Below are positions 1 through 64,000 of a DNA stretch of 64,000 nucleotides, piece by piece. The DNA is from a phage: the sequence record PZ445428.1; one strand, given 5' to 3'. The stretch's first letter is position 1; each line of letters opens with the position of its first letter. Made by a program: the position numbers and the translations under genes. The notes below the pieces were generated by a model. That model saw only the letters and a list, made by a program, of their open reading frames with translations, searched no databases and had not been told where the DNA came from.

Positions 1-394
1 GGATATACTCTTTTCGATCTGGCAATTCCTTAATACGAACTTCTGGTAAATAACCATGAACGTGTAGAACTTCACTTTTTGGCACACCAGCCCTTTCCAG
101 TAGATCATCCACGTTAGTAGTGATGTTCAGTACAGTCTCTGGATATCGTTGGAACCACTCCCCAATGCGGAGATGCGCAATGTTAGGTTCAACAGTCTGC
201 AATTCCTGACGACGCTTGTTGTAGAACTCGTGGGTTTTCCAGTAGAACTGTCCACGGAAAGCATGAATATCACATACTTCTTCCAGATCGTATTCATCCC
301 ACATTGCCTTGCCACTAGCAGTATCTGTACGGAATGCACGGATACCACTATCAACACTTAAACCTGCACCACTAACAATAATTAGTCTACGCAT
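1..394 (-). CDS. Sir2-family NAD-dependent deacetylase-like protein (N-terminal part; gene runs off window start)
   Basis: Hand translation of minus strand from ATG at 394: MRRLIIVSGAGLSVDSGIRAFR...TTNVDDLLERAG, matching Sir2 GAG.S..SGI..FR and QN.D.L motifs; not in ORF track because truncated. Confidence 0.55.
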   Translation of the reverse strand, partial: MRRLIIVSGAGLSVDSGIRAFRTDTASGKAMWDEYDLEEVCDIHAFRGQFYWKTHEFYNKRRQELQTVEPNIAHLRIGEWFQRYPETVLNITTNVDDLLERAGVPKSEVLHVHGYLPEVRIKELPDRKEYI

Positions 395-632
395 TTTTCA
401 CCTGCTCTCGGAAATTTTGACCAATACTATCTAATAGCTCAGCTAATTCTTTATTACCTTTTTCTACTAAGGTATTAGCAATAACTTCCAGCATAGTAGC
501 ACAAGATTCAACACCATCTTTGTAACCAGTTTCCCAGTGTTTCATTAAAACACCCTGAAACTCTTCATTGAGCTTGTTTAGGTCAATGAGGCTAACATTT
601 TCACTTGGTAGCTTCTGACTCGAGAATGCCAT
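387..632 (-). CDS. hypothetical protein (81 aa)
   Basis: ORF track 387..764; start moved to internal ATG (MAFSSQ...) that overlaps stop of upstream ORF. Confidence 0.4.
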   Translation of the reverse strand: MAFSSQKLPSENVSLIDLNKLNEEFQGVLMKHWETGYKDGVESCATMLEVIANTLVEKGNKELAELLDSIGQNFREQVKNA

Positions 633-804
633 ACAGTTTGTCCTCCAGTTCCATAATACGATTTTCATAGGAAGCACGCAGCTTCTCGATGGATAAAGCA
701 CGAACCGTAACCTCATCTGAGTTAATCGCCAGTTGAGCGAGGTCTTCCGTTTCCATGCGGCCATTGTAAATTAAGCGATATTTAAGATGTTTTACGTTTT
801 TCAT
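601..804 (-). CDS. hypothetical protein (67 aa)
   Basis: ORF track; AAGGAAG RBS upstream of ATG. Confidence 0.45.
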   Translation of the reverse strand: MKNVKHLKYRLIYNGRMETEDLAQLAINSDEVTVRALSIEKLRASYENRIMELEDKLYGILESEATK

Positions 805-813
805 TCTTCTTCC

Positions 814-1095
814 TTAGTTCTGTACTGTAAATGCGTTTTTATCGGCATGAGCATTATAAGGATCATTCATGCGATAGATTTTCACAGCTTTAGTAGACCC
901 TTTTGATTCTTCATAATCAATCCAGAGCCACTTGTCTTTGCCTACATAATGTACCCGAAATTTCTTAACTTTCTTATCGTTCCACGTTGCTACAACTCTA
1001 CGATAATCAAAGCCACCTAACCAATCAAGAGCCTTACGTTCTTCACTAGGCTCTCCCAAATGTGAAACGTCCACTTTAGGAAGCAATTCGCTCAT
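814..1095 (-). CDS. hypothetical protein (93 aa)
   Basis: ORF track; GAGAGGAG RBS upstream of ATG. Confidence 0.5.
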   Translation of the reverse strand: MSELLPKVDVSHLGEPSEERKALDWLGGFDYRRVVATWNDKKVKKFRVHYVGKDKWLWIDYEESKGSTKAVKIYRMNDPYNAHADKNAFTVQN

Positions 1096-1149
1096 AGCTT
1101 TCTCCTCTCAAATTTATAAATCTATTATACACAAATTTTTAGCTGAAAG

Positions 1150-1186
1150 CAAATAAAATAAAAGCCAGGTCGACTAGCAACCTGGC
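1150..1186 (-). terminator. rho-independent terminator downstream of nrdD
   Basis: Hairpin GCCAGGT...ACCTGGC preceded on plus strand by A-run (U-run on minus transcript). Confidence 0.6.
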
Positions 1187-1194
1187 TGATTCAC

Positions 1195-3069
1195 TTATTT
1201 AGCGCGAACGTCTCTATGTTTCACTCGACCCATAACCTCATGTTGTTTACCAGGGTTAAAAGGACGTGCTCCTGGGTTCCCAAGATAACCACAAACTCGA
1301 CGAGTTACCTCTAAAGTTTCAGGATCATGGTTTCCACAGATAGGACATTTGAATCCATCCTCAGAAGCGATAGTCTCACCCAAGAATCCACACTCACCAC
1401 AGGAATCTACGGGGGTATTAATACCGAAGTAATGAACCTTACTTGCAGCATAATTAATAACCCATTCCAATGCATCAGGGAATTTCTTCATATCAGGTAA
1501 TTCCACATAGGAAATGCACCCACCAGAAGCAATTGGGGTAAAGTTAGACTCATAATCAAACTTCACGTTTGGAGCAACCTTACGTTCCACATCAAGGTGA
1601 TGTGAGTTAGTATAGTATCCTTTACCAAGAATATCTTCATGCTCTGGGAAATATTCACGGTCTAGACGACAGAAGCGATCACATAGGGATTCAGAAGGCG
1701 TTGCATACAAACTGTACCCTAACTGAGTTTCTTCCTTCTTCTGATCTGCACGATCACGCATATATTGTAAAACACGCTGTACAAACTTAATGCAGGTGTC
1801 AGACATTGTATCTACATCCTTACCAAACATAAACTGTAACATTTCATGGCAGCCAATGTACCCTAGTGATACAGAAGCACGCTTGTAGAAATGATCAAAC
1901 ACATATTCATCGGGCCCCAGACGTAATCCAAAGGCTCCTGACATATAGAGGATGGGCGCAGCTTTAGCTTGAATGTATTTTAAGCGATCAACCCTCCACT
2001 CCAATGCTTTAAGTGCAGTATCAACACGCAGCTCAAGCAGATCGAAAAACAGATCAATATCTCCATCGGCTTCGATAGCGATTCGAGGAAGGTTTACAGA
2101 AACGACACCTAAGTTATTACGACCTGATGTTTCTCCATCTTCCGCAGCAGCTAAGAATGAGCGGCAGCCCATAGAAACTTTGTAGTCTCCAGTAACTTCA
2201 ACTACCTTATCATAGCTGATATAGTCAGGATACATACGTTCGGCAGTACACTTCATAGCTAACTTCTTGATATCGTAGTTTACATCACCAGGTTTCATAT
2301 TAACGCCATCACGAAGTACAAATACCAGTTTAGGGAAGATTGCAGTACGTTTATTGATACCCAGACCATCCATACGTACTTCTAGGATTGCTTTCTGTAC
2401 AAGACGAGCTTCCCAAGAAGTTCCTAAACCAAAGCCAAAGGTGATAAAAGGACTCTGACCATTAGAGTTGAACATCGTATTGATCTCATACTCTAGACCC
2501 TGACAGGCGTCGTAAACTTCTTTCTCAGTCATTTCCGTAGCCATTACAGATGCTTTGGCTTCGTCCTTAGTCCAACGCTTAGCGAACGCATGGTTCTTAT
2601 CATAAGATTTACGAACGTAAGGGGCTAATACTTCATCAAGACGGTCAACAGAAGTACCGCCATATTGATGGGAGCTAACCTGAGTAATAATCTGAGCTGT
2701 AATAGCAGCCGCAGTAGTGATAGAATTTGGCGTACTGATTTCAGCATTACCAACCTTCATACCATTCTTCAACATATCTTCCAAAGCAACGAGGCAACAG
2801 TTAGTCATACCTAAAGCTGCATAGTCAGCATCGTGGAAGTGAATATCACCAATCATATGAGCATTTCGAATCTGAATCGGCATTTCTTCTAGAATCAGAT
2901 ACTTACTCAACTCACCTGCTAGCATATCCCTTTGAGTAGGGAAGCGTTCTGAAGGTTTATTGGCGTTATTAAACAGCAGCTCTTCATCTGCTGAACCTTC
3001 GATAATTTCCTTGCAGTTTGTAATTAAAGACTGCATTCTTTTAATCTTCATCTGATCATTGTGATTCAT
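1195..3069 (-). CDS. nrdD: anaerobic ribonucleoside-triphosphate reductase (class III RNR)
   Basis: 624-aa ORF; C-terminal glycyl-radical motif RVCGYLG and CxxC zinc site (CGECGF...CPICG); AGGAGAAT RBS. Confidence 0.9.
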   Translation of the reverse strand: MNHNDQMKIKRMQSLITNCKEIIEGSADEELLFNNANKPSERFPTQRDMLAGELSKYLILEEMPIQIRNAHMIGDIHFHDADYAALGMTNCCLVALEDMLKNGMKVGNAEISTPNSITTAAAITAQIITQVSSHQYGGTSVDRLDEVLAPYVRKSYDKNHAFAKRWTKDEAKASVMATEMTEKEVYDACQGLEYEINTMFNSNGQSPFITFGFGLGTSWEARLVQKAILEVRMDGLGINKRTAIFPKLVFVLRDGVNMKPGDVNYDIKKLAMKCTAERMYPDYISYDKVVEVTGDYKVSMGCRSFLAAAEDGETSGRNNLGVVSVNLPRIAIEADGDIDLFFDLLELRVDTALKALEWRVDRLKYIQAKAAPILYMSGAFGLRLGPDEYVFDHFYKRASVSLGYIGCHEMLQFMFGKDVDTMSDTCIKFVQRVLQYMRDRADQKKEETQLGYSLYATPSESLCDRFCRLDREYFPEHEDILGKGYYTNSHHLDVERKVAPNVKFDYESNFTPIASGGCISYVELPDMKKFPDALEWVINYAASKVHYFGINTPVDSCGECGFLGETIASEDGFKCPICGNHDPETLEVTRRVCGYLGNPGARPFNPGKQHEVMGRVKHRDVRAK

Positions 3070-3327
3070 TATATTCTCCTTCTCTAACTAAGACTACTAT
3101 TATAGCTCATTTGAAGGCGTATGTCAATATAAATTTTCTAAAGAGCTAAGTAACTTGATCTGGCTCAATTTTTGGAAAATTGTTGTTGACACCTTACCCT
3201 ATTTTATACTATAATCCCGCGCCCATGTACGCGATATAAAATGATTATCTAGTATCATACATCTCCCTCTATAAGCAAGCAAATTTTTTATTTAACTGCA
3301 ATGTCATAGGCTTATTTAAAATTGTAG

Positions 3328-3356
3328 TTGCTTTTTACTGTAGATATTGGTATAAT
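3328..3356 (+). promoter_or_regulatory. sigma70-type promoter (-35 TTGCTT, 17-bp spacer, -10 TATAAT)
   Basis: Hexamers read directly upstream of phoH. Confidence 0.55.
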
Positions 3357-3429
3357 ATATTTGTAAGTTGATAAACAAGATCTTTTTGTTGATCCTCTGT
3401 TAGCGAAGTACACTATAGGAGTGTTATTT

Positions 3430-4179
3430 ATGGGAAAACTGCGTCAGAAAAGAGAAACCCGTAACGGGTCAAGAAAGCGTAACAGCAACTACGAAGATAA
3501 CATTATTCAGGGAAACTTCTCTGATTTTGCTATTCCCGTTGCTAAGTCCCTAGAAGGTAAAAACAAAGAGCAAAAATCATATATCAATATGATCAAGAAC
3601 AACACCATTACCGTTGGTATTGGTGAACCAGGTACGGGTAAGACTTTTATCCCTTCCGTTCTTGCTGCTCAGGAACTTACTAATCCTCGCTCTAATATTG
3701 AGCAAGTGATTTTAGTGCGTCCTAACGAACCTCTAGGCAAATCTCTTGGGATGCTACCGGGTGACCTGGCTGAGAAGCTAGAACCTTGGCTGGAACCGAT
3801 TGCAGATGGCATGAAATGGGCTATAGGTGATCAGGCATATAAAGGGTATGTAGAACGTCAGAAAGTTAAATTCCTGGCTATCGAGCATGCTCGTGGACGA
3901 ACTTTCAACAACTCCTATGTGATTGTCGATGAAGCTCAGAATATCTCAGTCGAAGCAATGATCTGTCTCCTAACTCGTGTAGGACAAGATTGTCGCTTAG
4001 TCATTTGCGGAGATATCGCTCAGAAAGACATTAAGGGTGACTCAGGCTTAGCACTTCTAATGGAAGTGTATAAGAGGTATGATTACTCTCCATTCTCAAT
4101 GATTGAACTTATTGAGAACGTACGTTCCCGAGAATCTAAAGCATTCTATGACATCTTTAAAGAGATGGGGCTGGTGTAA
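3430..4179 (+). CDS. phoH: PhoH-like ATPase
   Basis: ORF track 3421..4179, start moved to ATG 3430 after TAGGAG RBS; Walker A GEPGTGKT and VIVDEAQN motifs. Confidence 0.85.
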   Translation: MGKLRQKRETRNGSRKRNSNYEDNIIQGNFSDFAIPVAKSLEGKNKEQKSYINMIKNNTITVGIGEPGTGKTFIPSVLAAQELTNPRSNIEQVILVRPNEPLGKSLGMLPGDLAEKLEPWLEPIADGMKWAIGDQAYKGYVERQKVKFLAIEHARGRTFNNSYVIVDEAQNISVEAMICLLTRVGQDCRLVICGDIAQKDIKGDSGLALLMEVYKRYDYSPFSMIELIENVRSRESKAFYDIFKEMGLV

Positions 4180-4180
4180 T

Positions 4181-4423
4181 ATGGGAAATGTCGTACATCT
4201 ACATCGCAAAACTAAAATTCACCGCACTTCGCTGAGTGCTGCAAACATGATTACCCGTAAAGAGGGTGAAGAAAGTCCTAAGACTTCTCTAGCATGGAAA
4301 ATTGTAGCCTCTAATCCAAATCGACCGTTCAACTATAATGAATTGAATACTTCCGTAGATATTTTAATGGCTAAGGAAATACGAGAGAAATTAAGAGATA
4401 TGGCCGATAAAATTAAACGGTAA
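4181..4423 (+). CDS. hypothetical protein (80 aa)
   Basis: ORF track 4103..4423; start moved to ATG overlapping phoH stop (TAATATG). Confidence 0.45.
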   Translation: MGNVVHLHRKTKIHRTSLSAANMITRKEGEESPKTSLAWKIVASNPNRPFNYNELNTSVDILMAKEIREKLRDMADKIKR

Positions 4424-4430
4424 GACAGAT

Positions 4431-4465
4431 GAGCCTGGGTATGAAAATATCCGGGCTCTTTTTAT
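4431..4465 (+). terminator. rho-independent terminator
   Basis: Hairpin GAGCCTGG...CCGGGCTC followed by TTTTTAT. Confidence 0.6.
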
Positions 4466-4546
4466 CTGTAAAATTGTACTTGCATAATGACTCAAAACAA
4501 AGTAGAATATTTCCTAAATCCTGAGAACTACAAAAAGGAAACTGCA

Positions 4547-6880
4547 ATGGACTTTCGAATCACAAAAGTAATTAAACGCGACGGTACGATCCAGGACTTT
4601 GCTCCTGAAAAACTCAACGACTGGGCTGCGTGGGCATGTAAGAATGCTAACGTTAGCTGGTCTGCCGTAGTTATGGCTGCACTGAAAAATCTACCTAAAG
4701 GGGTTGTAGATTCCGATACACTTCAAGATGTATTAATCAAAGCAGCAGAAGGTTTGATCAAAGATAACCCTGCGTATGATGAAGTAGCGAAGGAATTACG
4801 TCTTGCACAGATGCGTAAACGCCTGTATGATTCCTATGAACCACCTTCTTTACGTTTCTTCCATGACCACATGGTTAAAGTTGGGGCTTGGGAAGATATG
4901 AGTGCATGGATTTCCGATGAACAGTTTGACGCTTTGAATGGTGTTATTGATCATGAACGTGATCGTCTCTTCACTAGCGGTGGTCTGAAACAGTTCTTCG
5001 ATAAGTATTCCCGTCGTAATATCGCAACTGGCGAAATTTACGAAACCCCGCAATTTGCCTACATGGGTATGGCAATGGCGATGTTATCTCAACCTAACTG
5101 GACAATTCTGGATGCAATCGACCTCTACAATGCAATGTCGCTCCATAAAATCAACGTTCCTACTCCGCCACTGGTTGGTCTGCGCTCTAGTGACCGTGGA
5201 TTTGCTAGTTGCTGCCTCGTGGATTCCACGGACACGCTGGATTCAATCGACACAGCCGAGCACATCGTTTTCAAAATGGTCGCAGCCAGAGCGGGAATCG
5301 GGTATCATCTTGAAAGCCGATCAATTGCTGATCCGGTGCGAAATGGGGCGTTCCCGCATTCCGGAAAACTGCCATATTATAGACACATCGACCGTTCAGT
5401 AAAAGCGAACACTCAGCAAACCCGTGGTGGTTCTGCTACTGTATCTTATCCGTACTTCGATCCTGAAATCATTCAGTTGATGCAGGTTAAACAGCAACGT
5501 GCTACAGACGAGAACAAAATCGATAAGATGGACTACTCTCTGAGCTTTAACAACCTTCTATTGAAACGTTATCTGAAAAACGAAGATATTACGCTCATGT
5601 CTTACTTCTATGCACCAGAAGTCCACGAAGCGTTTTATGGGGAAGATGAGGCTAAGTTTGAAGAAATCTATGTGGCAGCGGAGAAACGTGTGGCATCTCT
5701 TACAAAGATCGACCACGAAGGAAAAACAATTCCAGCAGCTCCTAAAATCCCTGCAAAAGAAATCCTAGATACTTGGTTACGTATCCGTATGGAAACAGGT
5801 CGTATGTACGCTCATCACATTGGGGAATCTAACCGTCATGGTAACTTCCTTGACCCGATTCGTATGACCAACCTTTGTGTAGAGATTACCCAGCCAACTC
5901 GTCCATTCCAGCACATTACGGAACTGTACAAAACTCCAGATCAACTGGATGATATGCGTCCAGAAGATATTGGTGAAGTATCTCTGTGTAACCTGGGTGG
6001 TGTTGTTCTAGGCCGTATGAGTTCTCTGGCAGAATGGGAGAAAACTTGCTACATCCTTCTGAAATTCGTTGATACTATCATTGAAATTCAGGACTATCCG
6101 TTCCCAACTATGGAATACACGGCTAAGAAGCGTCGTAACGTAGGTATTGGTCTGATGAATGCAGCAGGTGCAATGGCAGCAGAAGGTCTGGCTTACGAAG
6201 GTGAAGAAGCTCGTAACTGGATTCACCGTGAAGCTGAGAAGCTCTCTTACTTCCTGCATAAAGCCTCTGTACGTCTGGCAAAAGAACAAGGTGCATGTGA
6301 TTGGTTTAACCGTACCAAACCTTCTCAAGGAACTCTGGTAATCGACACCTATAAGAAAACTGTTGATGAACTGGTATCCGTAGGTCTAGAAATGGATTGG
6401 GAATCTCTGCGTGCAGATATCCTGAAATACGGTATGCGTAACTCTGTTCTGACAGCTCAGATGCCTGGTGAAAGTTCTTCTGTACTGTTAGGTGTTACCA
6501 ACTCAATTGAGCCACCTCGTAAGATTGTATCTATCAAGGGTAGTGCAGTGAACAAAGTAATTGCAATTGCTCCAGGTGCAACTGATTGGGATACTCTCAT
6601 GAGCTATAAACTAGCCTATGATGTAGATCGCATTGAGTGGATCAAGTGGGTAGCAACTATGCAGAAATTCTTCAGCCAGTCTATTAGTACGAACATGTAC
6701 TATGACTACACCAAGTTTGAGAATGAAATCATTCCTGGCCCAGTAGTAGTTCGTGATTTCATGACTGCTGTTAAGTACGGATGGAAGACTTGGTACTACG
6801 CTAACTTCAACACTGAAAACGGTGGTGGAGCAGGTGAAGAAGCCGCAGCTGGTTGTGCATCAGGTGGTTGCCAACTTTAA
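4547..6880 (+). CDS. nrdA: ribonucleoside-diphosphate reductase large subunit (class Ia)
   Basis: ORF track 4487..6880; start moved to ATG 4547 after AAGGAAA RBS (4487 possible); NLCVEI active-site region and C-terminal CASGGC tail. Confidence 0.9.
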   Translation: MDFRITKVIKRDGTIQDFAPEKLNDWAAWACKNANVSWSAVVMAALKNLPKGVVDSDTLQDVLIKAAEGLIKDNPAYDEVAKELRLAQMRKRLYDSYEPPSLRFFHDHMVKVGAWEDMSAWISDEQFDALNGVIDHERDRLFTSGGLKQFFDKYSRRNIATGEIYETPQFAYMGMAMAMLSQPNWTILDAIDLYNAMSLHKINVPTPPLVGLRSSDRGFASCCLVDSTDTLDSIDTAEHIVFKMVAARAGIGYHLESRSIADPVRNGAFPHSGKLPYYRHIDRSVKANTQQTRGGSATVSYPYFDPEIIQLMQVKQQRATDENKIDKMDYSLSFNNLLLKRYLKNEDITLMSYFYAPEVHEAFYGEDEAKFEEIYVAAEKRVASLTKIDHEGKTIPAAPKIPAKEILDTWLRIRMETGRMYAHHIGESNRHGNFLDPIRMTNLCVEITQPTRPFQHITELYKTPDQLDDMRPEDIGEVSLCNLGGVVLGRMSSLAEWEKTCYILLKFVDTIIEIQDYPFPTMEYTAKKRRNVGIGLMNAAGAMAAEGLAYEGEEARNWIHREAEKLSYFLHKASVRLAKEQGACDWFNRTKPSQGTLVIDTYKKTVDELVSVGLEMDWESLRADILKYGMRNSVLTAQMPGESSSVLLGVTNSIEPPRKIVSIKGSAVNKVIAIAPGATDWDTLMSYKLAYDVDRIEWIKWVATMQKFFSQSISTNMYYDYTKFENEIIPGPVVVRDFMTAVKYGWKTWYYANFNTENGGGAGEEAAAGCASGGCQL

Positions 6881-6889
6881 TAAAACTAA

Positions 6890-6916
6890 GGAGATCTTCG
6901 GGTCTCCTTTTTCTTT
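6890..6916 (+). terminator. rho-independent terminator after nrdA
   Basis: Hairpin GGAGATC-ttcg-GGTCTCC followed by TTTTTCTTT. Confidence 0.6.
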
Positions 6917-6926
6917 GAAATTTTAC

Positions 6927-6955
6927 TTGCTAATCGCGACCTGATTTGCTATAAT
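6927..6955 (+). promoter_or_regulatory. early promoter cassette (-35 TTGCTA, -10 TATAAT)
   Basis: Consensus hexamers with 17-bp spacer upstream of HNH/nrdB. Confidence 0.6.
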
Positions 6956-6979
6956 ATCTCTATATTAAGGAGATATACT

Positions 6980-7498
6980 GTGAAACCTCAATTAACAAAA
7001 GAATTTCTAGAGAAATACCTAGAACTCAGAGAAGATACACTCTATTGGAAGCCAAGAGAAACTAACAAGGGTGGATTTAACACTAGATTTGCTGGAAAAC
7101 CTGTAGGAGCCGTCAATGGAAATGGCTACCTATGCTTCCGACTTAATGTGGAAGGTTATAGATGGGAGTTAAGAAATCATGTAGTAATCTTCTGTCTCTA
7201 TTATGGATATTACCCTACTAAGACAGTAGATCATAAAGATACAAATAAACTTAATAACCACCCTTTAAGTCTAAGGGAATCAACCGATGCTGGTAACGCC
7301 CAAAATAGAGGAGCTGGTAAAAACAATACTCATGGGCATAAAAACCTAGAGCCTCTTAGTTCAGGAAACTGGAGGGTTAGGATAACACACAACGGTACTG
7401 TTTATAGATCTTCCGCAATGCCTTTAGAAAAAGCTCTAGAACATAGAGATATTAAACTTAAAGAATTTCATGGTGAATACGCTAATAATGGAGAATAA
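6980..7498 (+). CDS. HNH homing endonuclease (free-standing, between nrdA and nrdB)
   Basis: GTG start after AAGGAG RBS; HNH core VDHKDTNKLNNHPLSLRE; stop 3 nt before nrdB ATG. Confidence 0.7.
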   Translation: MKPQLTKEFLEKYLELREDTLYWKPRETNKGGFNTRFAGKPVGAVNGNGYLCFRLNVEGYRWELRNHVVIFCLYYGYYPTKTVDHKDTNKLNNHPLSLRESTDAGNAQNRGAGKNNTHGHKNLEPLSSGNWRVRITHNGTVYRSSAMPLEKALEHRDIKLKEFHGEYANNGE

Positions 7499-7501
7499 TT
7501 A

Positions 7502-8647
7502 ATGACAACCTTACTAAATCTGAACTGGAATCCTGATTCTGAAGAGCTATTTCTGGGTGATGCTTTGGGAGTAGCAGACTATGTTCGTGTTGCTCATCCA
7601 GAGCTAGAACGACTTGCACTATTGCAGAGGAGCCAGTTTTGGACTGAAACAGAAATCAGTCTAGAAAGTGACAAAAAGCAATGGCCTAATCTCCCAAGAG
7701 AAATACAAGAAATCACTCTGCTGAATTTAGCTTGGCAGGTTCAAACAGATTCATTTATTAGTAGAGCACCAGAAGCCGCAGTACTTCCTTTGGTTAGTCG
7801 CCCTGAGTTAGAGGGAATGCTAAAGCAGTGGAGCTACTTCGAAGATCTGCACAGCCGTGCTTATAGCAACATTATCCGTAACGTTCTGACTGATCCAGCA
7901 GAATTTATCGATTCTGTTACAAAAAACCAAGAAGCATTCGCACGTATCGCTGATTCCGTAGAACTGTTCGATGAACTGTATCAATTAGGTCAGTATTTCA
8001 TCGCAGTACGTGACCATCGTGGTGACAATACTTATCCAGAAACCGAGTTTCCTGAAGTTAAACGTGAAACTCAGGCTAAACTGTTAGATGCCTATTTTGC
8101 AATCTATGGTCTGGAAGCAATGCAGTTCTACGCATCTTTTGCTTGTACCTTTGCTCTAGCAGAAAACGATATTCTGCAAGGTATTGCTAAGAACCTGCAA
8201 TTGATTGCTAAAGATGAAGCTCTGCATACTCAAATGTCCAAAGCAGTTATCCAGATCATGTTCCAGCAGTTCGACCAAGATCTGATTGATGAAGCTCTGG
8301 CTAAAGCACCAGCGCAGCTTTTGAAAACTCTGCAAACTGAAATCAACTGGGGCCACTTTATCTTTAAAGGCCGTAGTCTGATTGGTCTGAACGCAGAACT
8401 TCTGGAAGAATACCTTTACTTTGTAGGACGTAACGCATTTATGCATATTGGCGTAGAATGGCCGAGCAATCTGCCAGTAATTACTAAGAACCCAATTCCG
8501 TGGATCATGAACTGGCTGGATACTACCTCTTTACAACCTGCTCCACAGGAAATCCAGATTGGTGCAGCTTATCGTGTAGGTCAGGTAACTGAGACTTCAA
8601 CTGATACCTTGAAAGACCTGGGTAATGAATTTGAGGGCATGTTCTAA
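7502..8647 (+). CDS. nrdB: ribonucleoside-diphosphate reductase small subunit (class Ia)
   Basis: 381-aa ORF directly after nrdA/HNH; di-iron/tyrosyl-radical subunit-like sequence. Confidence 0.85.
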   Translation: MTTLLNLNWNPDSEELFLGDALGVADYVRVAHPELERLALLQRSQFWTETEISLESDKKQWPNLPREIQEITLLNLAWQVQTDSFISRAPEAAVLPLVSRPELEGMLKQWSYFEDLHSRAYSNIIRNVLTDPAEFIDSVTKNQEAFARIADSVELFDELYQLGQYFIAVRDHRGDNTYPETEFPEVKRETQAKLLDAYFAIYGLEAMQFYASFACTFALAENDILQGIAKNLQLIAKDEALHTQMSKAVIQIMFQQFDQDLIDEALAKAPAQLLKTLQTEINWGHFIFKGRSLIGLNAELLEEYLYFVGRNAFMHIGVEWPSNLPVITKNPIPWIMNWLDTTSLQPAPQEIQIGAAYRVGQVTETSTDTLKDLGNEFEGMF

Positions 8648-9183
8648 TGATAGCAGCAATCTATGCAACTGGGCCGAAAGGGGAGTTCGGCCTCAATGGT
8701 AGACTCCCTTGGGGTTCCTTCAAAGAGGAACTAGATATATTTTATGCCACACTAGATTCTCTAGCACCTGATAACATCATCATTGGTGCAGGTACGTGGT
8801 TGGGCTTTCCTGAAACGCTTCAAAAGCGGATTTTAGGGGATTCTGATCTGTTTATTTATGCCAATGCCCACAAGCCTTTACCAGAAACTATTGGGTGCCC
8901 TACTCGAATTACTAGCATTGGGTATACTTTGCCTGAATTCTTTAAGGAAGAAGTAACAGTAGTATTGGGCGGAGCAGCTTTGCTCCTAGAGATGTATGCT
9001 AAAAATCACTTAGACATGGCATATGTTTCGACAATCGCATCAGCAACACCATTATCAGCTGATGTACACTTGCATCCACATATTACTATGACTAACTCGA
9101 TGGCAACCAGAATGGAGTATGCATCAGGGGAGAATGCGGATAAAACCCTTTCCTTCCTACAGGAGCTGGTAACGTTTAAATGA
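8647..9183 (+). CDS. frd: dihydrofolate reductase
   Basis: 178-aa ORF between nrdB and thyA; N-terminus IAAIYA..G..G.LPW DHFR-like; start overlaps nrdB stop. Confidence 0.65.
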
Positions 9184-10034
9184 AACAATATATTGAAACA
9201 GGAAAACGTATTCTCGAAGAAGGTCAGTGGGTAACTAATCCTAGAACAGGTGTACGTTGCCTCACTATTATTGATGCAGATTTCACTTTTAATGTGGGGG
9301 CTAATGAATTTCCTCTTATTACTACTCGTAAGGCATTTGCAAAACAAGCAATAATGGAAATGATTGGCTATCTACGTGGTTATGACTCCGCAGCACAATT
9401 CCGCGATATCGGGGTTAATACGTGGAACGCTAATGCAAATGAAAACCTTGCATGGTTGGATAATCCATATCGTAAAGGCGAGGATGATATGGGACGGGTC
9501 TATGGTGTTCAAGGACGTCATTGGACAAACTCTGATGGTCTTATGTTTGACCAATTATCCAAGATCTATCGTAACCTGAAAAGAGGGATTGATGATCGTG
9601 GGGAAATTCTAACTTTCTGGAATCCGGGGGAGTTCTCAAAGGGCTGCTTGCGTCCTTGTATGCACACCCATCAGTTCTCTATTCTAGGTGATACCTTATA
9701 TCTGAATTCATTTCAGAGGTCTAATGACTTCCTGCTAGGCCAGGTATTTAACATGGTTCAATGCTACGCTTTGCTTGCAATCATGGCTCAAATCACTGGA
9801 TATAAACCTGGGATCGCTCGCCAAAAGATCGTGAATCTTCACATCTATGAGAATCAGTATGAAGTTCTAATGGAACACAAACAGTTTGATCGTGAACCTT
9901 TTGAGCCGCCTCATCTGATTATTAATCCAGATATTCGAACTTTGGATGATGTATTAACTTGGGTAAGTAAGGATGATTTTACTGTTCGTGGCTATGAACA
10001 TCATCCTGCTATTGCATATCCATTTACGGTGTAA
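9180..10034 (+). CDS. thyA: thymidylate synthase
   Basis: 284-aa ORF; [10 protein letters not shown] catalytic-Cys region and QRSNDFLLG motif typical of ThyA. Confidence 0.85.
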
Positions 10035-10037
10035 CAT

Positions 10038-10391
10038 ATGTTAATTATACTATTATTTGTAATATTCTTTCTAAAACATTTTATGGCCGATTATCCTCTC
10101 CAAACACCATATATGCTAAGAAAGACTCATAAAATAGGGTGGAAACTTCCATTATTAACCCATTCTCTAGTACATGCTGTATTAACATTTGCAATTCTAA
10201 TTCTATTCACATCACTAGGGATGGCTATAGCTTTAGCTATTATGGAATTAATTTTACACTTTATTATAGATTATTGGAAAGCACAACGCTGTAAGTACGC
10301 TATAAGCGATGCTAAGTTTTGGATAGCTTTAGGATTTGATCAGTTACTGCACTATCTGACATACGCCTTAATAATCTTGATTATAATCTAA
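10038..10391 (+). CDS. small hydrophobic membrane protein
   Basis: ORF track; multiple predicted TM stretches. Confidence 0.5.
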   Translation: MLIILLFVIFFLKHFMADYPLQTPYMLRKTHKIGWKLPLLTHSLVHAVLTFAILILFTSLGMAIALAIMELILHFIIDYWKAQRCKYAISDAKFWIALGFDQLLHYLTYALIILIII

Positions 10392-10395
10392 CTCA

Positions 10396-10421
10396 AATAG
10401 CCCTTCGGGGCTATTATATTT
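10396..10421 (+). terminator. hairpin terminator
   Basis: AATAGCCC-ttcg-GGGCTATT hairpin then AT-rich run. Confidence 0.5.
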
Positions 10422-10430
10422 AAATTTCAT

Positions 10431-10459
10431 TTGCTTACTGAGTGAAATTCAAATATAAT
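10431..10459 (+). promoter_or_regulatory. early promoter cassette (-35 TTGCTT, -10 TATAAT)
   Basis: Hexamers with 17-bp spacer. Confidence 0.55.
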
Positions 10460-10483
10460 ATATTTTATAAATTGGAGACACCT

Positions 10484-10738
10484 ATGGGACTCTTTAAAAA
10501 GAAAGTTTATTTAACACAAAGTCAAGAACGCAGGTTCTTAACTCTGTCTCAGTATTATCACTTACCTTTCGATCATTTCGTAGAACGGGCGATAGAACAA
10601 TTCCTAGAAAAGGAACTAAGGGCAATAAGACCCGAACCGCCAAGAGTACCCAATGATGCACAGAGAGGCCACCCACGTATTCCTCCTATGCCGCCAATTC
10701 CTCAGGCGACTAGGGTCATTGTAGAGGGCGAAAAATAA
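10484..10738 (+). CDS. hypothetical protein (Pro-rich C-terminus)
   Basis: ORF track 10442..10738; start moved to ATG after GGAGACACC. Confidence 0.5.
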   Translation: MGLFKKKVYLTQSQERRFLTLSQYYHLPFDHFVERAIEQFLEKELRAIRPEPPRVPNDAQRGHPRIPPMPPIPQATRVIVEGEK

Positions 10739-11007
10739 TGTCTATTCTTTTATCTGCTTTAGAAGCAAAACAAAATACTATTGCTGTTATTAAACAGGAA
10801 GTAATTGACCTAGAATCACTTATTGCCGTAGAGATTGATAAAGCAATCAAAGAAAAAGAATTTAACTGCCATATTCAGGGATTAACTGAATATTCAGAAA
10901 ACGCCAGAAACAGCGTTATGCAACGACTTACTAAACTAGGCTATATCGTAGAGGCTAAGTATGAGCAGCGTGAAGGTTTTTGGCTTGAAATTGACTGGAG
11001 CAAATAA
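10738..11007 (+). CDS. hypothetical protein (89 aa)
   Basis: ORF track; start overlaps upstream stop (TAATG). Confidence 0.5.
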   Translation: MSILLSALEAKQNTIAVIKQEVIDLESLIAVEIDKAIKEKEFNCHIQGLTEYSENARNSVMQRLTKLGYIVEAKYEQREGFWLEIDWSK

Positions 11008-11483
11008 TGTCGGTTTTCCACATATATACAGATGGTGCATGTAAAGGTAATCCTGGGTTAGGCGCTTGGGGTTTTGTAGTATATGATCCTACTGATGAAC
11101 GTTTAGGTTCTAAATCCGGTTTTAATCCAAAAACCACAAATAATGAGATGGAACTCACAGCTATTGTTGAAGTTCTACGTTGGGCTACTAAAAATGATAA
11201 GCGCCCAGCTATGATCTACACTGACTCTACATACTGTAAAAATGGCATGGAAAGCTGGGTTTTCTCCTGGCAGAAAAAAGGCTGGAAGAAAGCCGATGGA
11301 GAAGCCCCTCTTAACCTAGAGTTGTGGAAAGAAGCATTCTCATTACTACAAAAATACATAAACTTCCACGACACCACACCGACCTTCGTTAAAGTCAAGG
11401 GGCACTCAGGTGGTCCTAGAAATGACGAAGTAGACGCTCTATGTAATACAGTTATAACAGAGCAAGAGTTAGCTGAGATGTAA
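11007..11483 (+). CDS. rnh: ribonuclease H
   Basis: N-terminus IYTDGACKGNPG typical of RNase HI. Confidence 0.8.
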   Translation: MSVFHIYTDGACKGNPGLGAWGFVVYDPTDERLGSKSGFNPKTTNNEMELTAIVEVLRWATKNDKRPAMIYTDSTYCKNGMESWVFSWQKKGWKKADGEAPLNLELWKEAFSLLQKYINFHDTTPTFVKVKGHSGGPRNDEVDALCNTVITEQELAEM

Positions 11484-11503
11484 TAAATAAATTAAAAATT
11501 CAG

Positions 11504-11532
11504 TTGCTTAAAGCCCTCGATTTTAGTATAAT
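11504..11532 (+). promoter_or_regulatory. early promoter cassette (-35 TTGCTT, -10 TATAAT)
   Basis: AAAAATTCAGTTGCTT...TATAAT; conserved leader with GAGGAGG RBS. Confidence 0.65.
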
Positions 11533-11559
11533 ATTCATATTGAAAGTGAGGAGGGCTTT

Positions 11560-11838
11560 ATGCGAATTTATAACTCAAATTCATTAGGTTTCAAACCATT
11601 GAGAAAACGTGCACAATCTCCGCGTCAGATCAGAAAGGCTAATATCGGAGAACCAGAAACGCGTCTTCCGCCACCTCCTGAACAACGTTTAGTTTATCTA
11701 GACGAGGAATTGGCAGAACGTGAACGTAAAGCTCAAGAAGAAATTGAGCGTAAGAAGATGTGTACTGCTCCGGCATATAATAAAGGTGCATATCAATACG
11801 TTTCTGATGAAGAACAAGCTAAGATGGTCGGCAGATAA
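11560..11838 (+). CDS. hypothetical protein (92 aa)
   Basis: ORF track; cassette promoter and RBS. Confidence 0.5.
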   Translation: MRIYNSNSLGFKPLRKRAQSPRQIRKANIGEPETRLPPPPEQRLVYLDEELAERERKAQEEIERKKMCTAPAYNKGAYQYVSDEEQAKMVGR

Positions 11839-11854
11839 TTTTTAAAAAATTCAT

Positions 11855-11883
11855 TTGCTAAACGCTTCAAAATCTCGTATAAT
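11855..11883 (+). promoter_or_regulatory. early promoter cassette (-35 TTGCTA, -10 TATAAT)
   Basis: Hexamers with 17-bp spacer. Confidence 0.6.
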
Positions 11884-11921
11884 ATACTTCATAAATTGAT
11901 CAACAAAAAGGAAAATAAATA

Positions 11922-12437
11922 ATGGCTAAGCAGAAAAACGCAAAAACTCAGGCAGCTCCAGCAGTTAAGACTTTCCCGCAGACCGAAGCTAATCGTAAGG
12001 CTCGTCTGGAACGTCATCTGCGTAAGCATCCTGAAGATGTTCAGGCTGCACAAGCTCTGGGTCGTCCGGCTCCTGTTCGTCAGAAACCGAAGGCTAAAAA
12101 CTCAACCCGAGCTGTAGCTAAACAGGTTGTGTTCATCAAAGGTGAAGGCCACAAGTCTGTACCTGTAACCCTGGGCTTCAACGGTGGAGCTGAAATGTTC
12201 TCCCGTAAGGACATGTCCCCGAAAGAGTACGAAAAAGCAGTTAATCAGAAACGTAAGCCAATGGCCGACGTATTCCGTGAAACTCGCGGCCAGTTCGGCT
12301 CTGTTAAACCGAATATCTTCGGTGTAGAGTATAGCCGTGACAACGTTCGCGCTCTGTGCTACGGCATTGGCATCAAGTTCACTGGTGCTTCTGATCGTAA
12401 ATCCGCTAAACCGGCTCGTAAGCGTAAAGCGAAGTAA
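11922..12437 (+). CDS. hypothetical basic protein (171 aa)
   Basis: ORF track; Lys/Arg-rich termini. Confidence 0.55.
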   Translation: MAKQKNAKTQAAPAVKTFPQTEANRKARLERHLRKHPEDVQAAQALGRPAPVRQKPKAKNSTRAVAKQVVFIKGEGHKSVPVTLGFNGGAEMFSRKDMSPKEYEKAVNQKRKPMADVFRETRGQFGSVKPNIFGVEYSRDNVRALCYGIGIKFTGASDRKSAKPARKRKAK

Positions 12438-12443
12438 TGATTG

Positions 12444-12460
12444 ATGGGGCGAAAGCCCCA
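12444..12460 (+). terminator. GNRA-tetraloop hairpin (TGGGGC-GAAA-GCCCCA), putative terminator/processing site
   Basis: Perfect 6-bp stem with GAAA loop right after stop codon; weak U-run. Confidence 0.4.
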
Positions 12461-12495
12461 TATACTAACTCTCTTTCTAACTAAGGATATTTTTT

Positions 12496-12711
12496 ATGTT
12501 CTCTAAGAAACCACGTTCCGTTACTGAAATCGTTGCTTCCTTTACCACAATTACTGACGAACTTCAAGCTCGTATTGATGCTGATCAGAAAACCGCTGCT
12601 GAAATTCAGAAACAGCAGGAAGAACTTGCTCTGAAATTGGCTGAAACCAATAAGAGCGAAAAATCTGCTCAAACTATTAAGGAAAACATCCTTAAACTGC
12701 TGGGTAAGTAA
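12496..12711 (+). CDS. hypothetical protein (71 aa)
   Basis: ORF track. Confidence 0.45.
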   Translation: MFSKKPRSVTEIVASFTTITDELQARIDADQKTAAEIQKQQEELALKLAETNKSEKSAQTIKENILKLLGK

Positions 12712-12712
12712 T

Positions 12713-12973
12713 ATGAGACATAATAACTCACGTATTATGTCTGGTATGCTTCAACGACTATTTAACGATGGAGCGGTGAGGGCTTATCGGACAGACATTA
12801 CCAATATTTGGAAACTAGAGTTTAGGTTATCAGATGATTCCGAAGCCATAAACAACCGTACCTTTACTTGGTATGAATTTGAAGATGAAGTTCAGCAGTT
12901 TAGCGAGGGTTACTTTGTAACACCTGGAGAAGCTCAGGCTGCCCTAGAGCACTACTGTAGGACTTATCTCTGA
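12713..12973 (+). CDS. hypothetical protein (86 aa)
   Basis: ORF track; start overlaps upstream stop. Confidence 0.45.
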   Translation: MRHNNSRIMSGMLQRLFNDGAVRAYRTDITNIWKLEFRLSDDSEAINNRTFTWYEFEDEVQQFSEGYFVTPGEAQAALEHYCRTYL

Positions 12974-13012
12974 TATACTAGGGGGCGAAAGCCCCTCTCA
13001 TTTGGAGAAACT

Positions 13013-13228
13013 ATGCGTAACTTCGTTGCAAAGAATGATTTTAACCGTGCTAGCACTCATAAGTCTGCTAGAGATTATACTCGTCTTTCTAAACATGAGC
13101 TTCTAGAAGAAATCATGGAAGAAAACTGGGATGTTAATGAAAATGGAACAGACCTGTTTGAAGAAGAAGAAATTCCCTTGAAAGACCCCAAGCAGTGGGA
13201 GTCTAACAAAGAGACCACTCTTTGTTAG
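13013..13228 (+). CDS. hypothetical acidic protein (71 aa)
   Basis: ORF track. Confidence 0.45.
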   Translation: MRNFVAKNDFNRASTHKSARDYTRLSKHELLEEIMEENWDVNENGTDLFEEEEIPLKDPKQWESNKETTLC

Positions 13229-13252
13229 TTTTCTACACAATAAGGATAAGTT

Positions 13253-13954
13253 ATGAAAGTAAAACCATTTGGTATGCTGGACATTGAATCCCTAGGGACT
13301 CCAGATAACTGTGGAACAACCCATATCGCAATGCCGTCTTTCGCTTTCGTAGCCATGCACGGAATTGATACAGACCCTGACCTGATCTTCGTAACCCTAG
13401 ACGTTCAAGATCAACTTAATGCAGGTGCTAAAGTTACTGCATCTACATTTGCTTTCTGGATGGATCAGGCTAAAAATAGCCCATCTGCCCTCCACATTAT
13501 GGAAGCTTTACAAAGCAAAGGTGCAAAACTCATTGCATTCCGTGATGGTAAACACCAGTGCACTAATGAACTAGGTTCAAACTATGGAGCTTACCTCATG
13601 GCTAAGAACATGATGGAAATCTTCCTAGACGAAAATGCACTGTACTACGGCAATGGCCCAGAATTTGATATGACTATCTACTCTGCTAATACGTTCCATG
13701 CTGGAACTAATGAAGCAGTCGTTCCATGGAAATTCTGGAATCTGGGTAACGTTCGTTCTTTCCGTAATCTGTGGATGCAAGCAGGTTATAATTACAAAGA
13801 ACTGGAAGCCGAAGGTGCTAGCTGGGCTAAGGCTAAAATGGAGAAGATGGACACCATTCGTTATGGAATCTATCCAGTTAAGCATGATCCAGCATTCGAT
13901 GCATTAGTTGAAAGTTACTGCGTTGCGCGCATGATCGAAAAAATCAAAATTTGA
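13253..13954 (+). CDS. putative DEDD-family 3'-5' exonuclease
   Basis: N-terminal LDIESLG resembles Exo-I (D.E) motif; 233 aa. Confidence 0.4.
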   Translation: MKVKPFGMLDIESLGTPDNCGTTHIAMPSFAFVAMHGIDTDPDLIFVTLDVQDQLNAGAKVTASTFAFWMDQAKNSPSALHIMEALQSKGAKLIAFRDGKHQCTNELGSNYGAYLMAKNMMEIFLDENALYYGNGPEFDMTIYSANTFHAGTNEAVVPWKFWNLGNVRSFRNLWMQAGYNYKELEAEGASWAKAKMEKMDTIRYGIYPVKHDPAFDALVESYCVARMIEKIKI

Positions 13955-13955
13955 T

Positions 13956-13984
13956 TTGCTTTCAGCTCCAAAATTCTGTATAAT
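13956..13984 (+). promoter_or_regulatory. early promoter cassette (-35 TTGCTT, -10 TATAAT)
   Basis: Hexamers with 17-bp spacer. Confidence 0.6.
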
Positions 13985-14024
13985 ATATTCATAAATTTGA
14001 GAAAACAAACAAAAGGAAAACACA

Positions 14025-14207
14025 ATGCCAGTATCTAAAAACACTCGTAAAAATGGTAAGAAAGCTACTCGTAACCTGGGCCTGCGTCGTATGGCTGAAC
14101 GTCAGTCCGGCATCCAGAAAATCTTTAACGTGCTGAATCGCGCTAATCCAAACATTGATAACAGTTCTGATACTGTTCTGCGCACTCTGCTGGCAATCGG
14201 TCTGTAA
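14025..14207 (+). CDS. hypothetical protein (60 aa)
   Basis: ORF track. Confidence 0.45.
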   Translation: MPVSKNTRKNGKKATRNLGLRRMAERQSGIQKIFNVLNRANPNIDNSSDTVLRTLLAIGL

Positions 14208-14220
14208 TAGACCGCTTTTA
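14199..14220 (+). terminator. hairpin terminator overlapping stop codon
   Basis: GGTCT-gtaat-AGACC followed by GCTTTTAAAA. Confidence 0.45.
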
Positions 14221-14260
14221 AAACAAATTCAAATCTCAAACTTCATATAAGGAAGAAATA

Positions 14261-14899
14261 ATGACTACTCGTATGTCTAAAACTCGTGCTCTGGCAACCA
14301 TCAAGTCTCTGGAAGCTAAAATCCGTAAAGCCACTGAACAACAGCTTCTGGTTGCAGTTGGTGAAGGTAAAGACCACAACCAAGTTGTTGTTGGTGCTGC
14401 AATCGAAGTAGATGCTCTGTCTACTCGTATTGCGAATGACTTCCAGTCTCTGCTGGATATGATGTCTCAGCGCGATCGCATCAAAGCTGCCCTGATTCAG
14501 AGCAACGCAGAAACGATTGTTGAAATCGGTTCTCGCAAAATGACCGTAGCGGAAGCTATCGAAGCCAAGCGTTCTATGGAACTCAAGGCACAGCTGTTGG
14601 CTAACATGCGTAAGCAGTTCCATGCTGCAACTGTTAAGTTCAACACTCAGAAAGCTCAATTTGATGCTAAGTACGAACGTCTTCAGGATAATATGTCCAC
14701 CCGTGACAAGAAGACTTCCGAAGATGAAATCAAAATGCAGATCAACCTGCTGGAACTGAAGCACACTCCGTTCCTGATCGATCCTCTGGGTCTGGAAGCG
14801 TTGATCAAGCAGCATGACGAAGACTATCAGGACTTTGCAACTAACGTTGACTTTGTTCTGTCTGAGTCCAACGCCTCTACTTTCATCGAAGTAGAGTAA
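14261..14899 (+). CDS. hypothetical protein (212 aa)
   Basis: ORF track; AAGGAAG RBS. Confidence 0.55.
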   Translation: MTTRMSKTRALATIKSLEAKIRKATEQQLLVAVGEGKDHNQVVVGAAIEVDALSTRIANDFQSLLDMMSQRDRIKAALIQSNAETIVEIGSRKMTVAEAIEAKRSMELKAQLLANMRKQFHAATVKFNTQKAQFDAKYERLQDNMSTRDKKTSEDEIKMQINLLELKHTPFLIDPLGLEALIKQHDEDYQDFATNVDFVLSESNASTFIEVE

Positions 14900-15282
14900 T
14901 GAATTAAAAGTCTAGCAAATCGGTAGACGAAAGCCCAAGCATCTTACCTCGCAGCAGCGGTTGAAATACGAGGTTAAATAAGACCGCTGACCATACTATA
15001 AAGTATAATCTATTGGAGATTATGTTTATTACATCAGACTCTTAATCTGACACGTAAAAACAAAGGTCGTTGGTAGTACCAACACAACTTCAAAGATCAA
15101 CGCTCAAGTATGAAAGCTGAAAAGTTAAAAGCACTCAAACTTCTAACCTTCTAAAGCTAAAAGATGCAAAGTATTCGTTGATGATTCAAACCCTAGGTCA
15201 AAGGTACATGGCTCATAAGATATGGCCTGTGGCGCCTCTAGGCTGTTTATCGGTTTGCTAGTCTCTCAATCTAAAAATGTAT

Positions 15283-15311
15283 TTGCGAAAACACTTTCAC
15301 TTCTGTATAAT
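15283..15311 (+). promoter_or_regulatory. early promoter cassette (-35 TTGCGA, -10 TATAAT)
   Basis: Hexamers with 17-bp spacer. Confidence 0.55.
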
Positions 15312-15341
15312 ATATTTTTAAATTGATGAGACGAGGCTATT

Positions 15342-15659
15342 ATGACTTTCCATATTCTGATTGATGATGTTCGTAACTTAAATGGAATGGATATTATCAT
15401 TCGAACCCCCGAAGCCGCTGTTGAGTTTCTGAATACAACCGATACCACTGGTCATTTCGTTTATATGGACAACGATCTGGCTGTAGATGGTATGGAAGGT
15501 TATCAAATTCTTCGTTTACTCTTAGAATTTGGCCAGAGACCCAAGAAAGTGGTACTAGTAACCTCTAACCCGGTAGCTAAAGAGACCATGCGTAATGATC
15601 TCCTAGACGAAGGGTATCAAGAAAGCCCTAATCGTATTGAGTACGATTGGCCGGAGTAA
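15342..15659 (+). CDS. hypothetical protein (105 aa)
   Basis: ORF track. Confidence 0.5.
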   Translation: MTFHILIDDVRNLNGMDIIIRTPEAAVEFLNTTDTTGHFVYMDNDLAVDGMEGYQILRLLLEFGQRPKKVVLVTSNPVAKETMRNDLLDEGYQESPNRIEYDWPE

Positions 15660-15666
15660 ACAAAAG

Positions 15667-16116
15667 ATGAAGGCAGCACTGCTACTAACTGCTGCCCTAG
15701 CCTTTAGCTTTAATAGTCATGCCACACATGATGCAAAAGAAATAGAATGTATTGCTAAAAACATCTATTTTGAGAGCCGAGGTGAGGGCACGAAGGGAAT
15801 GCTCGCAGTTGCACAGGTTACTAAAAACCGTGTTAACTCTGGTAAGTTCCCTGATACTTACTGTAAAGTAGTATATCAGTCTAACCAGTTTTCTTGGGTA
15901 TCCAAGAACCCAAAAGTTGATAAAACCGATGAGGCTTGGCAAGTTGCTAAGAATTTAGCTAGAGTGATATACTACGTTGATTTACCACAAGATCCAACAC
16001 ATGGAGCGTTATACTTCCATAGTGGTAAAGACAAACCTTATTGGACTAAAGTATTTAAGAAAACAACTAAGATCAAAGGACACACGTTCTATAAACCTGT
16101 CTCCCAAGAAACTTAA
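15667..16116 (+). CDS. putative cell-wall hydrolase (SleB-like), signal peptide
   Basis: ORF track 15637..16116, start moved to ATG 15667; N-terminal signal MKAALLLTAALAFS; GMLAVAQVTKNRV resembles SleB-family hydrolases. Confidence 0.5.
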   Translation: MKAALLLTAALAFSFNSHATHDAKEIECIAKNIYFESRGEGTKGMLAVAQVTKNRVNSGKFPDTYCKVVYQSNQFSWVSKNPKVDKTDEAWQVAKNLARVIYYVDLPQDPTHGALYFHSGKDKPYWTKVFKKTTKIKGHTFYKPVSQET

Positions 16117-16124
16117 AAATTCGG

Positions 16125-16153
16125 TTGCTTAATGCTTTAAAAACCTGTATAAT
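16125..16153 (+). promoter_or_regulatory. early promoter cassette (-35 TTGCTT, -10 TATAAT)
   Basis: Hexamers with 17-bp spacer. Confidence 0.6.
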
Positions 16154-16184
16154 ACTTTCATAAATTAATGAGAGGAAGCGAAAC

Positions 16185-16355
16185 ATGAAATCAGTTGTAA
16201 TTATTGGTGTTAATACTCGTGGTATTCGTACTACTAAAACTGTTAAAACTGCTAAGATTTCTGATGTTACATCAAACCCTAGCAAGTTTGATTTCGCTAA
16301 AGTCTCGGCAGTTATGACTGAAAAATCTTTTAATCAAACACTGGAAGCAAAATAA
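16185..16355 (+). CDS. hypothetical protein (56 aa)
   Basis: Hand-translated ORF below track cutoff (MKSVVIIGVNTRGIR...); GAGAGGAAG RBS; stop overlaps next ATG. Confidence 0.4.
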   Translation: MKSVVIIGVNTRGIRTTKTVKTAKISDVTSNPSKFDFAKVSAVMTEKSFNQTLEAK

Positions 16356-16798
16356 TGGAAGAGAATATCCTAGACGTTCTGCGTAGAGCTTTACAAGCAT
16401 CTAAAGTAAATGGTTCTGATAAAGAAGTAGTGAAGAGCTACCAGACTATAATTGGCGATCTTCAGCGGGTAGATAAAGACTTTATCACTTCTGAACAATT
16501 TGTAAATTATCTGAAAGCTCAGTTAAAGAGCATTGAAGCAACTAAAGCAAAACTGCAGGGTGCTGATCTGCAAAACTATAGTCTGCAATCTGCTCAGTAT
16601 GAATATGTACTTAACAGTTATTTAGAGAAGTATCTGCCTCCGCAGATGTCCTCTACTGAAATACGCAATTACTTTGCAGAATTAGTTAAACTGAATCCAG
16701 GTATTACCAAAGGTACCCTGATGAAAGCGATTAAGGAAGAATTTTCTGGTCGTTATGATGGTAAACTTGCAGCTCAAGTTGCTGGCGAATTTAATTAA
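16355..16798 (+). CDS. hypothetical protein (147 aa)
   Basis: ORF track. Confidence 0.55.
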   Translation: MEENILDVLRRALQASKVNGSDKEVVKSYQTIIGDLQRVDKDFITSEQFVNYLKAQLKSIEATKAKLQGADLQNYSLQSAQYEYVLNSYLEKYLPPQMSSTEIRNYFAELVKLNPGITKGTLMKAIKEEFSGRYDGKLAAQVAGEFN

Positions 16799-16806
16799 AA
16801 ATTGAT

Positions 16807-16835
16807 TTGCTAAATGCTTCAAAAGTTGATATAAT
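16807..16835 (+). promoter_or_regulatory. early promoter cassette (-35 TTGCTA, -10 TATAAT) driving an ORF-free region
   Basis: Hexamers with 17-bp spacer; no start codon or ORF follows for about 1.1 kb. Confidence 0.6.
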
Positions 16836-17963
16836 AGTTACATAAATTAGAGAGAACAGCGAGCCGATTACGCTGAGTGCAGAATCCCAACCGGAGCGCA
16901 TTGAATAGAGTCGGTGAGTTGTACTAGGATTCCTGATTAGAGAGGTTCCAGGCACCGCAGGGTTTACTCTGTACCGCTTCCAGCTATCGATATCAGGAAT
17001 GAATAGTGCGCAAAACTCGGGAGCTGTCCCGAAACCTCGTAAACTCTTCTCTCTAATTTAATTAAACGATGGATCTCAGCACGAGCCAGTCACAGTGTGA
17101 AACATGGTGCGTGACCCAGGGGTAGAAGACTAGGAGTTGGCTTGAGAAACCCATGTAACTCCTAACGCTGACCCGTCTAGGTTGCAAATCGAGACATGTG
17201 TATATCACAATGAGGTAAGTGACCATCAAATAGTGGGTAGCGTAATTTTTAGGTGAATGATGGAGGTCTAACGACTGAGGGCATCATCTCGGGATTACCA
17301 GCCACGAAATAGTGGGGTGTCGAACTGACTTATGTAATAACACTGCCGTCCTAGTATAAACGGTAATATCAAGCCGTAACTGGTGGAAGATGTAGGTTCG
17401 AATCCTACGGTCGGTAAGAATTAGATAACTCGGGCTTATACCGGATAAGCATTCGCTGCGGAAGTACATACTATGACGGTTCAGGAGGTACGCCGCCTGA
17501 TCAGTATGAGGTTAGAATCGAAACCGCTAAACCACGAGGAAACCTGACGGCCTCAGCCAAACTCGGAAACTCAGGATCGCTGCTTAGTGCGTGCCCTGTT
17601 TTAACCTAGAGACTAAGCACTCCAGCTTCGCATCGAAAATCGGAGGTGCGATTCTACTAGACCGCGTAACTATGAGAGGGGGAAATGCTCACATGAAACA
17701 TGTGACTAATGGTGCACAATAGAACAGGTAAACGCGATAAGTCCTGTTGAGTAGCAGCAGAAGGCTGGGAGTCATGACCTGAGCCTAACCGAGTTCTCCA
17801 CATAGGGAGGACATAACCACGAAGTCACCTTGACTTAAACTGGAAGATATTGTCTGACGGCAGGGCTGAAGAGCTTAATCTGAGGGGGCTGACCCTACCT
17901 ACCGCCGGGTATCTTTAAGAGCTTTTGAGAGAGTTCTTAAAAATACCTAACAAAATCTATTTT
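16836..17963 (+). ncRNA. candidate large structured non-coding RNA / tRNA-like precursor region
   Basis: 1.1 kb with stops in all plus frames, higher GC than surroundings, promoter upstream, tRNA-like T-arm (GTAGG-TTCGAAT-CCTAC near 17392-17408), canonical tRNA-Arg directly at 3' end. Confidence 0.3.
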
Positions 17964-18038
17964 CGGGGTGTAGTCTAAGGGATAGGCAGGAGTCTTCTAA
18001 ATTCCTTTATGCAGGTTCGAATCCTGTCACCTCGGCCA
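17964..18038 (+). tRNA. tRNA-Arg (anticodon TCT)
   Basis: Cloverleaf read by eye: acceptor CGGGGTG/CACCTCG, anticodon loop CTTCTAA, T-arm GCAGG-TTCGAAT-CCTGT, CCA encoded. Confidence 0.7.
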
Positions 18039-18064
18039 ATTTTATTAACTAGTAGGAAAATAAA

Positions 18065-18265
18065 ATGAAAACACGATATATAGTAAAAGCAGTAGGTGAA
18101 CATTCTCAAGTAAATACCACTGATGTTACAGCACTAGCGTTTGAAGTAGTCTCCGGTATAGTTATATTTCATAATGGAGATATTAAAGCACCTGAATTTG
18201 CTGTGGATTCTGGCCTGTTTATTTCTGCCACTAAAGTAACTGTAGTATCTAACTCTTCTAAATAA
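18065..18265 (+). CDS. hypothetical protein (66 aa)
   Basis: ORF track. Confidence 0.45.
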   Translation: MKTRYIVKAVGEHSQVNTTDVTALAFEVVSGIVIFHNGDIKAPEFAVDSGLFISATKVTVVSNSSK

Positions 18266-18276
18266 TAAGGAAATAT

Positions 18277-19221
18277 ATGTTTACTAAAAACACTAAAGAA
18301 CTAACTTCTGAACAAAAAGTAATTCGTACTATTAAACGTTGGGGTGTTGGTGCTGTAGTTGGTCTTGGTGCTCTTATTCTGGCTCTCAATTCCTATACAG
18401 TTGTTCAGGACGGTACTGTAAAGACTCAGACATTCTTGGGTAAAGTTAACCCGAACCCTGTACTGCCAGGGTTTCACATTGTCAACCCATTCGCTTCTTT
18501 TGATACTTTTAGTACGAAAGATATTTCCATGAAACTGGATAAGCTTCAGGTTCCTAGCCAGGATAAGTTTAAGTCCACTGTTGATATTACTGTTATGTTG
18601 CAGTTCGATGGTGCTAAAGCTCCGATGAACCGTGTTAACGCAGGTACTCAGGATCAGGCGCTGAACAAGTATGTTGAAGAGAAGATGCTGTCTACTATCC
18701 GTGAATTTGGTAAGTCTGTACCGAAAGCACAGGATCTGTTCGACGCTAAGATTCAGGCACAGCTGCAAACTGCAATTCAGCAGGAAGTTGAAGAATATGC
18801 TCGTCCTTATGGTTACACCGTGAAGCAAGTATTCCTTCAGGATATTACACTTCCGCCAGTAATCATGGAACAGGTTCAGAACACAAAAGTTCGTGAAGAA
18901 CAAGTTAACGCCGCTAAAGCTGAACTAGCTCGTGTTGAACAAGAAGCACAGCAGAAAGTTAAGCAAGCTGAAGCAGATCGTTCTGCTCGTGAAAACATGG
19001 CAGTAGCTAACGAACGTGACGCAGATGCTAAACTGTACGCAGCTAAGAAAGAAGCTGAAGCTAACGCCGCACTGCAACGTACCATTACCCCTGAAATGAT
19101 TCGTTGGAAACAGCTGGAAGTTGAAATGCTTCGTGCTGAGAAATATCAGGGTGGTGTACCGCAGACTGTAGTTGGTACTGGTTATGATGGCCAGATGATC
19201 ATGGATATGCGTAACAAGTAA
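18277..19221 (+). CDS. putative SPFH/band-7 (prohibitin-like) membrane protein
   Basis: N-terminal TM helix, central SPFH-like region, long Ala/Glu/Gln coiled-coil tail. Confidence 0.5.
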   Translation: MFTKNTKELTSEQKVIRTIKRWGVGAVVGLGALILALNSYTVVQDGTVKTQTFLGKVNPNPVLPGFHIVNPFASFDTFSTKDISMKLDKLQVPSQDKFKSTVDITVMLQFDGAKAPMNRVNAGTQDQALNKYVEEKMLSTIREFGKSVPKAQDLFDAKIQAQLQTAIQQEVEEYARPYGYTVKQVFLQDITLPPVIMEQVQNTKVREEQVNAAKAELARVEQEAQQKVKQAEADRSARENMAVANERDADAKLYAAKKEAEANAALQRTITPEMIRWKQLEVEMLRAEKYQGGVPQTVVGTGYDGQMIMDMRNK

Positions 19222-19245
19222 TAGACATACGTAACATCTGAAGTA

Positions 19246-19330
19246 AGCCCGCGTTTCCTCCGAGAGCGCGGGCTTTTCTGTATTTAAGGCAAAAGAAAAG
19301 CCCCTTACCTTTCGGCAGGGGCTTTGTTTT
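19246..19330. terminator. bidirectional terminator region between convergent genes
   Basis: Two hairpins (AAGCCCGCG...CGCGGGCTT and GCCCCT...AGGGGC) flanked by T-runs on one side and A-runs on the other. Confidence 0.6.
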
Positions 19331-19539
19331 TGGTTTAGAACCATACTCTCTTGTTACAGCAACCACCCATACGGGAGACCAATCTTGACTGAAAATCTAC
19401 TCTAGGGGGCAGGATAAGAGTAGGCTTAAAGGCAAACGGATTGAACACCGGTATTTGCGTAAACATTGCTGGAGAGCAACAACGTGCTACAGGCATTGGG
19501 CAGCATGATGTAGGCTTTCTACAACACATTTAAACCTCC

Positions 19540-19968
19540 TTAGGAGTTATTCCCATTGTTTTGAGCTTTTGCAATCTGACTCTGGCAGTAGCTGTTAAAC
19601 TTCCCCATGTAAGAGACAAGAAGCTTTCCATCCTCTGTTTTAGCGAATTCTTCGAAAAGGGACAATACGGCCTGTCCCTCAGCAGAAACTTGCTGTTGTT
19701 GAGGTTGTTGAACCTGCTGCTGTTGAGGCATTTGCATCTGCTGCTGAGGCTGCATTTGTTGAGGCATTTGCGGCTGCCCGCTCATTTGCTGCATCATCTG
19801 CATAGGGTTTACACTTCCAGGATTCTGCTGGAATTGCTGTTGCATATTCTGAGCTTCTGCCAAACGCTGTTGCAACTGCTGTAGGTAAGGGTTATCCAGA
19901 CCCGGAACGGGCTGCTGGGAGCCCATTGGTTGATTAAATCCGTTGTTTACAAAACCATATTTACTCAT
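19540..19968 (-). CDS. Gln/Pro/Met-rich low-complexity protein (142 aa)
   Basis: ORF track; GGAGGAG RBS; poly-Q/QQMQ repeats. Confidence 0.5.
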   Translation of the reverse strand: MSKYGFVNNGFNQPMGSQQPVPGLDNPYLQQLQQRLAEAQNMQQQFQQNPGSVNPMQMMQQMSGQPQMPQQMQPQQQMQMPQQQQVQQPQQQQVSAEGQAVLSLFEEFAKTEDGKLLVSYMGKFNSYCQSQIAKAQNNGNNS

Positions 19969-19989
19969 AATGGGCTCCTCCCCTTAATA

Positions 19990-20976
19990 TTAAGCTGGCA
20001 GCTTAGCTTGTAGGCCAGCCAGCGTCTGAGTGATAGCACCTAGGCTAACAGCGATCTGGTTGATTACCTGACCGTTTGCACCACTACCCTGAGCGATTGC
20101 TTCGCGTAGACGACATTCGTTCAGTTCGTCCTGGATACGCGCAGTAGTTACACCAGCGATCGCAGACTGAAGTTCACAGCAGCACTCAGCAATCTGACGT
20201 TCCAGAGAGTTCTGGTTAGCACACATCTGAGCCTGAACAGCGGCGAACTGGTTGTTTGTCTGGATAGACTGAGCAAAAGAGATCTGTGCAGCATCAAACT
20301 TGTCCTGTGCACGAGCGATCTGGTTAGCAGCGAAAGCTTGATCCATCTGACGAGAAAGATCGAACTGACCCTGAATAACGTTACGAGTTTCCTGACAGAT
20401 CTGGTTGGACAGGTTAGCACCAGTACCATACACAGTAGTCAGAATCTGTTGAGTGCTAGAAGCTTGAGCAGCACCTACACCATTAACAGCGTTTAGAACA
20501 GCACCAGTACCTTGATTTGCTTCAGTACGAGTAGTGTTGATTGCAGCTAGAATACTTGCAGTATCCTGGTTGGAAAGGATAGCGTCCACAGCAGTTCCCT
20601 CAGTGGCAACACCAGCACCACGACCTAAACCACCGAAACCACCGAATCCGCCTGTTAATAGAGCACCAATCAGGATAGCTCCGAATAGACCCATACCTTC
20701 ACCACCGAAAGCACCCTGTGCAGCAGCTGGGTAACCACCCATCAGACCTGGGAAGCCGCTAGTGAATACGTTTACTGGTTCTTGCATTTTATGTTTCCTA
20801 TGTTTATGACAGCCCTCATGGTCGTCATCTTCTTCATCGTCATCATCGTGATCACGATGTTTCTTTTCGTAGGCTTTGACCTTCTCCCACTTATGTTTGT
20901 CTGATTCCTCATGACGTCTCAGTTCTGCTGCGACTTCACTTACGGTCTCAGGTTTCTTAGTTACTTCATCTGTCAT
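19990..20976 (-). CDS. hypothetical protein with His/Asp-rich N-terminal segment and Gly-rich hydrophobic core
   Basis: ORF track 19990..20985, start moved to ATG at 20976 after AGGAGG RBS. Confidence 0.55.
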   Translation of the reverse strand: MTDEVTKKPETVSEVAAELRRHEESDKHKWEKVKAYEKKHRDHDDDDEEDDDHEGCHKHRKHKMQEPVNVFTSGFPGLMGGYPAAAQGAFGGEGMGLFGAILIGALLTGGFGGFGGLGRGAGVATEGTAVDAILSNQDTASILAAINTTRTEANQGTGAVLNAVNGVGAAQASSTQQILTTVYGTGANLSNQICQETRNVIQGQFDLSRQMDQAFAANQIARAQDKFDAAQISFAQSIQTNNQFAAVQAQMCANQNSLERQIAECCCELQSAIAGVTTARIQDELNECRLREAIAQGSGANGQVINQIAVSLGAITQTLAGLQAKLPA

Positions 20977-21182
20977 TTTTGACACCTCCTAGTATATAGA
21001 AAATGTGTGTCTCTTTGATCACTCATCCATAACATATACTTTACACTACCCCAGCGAAAATGTCAAGGGGTCTTTAAAAATTGCCCCCGGATTTTTATTG
21101 GGGTAATAATTTTGGGGTCTGCCCACTCACCTGCTACCCTTAAGTGCCCTACTATTTTCCTACAAAAAGTTTAAAAATTCGA

Positions 21183-21211
21183 TTGCTTGAACGCTAAATT
21201 CTCTGTATAAT
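21183..21211 (+). promoter_or_regulatory. early promoter cassette (-35 TTGCTT, -10 TATAAT)
   Basis: Hexamers with 17-bp spacer. Confidence 0.6.
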
Positions 21212-21242
21212 ATATTTATAAATTAATGAGAAGGAAGTAAAT

Positions 21243-21707
21243 ATGAACAAGTTCAAAGGCATTCGAGTTATTCCTTGTCTTATTCCTAAAACCTTCAAAA
21301 GATTCGCTGAATGGCGTGGTGATGAAGAAGAACTTAGTCATTGCTTCCATAAATATAAAGAAATAGAGTGTGAACCACGTTTCAATCGTCCAGGTCTTTA
21401 CATGGATCGTATTAACAAAGAAGCATGGTACGAACTAGAAATGCTTGATGGTACTATTCGAGCTTTCAGCACAGAATATGAGCATCAAGAATGGGTCTGG
21501 AAGTATAAGTACTCTCACGGTGATCGTATTCTGAACAAAGGCGAATATGAAGAAATGCGCCGTATGTTCCAACTATATAACGTGCCTCTAGAGCAGCAGC
21601 CAGATGTATACAGAGCTAGCCGTGAATACTGGCATGATAAAGCAATAGGACGAGATATGGAGTTGTGTTTACTTCGTTCTTCTAAACGAAAAGCTGAGAA
21701 GGAATAA
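21243..21707 (+). CDS. hypothetical protein (154 aa)
   Basis: ORF track. Confidence 0.55.
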   Translation: MNKFKGIRVIPCLIPKTFKRFAEWRGDEEELSHCFHKYKEIECEPRFNRPGLYMDRINKEAWYELEMLDGTIRAFSTEYEHQEWVWKYKYSHGDRILNKGEYEEMRRMFQLYNVPLEQQPDVYRASREYWHDKAIGRDMELCLLRSSKRKAEKE

Positions 21708-21712
21708 AAATA

Positions 21713-22003
21713 ATGAAACACTACGCAGAACGTGAAATTGATGAATTAGACTTTGCTGGCGGGTTTTATTCCACCCATGTTAGTGCTATGACCGCAGAAG
21801 GACTTAATTCTAAGTCGGCTATTGCGGCAGAATTAGCATTTCGTGATTTTACTATTGCTGAAATGCAAGAGCATATTATGCGACTAGAGAATCAGGTGGA
21901 TGAACTCCTGAAGCACAATGAGGAACTAGGTGAAGATCTCCATGAACTCACAGAAGAACGTGATACTCTTTACATGAAGTTAGCCGGTCATGAATCTTTT
22001 TAA
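21713..22003 (+). CDS. hypothetical protein (96 aa)
   Basis: ORF track. Confidence 0.5.
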   Translation: MKHYAEREIDELDFAGGFYSTHVSAMTAEGLNSKSAIAAELAFRDFTIAEMQEHIMRLENQVDELLKHNEELGEDLHELTEERDTLYMKLAGHESF

Positions 22004-22009
22004 ATTTAT

Positions 22010-22038
22010 TTGCTAAATAACTTGAATTTCTATATAAT
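22010..22038 (+). promoter_or_regulatory. early promoter cassette (-35 TTGCTA, -10 TATAAT)
   Basis: Hexamers with 17-bp spacer. Confidence 0.6.
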
Positions 22039-22068
22039 ATACTTATAAATTTGAGAGAGGAAGCAAAT

Positions 22069-23133
22069 ATGATTAAGACTGGTCTAGTAATTGGTAAATT
22101 CGCACCATTAACTCGTGGTCATATCAACCTTATTAATACTGCGGCGACAATGTGTGAGCGCGTTATCGTTGTAGTTAGCCACGACAATCGTTGGCTGGAT
22201 AAGCAAAACTCTAGGGATCAAGAAGTCCTACAGTTGAAGAATCGTTTACGATGGCTTGAGCAGACTTATGCAGATATTGAGCATGTGGAAATCCACGATC
22301 TTATCGAAGATGATATTCCTGAGTACCCTAATGGATGGGAAGCATATACCAAGATACTCCAGGAGTGTTATGGTATGTATCCTGAAATCACTATCTTTTC
22401 TAGTGAAATTGGGTATGATGCGGAGTACAAAAAGTATCTGCCAAACTTCGGCCATTATATTGTAGACTCGGAACGCACTCGTGTACCAATCTCTGCTACT
22501 ATGATTCGTGAGAATCTGATGAAGTATTGGGAGTTCCTGCCTAGCATAGTTCGTAAAGACTATGTTCGCAAGGTAGTTGTTATCGGTACTGAAAGCTCTG
22601 GCAAGACAACTTTAACAAAGTATCTTGCGAAGTTATATAATACTTCATGGGTTGAAGAGTATGGTCGTACATACTGTGAAGTTGACTTAGTAGGCAACGA
22701 AAGCCTACTGACTAGCGACGACTACACGAAGATTGCATTTAGGCACAAAGAGCTAGAGTTTGAAGCAGAATGTACTGCAAATAAGATCATGTTTGTGGAT
22801 ACCAATGCTTTCATTACTGAGTTCTACCATAGACTCTACGAACATCGTAAGAATCCTGTGGTTACGGCTATTGCGAAAGAAGAACATTACGATTTAGTTA
22901 TTGTTCTAGCACCTACTGTGAAGTGGGTAGATGATGGTTTACGTATTAACTCAGATCGTTCTATTACTTCAGAACTATTCGAGCAGATGAAGGAGGAGTT
23001 CCCTAACCAATTCCCAGAGGGACGCACTGTTTATATCGACTCACCGGACTACAAAGTTCGTATGGACGAAGCTGTAAATGCTGTAGACTGGTTAATTCAT
23101 TATGTTGACGCGGGAGCTATCCAATATGACTAA
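22069..23133 (+). CDS. nadR: NadR-like bifunctional NMN adenylyltransferase / ribosylnicotinamide kinase
   Basis: ORF track 22051..23133, start moved to ATG 22069; N-terminal nucleotidyltransferase motif GKFAPLTRGH and C-terminal Walker A GTESSGKTT. Confidence 0.65.
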   Translation: MIKTGLVIGKFAPLTRGHINLINTAATMCERVIVVVSHDNRWLDKQNSRDQEVLQLKNRLRWLEQTYADIEHVEIHDLIEDDIPEYPNGWEAYTKILQECYGMYPEITIFSSEIGYDAEYKKYLPNFGHYIVDSERTRVPISATMIRENLMKYWEFLPSIVRKDYVRKVVVIGTESSGKTTLTKYLAKLYNTSWVEEYGRTYCEVDLVGNESLLTSDDYTKIAFRHKELEFEAECTANKIMFVDTNAFITEFYHRLYEHRKNPVVTAIAKEEHYDLVIVLAPTVKWVDDGLRINSDRSITSELFEQMKEEFPNQFPEGRTVYIDSPDYKVRMDEAVNAVDWLIHYVDAGAIQYD

Positions 23134-23803
23134 TTATCTTGTAAATGACTTTAAAAACTGGAAACCTCTGGAATATCTGTGGCTGTTCATTGCAGTGGCC
23201 TTCATTAGTTTGGCTAACTATAATGGTACAGCACTAGATTGGGCAACAGCAATCACCAACGTTGTTTGTGTTATTCTGGTTGCAAAGGGGCGTGTTTCTA
23301 ACTATGTCTGGGGTTTGGTAGGTGTTCTGACCTACGGAATTACAGCTCTAAATGCTGATCTTTATGGTAACGCAGCGCTAAACCTGTTGTACTACGTCCC
23401 TATGCAGTTCTACGGAATGTACTTGTGGCATAAAAATAAGCCAAGTAATCTGCCGGATGTTCCAACTAAAGTTCTGACAAAAGCTCAAGCTTTGCTGACT
23501 CTAGGGATTTTAGCAGTAGCAACATTAGGTTATGGTAGTTTCCTTGCTACTACGGCTGATCCATTCCCAATGTTAGACGCATTTACCGCGGTTGGCAGTG
23601 TGATTGCTATGTGGCTTATGGTTAAGCAGTATGCTGAACAGTGGCTGATCTGGATTGCCATTAACTTTGGTACTGTGTACATCTGGCTTGTAACTGCCCA
23701 ATCTACGGGTGCATCTTACGCAATCCTGGCAATGTGGCTGGTATTCTTAGGTAACTCTATTATGGGAGCCTATAAAGGCTACTTTGTAAGAGTTAACAAG
23801 TAA
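23126..23803 (+). CDS. putative PnuC-like nicotinamide riboside transporter
   Basis: Multi-TM 226-aa ORF overlapping nadR-like stop (ATGACTAA); PnuC is the usual NadR partner (inference). Confidence 0.45.
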   Translation: MTNYLVNDFKNWKPLEYLWLFIAVAFISLANYNGTALDWATAITNVVCVILVAKGRVSNYVWGLVGVLTYGITALNADLYGNAALNLLYYVPMQFYGMYLWHKNKPSNLPDVPTKVLTKAQALLTLGILAVATLGYGSFLATTADPFPMLDAFTAVGSVIAMWLMVKQYAEQWLIWIAINFGTVYIWLVTAQSTGASYAILAMWLVFLGNSIMGAYKGYFVRVNK

Positions 23804-23813
23804 TTGAATTTAT

Positions 23814-23838
23814 AGCCCTCTACCTGAGGGCTATTATA
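23814..23838 (+). terminator. hairpin terminator
   Basis: AGCCCTC-tacct-GAGGGCT after stop codon; weak U-run. Confidence 0.4.
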
Positions 23839-23851
23839 CAGAAAATTTCAC

Positions 23852-23880
23852 TTGCTAATTGCCGAAATTTTCTGTATAAT
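23852..23880 (+). promoter_or_regulatory. early promoter cassette upstream of tRNA genes (-35 TTGCTA, -10 TATAAT)
   Basis: Hexamers with 17-bp spacer; next feature is a tRNA. Confidence 0.6.
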
Positions 23881-23894
23881 ATATTCATAAATTC

Positions 23895-23988
23895 GGAAGA
23901 TTAACCCTAAAGGTAAGGGAGTTGTTTGCTAAACAACCAGTAGCTGTGGAGACACGGTGTATCAGTTCGAGTCTGGTATCTTCCTCCA
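23895..23988 (+). tRNA. tRNA-Ser (anticodon GCT)
   Basis: Acceptor GGAAGAT/ATCTTCC, anticodon loop TTGCTAA, long variable arm, T-loop TTCGAGT, CCA encoded. Confidence 0.75.
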
Positions 23989-23995
23989 AATTCAT

Positions 23996-24073
23996 GGTTC
24001 CTTAGCTCAATCAGGTTAGAGCATTCCCCTCATAAGGGACAGGTTCTCGGATCATACCCGAGAGGAGCCACCA
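23996..24073 (+). tRNA. tRNA with CAT anticodon (Met/fMet/Ile2 class)
   Basis: Acceptor GGTTCCT/AGGAGCC, anticodon loop CTCATAA, atypical T-loop ATCATAC, CCA encoded. Confidence 0.55.
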
Positions 24074-24090
24074 ATTAACTAGGAGACTTT

Positions 24091-24279
24091 ATGTCTAAAT
24101 TCCAAGAACTAATGAGAGAGTTGGGTGAGCATCGCTGCAAGGATTGTTATGGGTCTGGAGAGCAAAACGATGCAGAGCCTGGAGATACTCGATTCAATAA
24201 GTGGACTTGTCCTACCTGCGAAGGTACAGGTATCAACCCTCTTTACACTATTTCTATCTACGTGGGAATTGCTAAATAA
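24091..24279 (+). CDS. small zinc-ribbon protein (62 aa)
   Basis: ORF track; AGGAG RBS; CKDC...CPTCEGTG Cys pairs. Confidence 0.5.
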   Translation: MSKFQELMRELGEHRCKDCYGSGEQNDAEPGDTRFNKWTCPTCEGTGINPLYTISIYVGIAK

Positions 24280-24617
24280 TGGATATTTTTACTACTCCAG
24301 CAGTCAACCTTTTAGGTGTAGGTCTGTTCCAAGCTACCATCTATCGTACTGATGATTCTACTGATGTGGTAATGTTCATCGTACCTGAATTCTTCCTAGA
24401 AAAGTTCTTTGAAGAGTTTGAGCAGTTCCGTGAAGAACATAATGCTCACTCCGATATGGAAGATCTAGCAGCTATGTTCCCTGCAGTTTACGGCTATATC
24501 TTTGAAAGTAATGGTCTGGATCTTAATAAATCTGAGCTGGTCGAACTTAATTGGGGAATTAGTTTTGAAGTTGGCTCTCCATTCCCCCGATACTTCCAGG
24601 GTTTAGAGATCCGCTAA
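24279..24617 (+). CDS. hypothetical protein (112 aa)
   Basis: ORF track. Confidence 0.5.
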   Translation: MDIFTTPAVNLLGVGLFQATIYRTDDSTDVVMFIVPEFFLEKFFEEFEQFREEHNAHSDMEDLAAMFPAVYGYIFESNGLDLNKSELVELNWGISFEVGSPFPRYFQGLEIR

Positions 24618-24625
24618 GATTACAT

Positions 24626-24702
24626 GGGGGTGTAATCGAATTGGCATAGGTACTGGACTTAAAATTCAGGTTTTGTGGGTTCGAATCCCACCACCCCTAC
24701 CA
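24626..24702 (+). tRNA. tRNA with TAA anticodon (Leu-like D-loop, short variable loop)
   Basis: Acceptor GGGGGTG/CACCCCT, anticodon stem CTGGA/TTCAG loop CTTAAAA, T-arm GTGGG-TTCGAAT-CCCAC, CCA encoded; D-arm imperfect. Confidence 0.5.
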
Positions 24703-24719
24703 AATAAAAGGAAACTGAT

Positions 24720-24887
24720 ATGTATCAGAGACCGTCACCACCAGCTCGAAGATCAAGAGAAACTCTTTTGATGGAGTTGGCGAAAAACTTCAAGGCTAAA
24801 CTTGAAGACGATAATTTTACTACAGATGAAGATATTGACTTCATTTGCAAACTATTAAAAATGAAATTGGAGAAAAAACATGGCTAA
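24720..24887 (+). CDS. hypothetical protein (55 aa)
   Basis: Hand-translated ORF below track cutoff; stop overlaps next ATG. Confidence 0.3.
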   Translation: MYQRPSPPARRSRETLLMELAKNFKAKLEDDNFTTDEDIDFICKLLKMKLEKKHG

Positions 24888-25086
24888 TCCAGAAGTAGTT
24901 ACACAGCGTTTGCTGATTAAAGGTGTAGTAGCTGAAGCAGGTCTTACCGAAGCTGTTGCAGATTTTCAGGCACAGTTCACAGCTATTCTCACCCAAGCTA
25001 AAGAAACTGGTGCGGAGGAGTATGCTGCTGCAACTCTAGCGCTCACGTTAGCTGGACTTGATCTGGCAGAAGAAGCCGGAGTTTAA
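24880..25086 (+). CDS. hypothetical protein (68 aa)
   Basis: ORF track. Confidence 0.45.
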   Translation: MANPEVVTQRLLIKGVVAEAGLTEAVADFQAQFTAILTQAKETGAEEYAAATLALTLAGLDLAEEAGV

Positions 25087-25116
25087 CTCCTCCAAGCAGA
25101 AATTTTAAAAATGTAC

Positions 25117-25146
25117 TTGCTTTTTACTTAAGATTTCTGCTATAAT
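25117..25146 (+). promoter_or_regulatory. early promoter cassette (-35 TTGCTT, -10 TATAAT)
   Basis: Hexamers with 18-bp spacer. Confidence 0.55.
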
Positions 25147-25175
25147 AGTTATATAAATTGATGAGAGGAATCAGA

Positions 25176-25451
25176 ATGTCAAAACGTGTTACAGCAACTG
25201 GTATTGAAAGCTCAGTATGTAAATCCTGGGGTGGTTGGGAAGGTGAGATTGAATGGCTTTATTTCTACAATGTAGAACTTCTGCCTGAAATTAAAGCCCA
25301 CTGTATCGAAGCTGGTATGTCTCCTGATGCTAAAGCAGATATCGAAATTACTATGACTAAACTAGAAGGTCGTGTAATTACTGTTAGTGATGAAGGTGAA
25401 GAGGTCTTCGAACTTCCATTCACCTTGAAAGTCACTCCTTCGTTTGATTAA
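25176..25451 (+). CDS. hypothetical protein
   Basis: ORF track 25158..25451; start moved to ATG 25176 after GAGAGGAA. Confidence 0.5.
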   Translation: MSKRVTATGIESSVCKSWGGWEGEIEWLYFYNVELLPEIKAHCIEAGMSPDAKADIEITMTKLEGRVITVSDEGEEVFELPFTLKVTPSFD

Positions 25452-25460
25452 CTGATACAG

Positions 25461-25499
25461 CACTGAGCAAGTTCTTTAAAATTTGACTTGCTCAGTGCC
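25461..25499 (+). terminator. 13-bp inverted repeat hairpin overlapping the next promoter -35
   Basis: GCACTGAGCAAGT...ACTTGCTCAGTGC, perfect stem. Confidence 0.5.
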
Positions 25500-25516
25500 T
25501 TAAAACTTGATATAAT
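25488..25516 (+). promoter_or_regulatory. early promoter cassette upstream of tRNA cluster (-10 TATAAT)
   Basis: TTGCTC / TATAAT with 17-bp spacer; -35 lies in the 3' arm of the upstream hairpin. Confidence 0.5.
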
Positions 25517-25641
25517 AGTTATCTAATTTGGAAAACATATCTGAATGAGAAGTAACTAAGCGAGTTGCTTTGAGGGGTAAGGTCAGGATAGCCTGAAATA
25601 TTCCACCTTGAGTTTAACCGACTTACTTTTCATTCAAATAT

Positions 25642-25732
25642 GTTGGATTAGTATCGTAGAGGTAGCGAAGCAGACTGTAAATCTGCCGACTCGGAAGGGT
25701 CTCGGGTGGTTCGACTCCATCATCCAACACCA
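25642..25732 (+). tRNA. tRNA-Tyr (anticodon GTA)
   Basis: Acceptor GTTGGAT/ATCCAAC, anticodon loop CTGTAAA, long variable arm, T-loop TTCGACT, CCA. Confidence 0.75.
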
Positions 25733-25740
25733 AATTTAAT

Positions 25741-25815
25741 GCACCTATCGTCTATCGGTTAGGACATCAGGTTTTCAACCTGAGAAGCTCGGTTCGATTC
25801 CGTGTGGGTGTACCA
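25741..25815 (+). tRNA. tRNA-Glu (anticodon TTC)
   Basis: Acceptor GCACCTA/TGGGTGT, anticodon stem TCAGG/CCTGA loop TTTTCAA, T-loop TTCGATT, CCA. Confidence 0.6.
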
Positions 25816-25822
25816 AATTAAT

Positions 25823-25899
25823 GTTCTGCTAGACAAACAGGTAAAGTCCCTACCCTTTCAAGGTAGGGTTTGCGGGTTCGATCCCCGCACAGAACGCCA
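25823..25899 (+). tRNA. tRNA with TTC anticodon (second Glu-type)
   Basis: Acceptor GTTCTGC/ACAGAAC (one mismatch), anticodon stem CTACC/GGTAG loop CTTTCAA, T-arm GCGGG-TTCGATC-CCCGC, CCA. Confidence 0.55.
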
Positions 25900-25907
25900 T
25901 ATTCTGC

Positions 25908-25984
25908 ATTCCTAGAGTGTTACTGGACAGCATGTCGGTCTCCAAAACCGTACGGTCTAGGTTCGAGTCCTAGTAGGTTTGCCA
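25908..25984 (+). tRNA. tRNA-Trp candidate (anticodon CCA)
   Basis: Anticodon loop CTCCAAA, T-arm CTAGG-TTCGAGT-CCTAG, CCA encoded; acceptor stem has two T-T mismatches. Confidence 0.4.
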
Positions 25985-25990
25985 ATATTT

Positions 25991-26065
25991 GCACCTTTAG
26001 CTGAGATGGATTAGCGCTTGCCTGAAGAGCTTGAGAGGTTGGATCGTTACCAACGGGGTGCACCA
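25991..26065 (+). tRNA. tRNA candidate (anticodon GAA, Phe?)
   Basis: Perfect acceptor GCACCTT/GGGGTGC and D-arm; anticodon stem imperfect, loop CTGAAGA; atypical T-loop ATCGTTA; CCA. Confidence 0.45.
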
Positions 26066-26082
26066 ATTTGAAGGAGATGCTG

Positions 26083-26355
26083 ATGCATCCTGAAAACTTC
26101 TTTATATACTGTACTAGTCCTTTGCTTAAACGCCGGATTAATAAAGTATATCACTACAGAGCTAGTCAACAGCCTTATATTTATGATTCTAGTGGAGATC
26201 ACATTCCACTTGAGCAACTAGGGACTGATTATATGGTTTTGAAGCACTTTAATGAGGCAAAGATCTCAAGCGTTCATAACCGACAAAACTCTAAAACGTG
26301 GTGGTATAAGAAGCGTAAGAAAGGCATCAAATTTCTGAAAAATGTAGTTGCTTAA
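26083..26355 (+). CDS. hypothetical basic protein
   Basis: ORF track 26068..26355; start moved to ATG about 6 nt after AAGGAG. Confidence 0.45.
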   Translation: MHPENFFIYCTSPLLKRRINKVYHYRASQQPYIYDSSGDHIPLEQLGTDYMVLKHFNEAKISSVHNRQNSKTWWYKKRKKGIKFLKNVVA

Positions 26356-26376
26356 ATCCTTAAAGTTCTGTATAAT
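26348..26376 (+). promoter_or_regulatory. early promoter cassette (-35 TTGCTT, -10 TATAAT)
   Basis: Hexamers with 17-bp spacer; -35 overlaps upstream stop codon. Confidence 0.55.
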
Positions 26377-26404
26377 TATTACATAAATTGAACTGGAGAA
26401 CTAG

Positions 26405-26593
26405 ATGAAAGCACCTAAACCGAAATTAGTTAAGTTCGACTGCTGTGACACTGAAATCTTATTTACTAAGTTTGGTGAATTTAAGATGTGTGAATGTGGA
26501 ACATGTGGTTACGATCATGGTGATGGATATTATTGCAGAACCCTCGGGCCTTCTGAACTAATCCACTTCTCATGGCCGGAAAGTAAAGAATAA
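26405..26593 (+). CDS. small Cys-rich protein (62 aa)
   Basis: ORF track; CCDT...CECGTCGYDHGDGYYC. Confidence 0.45.
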   Translation: MKAPKPKLVKFDCCDTEILFTKFGEFKMCECGTCGYDHGDGYYCRTLGPSELIHFSWPESKE

Positions 26594-26595
26594 TA

Positions 26596-26671
26596 CGACC
26601 GTTGGCTGAATGGCTTAGGCGGGGGCCTGCAAAACCTCCTTATGTGAGTTCGAATCTCATGCGGTCGTCCA
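26596..26671 (+). tRNA. tRNA-Cys (anticodon GCA)
   Basis: Acceptor CGACCGT/GCGGTCG, anticodon loop CTGCAAA, T-loop TTCGAAT, CCA. Confidence 0.6.
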
Positions 26672-26678
26672 AATTTAT

Positions 26679-26761
26679 GGGTCGTTAGCCAAGCGGTTTG
26701 GCGGTGGACTGTTAATCCATGTCGAAAGACAACGTAGGTTCGAATCCTGCACGGCCCGCCA
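26679..26761 (+). tRNA. tRNA with GTT (Asn) anticodon and 13-nt variable arm
   Basis: Acceptor GGGTCGT/ACGGCCC, D-stem GCCA/TGGC, anticodon stem GTGGA/TCCAT loop CTGTTAA, variable hairpin GTC-GAAA-GAC, T-loop TTCGAAT, CCA. Confidence 0.55.
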
Positions 26762-26789
26762 TTTTTCACTAAAAACTGAGGAAATAGAT

Positions 26790-26975
26790 ATGACAACTCA
26801 TGCAATTGCTCGACTAGAAGCTGATCGCGATAGTATTAAGAACAATATTAAAGTTCGTGATCAAATCATTAAGGTTTTAAAGGCAGAACTGCTTGAAGAA
26901 CTTCAACATCAAGTAGATCGTCGTGAGTCTTTAAAAGAAGTCGAGGAAGCTCTGTCTAAACTCAAAGCTGAATAA
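26790..26975 (+). CDS. hypothetical coiled-coil protein (61 aa)
   Basis: ORF track. Confidence 0.45.
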   Translation: MTTHAIARLEADRDSIKNNIKVRDQIIKVLKAELLEELQHQVDRRESLKEVEEALSKLKAE

Positions 26976-26984
26976 ACAAATTAT

Positions 26985-27061
26985 GCGATCGGGGCTGGCT
27001 TGGTAATGGTACTCCCCTGTCACGGGAGAGAATGTGGGTTCGAATCCCATCGGTCGCGCCA
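26985..27061 (+). tRNA. tRNA-Asp (anticodon GTC)
   Basis: Acceptor GCGATCG/CGGTCGC, anticodon stem CTCCC/GGGAG loop CTGTCAC, T-loop TTCGAAT, CCA. Confidence 0.7.
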
Positions 27062-27067
27062 AATTAT

Positions 27068-27143
27068 ACATCCATAGCTCAATGGTTAGAGCTACCGCCT
27101 CTTAAGCGGAGGGTTCTAGGTTCAAGTCCTAGTGGGTGTACCA
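27068..27143 (+). tRNA. tRNA-Lys (anticodon CTT)
   Basis: Acceptor ACATCCA/TGGGTGT, D-arm GCTC..GAGC, anticodon loop CTCTTAA, T-loop TTCAAGT, CCA. Confidence 0.65.
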
Positions 27144-27149
27144 AATACT

Positions 27150-27237
27150 GGGGTCTTAGCTAATCGGTTAAGCGTCATGGATAGCGGTGAATTCCGGCCT
27201 ATGAAGGGAGTAACACGTAGTCTCCCAGACTCCACCA
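27150..27237 (+). ncRNA. tRNA-like element (88 nt) with canonical acceptor and D-arm but no canonical T-loop
   Basis: GGGGTCT...AGACTCC-A-CCA acceptor pairing; D-arm GCT-AATCGGTTA-AGC; remainder does not fold as standard cloverleaf. Confidence 0.3.
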
Positions 27238-27487
27238 AATTTCAGTGCAGAACACGGAGCTAGCAATTCGGAAGTGCTGACGCGCGATAAGCTGCCTATG
27301 TACTTGCAAAGCGGACGTGTCCTAGACTCGGACTCTTGCACTGAAACCAATTAAACATTCTAGCGTGGTGGAGAGGGGACACCAGCTTGCCGAGGGTAGA
27401 AGCTCGTTCGATTCGAGTGAAAGAATGGTTCTCGTAAATCCGCACAAGTGATAGTAGGTTCAAGTCCTGCCTAGATTGACTTATTAT

Positions 27488-27561
27488 GCGTCCATAGTTA
27501 AAAGGTATAATTTCTGGTTGCCAACCAGATGTTGAGAGTTCGATTCTCTCTGGCCGCACCA
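27488..27561 (+). tRNA. tRNA-Gly (anticodon GCC)
   Basis: Acceptor GCGTCCA/TGGCCGC (one mismatch), anticodon stem TCTGG/CCAGA loop TTGCCAA, T-arm GAGAG-TTCGATT-CTCTC, CCA. Confidence 0.65.
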
Positions 27562-27808
27562 AATTTAGGTTTATGCTTCCTAGAGAACGTACTCCTAAAT
27601 AAACAAGGCGATGAGTTTCCGGCCGGTTCTAGTCGCTGAAAATCCTCCCGACCAGGTAGGTGTAGGTAAACGAAAGTTTACTTATTAAGTAAGTCCGACA
27701 CATCGGCGGGTGTGTTCTAGTATTTAAAGAAGGTCTCGCAAACTTTCTCGCTAGCATGAGTTCATAGCTCGGTGACTTACCTAATAAGTAAATTTATTAA
27801 AAATGTAA

Positions 27809-27837
27809 TTGCTATTTAGCTTAATTCTCTGTATAAT
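27809..27837 (+). promoter_or_regulatory. early promoter cassette (-35 TTGCTA, -10 TATAAT)
   Basis: Hexamers with 17-bp spacer. Confidence 0.6.
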
Positions 27838-27869
27838 ATATTTTATAAAGTGATGAGAAGGAAAGCAAA

Positions 27870-28028
27870 GTGAAATTAAAAATTGCAGATGTACTTATGT
27901 GTACTTGGGTAATTCCAATCATAATTGTTGGTTTTAACGCAGATATACTTTCCACAGCGTGGAAGATTGTAGGGCTAAGTACAGGGTTCACAATGCTAGG
28001 GTTAAGCATGTTGTGGACGAAAAACTAA
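27870..28028 (+). CDS. small hydrophobic protein (52 aa), GTG start
   Basis: Hand-translated ORF after cassette RBS GAAGGAAAG; below track cutoff. Confidence 0.3.
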   Translation: MKLKIADVLMCTWVIPIIIVGFNADILSTAWKIVGLSTGFTMLGLSMLWTKN

Positions 28029-28032
28029 TATT

Positions 28033-28109
28033 CTCCGATTAGCTCAATTGGCTAGAGTACACCGTTTGGGGTGGTGGGGTTGAAGGTTCGAGTCCTTCAT
28101 TGGAGACCA
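28033..28109 (+). tRNA. tRNA-Pro (anticodon TGG)
   Basis: Acceptor CTCCGAT/ATTGGAG, anticodon stem CACCG/TGGTG loop TTTGGGG, T-arm GAAGG-TTCGAGT-CCTTC, CCA. Confidence 0.6.
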
Positions 28110-28124
28110 AATAAGAGGTTAATA

Positions 28125-28277
28125 ATGCGTCATTTAAATAGGCAAAAAACAAAAGCACCTAAAAGGTTTAAGACTTGGTGCGGTTGTGATAGAGAACTCG
28201 TTTCTCTAGGAGAGAAATGTTCTGTTTGTGGTGTACGCTTTGTTAAGTTCAAACAAAGATTTAAATTTGCGAGTTAG
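28125..28277 (+). CDS. small zinc-ribbon protein (50 aa)
   Basis: ORF track 28071..28277 trimmed to ATG after AAGAGG (track 5' part overlaps tRNA-Pro); CGCD...CSVCG. Confidence 0.4.
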   Translation: MRHLNRQKTKAPKRFKTWCGCDRELVSLGEKCSVCGVRFVKFKQRFKFAS

Positions 28278-28345
28278 ATCTCTGGTAGAGATCACTAGTC
28301 TCATAAGCTAGTAAGAGGTCGGTTCGATTCCGACACTCGCATCCA
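28268..28345 (+). tRNA. tRNA with CAT anticodon (Met/fMet/Ile2 class)
   Basis: Acceptor TGCGAGT/ACTCGCA, D-stem GATC/GATC, anticodon stem CTAGT/GCTAG loop CTCATAA, T-loop TTCGATT, CCA. Confidence 0.65.
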
Positions 28346-28356
28346 AAAAGTATTAA

Positions 28357-28434
28357 GGGTTGCTAGCTCAACTGGTTTAGAGCACTGGTCTTTTAAACCA
28401 TAGGTTACAGGTTCGAGTCCTGTGCAACCCACCA
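28357..28434 (+). tRNA. tRNA-Lys (anticodon TTT)
   Basis: Acceptor GGGTTGC/GCAACCC, anticodon loop CTTTTAA, T-arm ACAGG-TTCGAGT-CCTGT, CCA. Confidence 0.7.
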
Positions 28435-28438
28435 AATT

Positions 28439-28512
28439 GCTCGGTTAGTTTAATGGGAGAACCCCGTCTTTACACGGCGGTTGCGATAGTTCGATTCTAT
28501 CACCGAGTACCA
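28439..28512 (+). tRNA. tRNA-Val (anticodon TAC)
   Basis: Acceptor GCTCGGT/ACCGAGT, anticodon stem CCGTC/GGCGG loop TTTACAC, T-arm GATAG-TTCGATT-CTATC, CCA. Confidence 0.65.
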
Positions 28513-28536
28513 CTTAACTAAAATAAGGAATTGCAA

Positions 28537-28896
28537 ATGCAATTATCATCTAAAGTTCAAGGTTTCTTCACACATGCAACAGCAGAATTTGCTATTAGCA
28601 AGGGTTGGGACTTTGAGCAAGAACTTTCTGAGTTCTATAAAGATATAGATATGAATACACCATACATGGCCTTAGCTTCTGGACAAGAGTTCTCAGAAGG
28701 TGATCTTTTCAAGGCAAGTCAAGGCGAGGTAACGCCTGGTTTTGCCGCTTTTTGGAGTGGCTTCACAATTAAAGAAGAAGCTCCAGATGATGATGTATTT
28801 ATGCAAAGCATGCACTCTGGGAGTTCTGATATGTTATTCGTTAAAGATGTACGACATATCCAAGAAGTGGTAAAAACGTATTTGCAAAATGCTTAA
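28537..28896 (+). CDS. hypothetical protein (119 aa)
   Basis: ORF track 28531..28896; start moved to ATG after TAAGGAA. Confidence 0.55.
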   Translation: MQLSSKVQGFFTHATAEFAISKGWDFEQELSEFYKDIDMNTPYMALASGQEFSEGDLFKASQGEVTPGFAAFWSGFTIKEEAPDDDVFMQSMHSGSSDMLFVKDVRHIQEVVKTYLQNA

Positions 28897-28910
28897 TTTC
28901 TTGTTATAAT
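28882..28910 (+). promoter_or_regulatory. early promoter cassette (-35 TTGCAA, -10 TATAAT) driving ORF-free leader plus tRNAs
   Basis: Hexamers with 17-bp spacer; -35 overlaps upstream stop. Confidence 0.55.
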
Positions 28911-29150
28911 ATTTATATAAATTGATGGGGAGAAATCCTCATCAAAGTTCACTAAGGTATTAGCTCGACCTAGGACTGGCTGCCACCAAGCACGATCCCT
29001 ACGACTCGGGAGAAGTTCTAGATTAGTCCACTAGATTCAGCGGCAACTGAATAGTGTATCGGGTTTGTGAAGAGCGGGTATCCAAGCCTGGCTAATGGCA
29101 CTGGGTATTACGCACACCGAGCTAATAGCCTTAGTAAACTTGAAGAATTT

Positions 29151-29225
29151 GGGCGAATAGTGTCAGCGGGAGCACACCAGACTTGCAATCTGGTAGGGAG
29201 GGTTCGAGTCCCTCTTTGTCCACCA
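29151..29225 (+). tRNA. tRNA-Ala (anticodon TGC)
   Basis: Acceptor GGGCGAA/TTTGTCC, anticodon stem CCAGA/TCTGG loop CTTGCAA, T-arm GAGGG-TTCGAGT-CCCTC, CCA. Confidence 0.65.
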
Positions 29226-29231
29226 AATTTT

Positions 29232-29307
29232 GGGGTCATAGGTTATTTGGTTAAACTTACTGCCTTGCAAGCAGTAGAACTCAGTTCAATTCTGAGTGAC
29301 TCCACCA
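29232..29307 (+). tRNA. tRNA with TGC anticodon (second Ala-type)
   Basis: Acceptor GGGGTCA/TGACTCC, anticodon stem ACTGC/GCAGT loop CTTGCAA, T-arm CTCAG-TTCAATT-CTGAG, CCA. Confidence 0.6.
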
Positions 29308-29326
29308 AACAAATTAAGGAAATAAT

Positions 29327-29545
29327 ATGGTATTCTTAGCAGCCTCTGTAGTTCTTGCATCTTTAGCGTTAGCTATCTATTTTAGAACTGCTAAAGATTT
29401 ATCTAAAGAAAAGAAAACTTTCTTTACTGATTACTCTTGGGGTGCTCCATACGCTATCAATTCTATCAGTCTAGAAGCTATGTTGATAATGGTATTCAGT
29501 GGTATAGGTTCTATCGTTGCTGGATTACTTTTTATTTCTAACTAA
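29327..29545 (+). CDS. small membrane protein (72 aa)
   Basis: ORF track; two hydrophobic helices. Confidence 0.45.
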   Translation: MVFLAASVVLASLALAIYFRTAKDLSKEKKTFFTDYSWGAPYAINSISLEAMLIMVFSGIGSIVAGLLFISN

Positions 29546-29552
29546 ACAAAAT

Positions 29553-29633
29553 GGGGATGTGGCGAAATTGGCAGACGCGCTAGATTTAGGTTCTAGTCTT
29601 CGGGTGTGGGTTCGAGTCCCTCCATCCCTACCA
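29553..29633 (+). tRNA. tRNA-Leu (anticodon TAG)
   Basis: Acceptor GGGGATG/CATCCCT, Leu-type D-loop GAAATTGGCAGAC, anticodon stem CTAGA/TCTAG loop TTTAGGT, extended variable region, T-loop TTCGAGT, CCA. Confidence 0.65.
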
Positions 29634-29653
29634 TTTTAAAATAGGATTAATTA

Positions 29654-29818
29654 ATGTTAAAGATGCCAGTAAAACATATTTGGTTAGCTAGAAATAGGGC
29701 TACTAATGAATTTGTCTTTATTGATACAGGAATGACATATGATCAACGAATATATGATCTTCTGTATTCCGTGTCTGCTGAAGAAGTACACAAATTAATT
29801 CTAAAAGATGCAACATAA
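29654..29818 (+). CDS. hypothetical protein (54 aa)
   Basis: Hand-translated ORF between two tRNAs; weak RBS; below track cutoff. Confidence 0.3.
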   Translation: MLKMPVKHIWLARNRATNEFVFIDTGMTYDQRIYDLLYSVSAEEVHKLILKDAT

Positions 29819-29820
29819 TT

Positions 29821-29913
29821 GGAAGAGCAAATCGACTTGGTGACGAAAACCGCTTGGAAAGTGGCTGACTTGTGAAAGCAGGCTTGAGAGTTCGAATCTC
29901 TCTTCTTCCGCCA
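29821..29913 (+). tRNA. tRNA-Ser (anticodon GGA)
   Basis: Acceptor GGAAGAG/TTCTTCC, 3-bp D-stem, anticodon loop TTGGAAA, long variable arm, T-arm GAGAG-TTCGAAT-CTCTC, CCA. Confidence 0.65.
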
Positions 29914-29920
29914 AACAATT

Positions 29921-30010
29921 GGAAGTACGGGCGTAGTGGTATGCAACTAGTCTTGAAAACTAGCCCGCTGTAGCGATATGGTGATGGTTCGACTCCATGT
30001 GCTTCCGCCA
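29921..30010 (+). tRNA. tRNA-Ser (anticodon TGA)
   Basis: Acceptor GGAAGTA/TGCTTCC, anticodon stem CTAGT/ACTAG loop CTTGAAA, long variable arm, T-loop TTCGACT, CCA. Confidence 0.7.
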
Positions 30011-30016
30011 AATCTT

Positions 30017-30145
30017 GGAATATGCCGGAATTGGTAGACGGGACTGCCGAATAGGTTTACTAGGAACATCCACTCCTAGAAATATACCTTAAAAGCGGTT
30101 GAGTTAAATGGTCTAACTCGTGAAGGTTCAAGTCCTTCTATTCCT
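30017..30145 (+). tRNA. oversized tRNA-Leu(TAA)-like gene (~129 nt) with ~40-nt insertion in anticodon arm; possible intron-containing or disrupted tRNA
   Basis: Acceptor GGAATA/TATTCC, Leu-type D-arm CCG-GAATTGGTAGA-CGG, T-arm GAAGG-TTCAAGT-CCTTC, variable hairpin GAGTTA...TAACTC, anticodon stem ACTGC/GCGGT enclosing CTTAAAA loop plus inserted hairpin CTAGGA...TCCTAG; no CCA. Confidence 0.35.
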
Positions 30146-30395
30146 TGATACATCAATGGCTCAAAGAGTAACGGTGCACCTTTCTAGAGAATTTCCTGGG
30201 CGAGAATCCAGGTGTAATCAACTAGTCGTTAGTGTGATGAGTTTCGGAGAGCCGCCACAATTGAAGATCATTGTCTGTTTGAGTCTACCATTTAGGGTCG
30301 TTACTTGTAGCGCCTATCTGCTAGGTCTAATCACTAGGTAAAGGCATGCAAGCTTCTAGTGTAGAGAGTTCGCTACTCCTCGATGGTTTTCAATT

Positions 30396-30472
30396 GTGGC
30401 TATATCATAATTGGTTAATGATCCTGATTGTGAATCAGGCCTATGTGGATTCGAGTTCCACTAGCCACCCCA
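30396..30472 (+). tRNA. tRNA-His (anticodon GTG)
   Basis: Acceptor GTGGCTA/TAGCCAC, anticodon stem CCTGA/TCAGG loop TTGTGAA, T-arm GTGGA-TTCGAGT-TCCAC, CCA. Confidence 0.75.
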
Positions 30473-30478
30473 AATATT

Positions 30479-30553
30479 GCGTCCTTATTTCAACGGAAAG
30501 AATGTAAAGCTACGAACTTTACGATCGGGGTTCGATTCCCTGAGGATGCACCA
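30479..30553 (+). tRNA. tRNA-Arg (anticodon ACG)
   Basis: Acceptor GCGTCCT/AGGATGC, anticodon stem TAAAG/CTTTA loop CTACGAA, T-loop TTCGATT, CCA. Confidence 0.7.
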
Positions 30554-30577
30554 ATTAACTTAAACAGGAAAATAATA

Positions 30578-30778
30578 ATGGCTGATTTCTGTAAAGAATG
30601 CTCTATCGATATGTGGGGCAAAGATACACAAGATCTTTCTGGTCTTATCACTGAAGCTGAAGTTAAAGAAGGCTATGGTGCTGTAGTAATCTGCGAAGGT
30701 TGTGGTATTATCCGTGTTGATCATGAAGGCAAACGCCTTGAAGAACCTGAGCCAATCGCAACGGTTCCTGTAGAGTAA
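30578..30778 (+). CDS. small zinc-ribbon protein (66 aa)
   Basis: ORF track 30443..30778 trimmed to ATG after AGGAAAATAATA (5' part of track ORF overlaps two tRNAs); CKEC...CEGCG. Confidence 0.5.
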   Translation: MADFCKECSIDMWGKDTQDLSGLITEAEVKEGYGAVVICEGCGIIRVDHEGKRLEEPEPIATVPVE

Positions 30779-30786
30779 CAAATTAT

Positions 30787-30862
30787 TGGGATGTAGATCA
30801 ATTGGCAGATCGTCGGCCTCTGACTCCGAAGGTTCCTGGTTCGATCCCAGGCATCCCAGCCA
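30787..30862 (+). tRNA. tRNA-Gln (anticodon CTG)
   Basis: T1-A72 acceptor TGGGATG/CATCCCA (Gln-like), anticodon loop CTCTGAC, T-arm CCTGG-TTCGATC-CCAGG, CCA. Confidence 0.65.
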
Positions 30863-30868
30863 AACAAT

Positions 30869-30944
30869 TGGAGAATAGTGTAGTGGTTCGCACAACGGCC
30901 TTTGACTCCGTTAGTGGTAGGTTCAATTCCTCCTTCTCCTGCCA
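30869..30944 (+). tRNA. tRNA-Gln (anticodon TTG)
   Basis: Acceptor (T)GGAGAA/TTCTCC(T), anticodon loop CTTTGAC, T-loop TTCAATT, CCA. Confidence 0.6.
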
Positions 30945-30950
30945 ATTTAT

Positions 30951-31025
30951 GCGTGATTAGTTCAGTGGCTAGAATAACTGGCTTCCAACCAGTAGACACG
31001 AGTTCGACTCTCGTATCCCGCACCA
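30951..31025 (+). tRNA. tRNA-Gly (anticodon TCC)
   Basis: Acceptor GCGTGAT/ATCCCGC, anticodon stem ACTGG/CCAGT loop CTTCCAA, T-arm ACGAG-TTCGACT-CTCGT, CCA. Confidence 0.7.
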
Positions 31026-31039
31026 AATAAGGAAACGTT

Positions 31040-31261
31040 ATGCACGTTTTTGAGTTTCGTAATAAAAGCCCCAATAGACGCGTTTTGATTATTGGTGAAA
31101 CATATCGAGCTTACGAGCAAGAAGATGGTTCAGTTTTACTAAACGATGAAAAGCAAGGTTATAGCTTTCATCCAGAAGAAACGTATGAAGAGTTTCGTAC
31201 TAAGTTTCTTTTACCAGACTGGCTAGCAGTAGCCGAGCAACGAGAATCCGAAGATGGCTGA
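31040..31261 (+). CDS. hypothetical protein (73 aa)
   Basis: ORF track; AAGGAAA RBS. Confidence 0.5.
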   Translation: MHVFEFRNKSPNRRVLIIGETYRAYEQEDGSVLLNDEKQGYSFHPEETYEEFRTKFLLPDWLAVAEQRESEDG

Positions 31262-31427
31262 TAACCTGAAACTAAAGGTTGACAAACAGAAGAAACGTGT
31301 AGAGATTGAGCTTGGTGACGAACGCCTAGCACTATCCTTCGAGTTTCTTCAGCAGTTGGCGATGACAGTAATGTCTGATAAGTCTCCTGTATTTGAAAAA
31401 GAAATCCCGTTGAAATGACGGGTTTAT

Positions 31428-31502
31428 TGCTCCTAAAGCATTGCTGGCGATGCAGTTGCCTTGTAAGCATCTGAACCGGGTTCGATTCCTGGTGGGAGCA
31501 CC
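31428..31502 (+). tRNA. tRNA-Thr (anticodon TGT)
   Basis: Acceptor GCTCCTA/TGGGAGC, D-stem GCAT/ATGC, anticodon loop CTTGTAA, T-arm CCGGG-TTCGATT-CCTGG, CCA. Confidence 0.65.
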
Positions 31503-31517
31503 AAATTTAAAAATTCA

Positions 31518-31546
31518 TTTGCCTTCTCTCTTATTTCTTGTTATAA
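31518..31546 (+). promoter_or_regulatory. early promoter cassette (-35 TTGCCT, -10 TATAAT)
   Basis: Hexamers with 17-bp spacer. Confidence 0.55.
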
Positions 31547-31577
31547 TATTTATATAAATTAATGAGAGGGAAACCAA

Positions 31578-31871
31578 ATGAAACGTTATCTTTCTGTCGT
31601 GTTCCAAACTGGTGGTCAGCGTTATACCTACGAATTTCCAGAGTCTTGGAAAATCAAAGAAGGTGATCAGGTTGTTGTACTGACACCGCGTGAAGGCTTC
31701 AAAGTGGTTACGGTTAAACAAGTATTTCCTAAAGATCACGAACCATCTAAATCTATTAATTATAAGATGATTCATGGTCTGGTACGAAAAGTACCACGGA
31801 CGGAAGTTGAAGTAGATAAAGATGGTGAAGCTAAATACCAGTATACTTCTTACCTAGACGAGATGCGATAA
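31578..31871 (+). CDS. hypothetical protein (97 aa)
   Basis: ORF track; cassette RBS GAGAGGGAA. Confidence 0.55.
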   Translation: MKRYLSVVFQTGGQRYTYEFPESWKIKEGDQVVVLTPREGFKVVTVKQVFPKDHEPSKSINYKMIHGLVRKVPRTEVEVDKDGEAKYQYTSYLDEMR

Positions 31872-32095
31872 TGAGAATTACCTTTACTGAGAAGATAATA
31901 TGTAATGGGATTATGATCATTACAGCGTGGGAAGGTAAACAATGGTGCAGTATAACGGGTCTTAAAGCAGAAGATCAAACACCAGAAAACATTCTCAAAA
32001 TAAAACAAAACATGGCAAAACATGCTAAACGTCCTGGTGCTCCTAGGAATGGCATACGTTTTGCAGCAAAATGCTCCGATAGTTCAAACGGTTAG
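31871..32095 (+). CDS. hypothetical protein (74 aa)
   Basis: ORF track; 3' end overlaps tRNA-Ile by about 20 nt, so the call is uncertain. Confidence 0.35.
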   Translation: MRITFTEKIICNGIMIITAWEGKQWCSITGLKAEDQTPENILKIKQNMAKHAKRPGAPRNGIRFAAKCSDSSNG

Positions 32096-32148
32096 AACAG
32101 GCGACCGATAATCGTCAAATCTTGGTTCGATCCCAAGTTGGAGTACCA
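32073..32148 (+). tRNA. tRNA-Ile (anticodon GAT)
   Basis: Acceptor GCTCCGA/TTGGAGT, anticodon stem GGCGA/TCGTC loop CCGATAA, T-arm CTTGG-TTCGATC-CCAAG, CCA. Confidence 0.65.
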
Positions 32149-32192
32149 AAACAACGGAGAGTCACTACCGTAAGTGTGAAGTTGAAAAATAT

Positions 32193-32268
32193 AGTTAGTT
32201 GGCAGATCGGTTATGCACCTCCTTCATACGGAGCGATCAGAGTGGTTCGATTCCACTACTAACTACCA
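32193..32268 (+). tRNA. tRNA with CAT anticodon (Met/fMet/Ile2 class)
   Basis: Acceptor AGTTAGT/ACTAACT, anticodon loop TTCATAC, T-arm AGTGG-TTCGATT-CCACT, CCA. Confidence 0.6.
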
Positions 32269-32637
32269 AACAGAAGATCAGGCCATAGTGCCAGATCCTG
32301 CTGAGAAGAGAGTCCACATTCTATAAATGGACGGGCGTGACAGCAGGAAGTAGACTGCAACTCGATGCTATCTAAGAGTATAAATGTAGAAGCTAAGACT
32401 TTAGATAGTCATTGTCTTAGCGTGAGTAATCACGTAGTTGCAACAGACCAGGAAGATCGCAACGTTAAAATCAAAGCTCCTGTGCTTTTCTTCTTAATCG
32501 AGACCATCAATCTCACCGGAATGCTAGCACCCCAACAGTAGCTAGTGATTAAGAGAAAAGCAAACCTGCCTTCCAGTTTTTATCTTGCTTCTGGGTTATC
32601 AAAAAGCTGAGCCAATTTCTAACATCAGGGAGATCTA

Positions 32638-33006
32638 ATGAAAGCATATCAAAGTCTTAAATCCGGCGTAATTAACCTTGTTCATGACAATCAGATCATT
32701 CAGCTATACTCTAAAGACGGCGAACTTAAACAGAAAGTTCTAGTTGAAGATCTAGAAGGTATCACACCTCACTTTGATCCTGAAGCCTTCCGCATCGTGG
32801 ATGTTAAAGTAGTTCCTCAAGTCGAGGGTGGTCAACACCTAAATGTCAACGTATTAAGTCGTGATCAGCTTTTGGATGCTCAGAAACATCCTGAAAAATA
32901 TCCTCAGTTGACCATTCGTGTCTCTGGTTATGCTGTTCGATTTAATGCACTGACGCGTGAACAACAGAACGACGTTATTAGTCGTACATTTACTCAGGCG
33001 ATCTAA
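32638..33006 (+). CDS. grcA: autonomous glycyl-radical cofactor (GrcA/YfiD-like)
   Basis: 122-aa ORF ending [11 protein letters not shown]...[36 protein letters not shown], nearly collinear with E. coli YfiD glycyl-radical domain (RVSGY motif). Confidence 0.8.
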
Positions 33007-33087
33007 TGGGGTTTGGATACGATTTCTCCCAGCTACGCAAGGTAGTCGAGCAAACTCCATTTATCTCCGAAGTTTTAGGAGAACTTA

Positions 33088-33387
33088 GTGGACAGAGCAT
33101 TAAGACGTCACCACCGTCAACGTGTCAAGAACAATCGCAAGAAGTATTGGACAGTCTTCCCTCATGAAGAAAGTCCTAAACGGTTAGGTATTATTACTAC
33201 CACTCCTTGTATTTGCTCTTGCTGGATGTGTGGCAACCCACGCAAATACTATAAAAATAGTAAAGCAGCAATGAAAATCTCGGAGATTAAAAAGATGGAT
33301 TCAGGATATAATGAAATCACGTTTACAGGTGGTATCTCTGATGAGTTCGATGGTTTTGTATCACAAGACGTTATCGAAATTATCTAA
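33088..33387 (+). CDS. hypothetical basic Cys-rich protein (99 aa), GTG start
   Basis: ORF track; AGGAG RBS. Confidence 0.45.
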   Translation: MDRALRRHHRQRVKNNRKKYWTVFPHEESPKRLGIITTTPCICSCWMCGNPRKYYKNSKAAMKISEIKKMDSGYNEITFTGGISDEFDGFVSQDVIEII

Positions 33388-33396
33388 TTAAATAAC

Positions 33397-33432
33397 AAAC
33401 CCCGGCTATTGAATAAGTAGTTGGGGTTTTCT
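33397..33432 (+). terminator. rho-independent terminator
   Basis: AAACCCCGGCTA...TAGTTGGGGTTT hairpin followed by TTCTTAT. Confidence 0.5.
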
Positions 33433-33453
33433 TATATACACAGGATTTTCAAA

Positions 33454-33639
33454 ATGAAAATTTTTAAAGTGAACTACCGTGGACTATGGTTAGGTGGTAC
33501 AGCTATTGTTGTTGCGGAAACTGCGGAAAAAGCAATCGAACTGGCTAGAAACCATAGATCTTCTATAGAGTTTGAAGGTGTGACAGTAGAAGAACTCCCT
33601 AGCAGTGGGGTAGTATACAACGATAACGGGAATTACTGA
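33454..33639 (+). CDS. hypothetical protein (61 aa)
   Basis: ORF track 33421..33639 trimmed to ATG downstream of terminator. Confidence 0.45.
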   Translation: MKIFKVNYRGLWLGGTAIVVAETAEKAIELARNHRSSIEFEGVTVEELPSSGVVYNDNGNY

Positions 33640-33696
33640 TGTTATATTTTAAAGTTCGACCACATTAAGTTAATTCACAGACTTAATGGAGAAAAT

Positions 33697-34092
33697 ATGA
33701 GCCGTACTTATCGCAAACAATCTGGAAATCATTACTGGCGTGACAAACATCGTTGCACTTATAACTTCCACAGCACTAATGTGCGTATTCCCTATGTTTA
33801 CACAGATCGTGAAGGTAAACAGTGGAAATACTACAAAGTTCGCTCTAATGAAGCATGGGCTATGTCTTGGGATGAAGTTGATGCAGAAATTCAGGAAGGC
33901 ATCCTGAATAACGAAAAGAAAGATGGTCACTGGTGGGATTCTATCAACCAGAGTGTTAAATGGCACTCTAACAAAATGGTTCGACAGGGAAATCGCCGTG
34001 AGTTACATCGTGTAATGAAAGATCCAGAAAATTACGACTACAATCGAGATCACGACCTTCGTAAGAAAGGCATCTGGTGGATCTACGACTAA
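33697..34092 (+). CDS. hypothetical Trp/His-rich protein (131 aa)
   Basis: ORF track. Confidence 0.55.
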   Translation: MSRTYRKQSGNHYWRDKHRCTYNFHSTNVRIPYVYTDREGKQWKYYKVRSNEAWAMSWDEVDAEIQEGILNNEKKDGHWWDSINQSVKWHSNKMVRQGNRRELHRVMKDPENYDYNRDHDLRKKGIWWIYD

Positions 34093-34109
34093 TTTCGTAA
34101 ATAATTCAT

Positions 34110-34138
34110 TTGCTAAAACCCTCTCCTTTTGATATAAT
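34110..34138 (+). promoter_or_regulatory. early promoter cassette (-35 TTGCTA, -10 TATAAT)
   Basis: Hexamers with 17-bp spacer. Confidence 0.6.
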
Positions 34139-34168
34139 ATTTATATAAATTGATGAGAGGGCTTTGAA

Positions 34169-34441
34169 ATGAAAGAAGCAGAAATTAATGAAATGGCTAG
34201 GGTTTTCGTAGTTTCCTATATGCAAGGTAGCTGCAATAGTCTTTTCGATTCAGCAGTAGTATTTCAGGAAGAATTAGCTGAGAAAGGTATACATATGGAA
34301 GATACTGAAATTGAGGATCTTCTGATGGAAGCTGCAAGTAGTGCAGAAGTATTCTTGTGTGATAATTGTGGTTGGTGGTGTCCTGAGCATGACCGTTCTG
34401 AAGAAGGCTCTTACTGTTCTGACTGTGAGGGAGAAGAATAA
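34169..34441 (+). CDS. hypothetical acidic Cys-cluster protein (90 aa)
   Basis: ORF track; CDNCGWWCPEH...CSDCEG. Confidence 0.5.
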   Translation: MKEAEINEMARVFVVSYMQGSCNSLFDSAVVFQEELAEKGIHMEDTEIEDLLMEAASSAEVFLCDNCGWWCPEHDRSEEGSYCSDCEGEE

Positions 34442-34737
34442 TGAATAAGTTTACTATTGCACTGATGATTTCCGCAGTTAGTTTCAGTTCTCTGGCATCC
34501 ACCAAAGTTTCTATGAAAAATGGTAATGTTAAAGTTCAGCAGAACGGCATTACCACTGAGTATGGTAAAGTCAGATTAGTAAAGGAGCGTAATGGTAATA
34601 TAGAAATTATGACCAATAAAAACTTCTCTACTCCAGCTATTACCATTCAGCGTAACGGTAATATTACTACCCAACGTTCCAACAATTCTGACTCGTTTAC
34701 TTGTCGTTATGATTGTGGTGTGGAAGTAGAAGAATGA
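34441..34737 (+). CDS. secreted small protein (signal peptide)
   Basis: ORF track; N-terminal MNKFTIALMISAVSFSSLAS. Confidence 0.5.
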   Translation: MNKFTIALMISAVSFSSLASTKVSMKNGNVKVQQNGITTEYGKVRLVKERNGNIEIMTNKNFSTPAITIQRNGNITTQRSNNSDSFTCRYDCGVEVEE

Positions 34738-35261
34738 TTACTCAAGAAAGGTTAAAAGAACTGCTAGAGTATAATCCTGAGACAGGACAATTTACTAATA
34801 AAATCCTAAGAGGTAGACTAAAGGTAGGTGCATTTGCAGGCACGTTAAGGTCTGATGGGTATATCCAAATAAGGCTTGATAAAAAAGCATATTATGCACA
34901 ACAACTAGCTTTCCTATATATGACAGGTATACTTCCAGAGGAAGTTGATCACATTAATAGGATTAGGTCGGATAACAGATGGGTTAATCTTAGAGAATCT
35001 AACAGACAAGAAAATAGTAGAAATCGTAAATCCACTAGTAACTCTGGATACTTAGGTGTGTCTTGGAATACAAAGGCACAGAAATGGCAAGTAATGGTGC
35101 GAAATTCCACGGGAAATAATATATTTGGTGGTTATTTTAACTATGAAGATTTAGATTATGCCGTTGCTAAAGCTAATGGATTACGACTAGAATTGCATGG
35201 AACTCTAGCAGTTATCGAAGAGTTTAGCGGTTTTCCACAAGAAAGAGAGAGAAGAACGTGA
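34734..35261 (+). CDS. HNH homing endonuclease (second copy)
   Basis: ORF track 34713..35261, start moved to ATG 34734; HNH core EVDHINRIRSDNRWVNLR plus AP2-like GYLGVSWNTKAQKWQ. Confidence 0.7.
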   Translation: MITQERLKELLEYNPETGQFTNKILRGRLKVGAFAGTLRSDGYIQIRLDKKAYYAQQLAFLYMTGILPEEVDHINRIRSDNRWVNLRESNRQENSRNRKSTSNSGYLGVSWNTKAQKWQVMVRNSTGNNIFGGYFNYEDLDYAVAKANGLRLELHGTLAVIEEFSGFPQERERRT

Positions 35262-35551
35262 AAGAAATAAACTTAAACAGTTACGCGAGGATTCTAGCGA
35301 CGGAACCAGTTCTGGAGTTCCTTCGTAAAGAACATACTGAATTCTGGCAAGAGTACAGCTTTGAGCATGGTTCAGAAGCAGCCGCAGCCTTTGCTAGAAA
35401 AAGAATTGACGAGTATGTTGACCCAGTAATTACTGATGGATTTATCAAGATGCCCCTTTGGGATCTGATGCAAAAATTCGGTGACACAATGGTAATGGGA
35501 CGAGTTCCTTACTTCACTGAAATCTACTTTGACGAAAAGGATATTAAATGA
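35258..35551 (+). CDS. hypothetical protein (97 aa), GTG start
   Basis: ORF track. Confidence 0.45.
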   Translation: MKEINLNSYARILATEPVLEFLRKEHTEFWQEYSFEHGSEAAAAFARKRIDEYVDPVITDGFIKMPLWDLMQKFGDTMVMGRVPYFTEIYFDEKDIK

Positions 35552-35832
35552 TTGTTTCTCCGTTTGCTCTTTGGTTTATTATTGGTGCAGTCGTTGCGAT
35601 TTACAGCTGTGTTGACGATGTGTTCTTCTCGAAAAACAAGGCTGTATTGTTAGAGCATATGCGGCGAACTTCCTCAGATATCTTAACCTTCTTTGGTGAG
35701 GAAAAGGCATACAAGATCGCTCTAGCAATATTTATTATATTTGACACATTATTCGGGCCGGTAGCTCTCTACGGATTCTATCGTAAAACCCGCAAGATGA
35801 AACAACTCAAAGCTGAATACTTTGGGAAGTAA
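35548..35832 (+). CDS. small membrane protein (94 aa)
   Basis: ORF track. Confidence 0.5.
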   Translation: MIVSPFALWFIIGAVVAIYSCVDDVFFSKNKAVLLEHMRRTSSDILTFFGEEKAYKIALAIFIIFDTLFGPVALYGFYRKTRKMKQLKAEYFGK

Positions 35833-35949
35833 AGAACTCGCGTAGGACCGAGTTAGTGTCACCTACTAACGTTACGGAGGGGAGTCGTGCCCCCGACAGG
35901 CAAAAGTGGTGAGTTGGTCGCTGACCTCAATTTTAACTTAGGAGCTAAC

Positions 35950-36294
35950 ATGACTTTTCTTTTAATTATTCTTGTTGCATGGCTGTTGATCGGAGCTGGT
36001 TATGCAATTGCACTTACTCGTCATCTTGATGAATACTCCGCTGAGTGGTTTGTAAAGTATCTACGACTAGACGATAAAGCTGAATCTTTTTCTAGTGAAG
36101 ATGAACGAAAAGCTGTTATGGAAATGACCCCGAAGCAATGTTTACGTTACATGCGTGTTGTTGGCTTCTTTGGTCTATTATTCCTTGGGCCGATTGGTAC
36201 TACAATCGCCCCGTACAAAGAAACAGTTGCCGACATCAAACTATGGAGAACTGCTGGATCGCTACGTCGTGCTAGAGAATTGAGTACCAAATAA
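35950..36294 (+). CDS. membrane protein (114 aa)
   Basis: ORF track 35887..36294, start moved to ATG after AGGAG. Confidence 0.5.
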   Translation: MTFLLIILVAWLLIGAGYAIALTRHLDEYSAEWFVKYLRLDDKAESFSSEDERKAVMEMTPKQCLRYMRVVGFFGLLFLGPIGTTIAPYKETVADIKLWRTAGSLRRARELSTK

Positions 36295-36335
36295 GATTGA
36301 TCTCAAATCAACTTACTAGCAAAACAATAATGACA

Positions 36336-36370
36336 AAGCCCAGCCTGCACTTTTGCGACTGGGCTATTTT
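36336..36370 (+). terminator. rho-independent terminator
   Basis: AGCCCAG...CTGGGCT hairpin followed by TTTTT. Confidence 0.6.
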
Positions 36371-36386
36371 TGTAATAAAATTTCAG

Positions 36387-36415
36387 TTGCGTAGATGCCC
36401 AAAGTCTTGTATAAT
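36387..36415 (+). promoter_or_regulatory. early promoter cassette (-35 TTGCGT, -10 TATAAT)
   Basis: Hexamers with 17-bp spacer. Confidence 0.55.
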
Positions 36416-36446
36416 ATGTTTATAGATTGAGGCAAAAGGATAATTT

Positions 36447-37145
36447 ATGAGAATCATTTCAAAGTTTAATGATGTTTATGATTTACAGAACAGTTTATTT
36501 GACCCCGACCGTGTTTGGGAACGTAAATCAGACGAGATTCTGGTAAAAGTAACTGAAGATGTAGAAAAGAACATCGTTCATGATCGCCAAGTATTTCAAG
36601 AAGGCTCTATGTCCTTCCGCGGTGACTTCGAGTATCATGTAAATCCACTATTCGTTGCAGGTGAAGTGTACTGGTTACATGGGTTATACTGCTGGCATCC
36701 AAAATTCAGCTTCAAAACGTTTAATCTCGATGCAGTGTTCGACAAAATGGAAGAAATGGGATTACACGCTCGCTCTTACTTACTAGACAAAAGTCGTGGT
36801 GATGTTCGAGAATCCATGCGAGATATGCTGATTGAGGCAAAACCAAAAGCAGAACGTATCTTATCTGAGCTGAGAGTACCGATTGCGTATGTGAAGGGTA
36901 TTAAGAAGAACGACAACGATGATATTCGTAACTTCGTTATTCAGACCAACATTCGTTTCCATCAGTCAGGTATTCCGTGGCAGGAAATTGAAAGTAACTT
37001 ATATCGTTTACACCAAGTTCTCGAACAGTATATCTTCGGAGTGCTAGGAACTGGTGAGCCTGATATGATCACCGTATCAGATAAAGACAGGTTAGCAGCT
37101 CATGGTTTCGATACAAAAACTTCTTTCAGGAATATGGCAAGGTAA
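36447..37145 (+). CDS. hypothetical protein (232 aa)
   Basis: ORF track. Confidence 0.55.
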   Translation: MRIISKFNDVYDLQNSLFDPDRVWERKSDEILVKVTEDVEKNIVHDRQVFQEGSMSFRGDFEYHVNPLFVAGEVYWLHGLYCWHPKFSFKTFNLDAVFDKMEEMGLHARSYLLDKSRGDVRESMRDMLIEAKPKAERILSELRVPIAYVKGIKKNDNDDIRNFVIQTNIRFHQSGIPWQEIESNLYRLHQVLEQYIFGVLGTGEPDMITVSDKDRLAAHGFDTKTSFRNMAR

Positions 37146-37551
37146 GTGGTATATTCTGGGAGCTGGACTAGCGATAGGCATCGGATTTGGTGCTTATCAT
37201 CTAGTAAATAAGGTAGAGACTTTAGCAGGAGATCTAGCGGTAGCTACTAAAAAGATCTCAACTCTAGAAACTTCCTTAAACAAGGTGAAAGCAGAGAGTG
37301 AACAGCGTGAAACACGCATGAATCAATACTTCACTTTCCACAACATTTCACAACAAGATCTTGATAAAAAGATCGCCCAGCTTGATAAAGCTCTTAGTCG
37401 TCAAGACATTATAGCTGCAAAGCCTGGACTGGTAACATTAATAGCTAAAAAGCAGAGTAAAGAGTTCGAGGAAAGATTAGCATGTTTAACTGGAAACTTG
37501 GAATACTGCTCGCAGCCGCAATCACCGTCACAGGCTGCGCAGAAACGGTAG
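37102..37551 (+). CDS. membrane-anchored coiled-coil protein (i-spanin-like?)
   Basis: ORF track; N-terminal TM then coiled-coil; overlaps downstream lipoprotein gene. Confidence 0.3.
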   Translation: MVSIQKLLSGIWQGKWYILGAGLAIGIGFGAYHLVNKVETLAGDLAVATKKISTLETSLNKVKAESEQRETRMNQYFTFHNISQQDLDKKIAQLDKALSRQDIIAAKPGLVTLIAKKQSKEFEERLACLTGNLEYCSQPQSPSQAAQKR

Positions 37552-37835
37552 TACCAGAGCCGTCACATGAGTTAAAGCAAGCCCATGTGGATTGGCCTAA
37601 AGGACTTCAGCCTTGTAGCTTTGATTTCAAATTCGAAAAGAAACTAGCTACAAATGGTGAAGATGGCGTAGTAGTTGTTGTACCGTATAAAGATTGGAAT
37701 ATGTTAGCGAAATGTCGTGAGGCAGAATTTTCGTATATTTCAAGACTGACTAGTATGGTTTGCTTCTACCGCCAAGATTTACAAGAACAACGTTGCTTAG
37801 TTTACTATCCACCCATTACAAATAGGAAAGATTAA
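37482..37835 (+). CDS. lipoprotein (o-spanin-like?)
   Basis: ORF track; lipobox ...AITVTGC; embedded in 3' end of preceding ORF in another frame. Confidence 0.4.
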   Translation: MFNWKLGILLAAAITVTGCAETVVPEPSHELKQAHVDWPKGLQPCSFDFKFEKKLATNGEDGVVVVVPYKDWNMLAKCREAEFSYISRLTSMVCFYRQDLQEQRCLVYYPPITNRKD

Positions 37836-38581
37836 TGTCAGTATTAGTCGGTTTACATGGTGAGGCTGGTGCGGGGAAAGATACCGTAGCAAAATTGATG
37901 TTAGAATGGTGCAATGATACGTTCCCAACGTATTTAGCCCGCCAATACAGTTTTGCTAAACCCGTTTACGAACTTGCATCCGTAATCCTCGGGGTAACTC
38001 CAGAGTTTCTGGGAGAGCGCAGGGGAAAAGAGGTTAGTCAATGGTTTAATGTGACTCAATCTCAATTGGAGCGAGCTAGGGATGTGTGGTTTAAATACGG
38101 AATCGACAAATATGAAGACTTCTCGTACGTTTGGCCGATTTTTGAAGGAAAATACCTTGATCCTCAGCAGCTTATCAGTCAGGAGGAAGCACTATATAGT
38201 GTATTTATCTCCCCAAGAAAGATGCTACAGCTTGTAGGTACTGAGTTAGGAAGGCAGCTGGTGCATGAACGCATTTGGCTCATAATTCTGGAGCAATCCA
38301 TCGCTAAAGACGACCCAGACGTCGCCGTAGTAACAGATGTGAGATTCCCTAATGAAGGAGAGTTGATCAGAGAAACAAATCGTCTAGATATGGATTCTCT
38401 GTTAGTAAATGTCGTACCCGCGGAACGTGAATATACTATAAAGACAAACCATCCGTCAGAAAATGGTATTCCCGTTAAATACATTACTCACGAATTTGTT
38501 AATACATTCGAGGGTATGCACAACCTTAAACTAGAAGTAAATAACTTCTGTGACTTAGAGCTAGAACCACTAGTTGGATAA
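37835..38581 (+). CDS. dnk: deoxynucleoside monophosphate kinase
   Basis: N-terminal P-loop GLHGEAGAGKDT resembles phage dNMP kinases. Confidence 0.6.
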   Translation: MSVLVGLHGEAGAGKDTVAKLMLEWCNDTFPTYLARQYSFAKPVYELASVILGVTPEFLGERRGKEVSQWFNVTQSQLERARDVWFKYGIDKYEDFSYVWPIFEGKYLDPQQLISQEEALYSVFISPRKMLQLVGTELGRQLVHERIWLIILEQSIAKDDPDVAVVTDVRFPNEGELIRETNRLDMDSLLVNVVPAEREYTIKTNHPSENGIPVKYITHEFVNTFEGMHNLKLEVNNFCDLELEPLVG

Positions 38582-38594
38582 TTAAAGGATCACT

Positions 38595-39194
38595 ATGACT
38601 AATAAGAAAGAAGAGAAGACTAACCTGTTTCACACTGTTCGCCAATCTAACGAATATACCTTTTTCTTTGACGAAGAATTAGGTTCACCAGATGAGTATC
38701 GTGATCTTTCAATGATACTGATGCAGGCTGGTGAAGAAGATGAAATTAATCTGATGATTAATGGGCCTGGTGGTTATGTTGATACTGCTGCACAGCTATC
38801 TAACCTGATTGCCAACTGTCGTGGAACGGTTATTGGACACCTGCTCGGTCCTAGTGCCTCTGCTTACTGCACAATCTTCCTGTCTTGCCACGGTTGGGTT
38901 GTACATCCACATGCTACGCTTATGGGACATACGTTCTCTGGCGGATTCTGTGAGAAAGGTCAAGAAATCAAGAAAGCCTATGAATCTTACAACCAGTTCG
39001 TAGAAGATATGATGCTCGATGTTTACTTCCCGTTCTTCTCCATCGATGAAATCGAGGATATGGTAAAAGAGAATAAAAATATCTATCTCGACAGCAAAGA
39101 AATCAATAAGCGTATTGAAGTATTGGCGAACTATCGCAAAGAGCAGTACAGTAAAGCTCAATGCCCTCATCCAGAAGAACATGGAGAAGTGTAA
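38595..39194 (+). CDS. ClpP-like serine peptidase (putative)
   Basis: INGPGGYVDTAAQLSNLI resembles ClpP INSPGG... segment. Confidence 0.4.
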   Translation: MTNKKEEKTNLFHTVRQSNEYTFFFDEELGSPDEYRDLSMILMQAGEEDEINLMINGPGGYVDTAAQLSNLIANCRGTVIGHLLGPSASAYCTIFLSCHGWVVHPHATLMGHTFSGGFCEKGQEIKKAYESYNQFVEDMMLDVYFPFFSIDEIEDMVKENKNIYLDSKEINKRIEVLANYRKEQYSKAQCPHPEEHGEV

Positions 39195-39203
39195 GTAATT
39201 TTA

Positions 39204-39235
39204 AGCCAGAGTTTAACGACTCTGGCTTTTCTTTT
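39204..39235 (+). terminator. rho-independent terminator
   Basis: AAGCCAGAGT-ttaacg-ACTCTGGCTT followed by TTCTTTT. Confidence 0.6.
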
Positions 39236-39297
39236 GCCTAAAATTCTTCTTGACAACGATAAAAAATTGTGCTCCAGAAGTGAACTTTAAAAACACG

Positions 39298-39326
39298 TTG
39301 TAATTTTCCTCTAGACTTAGTATAAT
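39298..39326 (+). promoter_or_regulatory. promoter (-35 TTGTAA, -10 TATAAT) for lysis genes
   Basis: Hexamers with 17-bp spacer; additional TTGACA at about 39250. Confidence 0.45.
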
Positions 39327-39350
39327 GGTAATGGTTAGAGGAGGTTACAA

Positions 39351-40007
39351 GTGGAAAAGTTTCTACAACTATTAACGGTACTGCTCCAAGAAGCGAAAGA
39401 TCCAGCTTCGCTTCTAAAACGTCTGCTAACTATCTTAGTTGCTGTCATTATTTTCTTATTTGTTAGTAATACTAGCGAGGTGATGTCATTTTTAAAGACT
39501 TTCTCCACGTCTGCGGTTTTACAGGATGTTCAAACCCAAAGGATCGATAACTTTCCTAATATAGCTCGAGAAAAGAGTATGGTGCTTTTCTCGCAAACGG
39601 GTGCGGATGCTGTTTTTGTAGTCAAGTATAAACCCGATGCTATTAATGATTATTCCAACATTATCGCATGGGAGAGCAATGCGCAATTAGATAGGGCTGA
39701 CTTGGCCGATAAAGCAGTAAATAAGACGTCTGAAATGTATAGACGTCACCTGGAAGGCTTTAACTACGCTTCGGACTTAACTGTAAAGATTAATAAATAT
39801 ATGGGGGCAAATATCCCTACGTTTAAGAACGTTACATTTAATTATATTTACACGTGTCCGTATTTCAACCTGAATAATATCTACGCTGGATATGTAGGTA
39901 TTGCATGGAAGGATAAACCCGTAGATACAGCTGACTCGGAACAATTTAACGAGTACTTAACAAAGCTTTGCTCACCGCAGCAAAGATCATTAGGTAGATC
40001 TATATGA
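39351..40007 (+). CDS. putative holin / membrane protein
   Basis: GTG start after AGAGGAGG; N-terminal TM segment; immediately upstream of, and overlapping, the endolysin gene. Confidence 0.45.
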   Translation: MEKFLQLLTVLLQEAKDPASLLKRLLTILVAVIIFLFVSNTSEVMSFLKTFSTSAVLQDVQTQRIDNFPNIAREKSMVLFSQTGADAVFVVKYKPDAINDYSNIIAWESNAQLDRADLADKAVNKTSEMYRRHLEGFNYASDLTVKINKYMGANIPTFKNVTFNYIYTCPYFNLNNIYAGYVGIAWKDKPVDTADSEQFNEYLTKLCSPQQRSLGRSI

Positions 40008-40417
40008 GTTTTAAATTTGGTAAAAATAGCGAAAAACAACTTGCTACTGTAAAACCCGAGCTACAAAAGGTAGCTCGGAGAGCATTAGAACTGTCTCCTT
40101 ACGATTTTACTATCGTTCAAGGGATTCGTACTGTTGCTCAAAGTGCCCAAAACATTGCTAATGGCACATCATTCCTCAAAGATCCTAGTAAGAGTAAACA
40201 CGTTACTGGAGATGCAATCGATTTTGCACCATATATTAATGGTAAGATTGATTGGAACGATCTTGAGGCATTTTGGGCTGTTAAGAAGGCTTTCGAACAA
40301 GCTGGAAAAGAATTGGGCGTGAAACTTCGTTTCGGGGCTGACTGGAATGCATCTAACGATTATCGTGATGAAATTCAACGTGGTACCTACGACGGTGGTC
40401 ATGTAGAATTGGTTTAA
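40004..40417 (+). CDS. lys: endolysin, L-alanyl-D-glutamate peptidase (M15-like)
   Basis: 137-aa ORF; sequence and length as expected for T5-type endolysin; Zn-ligand-like H/D residues. Confidence 0.7.
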   Translation: MSFKFGKNSEKQLATVKPELQKVARRALELSPYDFTIVQGIRTVAQSAQNIANGTSFLKDPSKSKHVTGDAIDFAPYINGKIDWNDLEAFWAVKKAFEQAGKELGVKLRFGADWNASNDYRDEIQRGTYDGGHVELV

Positions 40418-40428
40418 ATAGTAAGGTA

Positions 40429-40452
40429 AGGCGGGGTTCTCCCGCCTTTTAA
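40429..40452 (+). terminator. rho-independent terminator after endolysin
   Basis: AGGCGGGG-ttct-CCCGCCTT followed by TTTT. Confidence 0.6.
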
Positions 40453-40492
40453 AGCAAAGGGGGCTTTAATAACTTAATGATAGGAGAAAGCC

Positions 40493-40909
40493 ATGTTTGC
40501 AGAACTATTCACAATGACGCTATTAGGTATCTGGAAAATAAGTCTGATAGTGTTCGTCTTAATGATAATTTTAACTATAGTCGCACTAGTCACCCAAAAT
40601 GACCTACTAAAAAGAGTCATCCAAGGGCTAGAGTATATAATTATGGGCACATTCGGTGTTTGCAAATGTAAATGCCAGAGGAATACGAAATATTGTTGGT
40701 TATGGATGGAATTAGAAAGCTGTCTATCTGTCGCCTTGGCTGTCTCATTCGGTATGATTCTTATGGCCCTTACTCTAGCACTGATACCATTAATGCTGGC
40801 TGGGGGAGTCACGGCTTATTTCACTCTTTTCTCCCCTATACTTATGTATTCAATCTACCCAATCACTATGTTCTTAGTGAGGAAGAGATTCCCGCATATT
40901 GCACATTAA
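40493..40909 (+). CDS. membrane protein (138 aa)
   Basis: ORF track; TAGGAGAAAG RBS; four hydrophobic segments. Confidence 0.5.
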   Translation: MFAELFTMTLLGIWKISLIVFVLMIILTIVALVTQNDLLKRVIQGLEYIIMGTFGVCKCKCQRNTKYCWLWMELESCLSVALAVSFGMILMALTLALIPLMLAGGVTAYFTLFSPILMYSIYPITMFLVRKRFPHIAH

Positions 40910-40922
40910 GATAAAAAAGTAA

Positions 40923-40951
40923 TTGACTTCCTGCTTAAATTTTTATATAAT
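40923..40951 (+). promoter_or_regulatory. early promoter cassette (-35 TTGACT, -10 TATAAT)
   Basis: Hexamers with 17-bp spacer. Confidence 0.6.
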
Positions 40952-40982
40952 ATATGTATAAATTGAATCAGAGGAGTTCACT

Positions 40983-41393
40983 ATGTCAGATCGTTTCTAT
41001 ACTCAGATGGCCAACCATTACAATATGGCTCCGTATGAATTGAACATCGCATTACGTGACCTCGATTCACCAGAGCGTCAGAAACTTGAGAAAAAGGCGG
41101 GAATTCGTATGTCTAGCAAGGGCAAAAAACTTACTCGTATTGACTTAAATACTATGCTAATGGAAGAGCTTGGCAGAAACATTGAAGGTCAAAAACTGCC
41201 TCTCAATGTGTTAGAATTGATGCTGGATAAAGTCAAGAAGAAAACTTATAAGAAAGTAGAAGTACCAGAAGGCAGGCTAAAAGCCCCTTATCAGGCTGCT
41301 GTATCCGAGTGCTTGGGAGCTACTTTAGATATGAGCACTGCGACTGTTAAAGTAATGAAGGCATTTTTGGAGGCCATTAATAAACATGAGTAA
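40983..41393 (+). CDS. hypothetical protein (136 aa)
   Basis: ORF track. Confidence 0.55.
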   Translation: MSDRFYTQMANHYNMAPYELNIALRDLDSPERQKLEKKAGIRMSSKGKKLTRIDLNTMLMEELGRNIEGQKLPLNVLELMLDKVKKKTYKKVEVPEGRLKAPYQAAVSECLGATLDMSTATVKVMKAFLEAINKHE

Positions 41394-41676
41394 ATTAGTA
41401 TATCTGTTAAAGGGATCTACCTGCAATCCGTGCAAACTTTTCGAGCCTGTGTTCGATAAAGTAGTGGATGAATACAGTTTGGAAGTCCATAAGGAAACTG
41501 ATAATACTGAGCTAATGCAGAAGTTTGGTGTACGCCAAGTTCCTGTTGTGGTTCTAGCAGATCGTCTCCCGAACGGTCGTATTGAGGCTAATCATATTAT
41601 GGTTGGTCGTCAGCTTCGTAAAGAAACTATGCACGAGGCTATCAAAACATTCCTGGAAGATAATCCAGAAGATTAA
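41386..41676 (+). CDS. thioredoxin-like protein
   Basis: CNPC active-site-like CxxC and VRQVPVVVL cis-Pro region. Confidence 0.5.
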   Translation: MSKLVYLLKGSTCNPCKLFEPVFDKVVDEYSLEVHKETDNTELMQKFGVRQVPVVVLADRLPNGRIEANHIMVGRQLRKETMHEAIKTFLEDNPED

Positions 41677-41683
41677 TAATTCA

Positions 41684-41713
41684 ACCCAGATCTTAGCTGA
41701 TCTGGGTTTTTTA
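41684..41713 (+). terminator. rho-independent terminator
   Basis: ACCCAGATC-ttagct-GATCTGGGT followed by TTTTTTATT. Confidence 0.65.
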
Positions 41714-41717
41714 TTAG

Positions 41718-41746
41718 TTGCTAAACGCTAAAATTTTTGATATAAT
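41718..41746 (+). promoter_or_regulatory. early promoter cassette (-35 TTGCTA, -10 TATAAT)
   Basis: Hexamers with 17-bp spacer. Confidence 0.6.
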
Positions 41747-41780
41747 ATACATATAAATTGATGAGAGGAGTATCAAATAA

Positions 41781-42161
41781 ATGAATTACGCTTACTTAAT
41801 AATCCATAATAACGTAGTTTGTGGTACTCGCGCTGTCGAAATGGGTATCACAGAAGAAAAGTATAACTCTTTGTCTGAATCGGAGCAAGAATACTATGTC
41901 GAACAAGCTGCTTGGGAATATGCTGAAGCTTATCCCGAAGAACGTGAAGGCCGCGTTACTATTGTTGTGTCTTTGGGCTTGGTTGGCTGTGATACCGAAG
42001 TTGATACAGATTTAGAAACGCTTGAAGAATGGGAAGAGCTAGATATTGGCGAACAAAACGCTATTATCAAAACATCTTTCTGGGAAGCAGTAGACTGCCA
42101 TGTAGTCTTTGAGCCTAACGATAACGAAGCTGAAAAGCACACTAATTGGATGACTCGATAA
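41781..42161 (+). CDS. hypothetical acidic protein (126 aa)
   Basis: ORF track. Confidence 0.5.
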   Translation: MNYAYLIIHNNVVCGTRAVEMGITEEKYNSLSESEQEYYVEQAAWEYAEAYPEEREGRVTIVVSLGLVGCDTEVDTDLETLEEWEELDIGEQNAIIKTSFWEAVDCHVVFEPNDNEAEKHTNWMTR

Positions 42162-43024
42162 TGAAAAAAGAATTTAATGTACATGAAACGCTGGTAGTTC
42201 CTGATACCGCTAACCTGTTCTTCGTAGGTGATATTCATGGTTGCCATGATATGCTGGAAGATGCACTCAAACTAGCAGGATACAAGGATCGTCGTGACTA
42301 TGTTGTTTGCGTTGGTGATCTAATCGACCGTGGTAAGCAGAATTTACAGGTTCTAGCGAAGTTCCTTTACAACCCACGTTTCCGCAGCGTTCGTGGCAAT
42401 CATGATCAGTTTATGATTGGTGGCGACTATGCCAACTGGATGTACAACGGTGGTAGTTGGGCAATGAATGATATGGATACTGATACCATTAAGGGTATTG
42501 CAGCAGATATGGCTGAAAAACTTCCAGTATTCATGACTATTCTGCATCGTGGCAAGAAGTATGGCGTAGTTCATGGTGGTGTCCCATTCCAATATAAGGA
42601 TAATGGGAATGATGTACATAAACCTAACTGGGATACTATCATTCAGACTATCGAAGCCAGCAAACTCGATAAGAATGATCATCCAGCATATTACATCGAG
42701 CCTTATCTGTGGGATCGTGATGTAATTCAGGAAATTGGGTTCAATCTGGCACGTCAAGGTGCTACAGATGAGTATTTCCAGCGGTACGCTAGCTTTAAGG
42801 CAGAATTAGTAATGGAAGTACCTCCGGTGGATGGTGTGGATTTCGTATTCCATGGTCATACTGGTGTTCCATATCCAATTCTGTACCAGAACCGTGTTTA
42901 CCTCGATACTGGCGGTGTTTTCAACGGCAAGTTGACGGTTGCGCAAGTTAGTGATGATGCTAACAAAATTATAACGTTTACCACAGATCGTGATGATAGC
43001 TGTGGTGTGCAGAGGGTTCTCTAA
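42161..43024 (+). CDS. Ser/Thr protein phosphatase (calcineurin-like metallophosphoesterase)
   Basis: ORF track 42146..43024, start moved to ATG overlapping upstream stop; GDIHGCHD, GDLIDRG, GNHD motifs. Confidence 0.7.
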   Translation: MKKEFNVHETLVVPDTANLFFVGDIHGCHDMLEDALKLAGYKDRRDYVVCVGDLIDRGKQNLQVLAKFLYNPRFRSVRGNHDQFMIGGDYANWMYNGGSWAMNDMDTDTIKGIAADMAEKLPVFMTILHRGKKYGVVHGGVPFQYKDNGNDVHKPNWDTIIQTIEASKLDKNDHPAYYIEPYLWDRDVIQEIGFNLARQGATDEYFQRYASFKAELVMEVPPVDGVDFVFHGHTGVPYPILYQNRVYLDTGGVFNGKLTVAQVSDDANKIITFTTDRDDSCGVQRVL

Positions 43025-43398
43025 TGGAACGCGAAGAACGTTACATAGTTATAAAGCTAGCCGATATTGAGAAAGCCCTAGAATTAGGGCATATCAATCA
43101 AAGCAACATTACTACGCTAGAGCATATCGTTACTAAGATATGGTATAGTCGTAATCAGCGTGGTAAAGAGGATCTCAAAACTGTCGTGGTAGAACAAGAT
43201 TGGCCTGAATATGAAAAAGTTTGGGAAATGCTTGAAGAACGGGATGAAAAAGAAGACTATGCCAACTCTGAGTATAATAGTGGGTGGGATAATGCATTAA
43301 TGCATATAGGTAGTGGCGAGAAACCTTACCTAATAAGAGGTATTAGCCCTTACGCTACAGGTTGGAATACTTATATGAAATCCTTGAGGAATGAATAA
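43024..43398 (+). CDS. hypothetical protein (124 aa)
   Basis: ORF track. Confidence 0.5.
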   Translation: MEREERYIVIKLADIEKALELGHINQSNITTLEHIVTKIWYSRNQRGKEDLKTVVVEQDWPEYEKVWEMLEERDEKEDYANSEYNSGWDNALMHIGSGEKPYLIRGISPYATGWNTYMKSLRNE

Positions 43399-44021
43399 TG
43401 AAAGTTAAATTCTGGTCGGATTTGCACTTAGACCACCCAGGGACATTACGTTTCCGTCCATGGTTTAAGAACATGAAAGAGCACGATGAATATATTCTGG
43501 ATACCCTATCCAAGCACATCGGCAAGCGTACTAAGCTCGTCCTGCTAGGAGACATTGCAGTAGGTCGTGAAGGTCTGGCAAAATTAAAATCGGTTATCTA
43601 CAACGTGCCGAACCAACTTATCCTGGGCAACCATGATGCTGAACGTCAGGGTCTGCGTATTAAAGATCTTGTAGACGTTTACGATGATATTCAGGCTCTA
43701 GGTAAGCAGACTGGTGGTGGCAAGAAGTTCTGGCTGTCACACTGCCCATTGCACGAAGCTGAACTTCGGGGTAAGGTAAACATCCACGGACACGTTCACA
43801 CCAATTCTGTACGTGACCAACGTTATATCAACGTTTCATTTGAAATGAGCAAGACACCGATTACTCTAGAAGATATCGTGTCTGGTAAGTATCAGACGTG
43901 GAACAAGATTGTTGACCCAATTACTGGTGTTGTATCTGAAATTAGCCAAGATATGGTTGATATCCTTAGTAAGGGGTTTACTTTCGCTGATGGACACCCT
44001 GTGAGGACTAACAATGTTTGA
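43398..44021 (+). CDS. metallophosphoesterase
   Basis: DLHLDHP...LGDIAVG...GNHD...GHVH motifs. Confidence 0.6.
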   Translation: MKVKFWSDLHLDHPGTLRFRPWFKNMKEHDEYILDTLSKHIGKRTKLVLLGDIAVGREGLAKLKSVIYNVPNQLILGNHDAERQGLRIKDLVDVYDDIQALGKQTGGGKKFWLSHCPLHEAELRGKVNIHGHVHTNSVRDQRYINVSFEMSKTPITLEDIVSGKYQTWNKIVDPITGVVSEISQDMVDILSKGFTFADGHPVRTNNV

Positions 44022-44123
44022 TTTTGATGGAATGGCTCGTGAAATATTTATTGCGATAGCAATAGTAGTTCTTATTTCTTTCTTCACTGGCCTAGGAATA
44101 GGCCTTTTATTTTAAAACTTCAG

Positions 44124-44152
44124 TTGCTAAAATGCTTTAATTTCTGTATAAT
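44124..44152 (+). promoter_or_regulatory. early promoter cassette (-35 TTGCTA, -10 TATAAT)
   Basis: Hexamers with 17-bp spacer. Confidence 0.6.
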
Positions 44153-44182
44153 TACTTTATAAATTGATGAGAAGGAATCAAA

Positions 44183-44614
44183 ATGCAAAAGGTTGATAAA
44201 GCACTCTTAATCGCAGCAGCAGATAAGTTTGAACAAGTTAAAGCTACTTTTAGAGCAGTCTTCCAGACCTATGTTCAAGACAAATCAAACCCTATTTCTG
44301 AACGTTTGATGATGTGGGAATGTTTTGCTTGTAATGCTCTGCTAATTTCCGATTATAAGGGAGAAGTATCTGAGGAGTTACACGAGATCTTTATTAATGA
44401 AGATACTCCACGCTATCAGTTAGTGAACTTCCAAGATCTGGCTGAGCAAGTTATTCCTGATGATCTTTGGGACAAGTATTACGGTGATCCTGAAGAAGAT
44501 GGTATGGAACCTGAGAAGTGCATCGAACTGATCTGTAAAGATCATCCGCATATTGCGGAAAAGTTTGAAGCGGTATTTGCTTCTGAGTTCTCCGGTTTTG
44601 TGAATGACTGGTAA
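44183..44614 (+). CDS. hypothetical protein (143 aa)
   Basis: ORF track. Confidence 0.55.
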   Translation: MQKVDKALLIAAADKFEQVKATFRAVFQTYVQDKSNPISERLMMWECFACNALLISDYKGEVSEELHEIFINEDTPRYQLVNFQDLAEQVIPDDLWDKYYGDPEEDGMEPEKCIELICKDHPHIAEKFEAVFASEFSGFVNDW

Positions 44615-44631
44615 TTAATTTAAAAATTCAC

Positions 44632-44660
44632 TTGCTTGATGCTTCAAAATGCTGTATAAT
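44632..44660 (+). promoter_or_regulatory. early promoter cassette (-35 TTGCTT, -10 TATAAT)
   Basis: Hexamers with 17-bp spacer. Confidence 0.6.
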
Positions 44661-44692
44661 AGCTTCATAAATTAATGAGAGAGGATTCAAAC

Positions 44693-44944
44693 ATGGAAAA
44701 CATGACTAAAAACGAAATGGCAAACGTATTGGCTATCCTGCTGGATATGCAGGGTCTGGAAGGTCAGCTGATGAAGATGTCCATTCCGGCAATGAAGAAG
44801 ATGTATGATTCTCTGAACAAGAACGCTATGGCATTCAACCTCGCTAAACAAGAAGCACGTTTTGCGAAAGAGCATCAGGCAACTGCCGAACGTCGTGCAG
44901 CTTCCTTTGAGCGTGAAGTTAAACAACTGAAAGGTAAGAAATAA
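44693..44944 (+). CDS. hypothetical protein (83 aa)
   Basis: ORF track 44675..44944 trimmed to ATG after cassette RBS. Confidence 0.5.
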   Translation: MENMTKNEMANVLAILLDMQGLEGQLMKMSIPAMKKMYDSLNKNAMAFNLAKQEARFAKEHQATAERRAASFEREVKQLKGKK

Positions 44945-45342
44945 TGACTAATGGAAAATTCTTACTTGTACTAGGGCTGAATGCTCTAGTTTCTATAGCT
45001 ATCACACTCGGTGTTACTGATTTTATGCTCAACCAACATGAGAAGAAGGAAGCACTTGAGCAAGTATATATTAGCCCTGAAATTAAAGCACAGGCAGAAC
45101 GTAATAAAATGCTCGCAGAAGCAAACCTTGTGCTTAATCAAGCAGAGTTTGATAAAGCTCTCTCGATATATTCAGGTGCTAAAATAAAAGATGCGCATGT
45201 GCTAAAGGATTTAGAAGAAATAAAGCATCAAATTGAAGAGGCCAAAAGATTTTGTAAATCAATTGACCAATCTTTAGAAAAAATCACGTTCTATAGAACT
45301 ATAAGCCCATATATTGAGTGTGGTCATGGAGTAGTTAAATGA
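44944..45342 (+). CDS. hypothetical membrane-anchored protein
   Basis: ORF track. Confidence 0.5.
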   Translation: MTNGKFLLVLGLNALVSIAITLGVTDFMLNQHEKKEALEQVYISPEIKAQAERNKMLAEANLVLNQAEFDKALSIYSGAKIKDAHVLKDLEEIKHQIEEAKRFCKSIDQSLEKITFYRTISPYIECGHGVVK

Positions 45343-45620
45343 TAACAGAAATTCTAATTGGATTGCTAGTAATTACAACGATAGCAGCAATCGGTGGTAT
45401 AATTGGCATCATTAATGCCAGTAAAAATATGGAAGCTATGAAGCTTACTAATGAAGGGTTACACAAACGTCTGGTCGAACAAGAAGAAGCTATTGAAATG
45501 GCTCAGCGAAGATCAGATATTCTTAAAGATAAACTAACAACTGTCGAGTCTCTGGCCGGAAACGTTAAACTGCCTGTTAAAATATTACGTGCACAGATTA
45601 TTACGGAGATTAAGAAATGA
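45339..45620 (+). CDS. hypothetical protein (93 aa)
   Basis: ORF track; overlapping start/stop. Confidence 0.5.
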   Translation: MITEILIGLLVITTIAAIGGIIGIINASKNMEAMKLTNEGLHKRLVEQEEAIEMAQRRSDILKDKLTTVESLAGNVKLPVKILRAQIITEIKK

Positions 45621-45862
45621 TTATGTTCCTCCTAGCGATGTATCTTGTTGTTATTGCGGTTCTGGTTCAAAAGTACCACACCTGGACTATTAAGAACGTT
45701 GCAAAAGTAGCACTGTTTATTATTCCAGTTCCGGTTCTTATCGTTGCCTTAGTTCTCACGATGATTGCGGGTAAGATCACCAAGACTAACGTTAAACGTA
45801 TTATCGACGAAATACAGCAATCTTCTGACCTAATCGAGGATATCCTGAAAGATGAAGCTTAA
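45617..45862 (+). CDS. small membrane protein (81 aa)
   Basis: ORF track. Confidence 0.5.
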   Translation: MIMFLLAMYLVVIAVLVQKYHTWTIKNVAKVALFIIPVPVLIVALVLTMIAGKITKTNVKRIIDEIQQSSDLIEDILKDEA

Positions 45863-46181
45863 TCACTTAGAAGCAACTTTACTGCACGAGTTCCTGGGTT
45901 TTGTTACTGATGGTTTCATCCAGACAGATGCCCAAACTACCGAAGTTCTCGGGCGGATTCGTGGGAAGCTAGAAGGTACGTTGGAAGATTTCTGGCGTCC
46001 ACTGTCTGAATTACCGCCACTTCAACTAAAGGTAATTGTTAAAGATATCGAGACTGGTGAAGAACGTGAAATGATCCGTAAAGAGTACGCGGATAGCTAT
46101 TCTCCAGCTTCTCTGATTATGCACCACGACGATGAACCAGAAACCCTCTGGACAGCCCATTACAAATGGCGTCTCCCGTGA
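45852..46181 (+). CDS. hypothetical protein (109 aa)
   Basis: ORF track. Confidence 0.5.
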   Translation: MKLNHLEATLLHEFLGFVTDGFIQTDAQTTEVLGRIRGKLEGTLEDFWRPLSELPPLQLKVIVKDIETGEEREMIRKEYADSYSPASLIMHHDDEPETLWTAHYKWRLP

Positions 46182-46281
46182 TTGAACTATCAACTGTTAC
46201 GGCAATCCTAGTCTTCGGTTTAGTGTTTGCCGTTTTCATTATTGTGGAGCAGGCCAAAGTAATAAGGAGACTTAAAAACAG

Positions 46282-46482
46282 ATGATCAATTTTTATAACC
46301 CTCGATTGCAAAAAGCAACATGGGATTACTTCATAATCCTGCCAGCCTTCATGCTAAGCTGCGCAATCATCAATATTATGTATCAAGAAGCTGGTTGGAC
46401 AGTTCAAGACTTCCATGTTTCGCAAGTTTTACCTTTTATGTATGAAGGCTTTATCGCAGCAATAAATGGAGTTCGCAAATGA
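46282..46482 (+). CDS. hypothetical protein (66 aa)
   Basis: ORF track. Confidence 0.4.
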   Translation: MINFYNPRLQKATWDYFIILPAFMLSCAIINIMYQEAGWTVQDFHVSQVLPFMYEGFIAAINGVRK

Positions 46483-46946
46483 CAGCACTACAGAGATTAC
46501 AAAACTACTGGTTTGATGGCCAATTTAACGATCTGTTTGTCCAGTTATTTGTCGAAACGAATGGACGCTTTAACTACCGCTTCTTCAACACATTCCACGA
46601 ATCTAAATACTCTCATACAGAAATTAACGCAGCGATTCAAGACCTCACAGGTTCTAAGGTAATTCCTTATCGTGATGTAGATTTCGCTCCTGATTGTTTC
46701 GGTTTTGAACTGTTTAAGAAAGCGTATAAATTCGGTAAGTTCGAGGATGCACGTCAATGGGTTCATGACTTTTGGTACAATACCGATATCGTTCCTAGTC
46801 GTGTTCTGATCCTCAACTGGATTGCAAAACAACATCCACCTAAGCAGCAAAGTTCGTTCCTCCCAACTGATACAAGGAATCTATACCATGACTCAAAAGA
46901 AAAATCCAGTTCTAGAGCAGATGAAGCAGTTGGAGAAGCGGATTGA
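46479..46946 (+). CDS. hypothetical protein (155 aa)
   Basis: ORF track. Confidence 0.5.
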   Translation: MTALQRLQNYWFDGQFNDLFVQLFVETNGRFNYRFFNTFHESKYSHTEINAAIQDLTGSKVIPYRDVDFAPDCFGFELFKKAYKFGKFEDARQWVHDFWYNTDIVPSRVLILNWIAKQHPPKQQSSFLPTDTRNLYHDSKEKSSSRADEAVGEAD

Positions 46947-47271
46947 GGAAGGCACTCTAGAAGGTCGAGATATTGTTAATCATGCCTTTGATCTTACTAC
47001 AGACCATGCTGACCCAATCGTTGCAGGTGAAACAGCAGATCTTATTGGTCTTTTAATGGCGGTTGGCCAGTTAATGGACATTACTCAGGAAGAGATTGAT
47101 AATGGTGAAGAAGTCACTGTTCAAGATGTTCTTGGTGCTATAGATCTAGTTGTTAATGCCTATGCTTATAAGCGTCGTCACGCAATTAACGAGTATTCAG
47201 TATCTCGTGAAATGACTGAATCATTACTTGAAACTGCTGACTTAGCTCTGCAAGGCAAGAAACTCCACTAA
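46888..47271 (+). CDS. hypothetical protein (127 aa)
   Basis: ORF track 46822..47271 trimmed to first ATG; still overlaps upstream ORF by 59 nt. Confidence 0.45.
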   Translation: MTQKKNPVLEQMKQLEKRIEEGTLEGRDIVNHAFDLTTDHADPIVAGETADLIGLLMAVGQLMDITQEEIDNGEEVTVQDVLGAIDLVVNAYAYKRRHAINEYSVSREMTESLLETADLALQGKKLH

Positions 47272-47277
47272 TCCTAG

Positions 47278-47307
47278 AGGCCAGGACTTAATTGTTCTGG
47301 CCTTTTG
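47278..47307 (+). terminator. rho-independent terminator
   Basis: AGGCCAGGA...TTCTGGCCT hairpin followed by TTTTGTGT. Confidence 0.6.
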
Positions 47308-47315
47308 TGTATACT

Positions 47316-47834
47316 ATGCGTGATAAAATAAATGATTTACTTTATGAGGAAGCTCTAGCTTTCCCATATAATAAGTTCACAAAGTCTGACGGTTCTATTA
47401 ATAGAACGAAGATTAGACAGTTACACCCTGACTTCCAACAAGAAGCACTAAACCTTATATTCGTTAGAAGAGCTATTAAAGCTCATGGTAAGTTCTTTGG
47501 GTATGAGAGAGTTAAGTATAGAACTATGCAACAGCAGGTTGAGATTTATTGTCCGGATCATGATGGATATTACTTGCAGACTGCACGTTCTCACTTAGAA
47601 GGTCATGGTTGCCGATTATGTGCGCACAAAGTTGTGACACGCCTTACAGAATATGGTGTGTATACCGTACCAGCATCTCTCCACAAATTTGTAGTTGACG
47701 GTGAGCACATAATTTGGTATAATAAAGATCAAAAGTTAAAACAGGAGTTAAAGAAAGATGGAGTACGTAGTTTGGTCAAACCCCTTAGCTCTCCTGTCCC
47801 ACAAACTGTTCAAGACGACGTGGGGAAGGAATGA
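47316..47834 (+). CDS. hypothetical protein (172 aa)
   Basis: ORF track 47292..47834 trimmed to ATG (MRDKIND...). Confidence 0.5.
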   Translation: MRDKINDLLYEEALAFPYNKFTKSDGSINRTKIRQLHPDFQQEALNLIFVRRAIKAHGKFFGYERVKYRTMQQQVEIYCPDHDGYYLQTARSHLEGHGCRLCAHKVVTRLTEYGVYTVPASLHKFVVDGEHIIWYNKDQKLKQELKKDGVRSLVKPLSSPVPQTVQDDVGKE

Positions 47835-48045
47835 GGTTGATATAAGTCTAACACCTTACCCAAATAATCATCCTCTAGTTCCTACCTTGTTTAAGGTAAG
47901 GATTAATGATAAAGAATACTTACTAGATTCTTTTGGACATGAATTTGTATTGGAAGCTATAGAGGACAATAGTATCTCTATGGGCGAATTAATTAATAGA
48001 GCAGCCACGTTCGACAAGAGCTGGATGCTAATCTGGAGTAACTAA
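47758..48045 (+). CDS. hypothetical protein (95 aa)
   Basis: ORF track; overlaps upstream ORF by 77 nt. Confidence 0.4.
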   Translation: MEYVVWSNPLALLSHKLFKTTWGRNEVDISLTPYPNNHPLVPTLFKVRINDKEYLLDSFGHEFVLEAIEDNSISMGELINRAATFDKSWMLIWSN

Positions 48046-48230
48046 TGGAAACCTTATTACTAGTAATACTTGGCGGCTCACTCTTAACCATCCTAGGCTT
48101 GATACTTGTATGCAGTCGCCTAAATGTTAAGAATCTAGAACTAAATAGTGAGAACGAAATTCTTAACCGAGAAATTAAACAACATAATATCGCAGCTTGT
48201 AAGCTATTAGATAAACTGGAGAATAAATAA
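48045..48230 (+). CDS. small membrane protein (61 aa)
   Basis: ORF track. Confidence 0.45.
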   Translation: METLLLVILGGSLLTILGLILVCSRLNVKNLELNSENEILNREIKQHNIAACKLLDKLENK

Positions 48231-48862
48231 TGTTTACACAACAATCTATCCAAGTAGTAGCAGACCATGAATTAGATACATGGGACTATAGTTTTAAAGA
48301 TCTAACTGCAACGGTTCAGTTCAAATCTATGAAGATGTCGTTTTTGCACACTGATCTGCAAGGTTGCAAGGATTTCGAAAGCAAACTCATGAGTGCTCGG
48401 GCTATCTTTGGCACGGCTCGCATCCCGGCTGATAACCTCATTAATGCACTGATCGATGCTGGATACAAACTCGTGAAGACTGAGGTGAATCGTCCTAGTA
48501 ATAACAGTATGCAGCTACCATCTTTAGGTTCTGGGTACATCACAGCTATGACAAATTCTGATAAAAGATTAATGTCGGATATGCACAATGTTAAACTTGG
48601 GGGTACTATTGAAGCCTCTACACCTTACCGAATTGGGGAAGCTGGTGGCACTGGAGCTACGGAGGTATTCAGAGAAGTAGCCCAGAAACAGTTCGAGGAC
48701 TCCGGAGCTTCTAGGAACCGTGTAATACCTTTGGATGCTAAAGCTTCTGGGAAGCAGATCTATACTGTGCATCTGAGTACACCATCTAGCAGAAATGAGA
48801 GCTTTGCTGATGCAGTTATGGAAGCTCTTGTAGATCTTACCAATGACAGTGGTTTTAAGTAA
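48230..48862 (+). CDS. hypothetical protein (210 aa)
   Basis: ORF track. Confidence 0.55.
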   Translation: MFTQQSIQVVADHELDTWDYSFKDLTATVQFKSMKMSFLHTDLQGCKDFESKLMSARAIFGTARIPADNLINALIDAGYKLVKTEVNRPSNNSMQLPSLGSGYITAMTNSDKRLMSDMHNVKLGGTIEASTPYRIGEAGGTGATEVFREVAQKQFEDSGASRNRVIPLDAKASGKQIYTVHLSTPSSRNESFADAVMEALVDLTNDSGFK

Positions 48863-48931
48863 GTAACACACAAGCCTCTACGGAGGCTTTAAAATAAAAA
48901 GCAGGTCATCTGACCTTAAAAAGGAAATACA

Positions 48932-49819
48932 ATGAGTACATATAATTTCAAAGACAAACTGAGACAAAATGCCGGTAAAGGGAAAACTAAGGAAACAAAT
49001 AACATTCCAAATGCTAAGATCCTACCATTCCCTGAACTAACCCAAGAAGAAAAAGATAAACTAGCATTTATGTTTGACACCTTGCTAGGGTTGAATGGGC
49101 GTTTATATTCTACGTTATCTTTAAATGAGAAACGTTTAGTGGAGTTCTTCGGAAAACGTTATCAAGTTACATCTAAGGGTAATGCTCTTAAAGAAGGAGA
49201 GAAACCCTACACAGTTATTAAGATTAGTGCATATGCACATCGTTTTTTAATTCGTGCGCTAGAGACAGAATACTTCACGTTACCCTCATTTAGTGCATTC
49301 CATATCTTCGAAGATGAACGAATGAATATTGATGATTTATATGGAGATCGTTATCAATATTCTGGAAGTCCTTTTCATGATGCATTGAGAAGCTACCCAA
49401 ATTGTTATCTACCAATCAGAGCATCACAAGGTAAAGCAAGTGTCTTTGCAGTGTATTCAGGATCTAAAGCATCTGATATAGAAACTTATATTTATAAAGA
49501 ACGCAGATCTGCTATTCCTGAAGAAGCACGTTATGAAAATCCAATCCTACCAACTAAAGAAGTCAAGGAAACCAAAACTTCTACTACTCAAACAGAATCT
49601 CCTTATCTGAAATTTGAGAAACAAACTGGATGGGTTCTAGAAATGGGTATAGCTTCACCGCTTGCTGCAGCATTCATCAATAGATATCTAGAAATTCCTG
49701 ACGAGTTCCACTCACGTTATAACACGAATATTCAGATCACTGATGAATTAATTGCAATTGCAAAAGATACACCTACAGATACCGAGGCGTATCAAAAAGC
49801 GTACCAAGAACTACTGTAA
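48932..49819 (+). CDS. hypothetical protein (295 aa)
   Basis: ORF track; AAAAGGAAA RBS. Confidence 0.55.
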   Translation: MSTYNFKDKLRQNAGKGKTKETNNIPNAKILPFPELTQEEKDKLAFMFDTLLGLNGRLYSTLSLNEKRLVEFFGKRYQVTSKGNALKEGEKPYTVIKISAYAHRFLIRALETEYFTLPSFSAFHIFEDERMNIDDLYGDRYQYSGSPFHDALRSYPNCYLPIRASQGKASVFAVYSGSKASDIETYIYKERRSAIPEEARYENPILPTKEVKETKTSTTQTESPYLKFEKQTGWVLEMGIASPLAAAFINRYLEIPDEFHSRYNTNIQITDELIAIAKDTPTDTEAYQKAYQELL

Positions 49820-49829
49820 ATATCTGCAT

Positions 49830-49858
49830 GTCTCGGTACACAATACCTGTACCGAGAC
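49830..49858. repeat. perfect 11-bp inverted repeat hairpin (GTCTCGGTACA...TGTACCGAGAC) at end of early gene array
   Basis: Read directly; no U-run follows. Confidence 0.6.
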
Positions 49859-50189
49859 AACAATACAAACTCTCGTTGACAGATAGATTAATGTATGTTA
49901 TCATAACTCTATGAGTTAATAAAATTAACCATTTAGAGTTGCCACACAGAAGGTGTGGTGGTTCAGGAATCTTAAATTACTGACTTGTAGCGTAGGATAC
50001 GGAGCGACAGGACAAGTCAACAGGTAATTTAATAAAGATTACTAGAAACATCACGAGACCTTCTGGCGGGGGCAAAGCTCTATATGAGAACCCTGGGGGA
50101 TCTTATACTTATATAAAAACTGATACTGTCAAATAGGTAAATTAACGTTCAAGATGATACACCGGTTGCCGCTCATCTGCTAGGATGGC

Positions 50190-50470
50190 TCAACACTTTC
50201 TTCTAGACTCCTAAGTTTCTAGGAAAACTCTCGATATCCAGGGCAGTTTTCATTATTCCTAGAAACTCTAGCAATAGGCGGTTAATACAGTAAACTGTCA
50301 TTTCAGTCGCTACCCTCCTTCAATGACAGGGCGGTTATAGGGAGGGCGGTTATTTCTAGGAGACATTTTTTGAAAACACATTTCTGGAAATTCTCATCGG
50401 ATTTGCACATTACATTTCTAGAAATTTATGGTCGGATTTGCACATTGATAGAAGACTCCAGAATTTCTAT
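50190..50470. repeat. cluster of TTTCTAGRAA-type palindromic motifs (about 6 copies)
   Basis: AGTTTCTAGGAAAACT, TTCCTAGAAACT, CATTTCTAGGAGA, TACATTTCTAGAAATTTATG, CCAGAATTTCTATG read in sequence. Confidence 0.5.
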
Positions 50471-50996
50471 GAACATTGAAAATAGCAGCATTATTTCGGG
50501 CCGAAGGCCCATGTTTGCCTGAGTTTTTAGAGCCACAGGAATTTTCACTTGTCAAGCAATTTTGCCCCCTTTAACTAATAAAATTTCACATAATCTCCAC
50601 CTATCTCAAATCTCCCCAAAACATCCCACATTATCCCCAAAAACGCAGCAAATAAGGCGTTTCACGCCATTTCCGCTGCCCCTTCCGTTTCTCCTCTTAT
50701 TTTCTCTCACTGCGTCAACTCTCACACAAACTCACACAATCACACACTCTCTCATCGAACTCACAAAAACTTCATCGGATTCGCACATCTTAACCCTAGA
50801 AAAATCATGTCGTATTTGCACATATGCGGCTGGATTTGTGCGCAGCACGAGTCTGCCCGAGTTTTTAGGAAAATTCATTGTCGGATTTGCACAATATAAA
50901 ATATTTTCGGGTCGGATTTGCACACTACCAAAAATTGTCGGATTCGCACATACACGCCCACGCGTAATTCATGGCGGCAAATGTCGGATTTGCACA
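50394..50996 (+). repeat. array of about 9 direct copies of 14-bp motif GTCGGATT(T/C)GCACA with irregular spacing
   Basis: Copies near 50397, 50431, 50775, 50809, 50830 (degenerate), 50880, 50911, 50937, 50983, all same orientation. Confidence 0.8.
50570..50760 (+). repeat. CA/CT-rich low-complexity tract (CTCACACAA repeats)
   Basis: Strand-biased pyrimidine+A composition; generates spurious Pro/Ser/Thr/His ORFs. Confidence 0.6.
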
Positions 50997-51039
50997 AAAG
51001 CGCAGGGCAAAATGAAAATGCCCTGCTGGCCGAAATGCG

Positions 51040-51175
51040 AATGATAATGAGAACGATTCGCATTTGAGAAGTTGAATGCGAATGAGAATGAGTCGCGTTT
51101 GGAAAGTGGAATGAGAATGGTTATTATTTACAGAGTTGAATGCGAATGAGTCGCATAATGAGAATGATTTGCATT
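51040..51175 (+). repeat. tandem GAATGCGAATGAGAATGA-family repeats
   Basis: GTTGAATGCGAATGAG twice plus several GAATGAGAATG units. Confidence 0.7.
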
Positions 51176-51204
51176 TAGGGAGGGAAGTGAGAAACACTGC
51201 TATT

Positions 51205-51305
51205 TAAGTTATCCACAGGTTTATCAACAGCACGATTTGACTTGACAAAACCCTAGCGATTTTGAGGCGTTTTCAACAGACTTATCAACAGGTTATCCTA
51301 CTGGA
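51205..51305. promoter_or_regulatory. cluster of DnaA-box-like 9-mers (one perfect TTATCCACA, plus TTATCAACA x2 and TTATCCTAC)
   Basis: Consensus TTATCCACA at about 51209-51217; related boxes at about 51221, 51282, 51293. Confidence 0.5.
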
Positions 51306-51345
51306 TAAATATACAGTATTCCTGCGTAGGGAATAACTCTAATAT

Positions 51346-51385
51346 AGCGTTTAAACGCTCTCAAACGCATTCTAAGCGGTTTAAT
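51346..51385 (+). repeat. copy A of ~30-bp repeat AAACGCTCT..AA.GC.ATTCTAAGCG.TTT
   Basis: Near-identical to copy at 54931-54968; inverted related copy at 54393-54430. Confidence 0.55.
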
Positions 51386-51691
51386 TTTGGAGGAGGTATT
51401 TTAATAAGGGGAAATTTGTTTGCAGGCAGAAAAGGCGGGGCCGATAGTTGCGCCCCGTTATTATTAGAGGAGTGGGCAATTATCCCGCTTTGCCATTTCG
51501 CGCCACTCCTCCCACTGTTTCACCTTGCGGCGATGTTCCAAAAACTTTTTAAACCACTGTTTCATAATGCCATCGCACCTAGAATGAGAATGATTATTAT
51601 TAACATTGCAAAGCCGTTCCCAAATCGTAAACGCTGGGAATGTTTCCCAGCGGTATTATTAGATTTATGGGATTGCGTTTTACGCCACCAG

Positions 51692-51877
51692 CTATTCACG
51701 GTAGACACGCCAGCCGTCATTAAACATTTCACGGCTGTAAAATTCATGATTGAATTTGTAACCGTCCTCAGTGGTGATCACTTCATATTTCATGAATAAA
51801 TATTCATGGATAGAAAAATAACGATGGGTTACTTTTTCACCTTCTAGCATAGCCTTTACAGCTTCATTTCTAGTCAT
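51692..51877 (-). CDS. hypothetical protein (61 aa)
   Basis: ORF track; start overlaps stop of upstream gene (ATGA); AAGGTGG RBS. Confidence 0.45.
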   Translation of the reverse strand: MTRNEAVKAMLEGEKVTHRYFSIHEYLFMKYEVITTEDGYKFNHEFYSREMFNDGWRVYRE

Positions 51878-52218
51878 TGCGCCACCTTTCGAAACGCTGT
51901 TTCAATACTTTCAGCGGTTGATTGAATATACGCGCCTTTCATAATCAGGCGCTCTGTACATACTTTGCGGAAAATATCAATAAATTCATCTTCATTTTCT
52001 GCAATCAAAGGCTCACCCATAACCTGAATATCGCATGAGTTAAAAGTAAGAAACTGAAAGGCAAGCTCGCGAGCGACAACGGCATTAATCTTATAATGTG
52101 CTTTTCCTTCATAGATGTTAACCACGCCTTTATAAACTGGTGAAAGCTGATTTAAATAGTTTGCTAACAATGCCGGACGGCAATTAGTTACAAAGCGGTT
52201 GCCTTCATAAATAACCAT
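51874..52218 (-). CDS. hypothetical protein (114 aa)
   Basis: ORF track 51874..52317 trimmed to ATG after AGGAG RBS. Confidence 0.5.
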   Translation of the reverse strand: MVIYEGNRFVTNCRPALLANYLNQLSPVYKGVVNIYEGKAHYKINAVVARELAFQFLTFNSCDIQVMGEPLIAENEDEFIDIFRKVCTERLIMKGAYIQSTAESIETAFRKVAQ

Positions 52219-52354
52219 TAGAAATATACTCCTGTTACCAGATTGTAGCACAAACGGACGGTAGCAGATATTGACAGCGCCACGGCACAAACGCCCCCAA
52301 ACGCCGCCACTATACAAACAACGGTTTCACAAGTTTTTTCAAAATCGCTTTTCA

Positions 52355-52567
52355 TTATAATACCCCACGAAAAGCAGCGTAAAAAGTAGCAAAGTGTTTA
52401 ACCGTTTCCGCTATCAAATTGCCGCGCTTATCAAATTTCTTTTCTGTAACACGGAAAGCGTTTTTGTTGCGCGGTACATATTCAATTTTGCAGTCGTCAC
52501 GCTCAAACGTGTTAACATCCACCAGCTTAAAACCTTTAGAACGGGCAAGGGATACATTTTTCAACAT
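52355..52567 (-). CDS. hypothetical protein (70 aa)
   Basis: ORF track; strong AGGAGG RBS. Confidence 0.5.
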   Translation of the reverse strand: MLKNVSLARSKGFKLVDVNTFERDDCKIEYVPRNKNAFRVTEKKFDKRGNLIAETVKHFATFYAAFRGVL

Positions 52568-52624
52568 TTTACTTCCTCCTAGTAAGGGAATTTTTTACTC
52601 CACCATTTCGGTGTAAAGGCATTA

Positions 52625-52657
52625 TAACAAAAAAGGCCGCCGATTAGGGCGACCTTT
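52625..52657 (-). terminator. hairpin terminator (minus strand)
   Basis: AAGGCCGC...GCGACCTT hairpin with A-run on plus strand to the left. Confidence 0.45.
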
Positions 52658-52670
52658 ACAAAACTTTACA

Positions 52671-53144
52671 TTACGCTATTTCTGTGACTTCAATACTGTA
52701 TAACTCTCTTAAAGCCTGAATGAGAACGTTGTACTCTTCCCATTCTTTCCCCTCGGGAATATATACAAGTTGCTTTAATCGGTTGGCGTATAATAACGCC
52801 TTGTTATCATTAATAGCTACGCCGCCGTGTTTAACAATCCATCGTGTAACAGTTCCAATCGGATCACCGCCATTAACATAAATACCTGATTGCGTCAACT
52901 GATATTTATAGAGGCTGCCTTCAATACTATTATCTTCAATGCCGCTTTCGAAATCCTCATCATTTTCGAAACGAGAAGCATTATCATATGCTAGTTCTTG
53001 GGCGAAAGCGTCCAGATCACAGCCAGCAGGAATAAAATGTTCCTCCGTCCAGTTCTCTCCGCAATAGCCCGTATTGCAATCTGATATAACGATCATATCG
53101 TGGTTAGCTTTCCCGCTAACAGGTAAACCGTATTTCTCTGACAT
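52671..53144 (-). CDS. hypothetical protein (157 aa)
   Basis: ORF track; AGGAGA RBS; CG-rich codon usage unlike the early region. Confidence 0.6.
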   Translation of the reverse strand: MSEKYGLPVSGKANHDMIVISDCNTGYCGENWTEEHFIPAGCDLDAFAQELAYDNASRFENDEDFESGIEDNSIEGSLYKYQLTQSGIYVNGGDPIGTVTRWIVKHGGVAINDNKALLYANRLKQLVYIPEGKEWEEYNVLIQALRELYSIEVTEIA

Positions 53145-53160
53145 TAATTAGTCTCCTAAC

Positions 53161-53193
53161 TAAAAGGGAAAAGGCGGGGCAAACTACCCCGCC
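53161..53193 (-). terminator. rho-independent terminator (minus strand)
   Basis: GGCGGGG-caaacta-CCCCGCC hairpin with A-run on plus strand to the left. Confidence 0.55.
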
Positions 53194-53202
53194 CGATTAT
53201 TA

Positions 53203-54210
53203 TTACTCGCTTTCGGCGTTTTGGGTAAAGGTGGAAATGTCAATGCCTTTTACCATTTCGTCGATCATTTCAGCGATGTTAAAAGATTGTACCATTTCTA
53301 ACATTGCCGCTTCCATTGCCGCGCCTGCTACTGCTTTAGCTTTTGCGTTAGTCGGGGCGTACTGGTCAACCGCTACGCTTAACAGGTTAGCGATCACTAC
53401 GCGGCCAATCGGCGTATCAATATAACCTTTAATCATAAACGGTGCTTTTTTCGCCGCTACTTTTGTGATTTGAGTCAAAGCAATTTTACCCGCTTCCAGT
53501 TTAGCAGCGTTTACAACGGCGGATTTATTAGCGGCGATGATAGAAGTTACTTTAGACATAGTGTTATTTCCTTTATTTTCAGTAGTTTGCGCAATTGCGC
53601 TTGAAGTTTGAGTGTTAGAGCTTACAGCTTGTTTAGCTACGTTGTCAACTGGTTTTAATGTAAATCCAGATTTTGCGACATTCATCACATTATCCTCATC
53701 CTCAAAATAACTTTGAGGAAACAACATGTTACCTGTCGAACGTTCAAAACACAATACGCCGGTAGTAGAAATTGAATCATCTTTCGCGCGGCTAATATGT
53801 GTACCACACTCGCCCCAAATGCTAGACAATAAATCTTCTACACTGCTAGAGTTAATATTAGATACCCGAACGCCGAAAACTTGATCTTTATCCTGTACAT
53901 TATAACCACGGGCAAGATAACCGCGATCGTCATGACCTACAATGATAAAATCAATATTGTTTTCACGGCGATTATTAAAGATGAAATAATCACGGTTATA
54001 TAATACTAAAATCCGCGTAGGATCAAGTAATTGTGTGAAATCATCAATTGAATAATCCACCTCACAATCATCTAAAATCATGCTGTGGATTTGTTCAACC
54101 TTTGCCGCCGTATGGTGAACGCTTGCCGCGCTACTACCATCTAGCAGATTGCGCAAACTACCTTTTAAAATAGTTGCGTTTTCTGGTACTGCAATTCTGG
54201 TCAAAGACAT
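53203..54210 (-). CDS. hypothetical protein (335 aa)
   Basis: ORF track; GAGGGAG RBS; Ala/Lys-rich C-terminal half. Confidence 0.6.
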   Translation of the reverse strand: MSLTRIAVPENATILKGSLRNLLDGSSAASVHHTAAKVEQIHSMILDDCEVDYSIDDFTQLLDPTRILVLYNRDYFIFNNRRENNIDFIIVGHDDRGYLARGYNVQDKDQVFGVRVSNINSSSVEDLLSSIWGECGTHISRAKDDSISTTGVLCFERSTGNMLFPQSYFEDEDNVMNVAKSGFTLKPVDNVAKQAVSSNTQTSSAIAQTTENKGNNTMSKVTSIIAANKSAVVNAAKLEAGKIALTQITKVAAKKAPFMIKGYIDTPIGRVVIANLLSVAVDQYAPTNAKAKAVAGAAMEAAMLEMVQSFNIAEMIDEMVKGIDISTFTQNAESE

Positions 54211-54392
54211 TTCTTTGTCTCCCTCGTTAATCGGTGAGTGAATGATATAGATATTTGTTCACTATGGGCAACGTTTATTTTACCTTTTTATTTTTCTTGC
54301 TCAAATCGAAAAAGTATGCTAACCGCGCGTTTTCTATTTCTAGCTCTCTGTAAGCGTACACAAGGCTTTATTATAATAAGGGTAACAGTGAG

Positions 54393-54430
54393 AAAACCGC
54401 TTAGAATCGATTCTAGACCGCTTAAAATTG
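54393..54430 (-). repeat. inverted copy of TTCTAAGCGG-family repeat
   Basis: AAACCGCTTAGAATCGATTCTAGACCGCTTAAAA. Confidence 0.45.
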
Positions 54431-54930
54431 ATTGCGGTTGTTAGTGCTACCTATTTACCCTGTATATTTATACAGTAGGATAACCTGTTTATAAGTCTGT
54501 AGATAAGTCCTCTTATCTCTGCCTATTGCGTCAAGTTATTTTGTGCTGTGTATAACTTTGGGGATAAGTTAAATGATAGTGGTTCTCACTTAGCCCGATA
54601 GTTTCTCATAGTTATTATTTCTCATTAATTTATATGTATATTATATATTATGGAATAGTTAGTTGGCTAATAGGATTTTCCGTGATTAATAGTCTGCTAA
54701 TGATAACGCATGTTACAATCCACCAGCGCGATTACCATCCTAGCGACTGTTAGCGTGCTAATGATCCATAACGTTACCAATTCTTAAATGATACTCATTC
54801 TCATTGTAGGAAAGTTACGAAATGCTGTTATAAAGCAACATGTCAATAGCAAAGCGGGTAAGGCATAAAAATAAATTTTGTCAATACCCGAAAGTTATTA
54901 AATGTGGTGTGAATAAGTTATCAACAGGGT

Positions 54931-54968
54931 CTAAAACGCTCTGTAAGCGATTCTAAGCGCTTTTGATG
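54931..54968 (+). repeat. copy B of ~30-bp repeat, preceded by DnaA-box-like TTATCAACA
   Basis: CTAAAACGCTCTGTAAGCGATTCTAAGCGCTTTTGATG; TTATCAACA at about 54918. Confidence 0.55.
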
Positions 54969-55377
54969 AAAAGCTATCCCATCATAAGGGGACTATACCG
55001 AACGCCTCACCACGAGGATTTTAGATTTTGTCAAGTACCCTAGAGCAGATATAAATGAAAAAATTACTTGCTTAAATGGTTGTTTTCGTGTTATTCGCGC
55101 GCCCGTTTCATTAAATTTAGTGCCTTGCTGGACGTTTGCGGAGACTGGTTTTCTTTACGTTTCTTTACAAAAATAAGGTTGCGCCATTTTCGGGAATAAC
55201 CTATTATTTATCTCGTAGGACGGCAAGACGGAAACGAAAGGCCAGAATACACGGTAAGGATAACAGCGATTGACAGTCTGTATGACCTTTCAAAACCTTA
55301 CCACGCTCTTTAAAAATCAGGTACAAGATACATATTAAAGCCTATCGGCTTACTCCACTAAACAAGGATAAGACGAT

Positions 55378-55569
55378 ATGAGAGAAAAACTGTATGATGC
55401 GACTATTTCAAATGAAATCAGGACGCTAGATAAAATTACAGTAGAACAAGCCGAAAATGTGATTAAATTTGTTGAAAAATATGATGGTGAATGTTTCTTT
55501 ATAAGAGACGATATCTACGCATGTTGTTACAAATCACATAATTTTTCAGTTACTCATAAAGGTTTATAA
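55378..55569 (+). CDS. hypothetical protein (63 aa)
   Basis: ORF track. Confidence 0.45.
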   Translation: MREKLYDATISNEIRTLDKITVEQAENVIKFVEKYDGECFFIRDDIYACCYKSHNFSVTHKGL

Positions 55570-55570
55570 T

Positions 55571-55780
55571 ATGAAACAATCTCTTTTGCTAACGGGTAAA
55601 CCTGCTAGCCCATTAAACAGCAGAACAAAAAAGCTCTTGACAGTAGCGCAACAATCCGTAAAATACAGATTCAAGCAATACAAGAAAGGCAAGCAACAAG
55701 GTTTAGAAATGGTGTGGCGTAATATAATGATTGATTTATATAACTCACATCAAATCGAAAAAAGTTTAAAAAACGCTTGA
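55571..55780 (+). CDS. hypothetical basic protein (69 aa)
   Basis: ORF track. Confidence 0.45.
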   Translation: MKQSLLLTGKPASPLNSRTKKLLTVAQQSVKYRFKQYKKGKQQGLEMVWRNIMIDLYNSHQIEKSLKNA

Positions 55781-55962
55781 CGCTCCAGCCGATAGGCTCT
55801 AATATGTATCTCGTACCACGGCGAATGACAAAACGCCCTGCTCTTTAAAAATTTGGATAACGGTAATGTTTAGGCTAACTCCTAGCGGATTATAATCTAA
55901 TACCGATTTAAAACATCAAATCGGTATTGTGGAATAATCCCCAATAAACCGGAGTATTAAAA

Positions 55963-56214
55963 ATGCAAAACGTTATTACCGCGCCGAAAGTTGGTCAATC
56001 TGTATTCATTCCTTTTGTTACTAAAACGGATGAATTAACCGGAAAAGCCGAACGTATTAAAGGTGCGGCGCTTGATCCTTTCGATAAAATCGAAGCGGTC
56101 TATGCGGAAACGGAACGCAGTAACCACGGCAAGCCGATTTATAACGTCCGTGTTAAATCAGGCGACGTTGTAAAGATCATTCAAAAAGATGATAAATGGC
56201 AAGCTATCGCATAA
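55963..56214 (+). CDS. hypothetical protein (83 aa)
   Basis: ORF track; GGAGTATTAAAA before ATG. Confidence 0.5.
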   Translation: MQNVITAPKVGQSVFIPFVTKTDELTGKAERIKGAALDPFDKIEAVYAETERSNHGKPIYNVRVKSGDVVKIIQKDDKWQAIA

Positions 56215-56470
56215 TAAGCGGTAACGATTTTAAATTAAAATATCATGCTTAGAGCGGCAATTATGAGCTAACTCGAAGTAATAGCGAGAAATTACCATAC
56301 CAGTGAAAGTGATAAAAGCTATCGGTTATAACCTTTAGCGCCTTAATTGGCTTTAAATTGAAAACTATAATCTAGAGTTTTCGTTATATATTTCGTGACT
56401 ATATACCGGAATATATAGCGGCTAATTCTAGCCATAATCCCTTAATTAAAAATTGAATGGAGTATTAAAT

Positions 56471-56887
56471 ATGTCTAACGTTAAAACCGAAAAAACCGCA
56501 AAATTCTCTTGGAACGAAGAAAACACCGAAAAAGCGGTATCAATGTATAATACTTTCGTAAAAGATAGCGGCATTGAATTTGCTAACACTGACGGCTTAA
56601 AAGAAATTGCCGCCGCCGTTGGCGCTGCAAGTCCTGTTTCTGTACGTTCTAAATTGACAAGCGCGAAAGCGTATCAGAAAAGCGATAAACCGCGTAAAGT
56701 TGGCGGCGGGTCTAGTGTCCGTAAAGCTCACTATGTACGCGTCATTGCTAAACACGCCATTGATTCAGGTATCGTAAAAGATGCTGACGATCTGGCATCG
56801 CTGGAAAGTGCAAAATTGGAAACGCTGGACGCGGTAGCGCAATTGCTCGGCGTAGCGGAGGAAGTAAAACAGGCCGCAGGTGAATAA
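56471..56887 (+). CDS. hypothetical protein (138 aa); possible A2-like pre-early protein
   Basis: ORF track 56453..56887 trimmed to ATG after AATGGAGT; size and position relative to A1-like gene fit T5 A2 (inference only). Confidence 0.4.
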   Translation: MSNVKTEKTAKFSWNEENTEKAVSMYNTFVKDSGIEFANTDGLKEIAAAVGAASPVSVRSKLTSAKAYQKSDKPRKVGGGSSVRKAHYVRVIAKHAIDSGIVKDADDLASLESAKLETLDAVAQLLGVAEEVKQAAGE

Positions 56888-56936
56888 ATTTTAATTAGCG
56901 GGGAATATTCCCCGCTATCCCTGAAAGGAGAATAAA

Positions 56937-57164
56937 TTGATTTTCTATCCTAGCGAGTCGCTAATATTAGGTTTATTCCTGATAGCGGTTATATTTATCT
57001 TTAATTACGGTAAATATATAATTGCAATAATCGGTATTAATTCAGTATATGCCGCCGATAAATTTAAACGATCGGCAAATGTGCAAAAGTATTTAGCCAT
57101 TATCTTTTTAACGCTGGCTATAGCTTGCGGTTTTAGTTCTAGTCTAGTGCCTATATTAGAATAA
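56937..57164 (+). CDS. small membrane protein (75 aa), TTG start
   Basis: ORF track; AAAGGAGA RBS. Confidence 0.35.
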   Translation: MIFYPSESLILGLFLIAVIFIFNYGKYIIAIIGINSVYAADKFKRSANVQKYLAIIFLTLAIACGFSSSLVPILE

Positions 57165-57270
57165 TATTGCAAATTATAACGCCTTTAAAAGTCCCCACTT
57201 CGGGTAAGGCGTTATATTTGGCAATATTGCCAGTATTAATAATTATCCCTTTAATGGAGTTGAATTAGTT

Positions 57271-58935
57271 ATGAATATTTCCGCTGAAAAACAAGCTCAA
57301 ATCGTTAAACTTGCTGCTGATTTTAATTTCTACGGTAAACGTTTACGCGCTACTAAGCTGGAAGTGTGCGACGATATTTCAAAAGCTGTTTACGATACAA
57401 CGAAACATTCAACCGCAATCTGTGACTGGCTGGAAGCAAACAAGCCAGCAAAACCAAAAGCGGCAAAAGCTGAAAAGGCGATTAAAAATGATGATCGCCC
57501 CGAAGCGGCAGGGATTGTTTCTAGTACCGTTGAACAATGGGAAGTTAAATCCGGTCGCCGTTTTATTCTAACGTCGATTCAAAATAACACTTTCCCGCAT
57601 AAAAACTTTTTAGCAAGTCTGGAAAAATTCGCTGATTATATCGGCGCTGAATTGCTGATTAGTAAATTCATTTACAATAAAAACGGCTTCCAGAATGGTG
57701 AAGGTAGCGACGGCATTAAATACGATCCCGCATTTAATAAATATATTTGCGAGAAAAACGTATTTTTGAATAATCGCCGCTTTGCTTTCATGGCTGAAAT
57801 TAACGTATTACCAACGGCAGATTATCCGCTTTCAGGATTCGCAGAAACCGCCACGGCTTTAAATATTGAAGGTTTGGCAATCGGTCACGCTAAAATCACC
57901 GCTGAAAGTGTGCCAGCGTTAAAAGGTGAAATTGTGCGCCGTATGTATTCAACCGGAACGGCTACGCTTAAAAACTACATCCAGCAGAAAGCAGGTCAAA
58001 AAGCTGAAGCGTTACATAATTTCGGCGCTTTGCTGGTGGAGTTCGACGACGACGGCGAATTTTTTGTTCGCCAGCTTGAAACAATGGATGAAAGCGGAAT
58101 GTTCTATGATTTGAATATTTGCGCCACTCCTAGCGGTTGCAAAGAAATTACAGGACACGTTTTAGGCTTGCAATATGGCGATATTCATGCCGAAAAATTA
58201 GATGATGAATGTGCCGTTGCGTCATGGGCTAGTGAAAATTCATTGCTGGATATTCTTAAACCGAAATATCAGTTTATTCATGATGTGCATGATTTTACAT
58301 CCCGCAATCACCATAACCGCGCAAGTGGTGTATTCCTTGCTAAACAGTACGCCGCAGGACGTGACAAAGTTCTGGATGATCTAATTGATACGGGTCGCGT
58401 ATTGGAATCAATGGAGCGTGATTTTAGTCAGACAATCATTGTTGAATCTAACCATGATTTAGCGCTTTCACGCTGGCTTGATGATCGCAACGCTAACATT
58501 AAGGACGATCCCGCAAACGCCGAACTATATCACCGCCTGAATGCAGCCATTTACGCCGCAATCGGTGAACGTGATGAAACGTTTAACGTGTTAGATTACG
58601 CGCTTAGAAACGTTGCTGGCTGCGAATTTAACGCCATATTCCTGACTACTGACCAGTCGTTTAAAATCGCTGGCATTGAATGCGGCGTACATGGTCACAA
58701 CGGCATTAACGGCAGTCGTGGCAATCCTAAGCAGTTTAAGAAACTTGGACGCCTTAACACTGGTCACACTCACACGGCTAGTATTTACGGCGGCGTTTAT
58801 ACCGCTGGCGTTGCTGGTAATCTTGATATGGGCTACAACGTCGGCGCTAGTAGCTGGACGCAAACGCATTTAATTACCTATGCAAACGGTCAAAGAACAT
58901 TGATTGACTTTAAGAATGGTAAATTCTTTGCATAA
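57271..58935 (+). CDS. A1: A1-like pre-early protein (metallophosphoesterase-type nuclease domain)
   Basis: 554-aa ORF with GDIHAE and HD..H metallophosphatase-like motifs; size close to T5 A1 and adjacent to dmp-like gene. Confidence 0.6.
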   Translation: MNISAEKQAQIVKLAADFNFYGKRLRATKLEVCDDISKAVYDTTKHSTAICDWLEANKPAKPKAAKAEKAIKNDDRPEAAGIVSSTVEQWEVKSGRRFILTSIQNNTFPHKNFLASLEKFADYIGAELLISKFIYNKNGFQNGEGSDGIKYDPAFNKYICEKNVFLNNRRFAFMAEINVLPTADYPLSGFAETATALNIEGLAIGHAKITAESVPALKGEIVRRMYSTGTATLKNYIQQKAGQKAEALHNFGALLVEFDDDGEFFVRQLETMDESGMFYDLNICATPSGCKEITGHVLGLQYGDIHAEKLDDECAVASWASENSLLDILKPKYQFIHDVHDFTSRNHHNRASGVFLAKQYAAGRDKVLDDLIDTGRVLESMERDFSQTIIVESNHDLALSRWLDDRNANIKDDPANAELYHRLNAAIYAAIGERDETFNVLDYALRNVAGCEFNAIFLTTDQSFKIAGIECGVHGHNGINGSRGNPKQFKKLGRLNTGHTHTASIYGGVYTAGVAGNLDMGYNVGASSWTQTHLITYANGQRTLIDFKNGKFFA

Positions 58936-58987
58936 TTAAATTTAATCGGCGGTTGAAATATACCGCCATTAATAAAAGGATAATTAA

Positions 58988-59260
58988 ATGTCTATTAAAA
59001 TTAATATTCCATCTAGTAAAAACGTGTCAGATGTTTACGATATTAGCCAGATAAGGCAGGGCACTGTATATCAAAATATTAAAGATGGTGAATGTTATAT
59101 TTACCAGAATGAATTAAACGGTCATTCATATATTATTGAATCACACGATTTTTATTCTTTTGAAACTGACCACGAGGCAAGGGAATTTATTTCTGATAAT
59201 GATTTGCCTGACGCATGGAAAGAAACAAATCTAAACTTTGTTGTAAGTTTAGAAAAATAA
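58988..59260 (+). CDS. hypothetical protein (90 aa)
   Basis: ORF track. Confidence 0.45.
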   Translation: MSIKINIPSSKNVSDVYDISQIRQGTVYQNIKDGECYIYQNELNGHSYIIESHDFYSFETDHEAREFISDNDLPDAWKETNLNFVVSLEK

Positions 59261-59296
59261 ATTAATCCCGTAATTAAATAATCTGGAGTTATAAAC

Positions 59297-59689
59297 ATGA
59301 AACAATCAAACATTCCTTTTGATCGCGCCGCTTCTTCAATCGTTCTGGTTTATTCTAATGGTGAACGCTATCACGTTGAATCAGGTCATGTTATCGACGA
59401 TTTGCTAAACTATAACGAAGCGTTACAGGTTACAACGTTTGCATATATGACAGGGAAAGCGGCAAGCCATATTAAAGCAAAAGGCGTTTATGTCGATACA
59501 ATCAAACAAGAAACGATTATTATCGATGCTGTTAAATCCGGTCTAGCGTTTGCAGTTGTCGCGCCGTGTCTCGGTTGCCTTGATGATCAAATGGTATCGG
59601 CAAAGGTCTACACTTGCGCGGGGATTCGTTCTAGCGTATCCGGTGAAGATGTTAGCTTTATTGCTGATGCTCTCGCTTTTGGTCTGTAA
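59297..59689 (+). CDS. hypothetical protein (130 aa)
   Basis: ORF track. Confidence 0.5.
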   Translation: MKQSNIPFDRAASSIVLVYSNGERYHVESGHVIDDLLNYNEALQVTTFAYMTGKAASHIKAKGVYVDTIKQETIIIDAVKSGLAFAVVAPCLGCLDDQMVSAKVYTCAGIRSSVSGEDVSFIADALAFGL

Positions 59690-59778
59690 TAGTTAATTGA
59701 ACATTGCCAGCTAATCTAATATAATTAGCTGGCAAGATTGAATTAATAACCCAGTCCCTTAAATGGAGAAAGTAACAA

Positions 59779-60513
59779 ATGAATCAAGTTAACATGAATA
59801 TTACCCGCACTTTCCCGCATATTTCCCGCGTTATGATTTGGGATTTAGACGGAACGGTTATAAATAGTTTTCATCGTGTAGCGCCTTGCTTTGATGATAA
59901 CGGGAATTTAGATTTAGTTAAGTATTCCCGCGAAGCCTGCAAACATGATTTAATTATGCAGGATTCTTTATTGCCATTGGTTGAATATATGCGCCAATGT
60001 ATGAATGATGCTAATACATTAAACATCATTTGCACCGCTCGCTTAATGTCTAAAAGCGATTATTTCTACTTACGTAAACAAGGTCTAAGAGGGCGCGGAA
60101 ATAGTAACATTCGCGTGTTTTCCCGAGATACATTACATAAATACTTTGAAGCGGAAAAGGTTAGCGATATATATCACAGCAAAGACGCTGTATATAAATC
60201 TTATTACTTTGAACTGTTTAAACAGCTATATCCGAACGCTGATTTTACGATGATTGATGATCATAAAGGCGTATTATCAGCAGCAGCAAACGCAGGATTT
60301 AAAACACTGGACGCTCAAGCCGTTAACGATATCCTATCAATCGGGGTAACATTGATCGGTGAAACCTTTATTGATGAATCGCTTGATGATGATAACGATT
60401 ATCAATTCCTAGCCGAACGTTTAAAAATGTGTTGGGAAGGTATGACCGAAGAAGAACGCAGCGAATATAGTACCACGCCGCAACAGTTCATTGATAAATT
60501 AAAAGTTGCCTAA
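59779..60513 (+). CDS. dmp: 5'-deoxyribonucleotidase-like HAD-family hydrolase
   Basis: 244-aa ORF; HAD motif I IWDLDGTVI near N-terminus; size matches T5 dmp. Confidence 0.6.
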   Translation: MNQVNMNITRTFPHISRVMIWDLDGTVINSFHRVAPCFDDNGNLDLVKYSREACKHDLIMQDSLLPLVEYMRQCMNDANTLNIICTARLMSKSDYFYLRKQGLRGRGNSNIRVFSRDTLHKYFEAEKVSDIYHSKDAVYKSYYFELFKQLYPNADFTMIDDHKGVLSAAANAGFKTLDAQAVNDILSIGVTLIGETFIDESLDDDNDYQFLAERLKMCWEGMTEEERSEYSTTPQQFIDKLKVA

Positions 60514-60677
60514 CAATTAAAAATAAAATAGTCACGGTGTGTAATGATAACATGCCGTGACTATTAGCTTGCTAAGTACCGGGGCGGTAATGAGACTCAT
60601 TCTCATCTGGGGAACCACTGGGCCCACCTCCATGTGTAATCTTATGAAATTTGGCAAAAAGGTAATTAGCGCTAAAC

Positions 60678-60923
60678 TTAGGAGGAACGCCTATCTACTG
60701 GCTTATCTCCCGATTCTGACATACGAAATCTCCTCCGAGAACTTCTTGAGCCATCGCTCCACTCCCGCTCGAACTCCTCCCGTTTCTCCGCAAACCTCCT
60801 CTCTCTTTCCGAAAGCTCCCGCATCAGCCCCGAGACATATTCACGATGCCTGTTGATTGCCGCAGCCGTCCCGAAAATACCTGCAAGCACCCCGATAATA
60901 AATATGATTACTAAAGTTGACAT
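60678..60923 (-). CDS. small membrane protein (81 aa)
   Basis: ORF track 60678..60959 trimmed to internal ATG (MSTLVIIFIIG...). Confidence 0.35.
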   Translation of the reverse strand: MSTLVIIFIIGVLAGIFGTAAAINRHREYVSGLMRELSERERRFAEKREEFEREWSDGSRSSRRRFRMSESGDKPVDRRSS

Positions 60924-61031
60924 TATCCCACACACCCCGCCATTGCCGCAATAAACCAAACTACGAAAATTAGAAATAGTACAGTCCCGAATCCGAAACT
61001 ATTTATCCAACTCTCGTACACTTCCCCTCTT

Positions 61032-61310
61032 TTATTTCTTCTGTTGTCGTTTGACATCTCTTTGCTTCTCCTGTAAGCCTGGTATTTGGAAGATCCTAGA
61101 TATTGCACGAACCATTACGACTGTCCCGATAAGATCCATTACTTCATCGAAGCCGGATTCTTCTAGTAAGAAGGATGTTCCCATAACATCTTCCATTGTA
61201 TCTTGTATGACGTCTTGAATAATTTCGTTTATTGCATCATGTATTGCCTTTGTCTTGGGATCTAACTCTAGAGGTAGAGGTTCCTGAAAAGGCTTATCAT
61301 TTTCTTGCAT
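61032..61310 (-). CDS. hypothetical acidic protein (92 aa)
   Basis: ORF track. Confidence 0.4.
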   Translation of the reverse strand: MQENDKPFQEPLPLELDPKTKAIHDAINEIIQDVIQDTMEDVMGTSFLLEESGFDEVMDLIGTVVMVRAISRIFQIPGLQEKQRDVKRQQKK

Positions 61311-61384
61311 TGTGTTTGCTACCTGTACCTCATCCCAAAAATAAAAATTTTTGTTTACTTCGAGATCTTTTTAATTTATACTAA

Positions 61385-61651
61385 TTACAAGTATCCAGAT
61401 TGTTCGAGATTAAATTTACAATCACCGTATTTTAAATCGAATTGTGATAAGTCCCACCAACCAAATTTAGTACGCATCTGTACTTTAGGGAAACGATATC
61501 CTACTTCACGAACATCTCGGATTGTTAAGCTATAGTGACCCGACCCTGCTGCCCACGAAGTTTTCACATATGAAGTACAGAATGGTTTCGGTTGTGGTGC
61601 ACAGCCAGATAATAGTGTTATAGTAGCTAAAGCGATTAGTAACTTTTTCAT
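61385..61651 (-). CDS. llp: lipoprotein, Llp-like (putative lytic-conversion / receptor-blocking lipoprotein)
   Basis: ORF track 61385..61669 trimmed to ATG (MKKLLIALATITLLSGC...); lipobox LLSGC; divergent from adjacent receptor-binding protein gene as in T5 llp-oad. Confidence 0.5.
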   Translation of the reverse strand: MKKLLIALATITLLSGCAPQPKPFCTSYVKTSWAAGSGHYSLTIRDVREVGYRFPKVQMRTKFGWWDLSQFDLKYGDCKFNLEQSGYL

Positions 61652-61734
61652 TTTAGTTCTCCAGTTCAATTTATAAATATATTATAACAAAATAATAGGA
61701 ACAGAGCAACTACATTTTTAATTTAGGAGATTGT

Positions 61735-63507
61735 ATGGGTTTTTTCGCAGGAAAGTTTAGTGATGGTAAAACAGTATTATCACTAACAAACAATAATGGT
61801 GGAGACACCAATGAACATTACAGTCCTGGTGGTAATACAATATTTCACTCTGATATGCCCTTCGTTCTAGTAGACGGGACATATGAGGCTGCTCTAGGTA
61901 ACGCCGGTAATGGGTATTTTGTTTGTGCGATGCCTTCTGATATCATTAATATGAAGTCTAATGATCCTGGTAGAGTAATCCTTACTGCTATTGAGATTAA
62001 TGGTACGCATAGGGGGTTCCTCAATGGTACACAATCGCAAGTAGGTCAGTATCTTACTTTTGCAGAAGAGCCATCACGCGCATTTGCTGCTGTTGGATTA
62101 AGTTCAGCTTTTGCTATTGGGGATAGTTTGGCTAGTGGTACATATATATACAATAGTTTAATAGGTCATGAAGAATCTATAGCGCGTCAAGGTACTGGTG
62201 GTACACTAATTCAGGGTTCTGATTTTGGTATAGTAAGGCCAGGTGGATTTGTACCTGCAGGTGAAGCTATTGCAGGGGCTTATGATTTACTAGGCTTCCC
62301 CAAAGGGTCTAGTACTGTACCTTTGGATGGTGGAAATGCTAAATACTGGGATCCGAACTGGTATAACCCTATTGGGTCTGCTGGTAGGGGGCATAATCAT
62401 TTTTATGTGTGTAGCTCTAACATTCGTAGCTACATCGGAAAGAAAAGAGAAGTTCCTGCGAATACTAACGTATTCTATAACCCTAGTACTCTAGTTTACG
62501 CATGTAGGGGATCCGCTAGTAACATGGCTAGTCAGTCTGTTAACACCGTTTATGTTCAGGATTGGTATAATATTACTCCGACCAAAGTTATTTGGTATGT
62601 ACTGAATCTACGTTATTCAAATGGTAATATGGGAGTTTCTGGAACTCCCTTTACTGGTTCTGATATACTTATTTCCCCCTCTAATTTTACTATTAAAGGT
62701 GTTAGTCTCCCTAACACAGGATATAAGTTCATTAACCAGAATGCTTTTGGGAACTTGGGTTATCGTCCTGACATGGAGTACGTGGGTAATAATGCTGCGT
62801 ATACTGGAGTTTTTGGCGATACAACCGCTAGATGTGAGTTCATTGGCTCTAATAATGGTAGTCTATGGTCCCCTGTAAACTACGGAGGTGCTGCCTCCCA
62901 GATTAGTATATACAAGTTTAATGCGGGTAAACAGTGGTACGTAGATACTAATACTAACTCTATTGGCAACGAACATGGGGCTGTGTGGAGTCCAAGTACA
63001 GTTCCTCTCAGATTATTTCCAAATAACGTGGCTAGTACGTATGTTGGGGATGATATTACTCCTTCGTACCCAGGTACTGGAGATTACTATCTTCCTCTAT
63101 CAACTGTTTGGTTGGGGCTACCTAATGCCCATTCTACTATCATCCTAACTACTGAAGTTATTATGGGTAATATTAATACTGCCGGACAACCAATACGTAC
63201 GTATGGTGGTAGTGCTTGGCAGGTACAGGGTAGGCGTCAACAGAGCTATACTGCGGGTGATGGAGTATTCCACCAAATATTGACTTTGCCACCTGGTTAC
63301 TTAGTACCTTATCATGGAACTTCTTCTTATAGCTATTGGCAATTATGGGGTAGTAGACCAGATATGGAATTCCGTAGAAACGGATATATCTACACAGTAA
63401 AGAACCTGGGTAATGGTAATGTCGAGTTCGGTGTAATTATACATGCTGGATCTCAGGCTGCTATATTCCTACCAAGACTACGTGTAACTGCACAGCGCCT
63501 GACCTAA
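61735..63507 (+). CDS. receptor-binding tail protein (pb5/Oad/Hrs-like)
   Basis: 590-aa Gly/Asn/Ser/Thr/Tyr-rich ORF next to llp-like gene; GGAGATTGT RBS. Confidence 0.55.
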
Positions 63508-63518
63508 AGGAGGTAATT

Positions 63519-64000
63519 ATGGCAAATGATGTTTTAGTACCTGATCTCATGTCTCCTGAAGGCATGGACGTAATTGAGGCTTATCTACAATGTGGTAGTG
63601 ATGTACGAATGGCCTCACGTACTCTTGGAATGTCGGAAATTGCATTCCGCGATATTATGAATCGTGGTGAGGTAAAGAATTATCTCAACGACATATTTAT
63701 GGAGAGTGGCTTCCGCAATCGTGACAAGTTATTTGGTGTACTCGATGAAGTCATCAAGCGCAAGTTGGAAGAACTCGAAGAAACTGGTATGGGATCTGAC
63801 CAGGATATCATGGATATTCTGTGGAAAGCCCATAAAATGAAGATGGAAGAAATGAAGATGATGGTAGAGCTGGAGAAAGCGAGAGCTGCTACACGTGCTC
63901 CTACTAATCAGACTAACATTCAGAACAACATTATTGCTGGCTCCGGTGATCAGAACTACATGGACTTAATTACTTCGCTAGCAACTGGAGGTAGAAAGTA
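63519..64000 (+). CDS. HTH DNA-binding protein, possibly terminase small subunit (3' end beyond window)
   Basis: AAGGAGG RBS; helix-turn-helix-like [16 protein letters not shown]; no stop before window end. Confidence 0.35.

What the first reader, a model, noticed from the sequence alone, without database searches (positions are those of the whole stretch)
60514..61734. Probable terminal-repeat / genome-end junction between dmp-like gene and llp-like gene
In T5-type genomes dmp lies at the physical end within the long terminal repeat, whereas llp/oad lie at the opposite end of the unique region. Their adjacency here, with only small divergent membrane ORFs between, suggests this window spans the collapsed terminal-repeat junction of a linear genome (assembly circular permutation) rather than true contiguous unique sequence.
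Basis: inference. Interest (0 to 1): 0.45.

Follow-up and report, generated by a model that had tools for sequence, protein, structure and literature searches.

The report
T5-type terminal-repeat boundary, collapsed assembly
The flagged stretch holds the point where the left physical end of this T5-like phage's DNA, and so the edge of its 10-kb terminal repeat, should lie; this is a textbook feature of T5-like phages, stored here in the usual one-repeat-copy form, so it is ordinary.

Summary
The window is Escherichia phage TrudiGerster (BASEL Bas27, MZ501108.1, Epseptimavirus): record bases 50662-114179, then a wrap to bases 1-482.

A Cor/Llp-type lipoprotein is at 61385-61651 (-), and the receptor-binding protein is at 61735-63507 (+).

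The deposited left ends of eight relatives all align to window 60623 (±1). These include T5, and Sw2 and Sugarland, whose repeats were set by PhageTerm. That position is 110 bp after the dmp stop. The inner repeat boundary of T5 and Sw2 aligns to 50529|50530. The predicted repeat is therefore 50530-60623 (10,094 bp), and it is present once.

The depositors state that their genomes carry the repeat once and were linearised at the small-terminase gene.

The core reading (repeat boundary, collapsed and permuted assembly) holds, but the argument does not. The dmp-llp adjacency is native at the right repeat of every T5-type virion, so this DNA is truly contiguous there. The collapse is shown by the other flank of the repeat.

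No reads were available, so the end itself is inferred by homology. One side result is a 31-bp non-coding block abutting the terminus, which is the best-conserved part of the spacer.

Already known; low interest.

The parts
50530..60623 (.). Predicted long direct terminal repeat (10,094 bp), present once in this collapsed assembly. It lies in reverse orientation relative to the T5 map. It carries the pre-early genes A2, A1 and dmp, and an iss-like non-coding repeat region at its inner end.
   Evidence: The inner boundary of T5 (10219|10220) and of Sw2 (PhageTerm, 9816|9817) aligns exactly to 50529|50530. Those of Stitch and vB_SenS-3 fall within 5 bp. The outer boundary is set. No second copy occurs elsewhere in the window or in the record.
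59779..60513 (+). dmp, deoxynucleoside-5'-monophosphatase; the last gene of the repeat, transcribed towards the terminus.
   Evidence: PHROG 415 at E 3.6e-56. 89% identity to T5 Dmp. Annotated as dNMP-monophosphatase, bas27_0196.
60527..60565 (.). A 16-bp-stem hairpin just after the dmp stop, inside the repeat. On the minus strand it is followed by TTTTATTTTT. It is probably a transcription terminator that stops read-through from the llp operon into the repeat, and perhaps also ends the dmp transcript.
   Evidence: Plus strand: -23.6 kcal/mol, z -5.0. Minus strand: -17.9 kcal/mol, z -3.7. T5 has a different sequence at the same place that folds into an even longer hairpin (z -6.7), so the structure is kept through sequence change. 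The simple terminator scan did not list it, because its loop is longer than the scan allows.
60583..60597 (.). Conserved repeat-internal block GGCGGTAATGAGACT, 27-41 bp inside the predicted terminus.
   Evidence: Conserved in T5 (GGCGGTTAGCAGACT) and in Klebsiella phage Sugarland (GGGGGTAATCGGACT). Mean pairwise identity over 60564-60603 is 0.79-0.83.
60623..60624 (.). Predicted left physical terminus of the virion DNA, which is also the outer boundary of the terminal repeat. 60623 is the last repeat base and 60624 the first unique base.
   Evidence: The record ends of T5, Sw2 (PhageTerm), Stitch, vB_SenS-3, BD13, L6jm, EASG3 and Sugarland (PhageTerm) all align here, ±1 nt, 93-124 bp past their dmp stop.
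60624..60654 (.). Conserved 31-bp non-coding block CCACCTCCATGTGTAATCTTATGAAATTTGG, immediately outside the repeat. It is a candidate terminase recognition or termination signal for the left-end cut.
   Evidence: It is the highest-conserved stretch of the spacer: mean pairwise identity 0.83-0.92 across 10 phages of 3 genera, against 0.81-0.85 for the dmp 3' coding end and 0.18-0.53 just beyond it. It occurs once in the window. The function is inferred.
60678..60926 (-). orfA, a small single-pass membrane protein homologous to T5.162; the last gene of the llp operon. The likely true start is the ATG at 60923.
   Evidence: PHROG 6447 at E 1.7e-41. 68% identity to T5.162 and 85% to Stitch164. Kyte-Doolittle maximum 2.64.
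60923..61057 (-). orfB, a 44-aa protein with a C-terminal transmembrane helix, homologous to T5.159.
   Evidence: PHROG 8596 at E 1e-21. 65% identity to T5.159. Kyte-Doolittle maximum 2.63.
61032..61310 (-). orfC, a 92-aa acidic protein of unknown function with no clear transmembrane helix. A homologue is present in Stitch; none was found among the T5 ORFs compared (T5.158-T5.162 and Dmp).
   Evidence: PHROG 16810 at E 4e-54. 86% identity to Stitch162. Kyte-Doolittle maximum 1.31.
61385..61651 (-). llp/cor-type superinfection-exclusion (receptor-blocking) lipoprotein, divergent from the RBP gene.
   Evidence: PHROG 1119 at E 2e-21. Lipobox LLSGC. 66% identity to Stitch Cor, and only the signal peptide resembles T5 Llp. 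Annotated 'superinfection exclusion protein'.
61735..63507 (+). oad-type receptor-binding tail tip protein (pb5 homologue); the first gene of the unique-right block, followed by terS.
   Evidence: PHROG 4815 at E 2e-259. Annotation.
63518..63519 (.). Arbitrary linearisation point of the GenBank record. 63518 is record base 114179, and 63519 is base 1, the ATG of the small terminase gene. The window wraps across it.
   Evidence: Window 63519-64000 is identical to record bases 1-482. The linearisation rule is stated in PMC8594841.

Best explanation
The window is the one-repeat (concatemer-like, circularised) form of a T5-type genome, Escherichia phage TrudiGerster.

The flagged interval begins with the last 110 bp of the long direct terminal repeat. 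That stretch holds the dmp-distal hairpin and a conserved GGCGGTAATGAGACT block. The interval crosses the repeat's outer boundary at 60623|60624, and this is where the left physical end of the virion DNA is predicted to lie. It then continues into the right end of the unique region: a 54-bp spacer containing a 31-bp conserved block, then an operon on the minus strand (llp/cor, orfC, orfB, orfA) that reads towards the repeat and is divergent from the RBP gene.

In virions the repeat (window 50530-60623, 10,094 bp) should be present at both ends, giving about 124.3 kb.
- The left-hand copy would end at 60623 as a free end, and enters the cell first as first-step-transfer DNA carrying dmp, A1 and A2.
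- The right-hand copy would be joined to the llp side exactly as the window shows.

Inferred mechanism: the terminase cuts replicative concatemers, which carry one repeat per unit, at two fixed sites, 50529|50530 and 60623|60624. The left end is ejected first, so it should be packaged last. Packaging would then start at the 50530 cut, run in the window's + direction through one whole unit, and stop at 60623. That stop lies just before the conserved 31-bp block, when the head is nearly full.

Shown here: gene identities, both boundary positions by homology, the single repeat copy, and the conservation pattern. Inferred: the actual ends of this phage, the cutting enzyme, the packaging direction, and the role of the conserved block.
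For: - Identity of the window: 100% match to MZ501108.1, with zero mismatches over 15,819 bp, and a wrap to record bases 1-482.
- Outer boundary: the left ends of eight independently deposited relatives align to 60623 ±1. Two were set with PhageTerm (Sw2; Sugarland), and T5, Stitch and vB_SenS-3 carry annotated repeats.
- Inner boundary: those of T5 and Sw2 coincide exactly at 50529|50530, in a stretch that is almost invariant on both sides.
- Left flank of the repeat: the 295-aa ORF bas27_0179 sits where T5.018 lies in T5 and has the same length and orientation. Its sequence was not compared directly, but about 600 bp of unique-left DNA beyond the boundary aligns with T5, Sw2, vB_SenS-3 and Stitch at 79-82% identity.
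- Right flank of the repeat: llp/oad/terS.
- Native adjacency: the same dmp-small ORFs-llp-oad order occurs at the right repeat of T5, Stitch, vB_SenS-3, EASG3 and L6jm.
- Depositors' statements on linearisation and on the single repeat copy (PMC8594841).
- Electron microscopy reports of intracellular circles of T5 length minus one repeat, and the remark that assemblers mishandle these repeats (bioRxiv 10.1101/866236).
- Conservation peak at 60624-60653.
- An iss-like repeat region with a paired DnaA box at the inner end of the repeat (described for 25 T5-like phages in 10.1101/866236).
Against: - The terminus is placed purely by homology, and the bases at the cut differ slightly from the relatives: CCACTGGGC|CCACC here against CCTCTGGGC|ACACC in Stitch.
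- Two records from one laboratory, chee130_1 and pork29, annotate the repeat start only 8 and 16 bp after the dmp stop.
- Some of the 'left ends' in GenBank may have been set by analogy with T5 rather than measured, so the eight records are not fully independent.
- No significant similarity was found between the two cut sites in this phage or in T5, so a single shared recognition sequence is not shown.
- The role of the conserved block is unproven.
Confidence: 0.88

Rival explanations
1. There is a repeat boundary in the interval, but at a different base: a few bases after the dmp stop (about 60521-60529), as annotated for chee130_1 and pork29. In that case the hairpin and the conserved blocks would lie outside the repeat.
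For: chee130_1 annotates its right repeat as starting 8 bp past the dmp stop. pork29 places dmp 16 bp from its left end.
Against: Eight other records from several laboratories and three genera end 93-124 bp past dmp at one homologous position. Two of them were set by PhageTerm.
Confidence: 0.05
2. The interval is plain internal sequence with no physical end in it. On this view TrudiGerster packages by a headful mechanism with permuted ends, or has its ends elsewhere, and the dmp-llp adjacency has no structural meaning.
For: The record is one contiguous 114-kb sequence with no repeat annotated. No end data are available.
Against: Both repeat boundaries of T5 and Sw2 are conserved here, almost base for base at the inner site. 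The pre-early gene set and the iss-like region that define the T5 repeat are present in the expected order. The depositors themselves treat the repeat as present but listed once.
Confidence: 0.05
3. The junction is an assembly error: a false join of two regions that are never adjacent in any real molecule.
For: Assemblers are reported to scramble T5-like genomes because of the repeats (10.1101/866236).
Against: The same join, with the same spacer sequence, is present in 177 records at ≥80% coverage. These include full-length records that carry both repeats, such as T5, Stitch, vB_SenS-3, EASG3 and L6jm.
Confidence: 0.01

Closest known systems
Bacteriophage T5 terminal repeats (LTR 1-10219 and RTR 111532-121750 in AY543070 / NC_005859)
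   Same: - The gene order dmp, two small ORFs, A1, a small ORF, A2 reads inward from the left end.
- The terminus lies about 110-123 bp beyond the dmp stop, at a homologous sequence.
- The inner boundary falls at the same conserved sequence, TTTTTA|GAGCCACAG.
- An iss-type non-coding repeat region lies at the inner end.
- The small membrane ORFs, llp and oad directly abut the start of the right repeat.
   Different: - Only about 71% nucleotide identity across the junction.
- The hairpin sequence differs, but the fold is kept.
- T5 has four small ORFs (T5.159-162) where this phage has three, one of which (orfC) matched none of the T5 ORFs compared.
- Llp shares only its signal peptide with T5 Llp.
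- The T5 record lists the repeat twice, and this record lists it once.
Epseptimavirus genomes with defined ends: Salmonella phages Sw2 (MH631454.2, PhageTerm), Stitch (NC_027297.1) and vB_SenS-3 (MT004791.1)
   Same: - Same genus.
- 86-93% identity across the junction.
- The same terminus position, 110-111 bp after dmp.
- The same inner boundary, within 5 bp.
- Repeats of 9.5-10.0 kb, against 10.1 kb predicted here.
   Different: - Stitch carries an extra 71-aa ORF just outside the conserved block.
- These records start at the physical end, and Stitch and vB_SenS-3 show both repeat copies. TrudiGerster's record starts at terS and shows one copy.
Collapsed direct terminal repeats in short-read phage assemblies (the general phenomenon; PhageTerm class 'DTR long')
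   Same: One repeat copy is flanked by both unique ends. The assembly is circularly closed and then opened at an arbitrary gene.
   Different: Nothing unusual. Neither flank of the collapsed repeat is an artificial join, because each exists in the virion at one of the two repeat copies.

Membership tests
T5-type (Demerecviridae) long direct terminal repeat | Pre-early genes dmp, A1 and A2 in that order from the left end, inside the repeat | tested here: met
   A2 is bas27_0191, A1 is at window 57271-58935 (PHROG 1745, E 1.6e-243), and dmp is at 59779-60513. The order and orientation are as in T5 reversed.
T5-type (Demerecviridae) long direct terminal repeat | Left terminus at a fixed site shortly beyond the dmp stop | tested here: inconclusive
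   The homologous position is present at 60623 ±1, and the ends of eight relatives align there. The physical end of this phage itself was not measured.
T5-type (Demerecviridae) long direct terminal repeat | Inner repeat boundary beyond a large non-coding iss-type region with direct and inverted repeats and paired DnaA boxes | tested here: met
   The boundary aligns to 50529|50530. The adjoining DNA is repeat-rich and mostly free of annotated genes (one 40-aa ORF, bas27_0180, at 50426-50548 spans the boundary), with at least 8 GTCGGATTTGCACA copies and TTATCCACAggtTTATCAACA at 51208-51230. This matches the description in 10.1101/866236.
T5-type (Demerecviridae) long direct terminal repeat | An identical second copy of the repeat at the other end of the virion DNA | not testable with these tools
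   The record and the window hold one copy. The depositors say the repeat is listed once. Reads or virion DNA would be needed.
T5-type (Demerecviridae) long direct terminal repeat | llp and oad at the right end of the unique region, directly abutting the start of the right repeat | tested here: met
   The arrangement is the same as in T5, Stitch and vB_SenS-3.
Collapsed-repeat, circularly permuted assembly | A single repeat copy flanked by unique-left on one side and unique-right on the other, with the record origin at an arbitrary gene | tested here: met
   A T5.018-like ORF (same position, length and orientation) lies left of 50530, and that flank aligns with the unique-left DNA of four relatives. 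llp/oad/terS lie right of 60623. The origin is at the terS ATG.
Llp/Cor receptor-blocking lipoproteins | Small lipoprotein with a signal peptide and lipobox cysteine, encoded next to and divergent from the RBP gene | tested here: met
   The product starts MKKLLIALATITLLSGC. It hits PHROG 1119 at E 2e-21 and lies 83 bp from the RBP start on the opposite strand. Receptor blocking itself was not tested.
Dmp deoxynucleoside-5'-monophosphatase | Full-length homology to T5 Dmp | tested here: met
   89% identity over all 244 aa.

The most novel reading that the evidence does not exclude
The 31-bp non-coding block at 60624-60654 lies immediately outside the repeat at the left-end cut, and the GGCGGTAATGAGACT block lies 27-41 bp inside it. 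Together they may be the so far undescribed terminase recognition/termination signal of the T5 family. I found no description of it in the searchable literature. On this reading, a sequence-specific cut gated by head filling produces the left end. The block is conserved from T5 to the Klebsiella Sugarlandvirus, while the 20 bp at the cut itself vary.
Probability: 0.35. Interest if true: 0.35.

Novelty: already known. Interest (0 to 1): 0.1.

Why it matters
Practically, the deposited 114,179-bp sequence under-represents the virion DNA by one 10.1-kb repeat, so about 124.3 kb is predicted. Its coordinates start at an arbitrary gene. Anyone using it for restriction-site counts, genome-size comparisons, synteny or engineering of the ends should know where the real ends probably are: 50530 and 60623 in window coordinates, which are 101191 and 111284 in the record.

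Biologically nothing new follows. The arrangement is the textbook T5 layout. The only mildly useful by-product is a precise, testable candidate for the sequence that directs the left-end cut in T5-like phages.

Tried and rejected
- Shared sequence at the two cut sites. Local alignment of ±60 bp around 50529|50530 and 60623|60624, direct and inverted, against 500 shuffles gave no significant similarity in this phage (p 0.4 and 0.3) or in T5 (p 0.6 and 0.4). Only Sugarland showed a significant 19-nt direct match, CAGCCTCACGTAATATTTT / CACCCTCACGTAAAACTTT, which exceeded all 500 shuffles. A common recognition motif is therefore not claimed.
- Other copies of the conserved block. CATGTGTAATCTTATGAAATTT with up to 3 mismatches occurs once in the window.
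- Known RNA families. Rfam at E ≤ 1 over 60300-61900 returned nothing.
- Simple promoter/terminator scan. It did not list the dmp-distal hairpin, whose loop is too long for the scan. Its promoter-like hits are barely above the shuffle expectation (13 against 7.1 ± 2.6), so I did not use them.
- DnaA-box enrichment over the whole window. It is not significant: 9 matches against 7.6 expected. Only the local paired boxes at 51208-51230 are meaningful.
- The palindrome TGGGCCCA across the cut. I considered it as a cleavage site and rejected it, because it is absent from Stitch, Sw2 and T5.
- A 'Corynebacterium phage' record that matches orfA. I checked whether its start coincided with the terminus. 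It does not; the first 80 bases are unrelated.

Full report
**What the window is.** The stretch 59700-62000 is 100% identical to Escherichia phage TrudiGerster (MZ501108.1 / NC_105114.1). The record is 114,179 bp, genus Epseptimavirus, family Demerecviridae, locus tags bas27_, from the BASEL collection. A 15,819-bp stretch of the record matches the window without a mismatch and ends at window 63518. The last 482 bases of the window are record bases 1-482, starting with the ATG of the small terminase gene. The window is therefore record 50662-114179, wrapped onto the record start.

**Checking the observation.** Position 60514 is the first base after the stop of a 244-aa Dmp homologue at 59779-60513 (+). 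It hits PHROG 415 at E 3.6e-56 and is 89% identical to T5 Dmp. Position 61734 is the base before a 590-aa receptor-binding tail protein, which hits PHROG 4815 at E 2e-259. Four minus-strand genes lie in between:
- orfA at 60678-60926: single-pass membrane protein, T5.162 homologue.
- orfB at 60923-61057: 44 aa, C-terminal transmembrane helix, T5.159 homologue.
- orfC at 61032-61310: acidic, no clear transmembrane helix, Stitch162 homologue.
- A Cor/Llp-type lipoprotein at 61385-61651: lipobox LLSGC, PHROG 1119 at E 2e-21.

The small ORFs are not divergent, however. They form one co-oriented unit with llp that converges on dmp. A1 (57271-58935) and A2 lie upstream of dmp, as in T5 read backwards.

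**Where the repeat ends.** T5's dmp stop lies 123 bp from the left physical end. I aligned the deposited termini of eight relatives to the window:

| Phage | Source of the repeat boundary |
|---|---|
| T5 | annotated repeat |
| Sw2 | 'terminal repeat region determined by PhageTerm' |
| Stitch | annotated repeat |
| vB_SenS-3 | annotated repeat |
| BD13 | record end |
| L6jm | record end |
| EASG3 | record end |
| Klebsiella phage Sugarland | 'predicted by PhageTerm' |

All eight stop at the same column, window 60623, with T5 and EASG3 one base further. That is 110 bp after the dmp stop. Two records from one laboratory, chee130_1 and pork29, place the boundary only 8 and 16 bp after dmp. I treat these as outliers.

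The inner boundary of T5 (10219|10220) and of Sw2 (9816|9817) aligns exactly to window 50529|50530, TTTTTA|GAGCCACAGG, in a nearly invariant stretch. Stitch and vB_SenS-3 fall within 5 bp of it. The predicted repeat is thus window 50530-60623, or 10,094 bp, and the predicted virion DNA is 114,179 + 10,094 = 124,273 bp.

**Is the assembly collapsed?** Yes.
- Left of 50530 lies a 295-aa ORF with the position, length and orientation of T5.018, which is unique-left DNA in T5, and about 600 bp of that flank aligns with the unique-left DNA of T5, Sw2, vB_SenS-3 and Stitch at 79-82% identity. Right of 60623 lie llp, oad and terS, which are unique-right DNA. One repeat copy flanked by both unique ends cannot exist in a linear virion molecule, but it is the structure of the circle or concatemer.
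- The repeat has no second copy in the window, and dmp occurs once in the record.
[quoted passage not shown] - Electron microscopy of intracellular T5 circles, whose length equals the genome minus one repeat, is summarised in bioRxiv 10.1101/866236. The same paper remarks that assemblers mishandle these repeats.

The adjacency of dmp and llp is not a sign of collapse. In T5, Stitch, vB_SenS-3, EASG3 and L6jm, whose records carry both repeat copies, the right repeat starts directly after the small ORFs, llp and oad. The same dmp-spacer-small ORFs-llp-oad order is therefore found in real, contiguous virion DNA. In 177 records one match covers at least 80% of the dmp-to-RBP stretch. Nothing at 60623|60624 is an artificial join. 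It is a boundary that exists natively at the right repeat, while the left repeat copy ends there as a free end. The only artificial break in the window is the record origin at 63518|63519. Of the 1,221 flagged bases, only the first 110 belong to the repeat.

**Anatomy around the terminus.**
- Just after the dmp stop is a 16-bp-stem hairpin at 60527-60565. The plus strand folds at -23.6 kcal/mol (z -5.0). The minus strand folds at -17.9 kcal/mol (z -3.7) and is followed there by TTTTATTTTT.
- T5 has a different sequence at this place that folds into a longer hairpin (z -6.7), so the structure is kept through sequence change. The likely role is a terminator that keeps transcripts of the llp operon from running antisense into the repeat. 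That role is inferred.
- In a 10-phage, 3-genus alignment of the junction, conservation dips over the 20 bp that end at the cut (0.58-0.69 mean pairwise identity).
- Conservation peaks immediately outside the repeat at 60624-60653 (0.83-0.92). This exceeds the dmp coding end (0.81-0.85) and collapses beyond 60674.
- The block CCACCTCCATGTGTAATCTTATGAAATTTGG is single-copy in the window. It is recognisable even in Sugarland when that record's end is joined to its start.
- A second conserved block, GGCGGTAATGAGACT at 60583-60597, lies inside the repeat.
- No Rfam family matches the region.

**Likely mechanism.** By established knowledge of T5, the left repeat enters first as first-step-transfer DNA, expresses dmp, A1 and A2, and transfer pauses at the iss region near the inner end of the repeat. 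Replication then gives circles and concatemers with one repeat per unit, and the terminase cuts them at fixed sites.

My inference for this phage is that the cuts fall at 50529|50530 and 60623|60624. The first-ejected left end should be the last packaged. Packaging would then start at 50530, run in the window's + direction for one unit plus one repeat, and stop at 60623, just before the conserved block. That block is a reasonable candidate for the termination signal.

I could not show a shared motif at the two cut sites in this phage or in T5 (p 0.3-0.6). Only Sugarland has a significant 19-nt direct match flanking its repeat. How the repeat is duplicated remains open for T5 generally.

**Comparison with what is known, and verdict.** Every element here is a described feature of T5-like phages. 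These are the dmp-A1-A2 repeat, the iss-type repeat region with paired DnaA boxes, llp/oad abutting the right repeat, and the collapsed single-repeat deposit. The DnaA pair is at window 51208-51230. The record's authors acknowledge the single-repeat form.

The finding is real and correctly located, but it is already known and ordinary. Its value is practical: the true ends are probably at record 101191 and 111284, and the virion DNA is about 124.3 kb. The physical ends of this particular phage remain inferred by homology. Read-depth and PhageTerm analysis or run-off sequencing would settle them.

Noticed in passing
window 63518|63519: The window itself wraps across the arbitrary origin of the GenBank record. 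Base 63518 is record base 114179, 11 bp after the RBP stop. Base 63519 is record base 1, the ATG of the small terminase gene. This is the only man-made break in the window, and it is a different place from the one flagged.
   Followed up: yes
window ~50380-51700 (both sides of the inner repeat boundary at 50529|50530): A repeat-dense region almost free of annotated genes, of the T5 'injection stop signal' type. It has at least 8 copies of GTCGGATT(T/C)GCACA, a cluster of AATGAGAATGA repeats at 51034-51206, and a DnaA box paired with a variant box, TTATCCACAggtTTATCAACA, at 51208-51230. An 18-nt sequence spanning the cut, GTTTGCCTGAGTTTTTAG at 50513-50530, recurs at 50851-50868 inside the repeat.
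   Followed up: partly
window ~60657-60680; loci L006 2823-3038, L021 622-837: An indel hot spot lies just outside the conserved block. Stitch and L6jm carry an extra 71-aa ORF here. SuperGirl, S133, NBEco001 and SP3 carry an HNH homing-endonuclease gene between dmp and the membrane ORF. Alignment identity drops to 0.18 at 60674-60683.
   Followed up: partly
locus L024 (PQ773600.1 1-3280): A 41-kb record named 'Corynebacterium phage CPphiVTCCBPA_418' carries T5-like genes: receptor-blocking protein, RBP and terminase. It is 93.7% identical to window 60759-60900. It looks like a mislabelled or contaminant T5-like fragment. Its start does not coincide with the terminus.
   Followed up: partly
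loci L007 (MF431736.1) and L016 (MF431732.1): chee130_1 and pork29 annotate their terminal repeats as beginning 8 and 16 bp after the dmp stop, about 100 bp short of the position shared by eight other records. Their repeat coordinates are probably approximate.
   Followed up: no
loci L017, L022, L023 (Klebsiella phage Sugarland): In Sugarland a 19-nt motif occurs in direct orientation just outside both ends of the PhageTerm-defined repeat: CAGCCTCACGTAATATTTT and CACCCTCACGTAAAACTTT. The match exceeded all 500 shuffles. No equivalent significant match exists in TrudiGerster or T5.
   Followed up: partly
window 60924-60926: The deposited start of orfA (bas27_0197) translates as isoleucine, a non-standard start. 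The ATG one codon downstream, at 60923, gives the 81-aa length of the Stitch homologue and is the more likely start.
   Followed up: no
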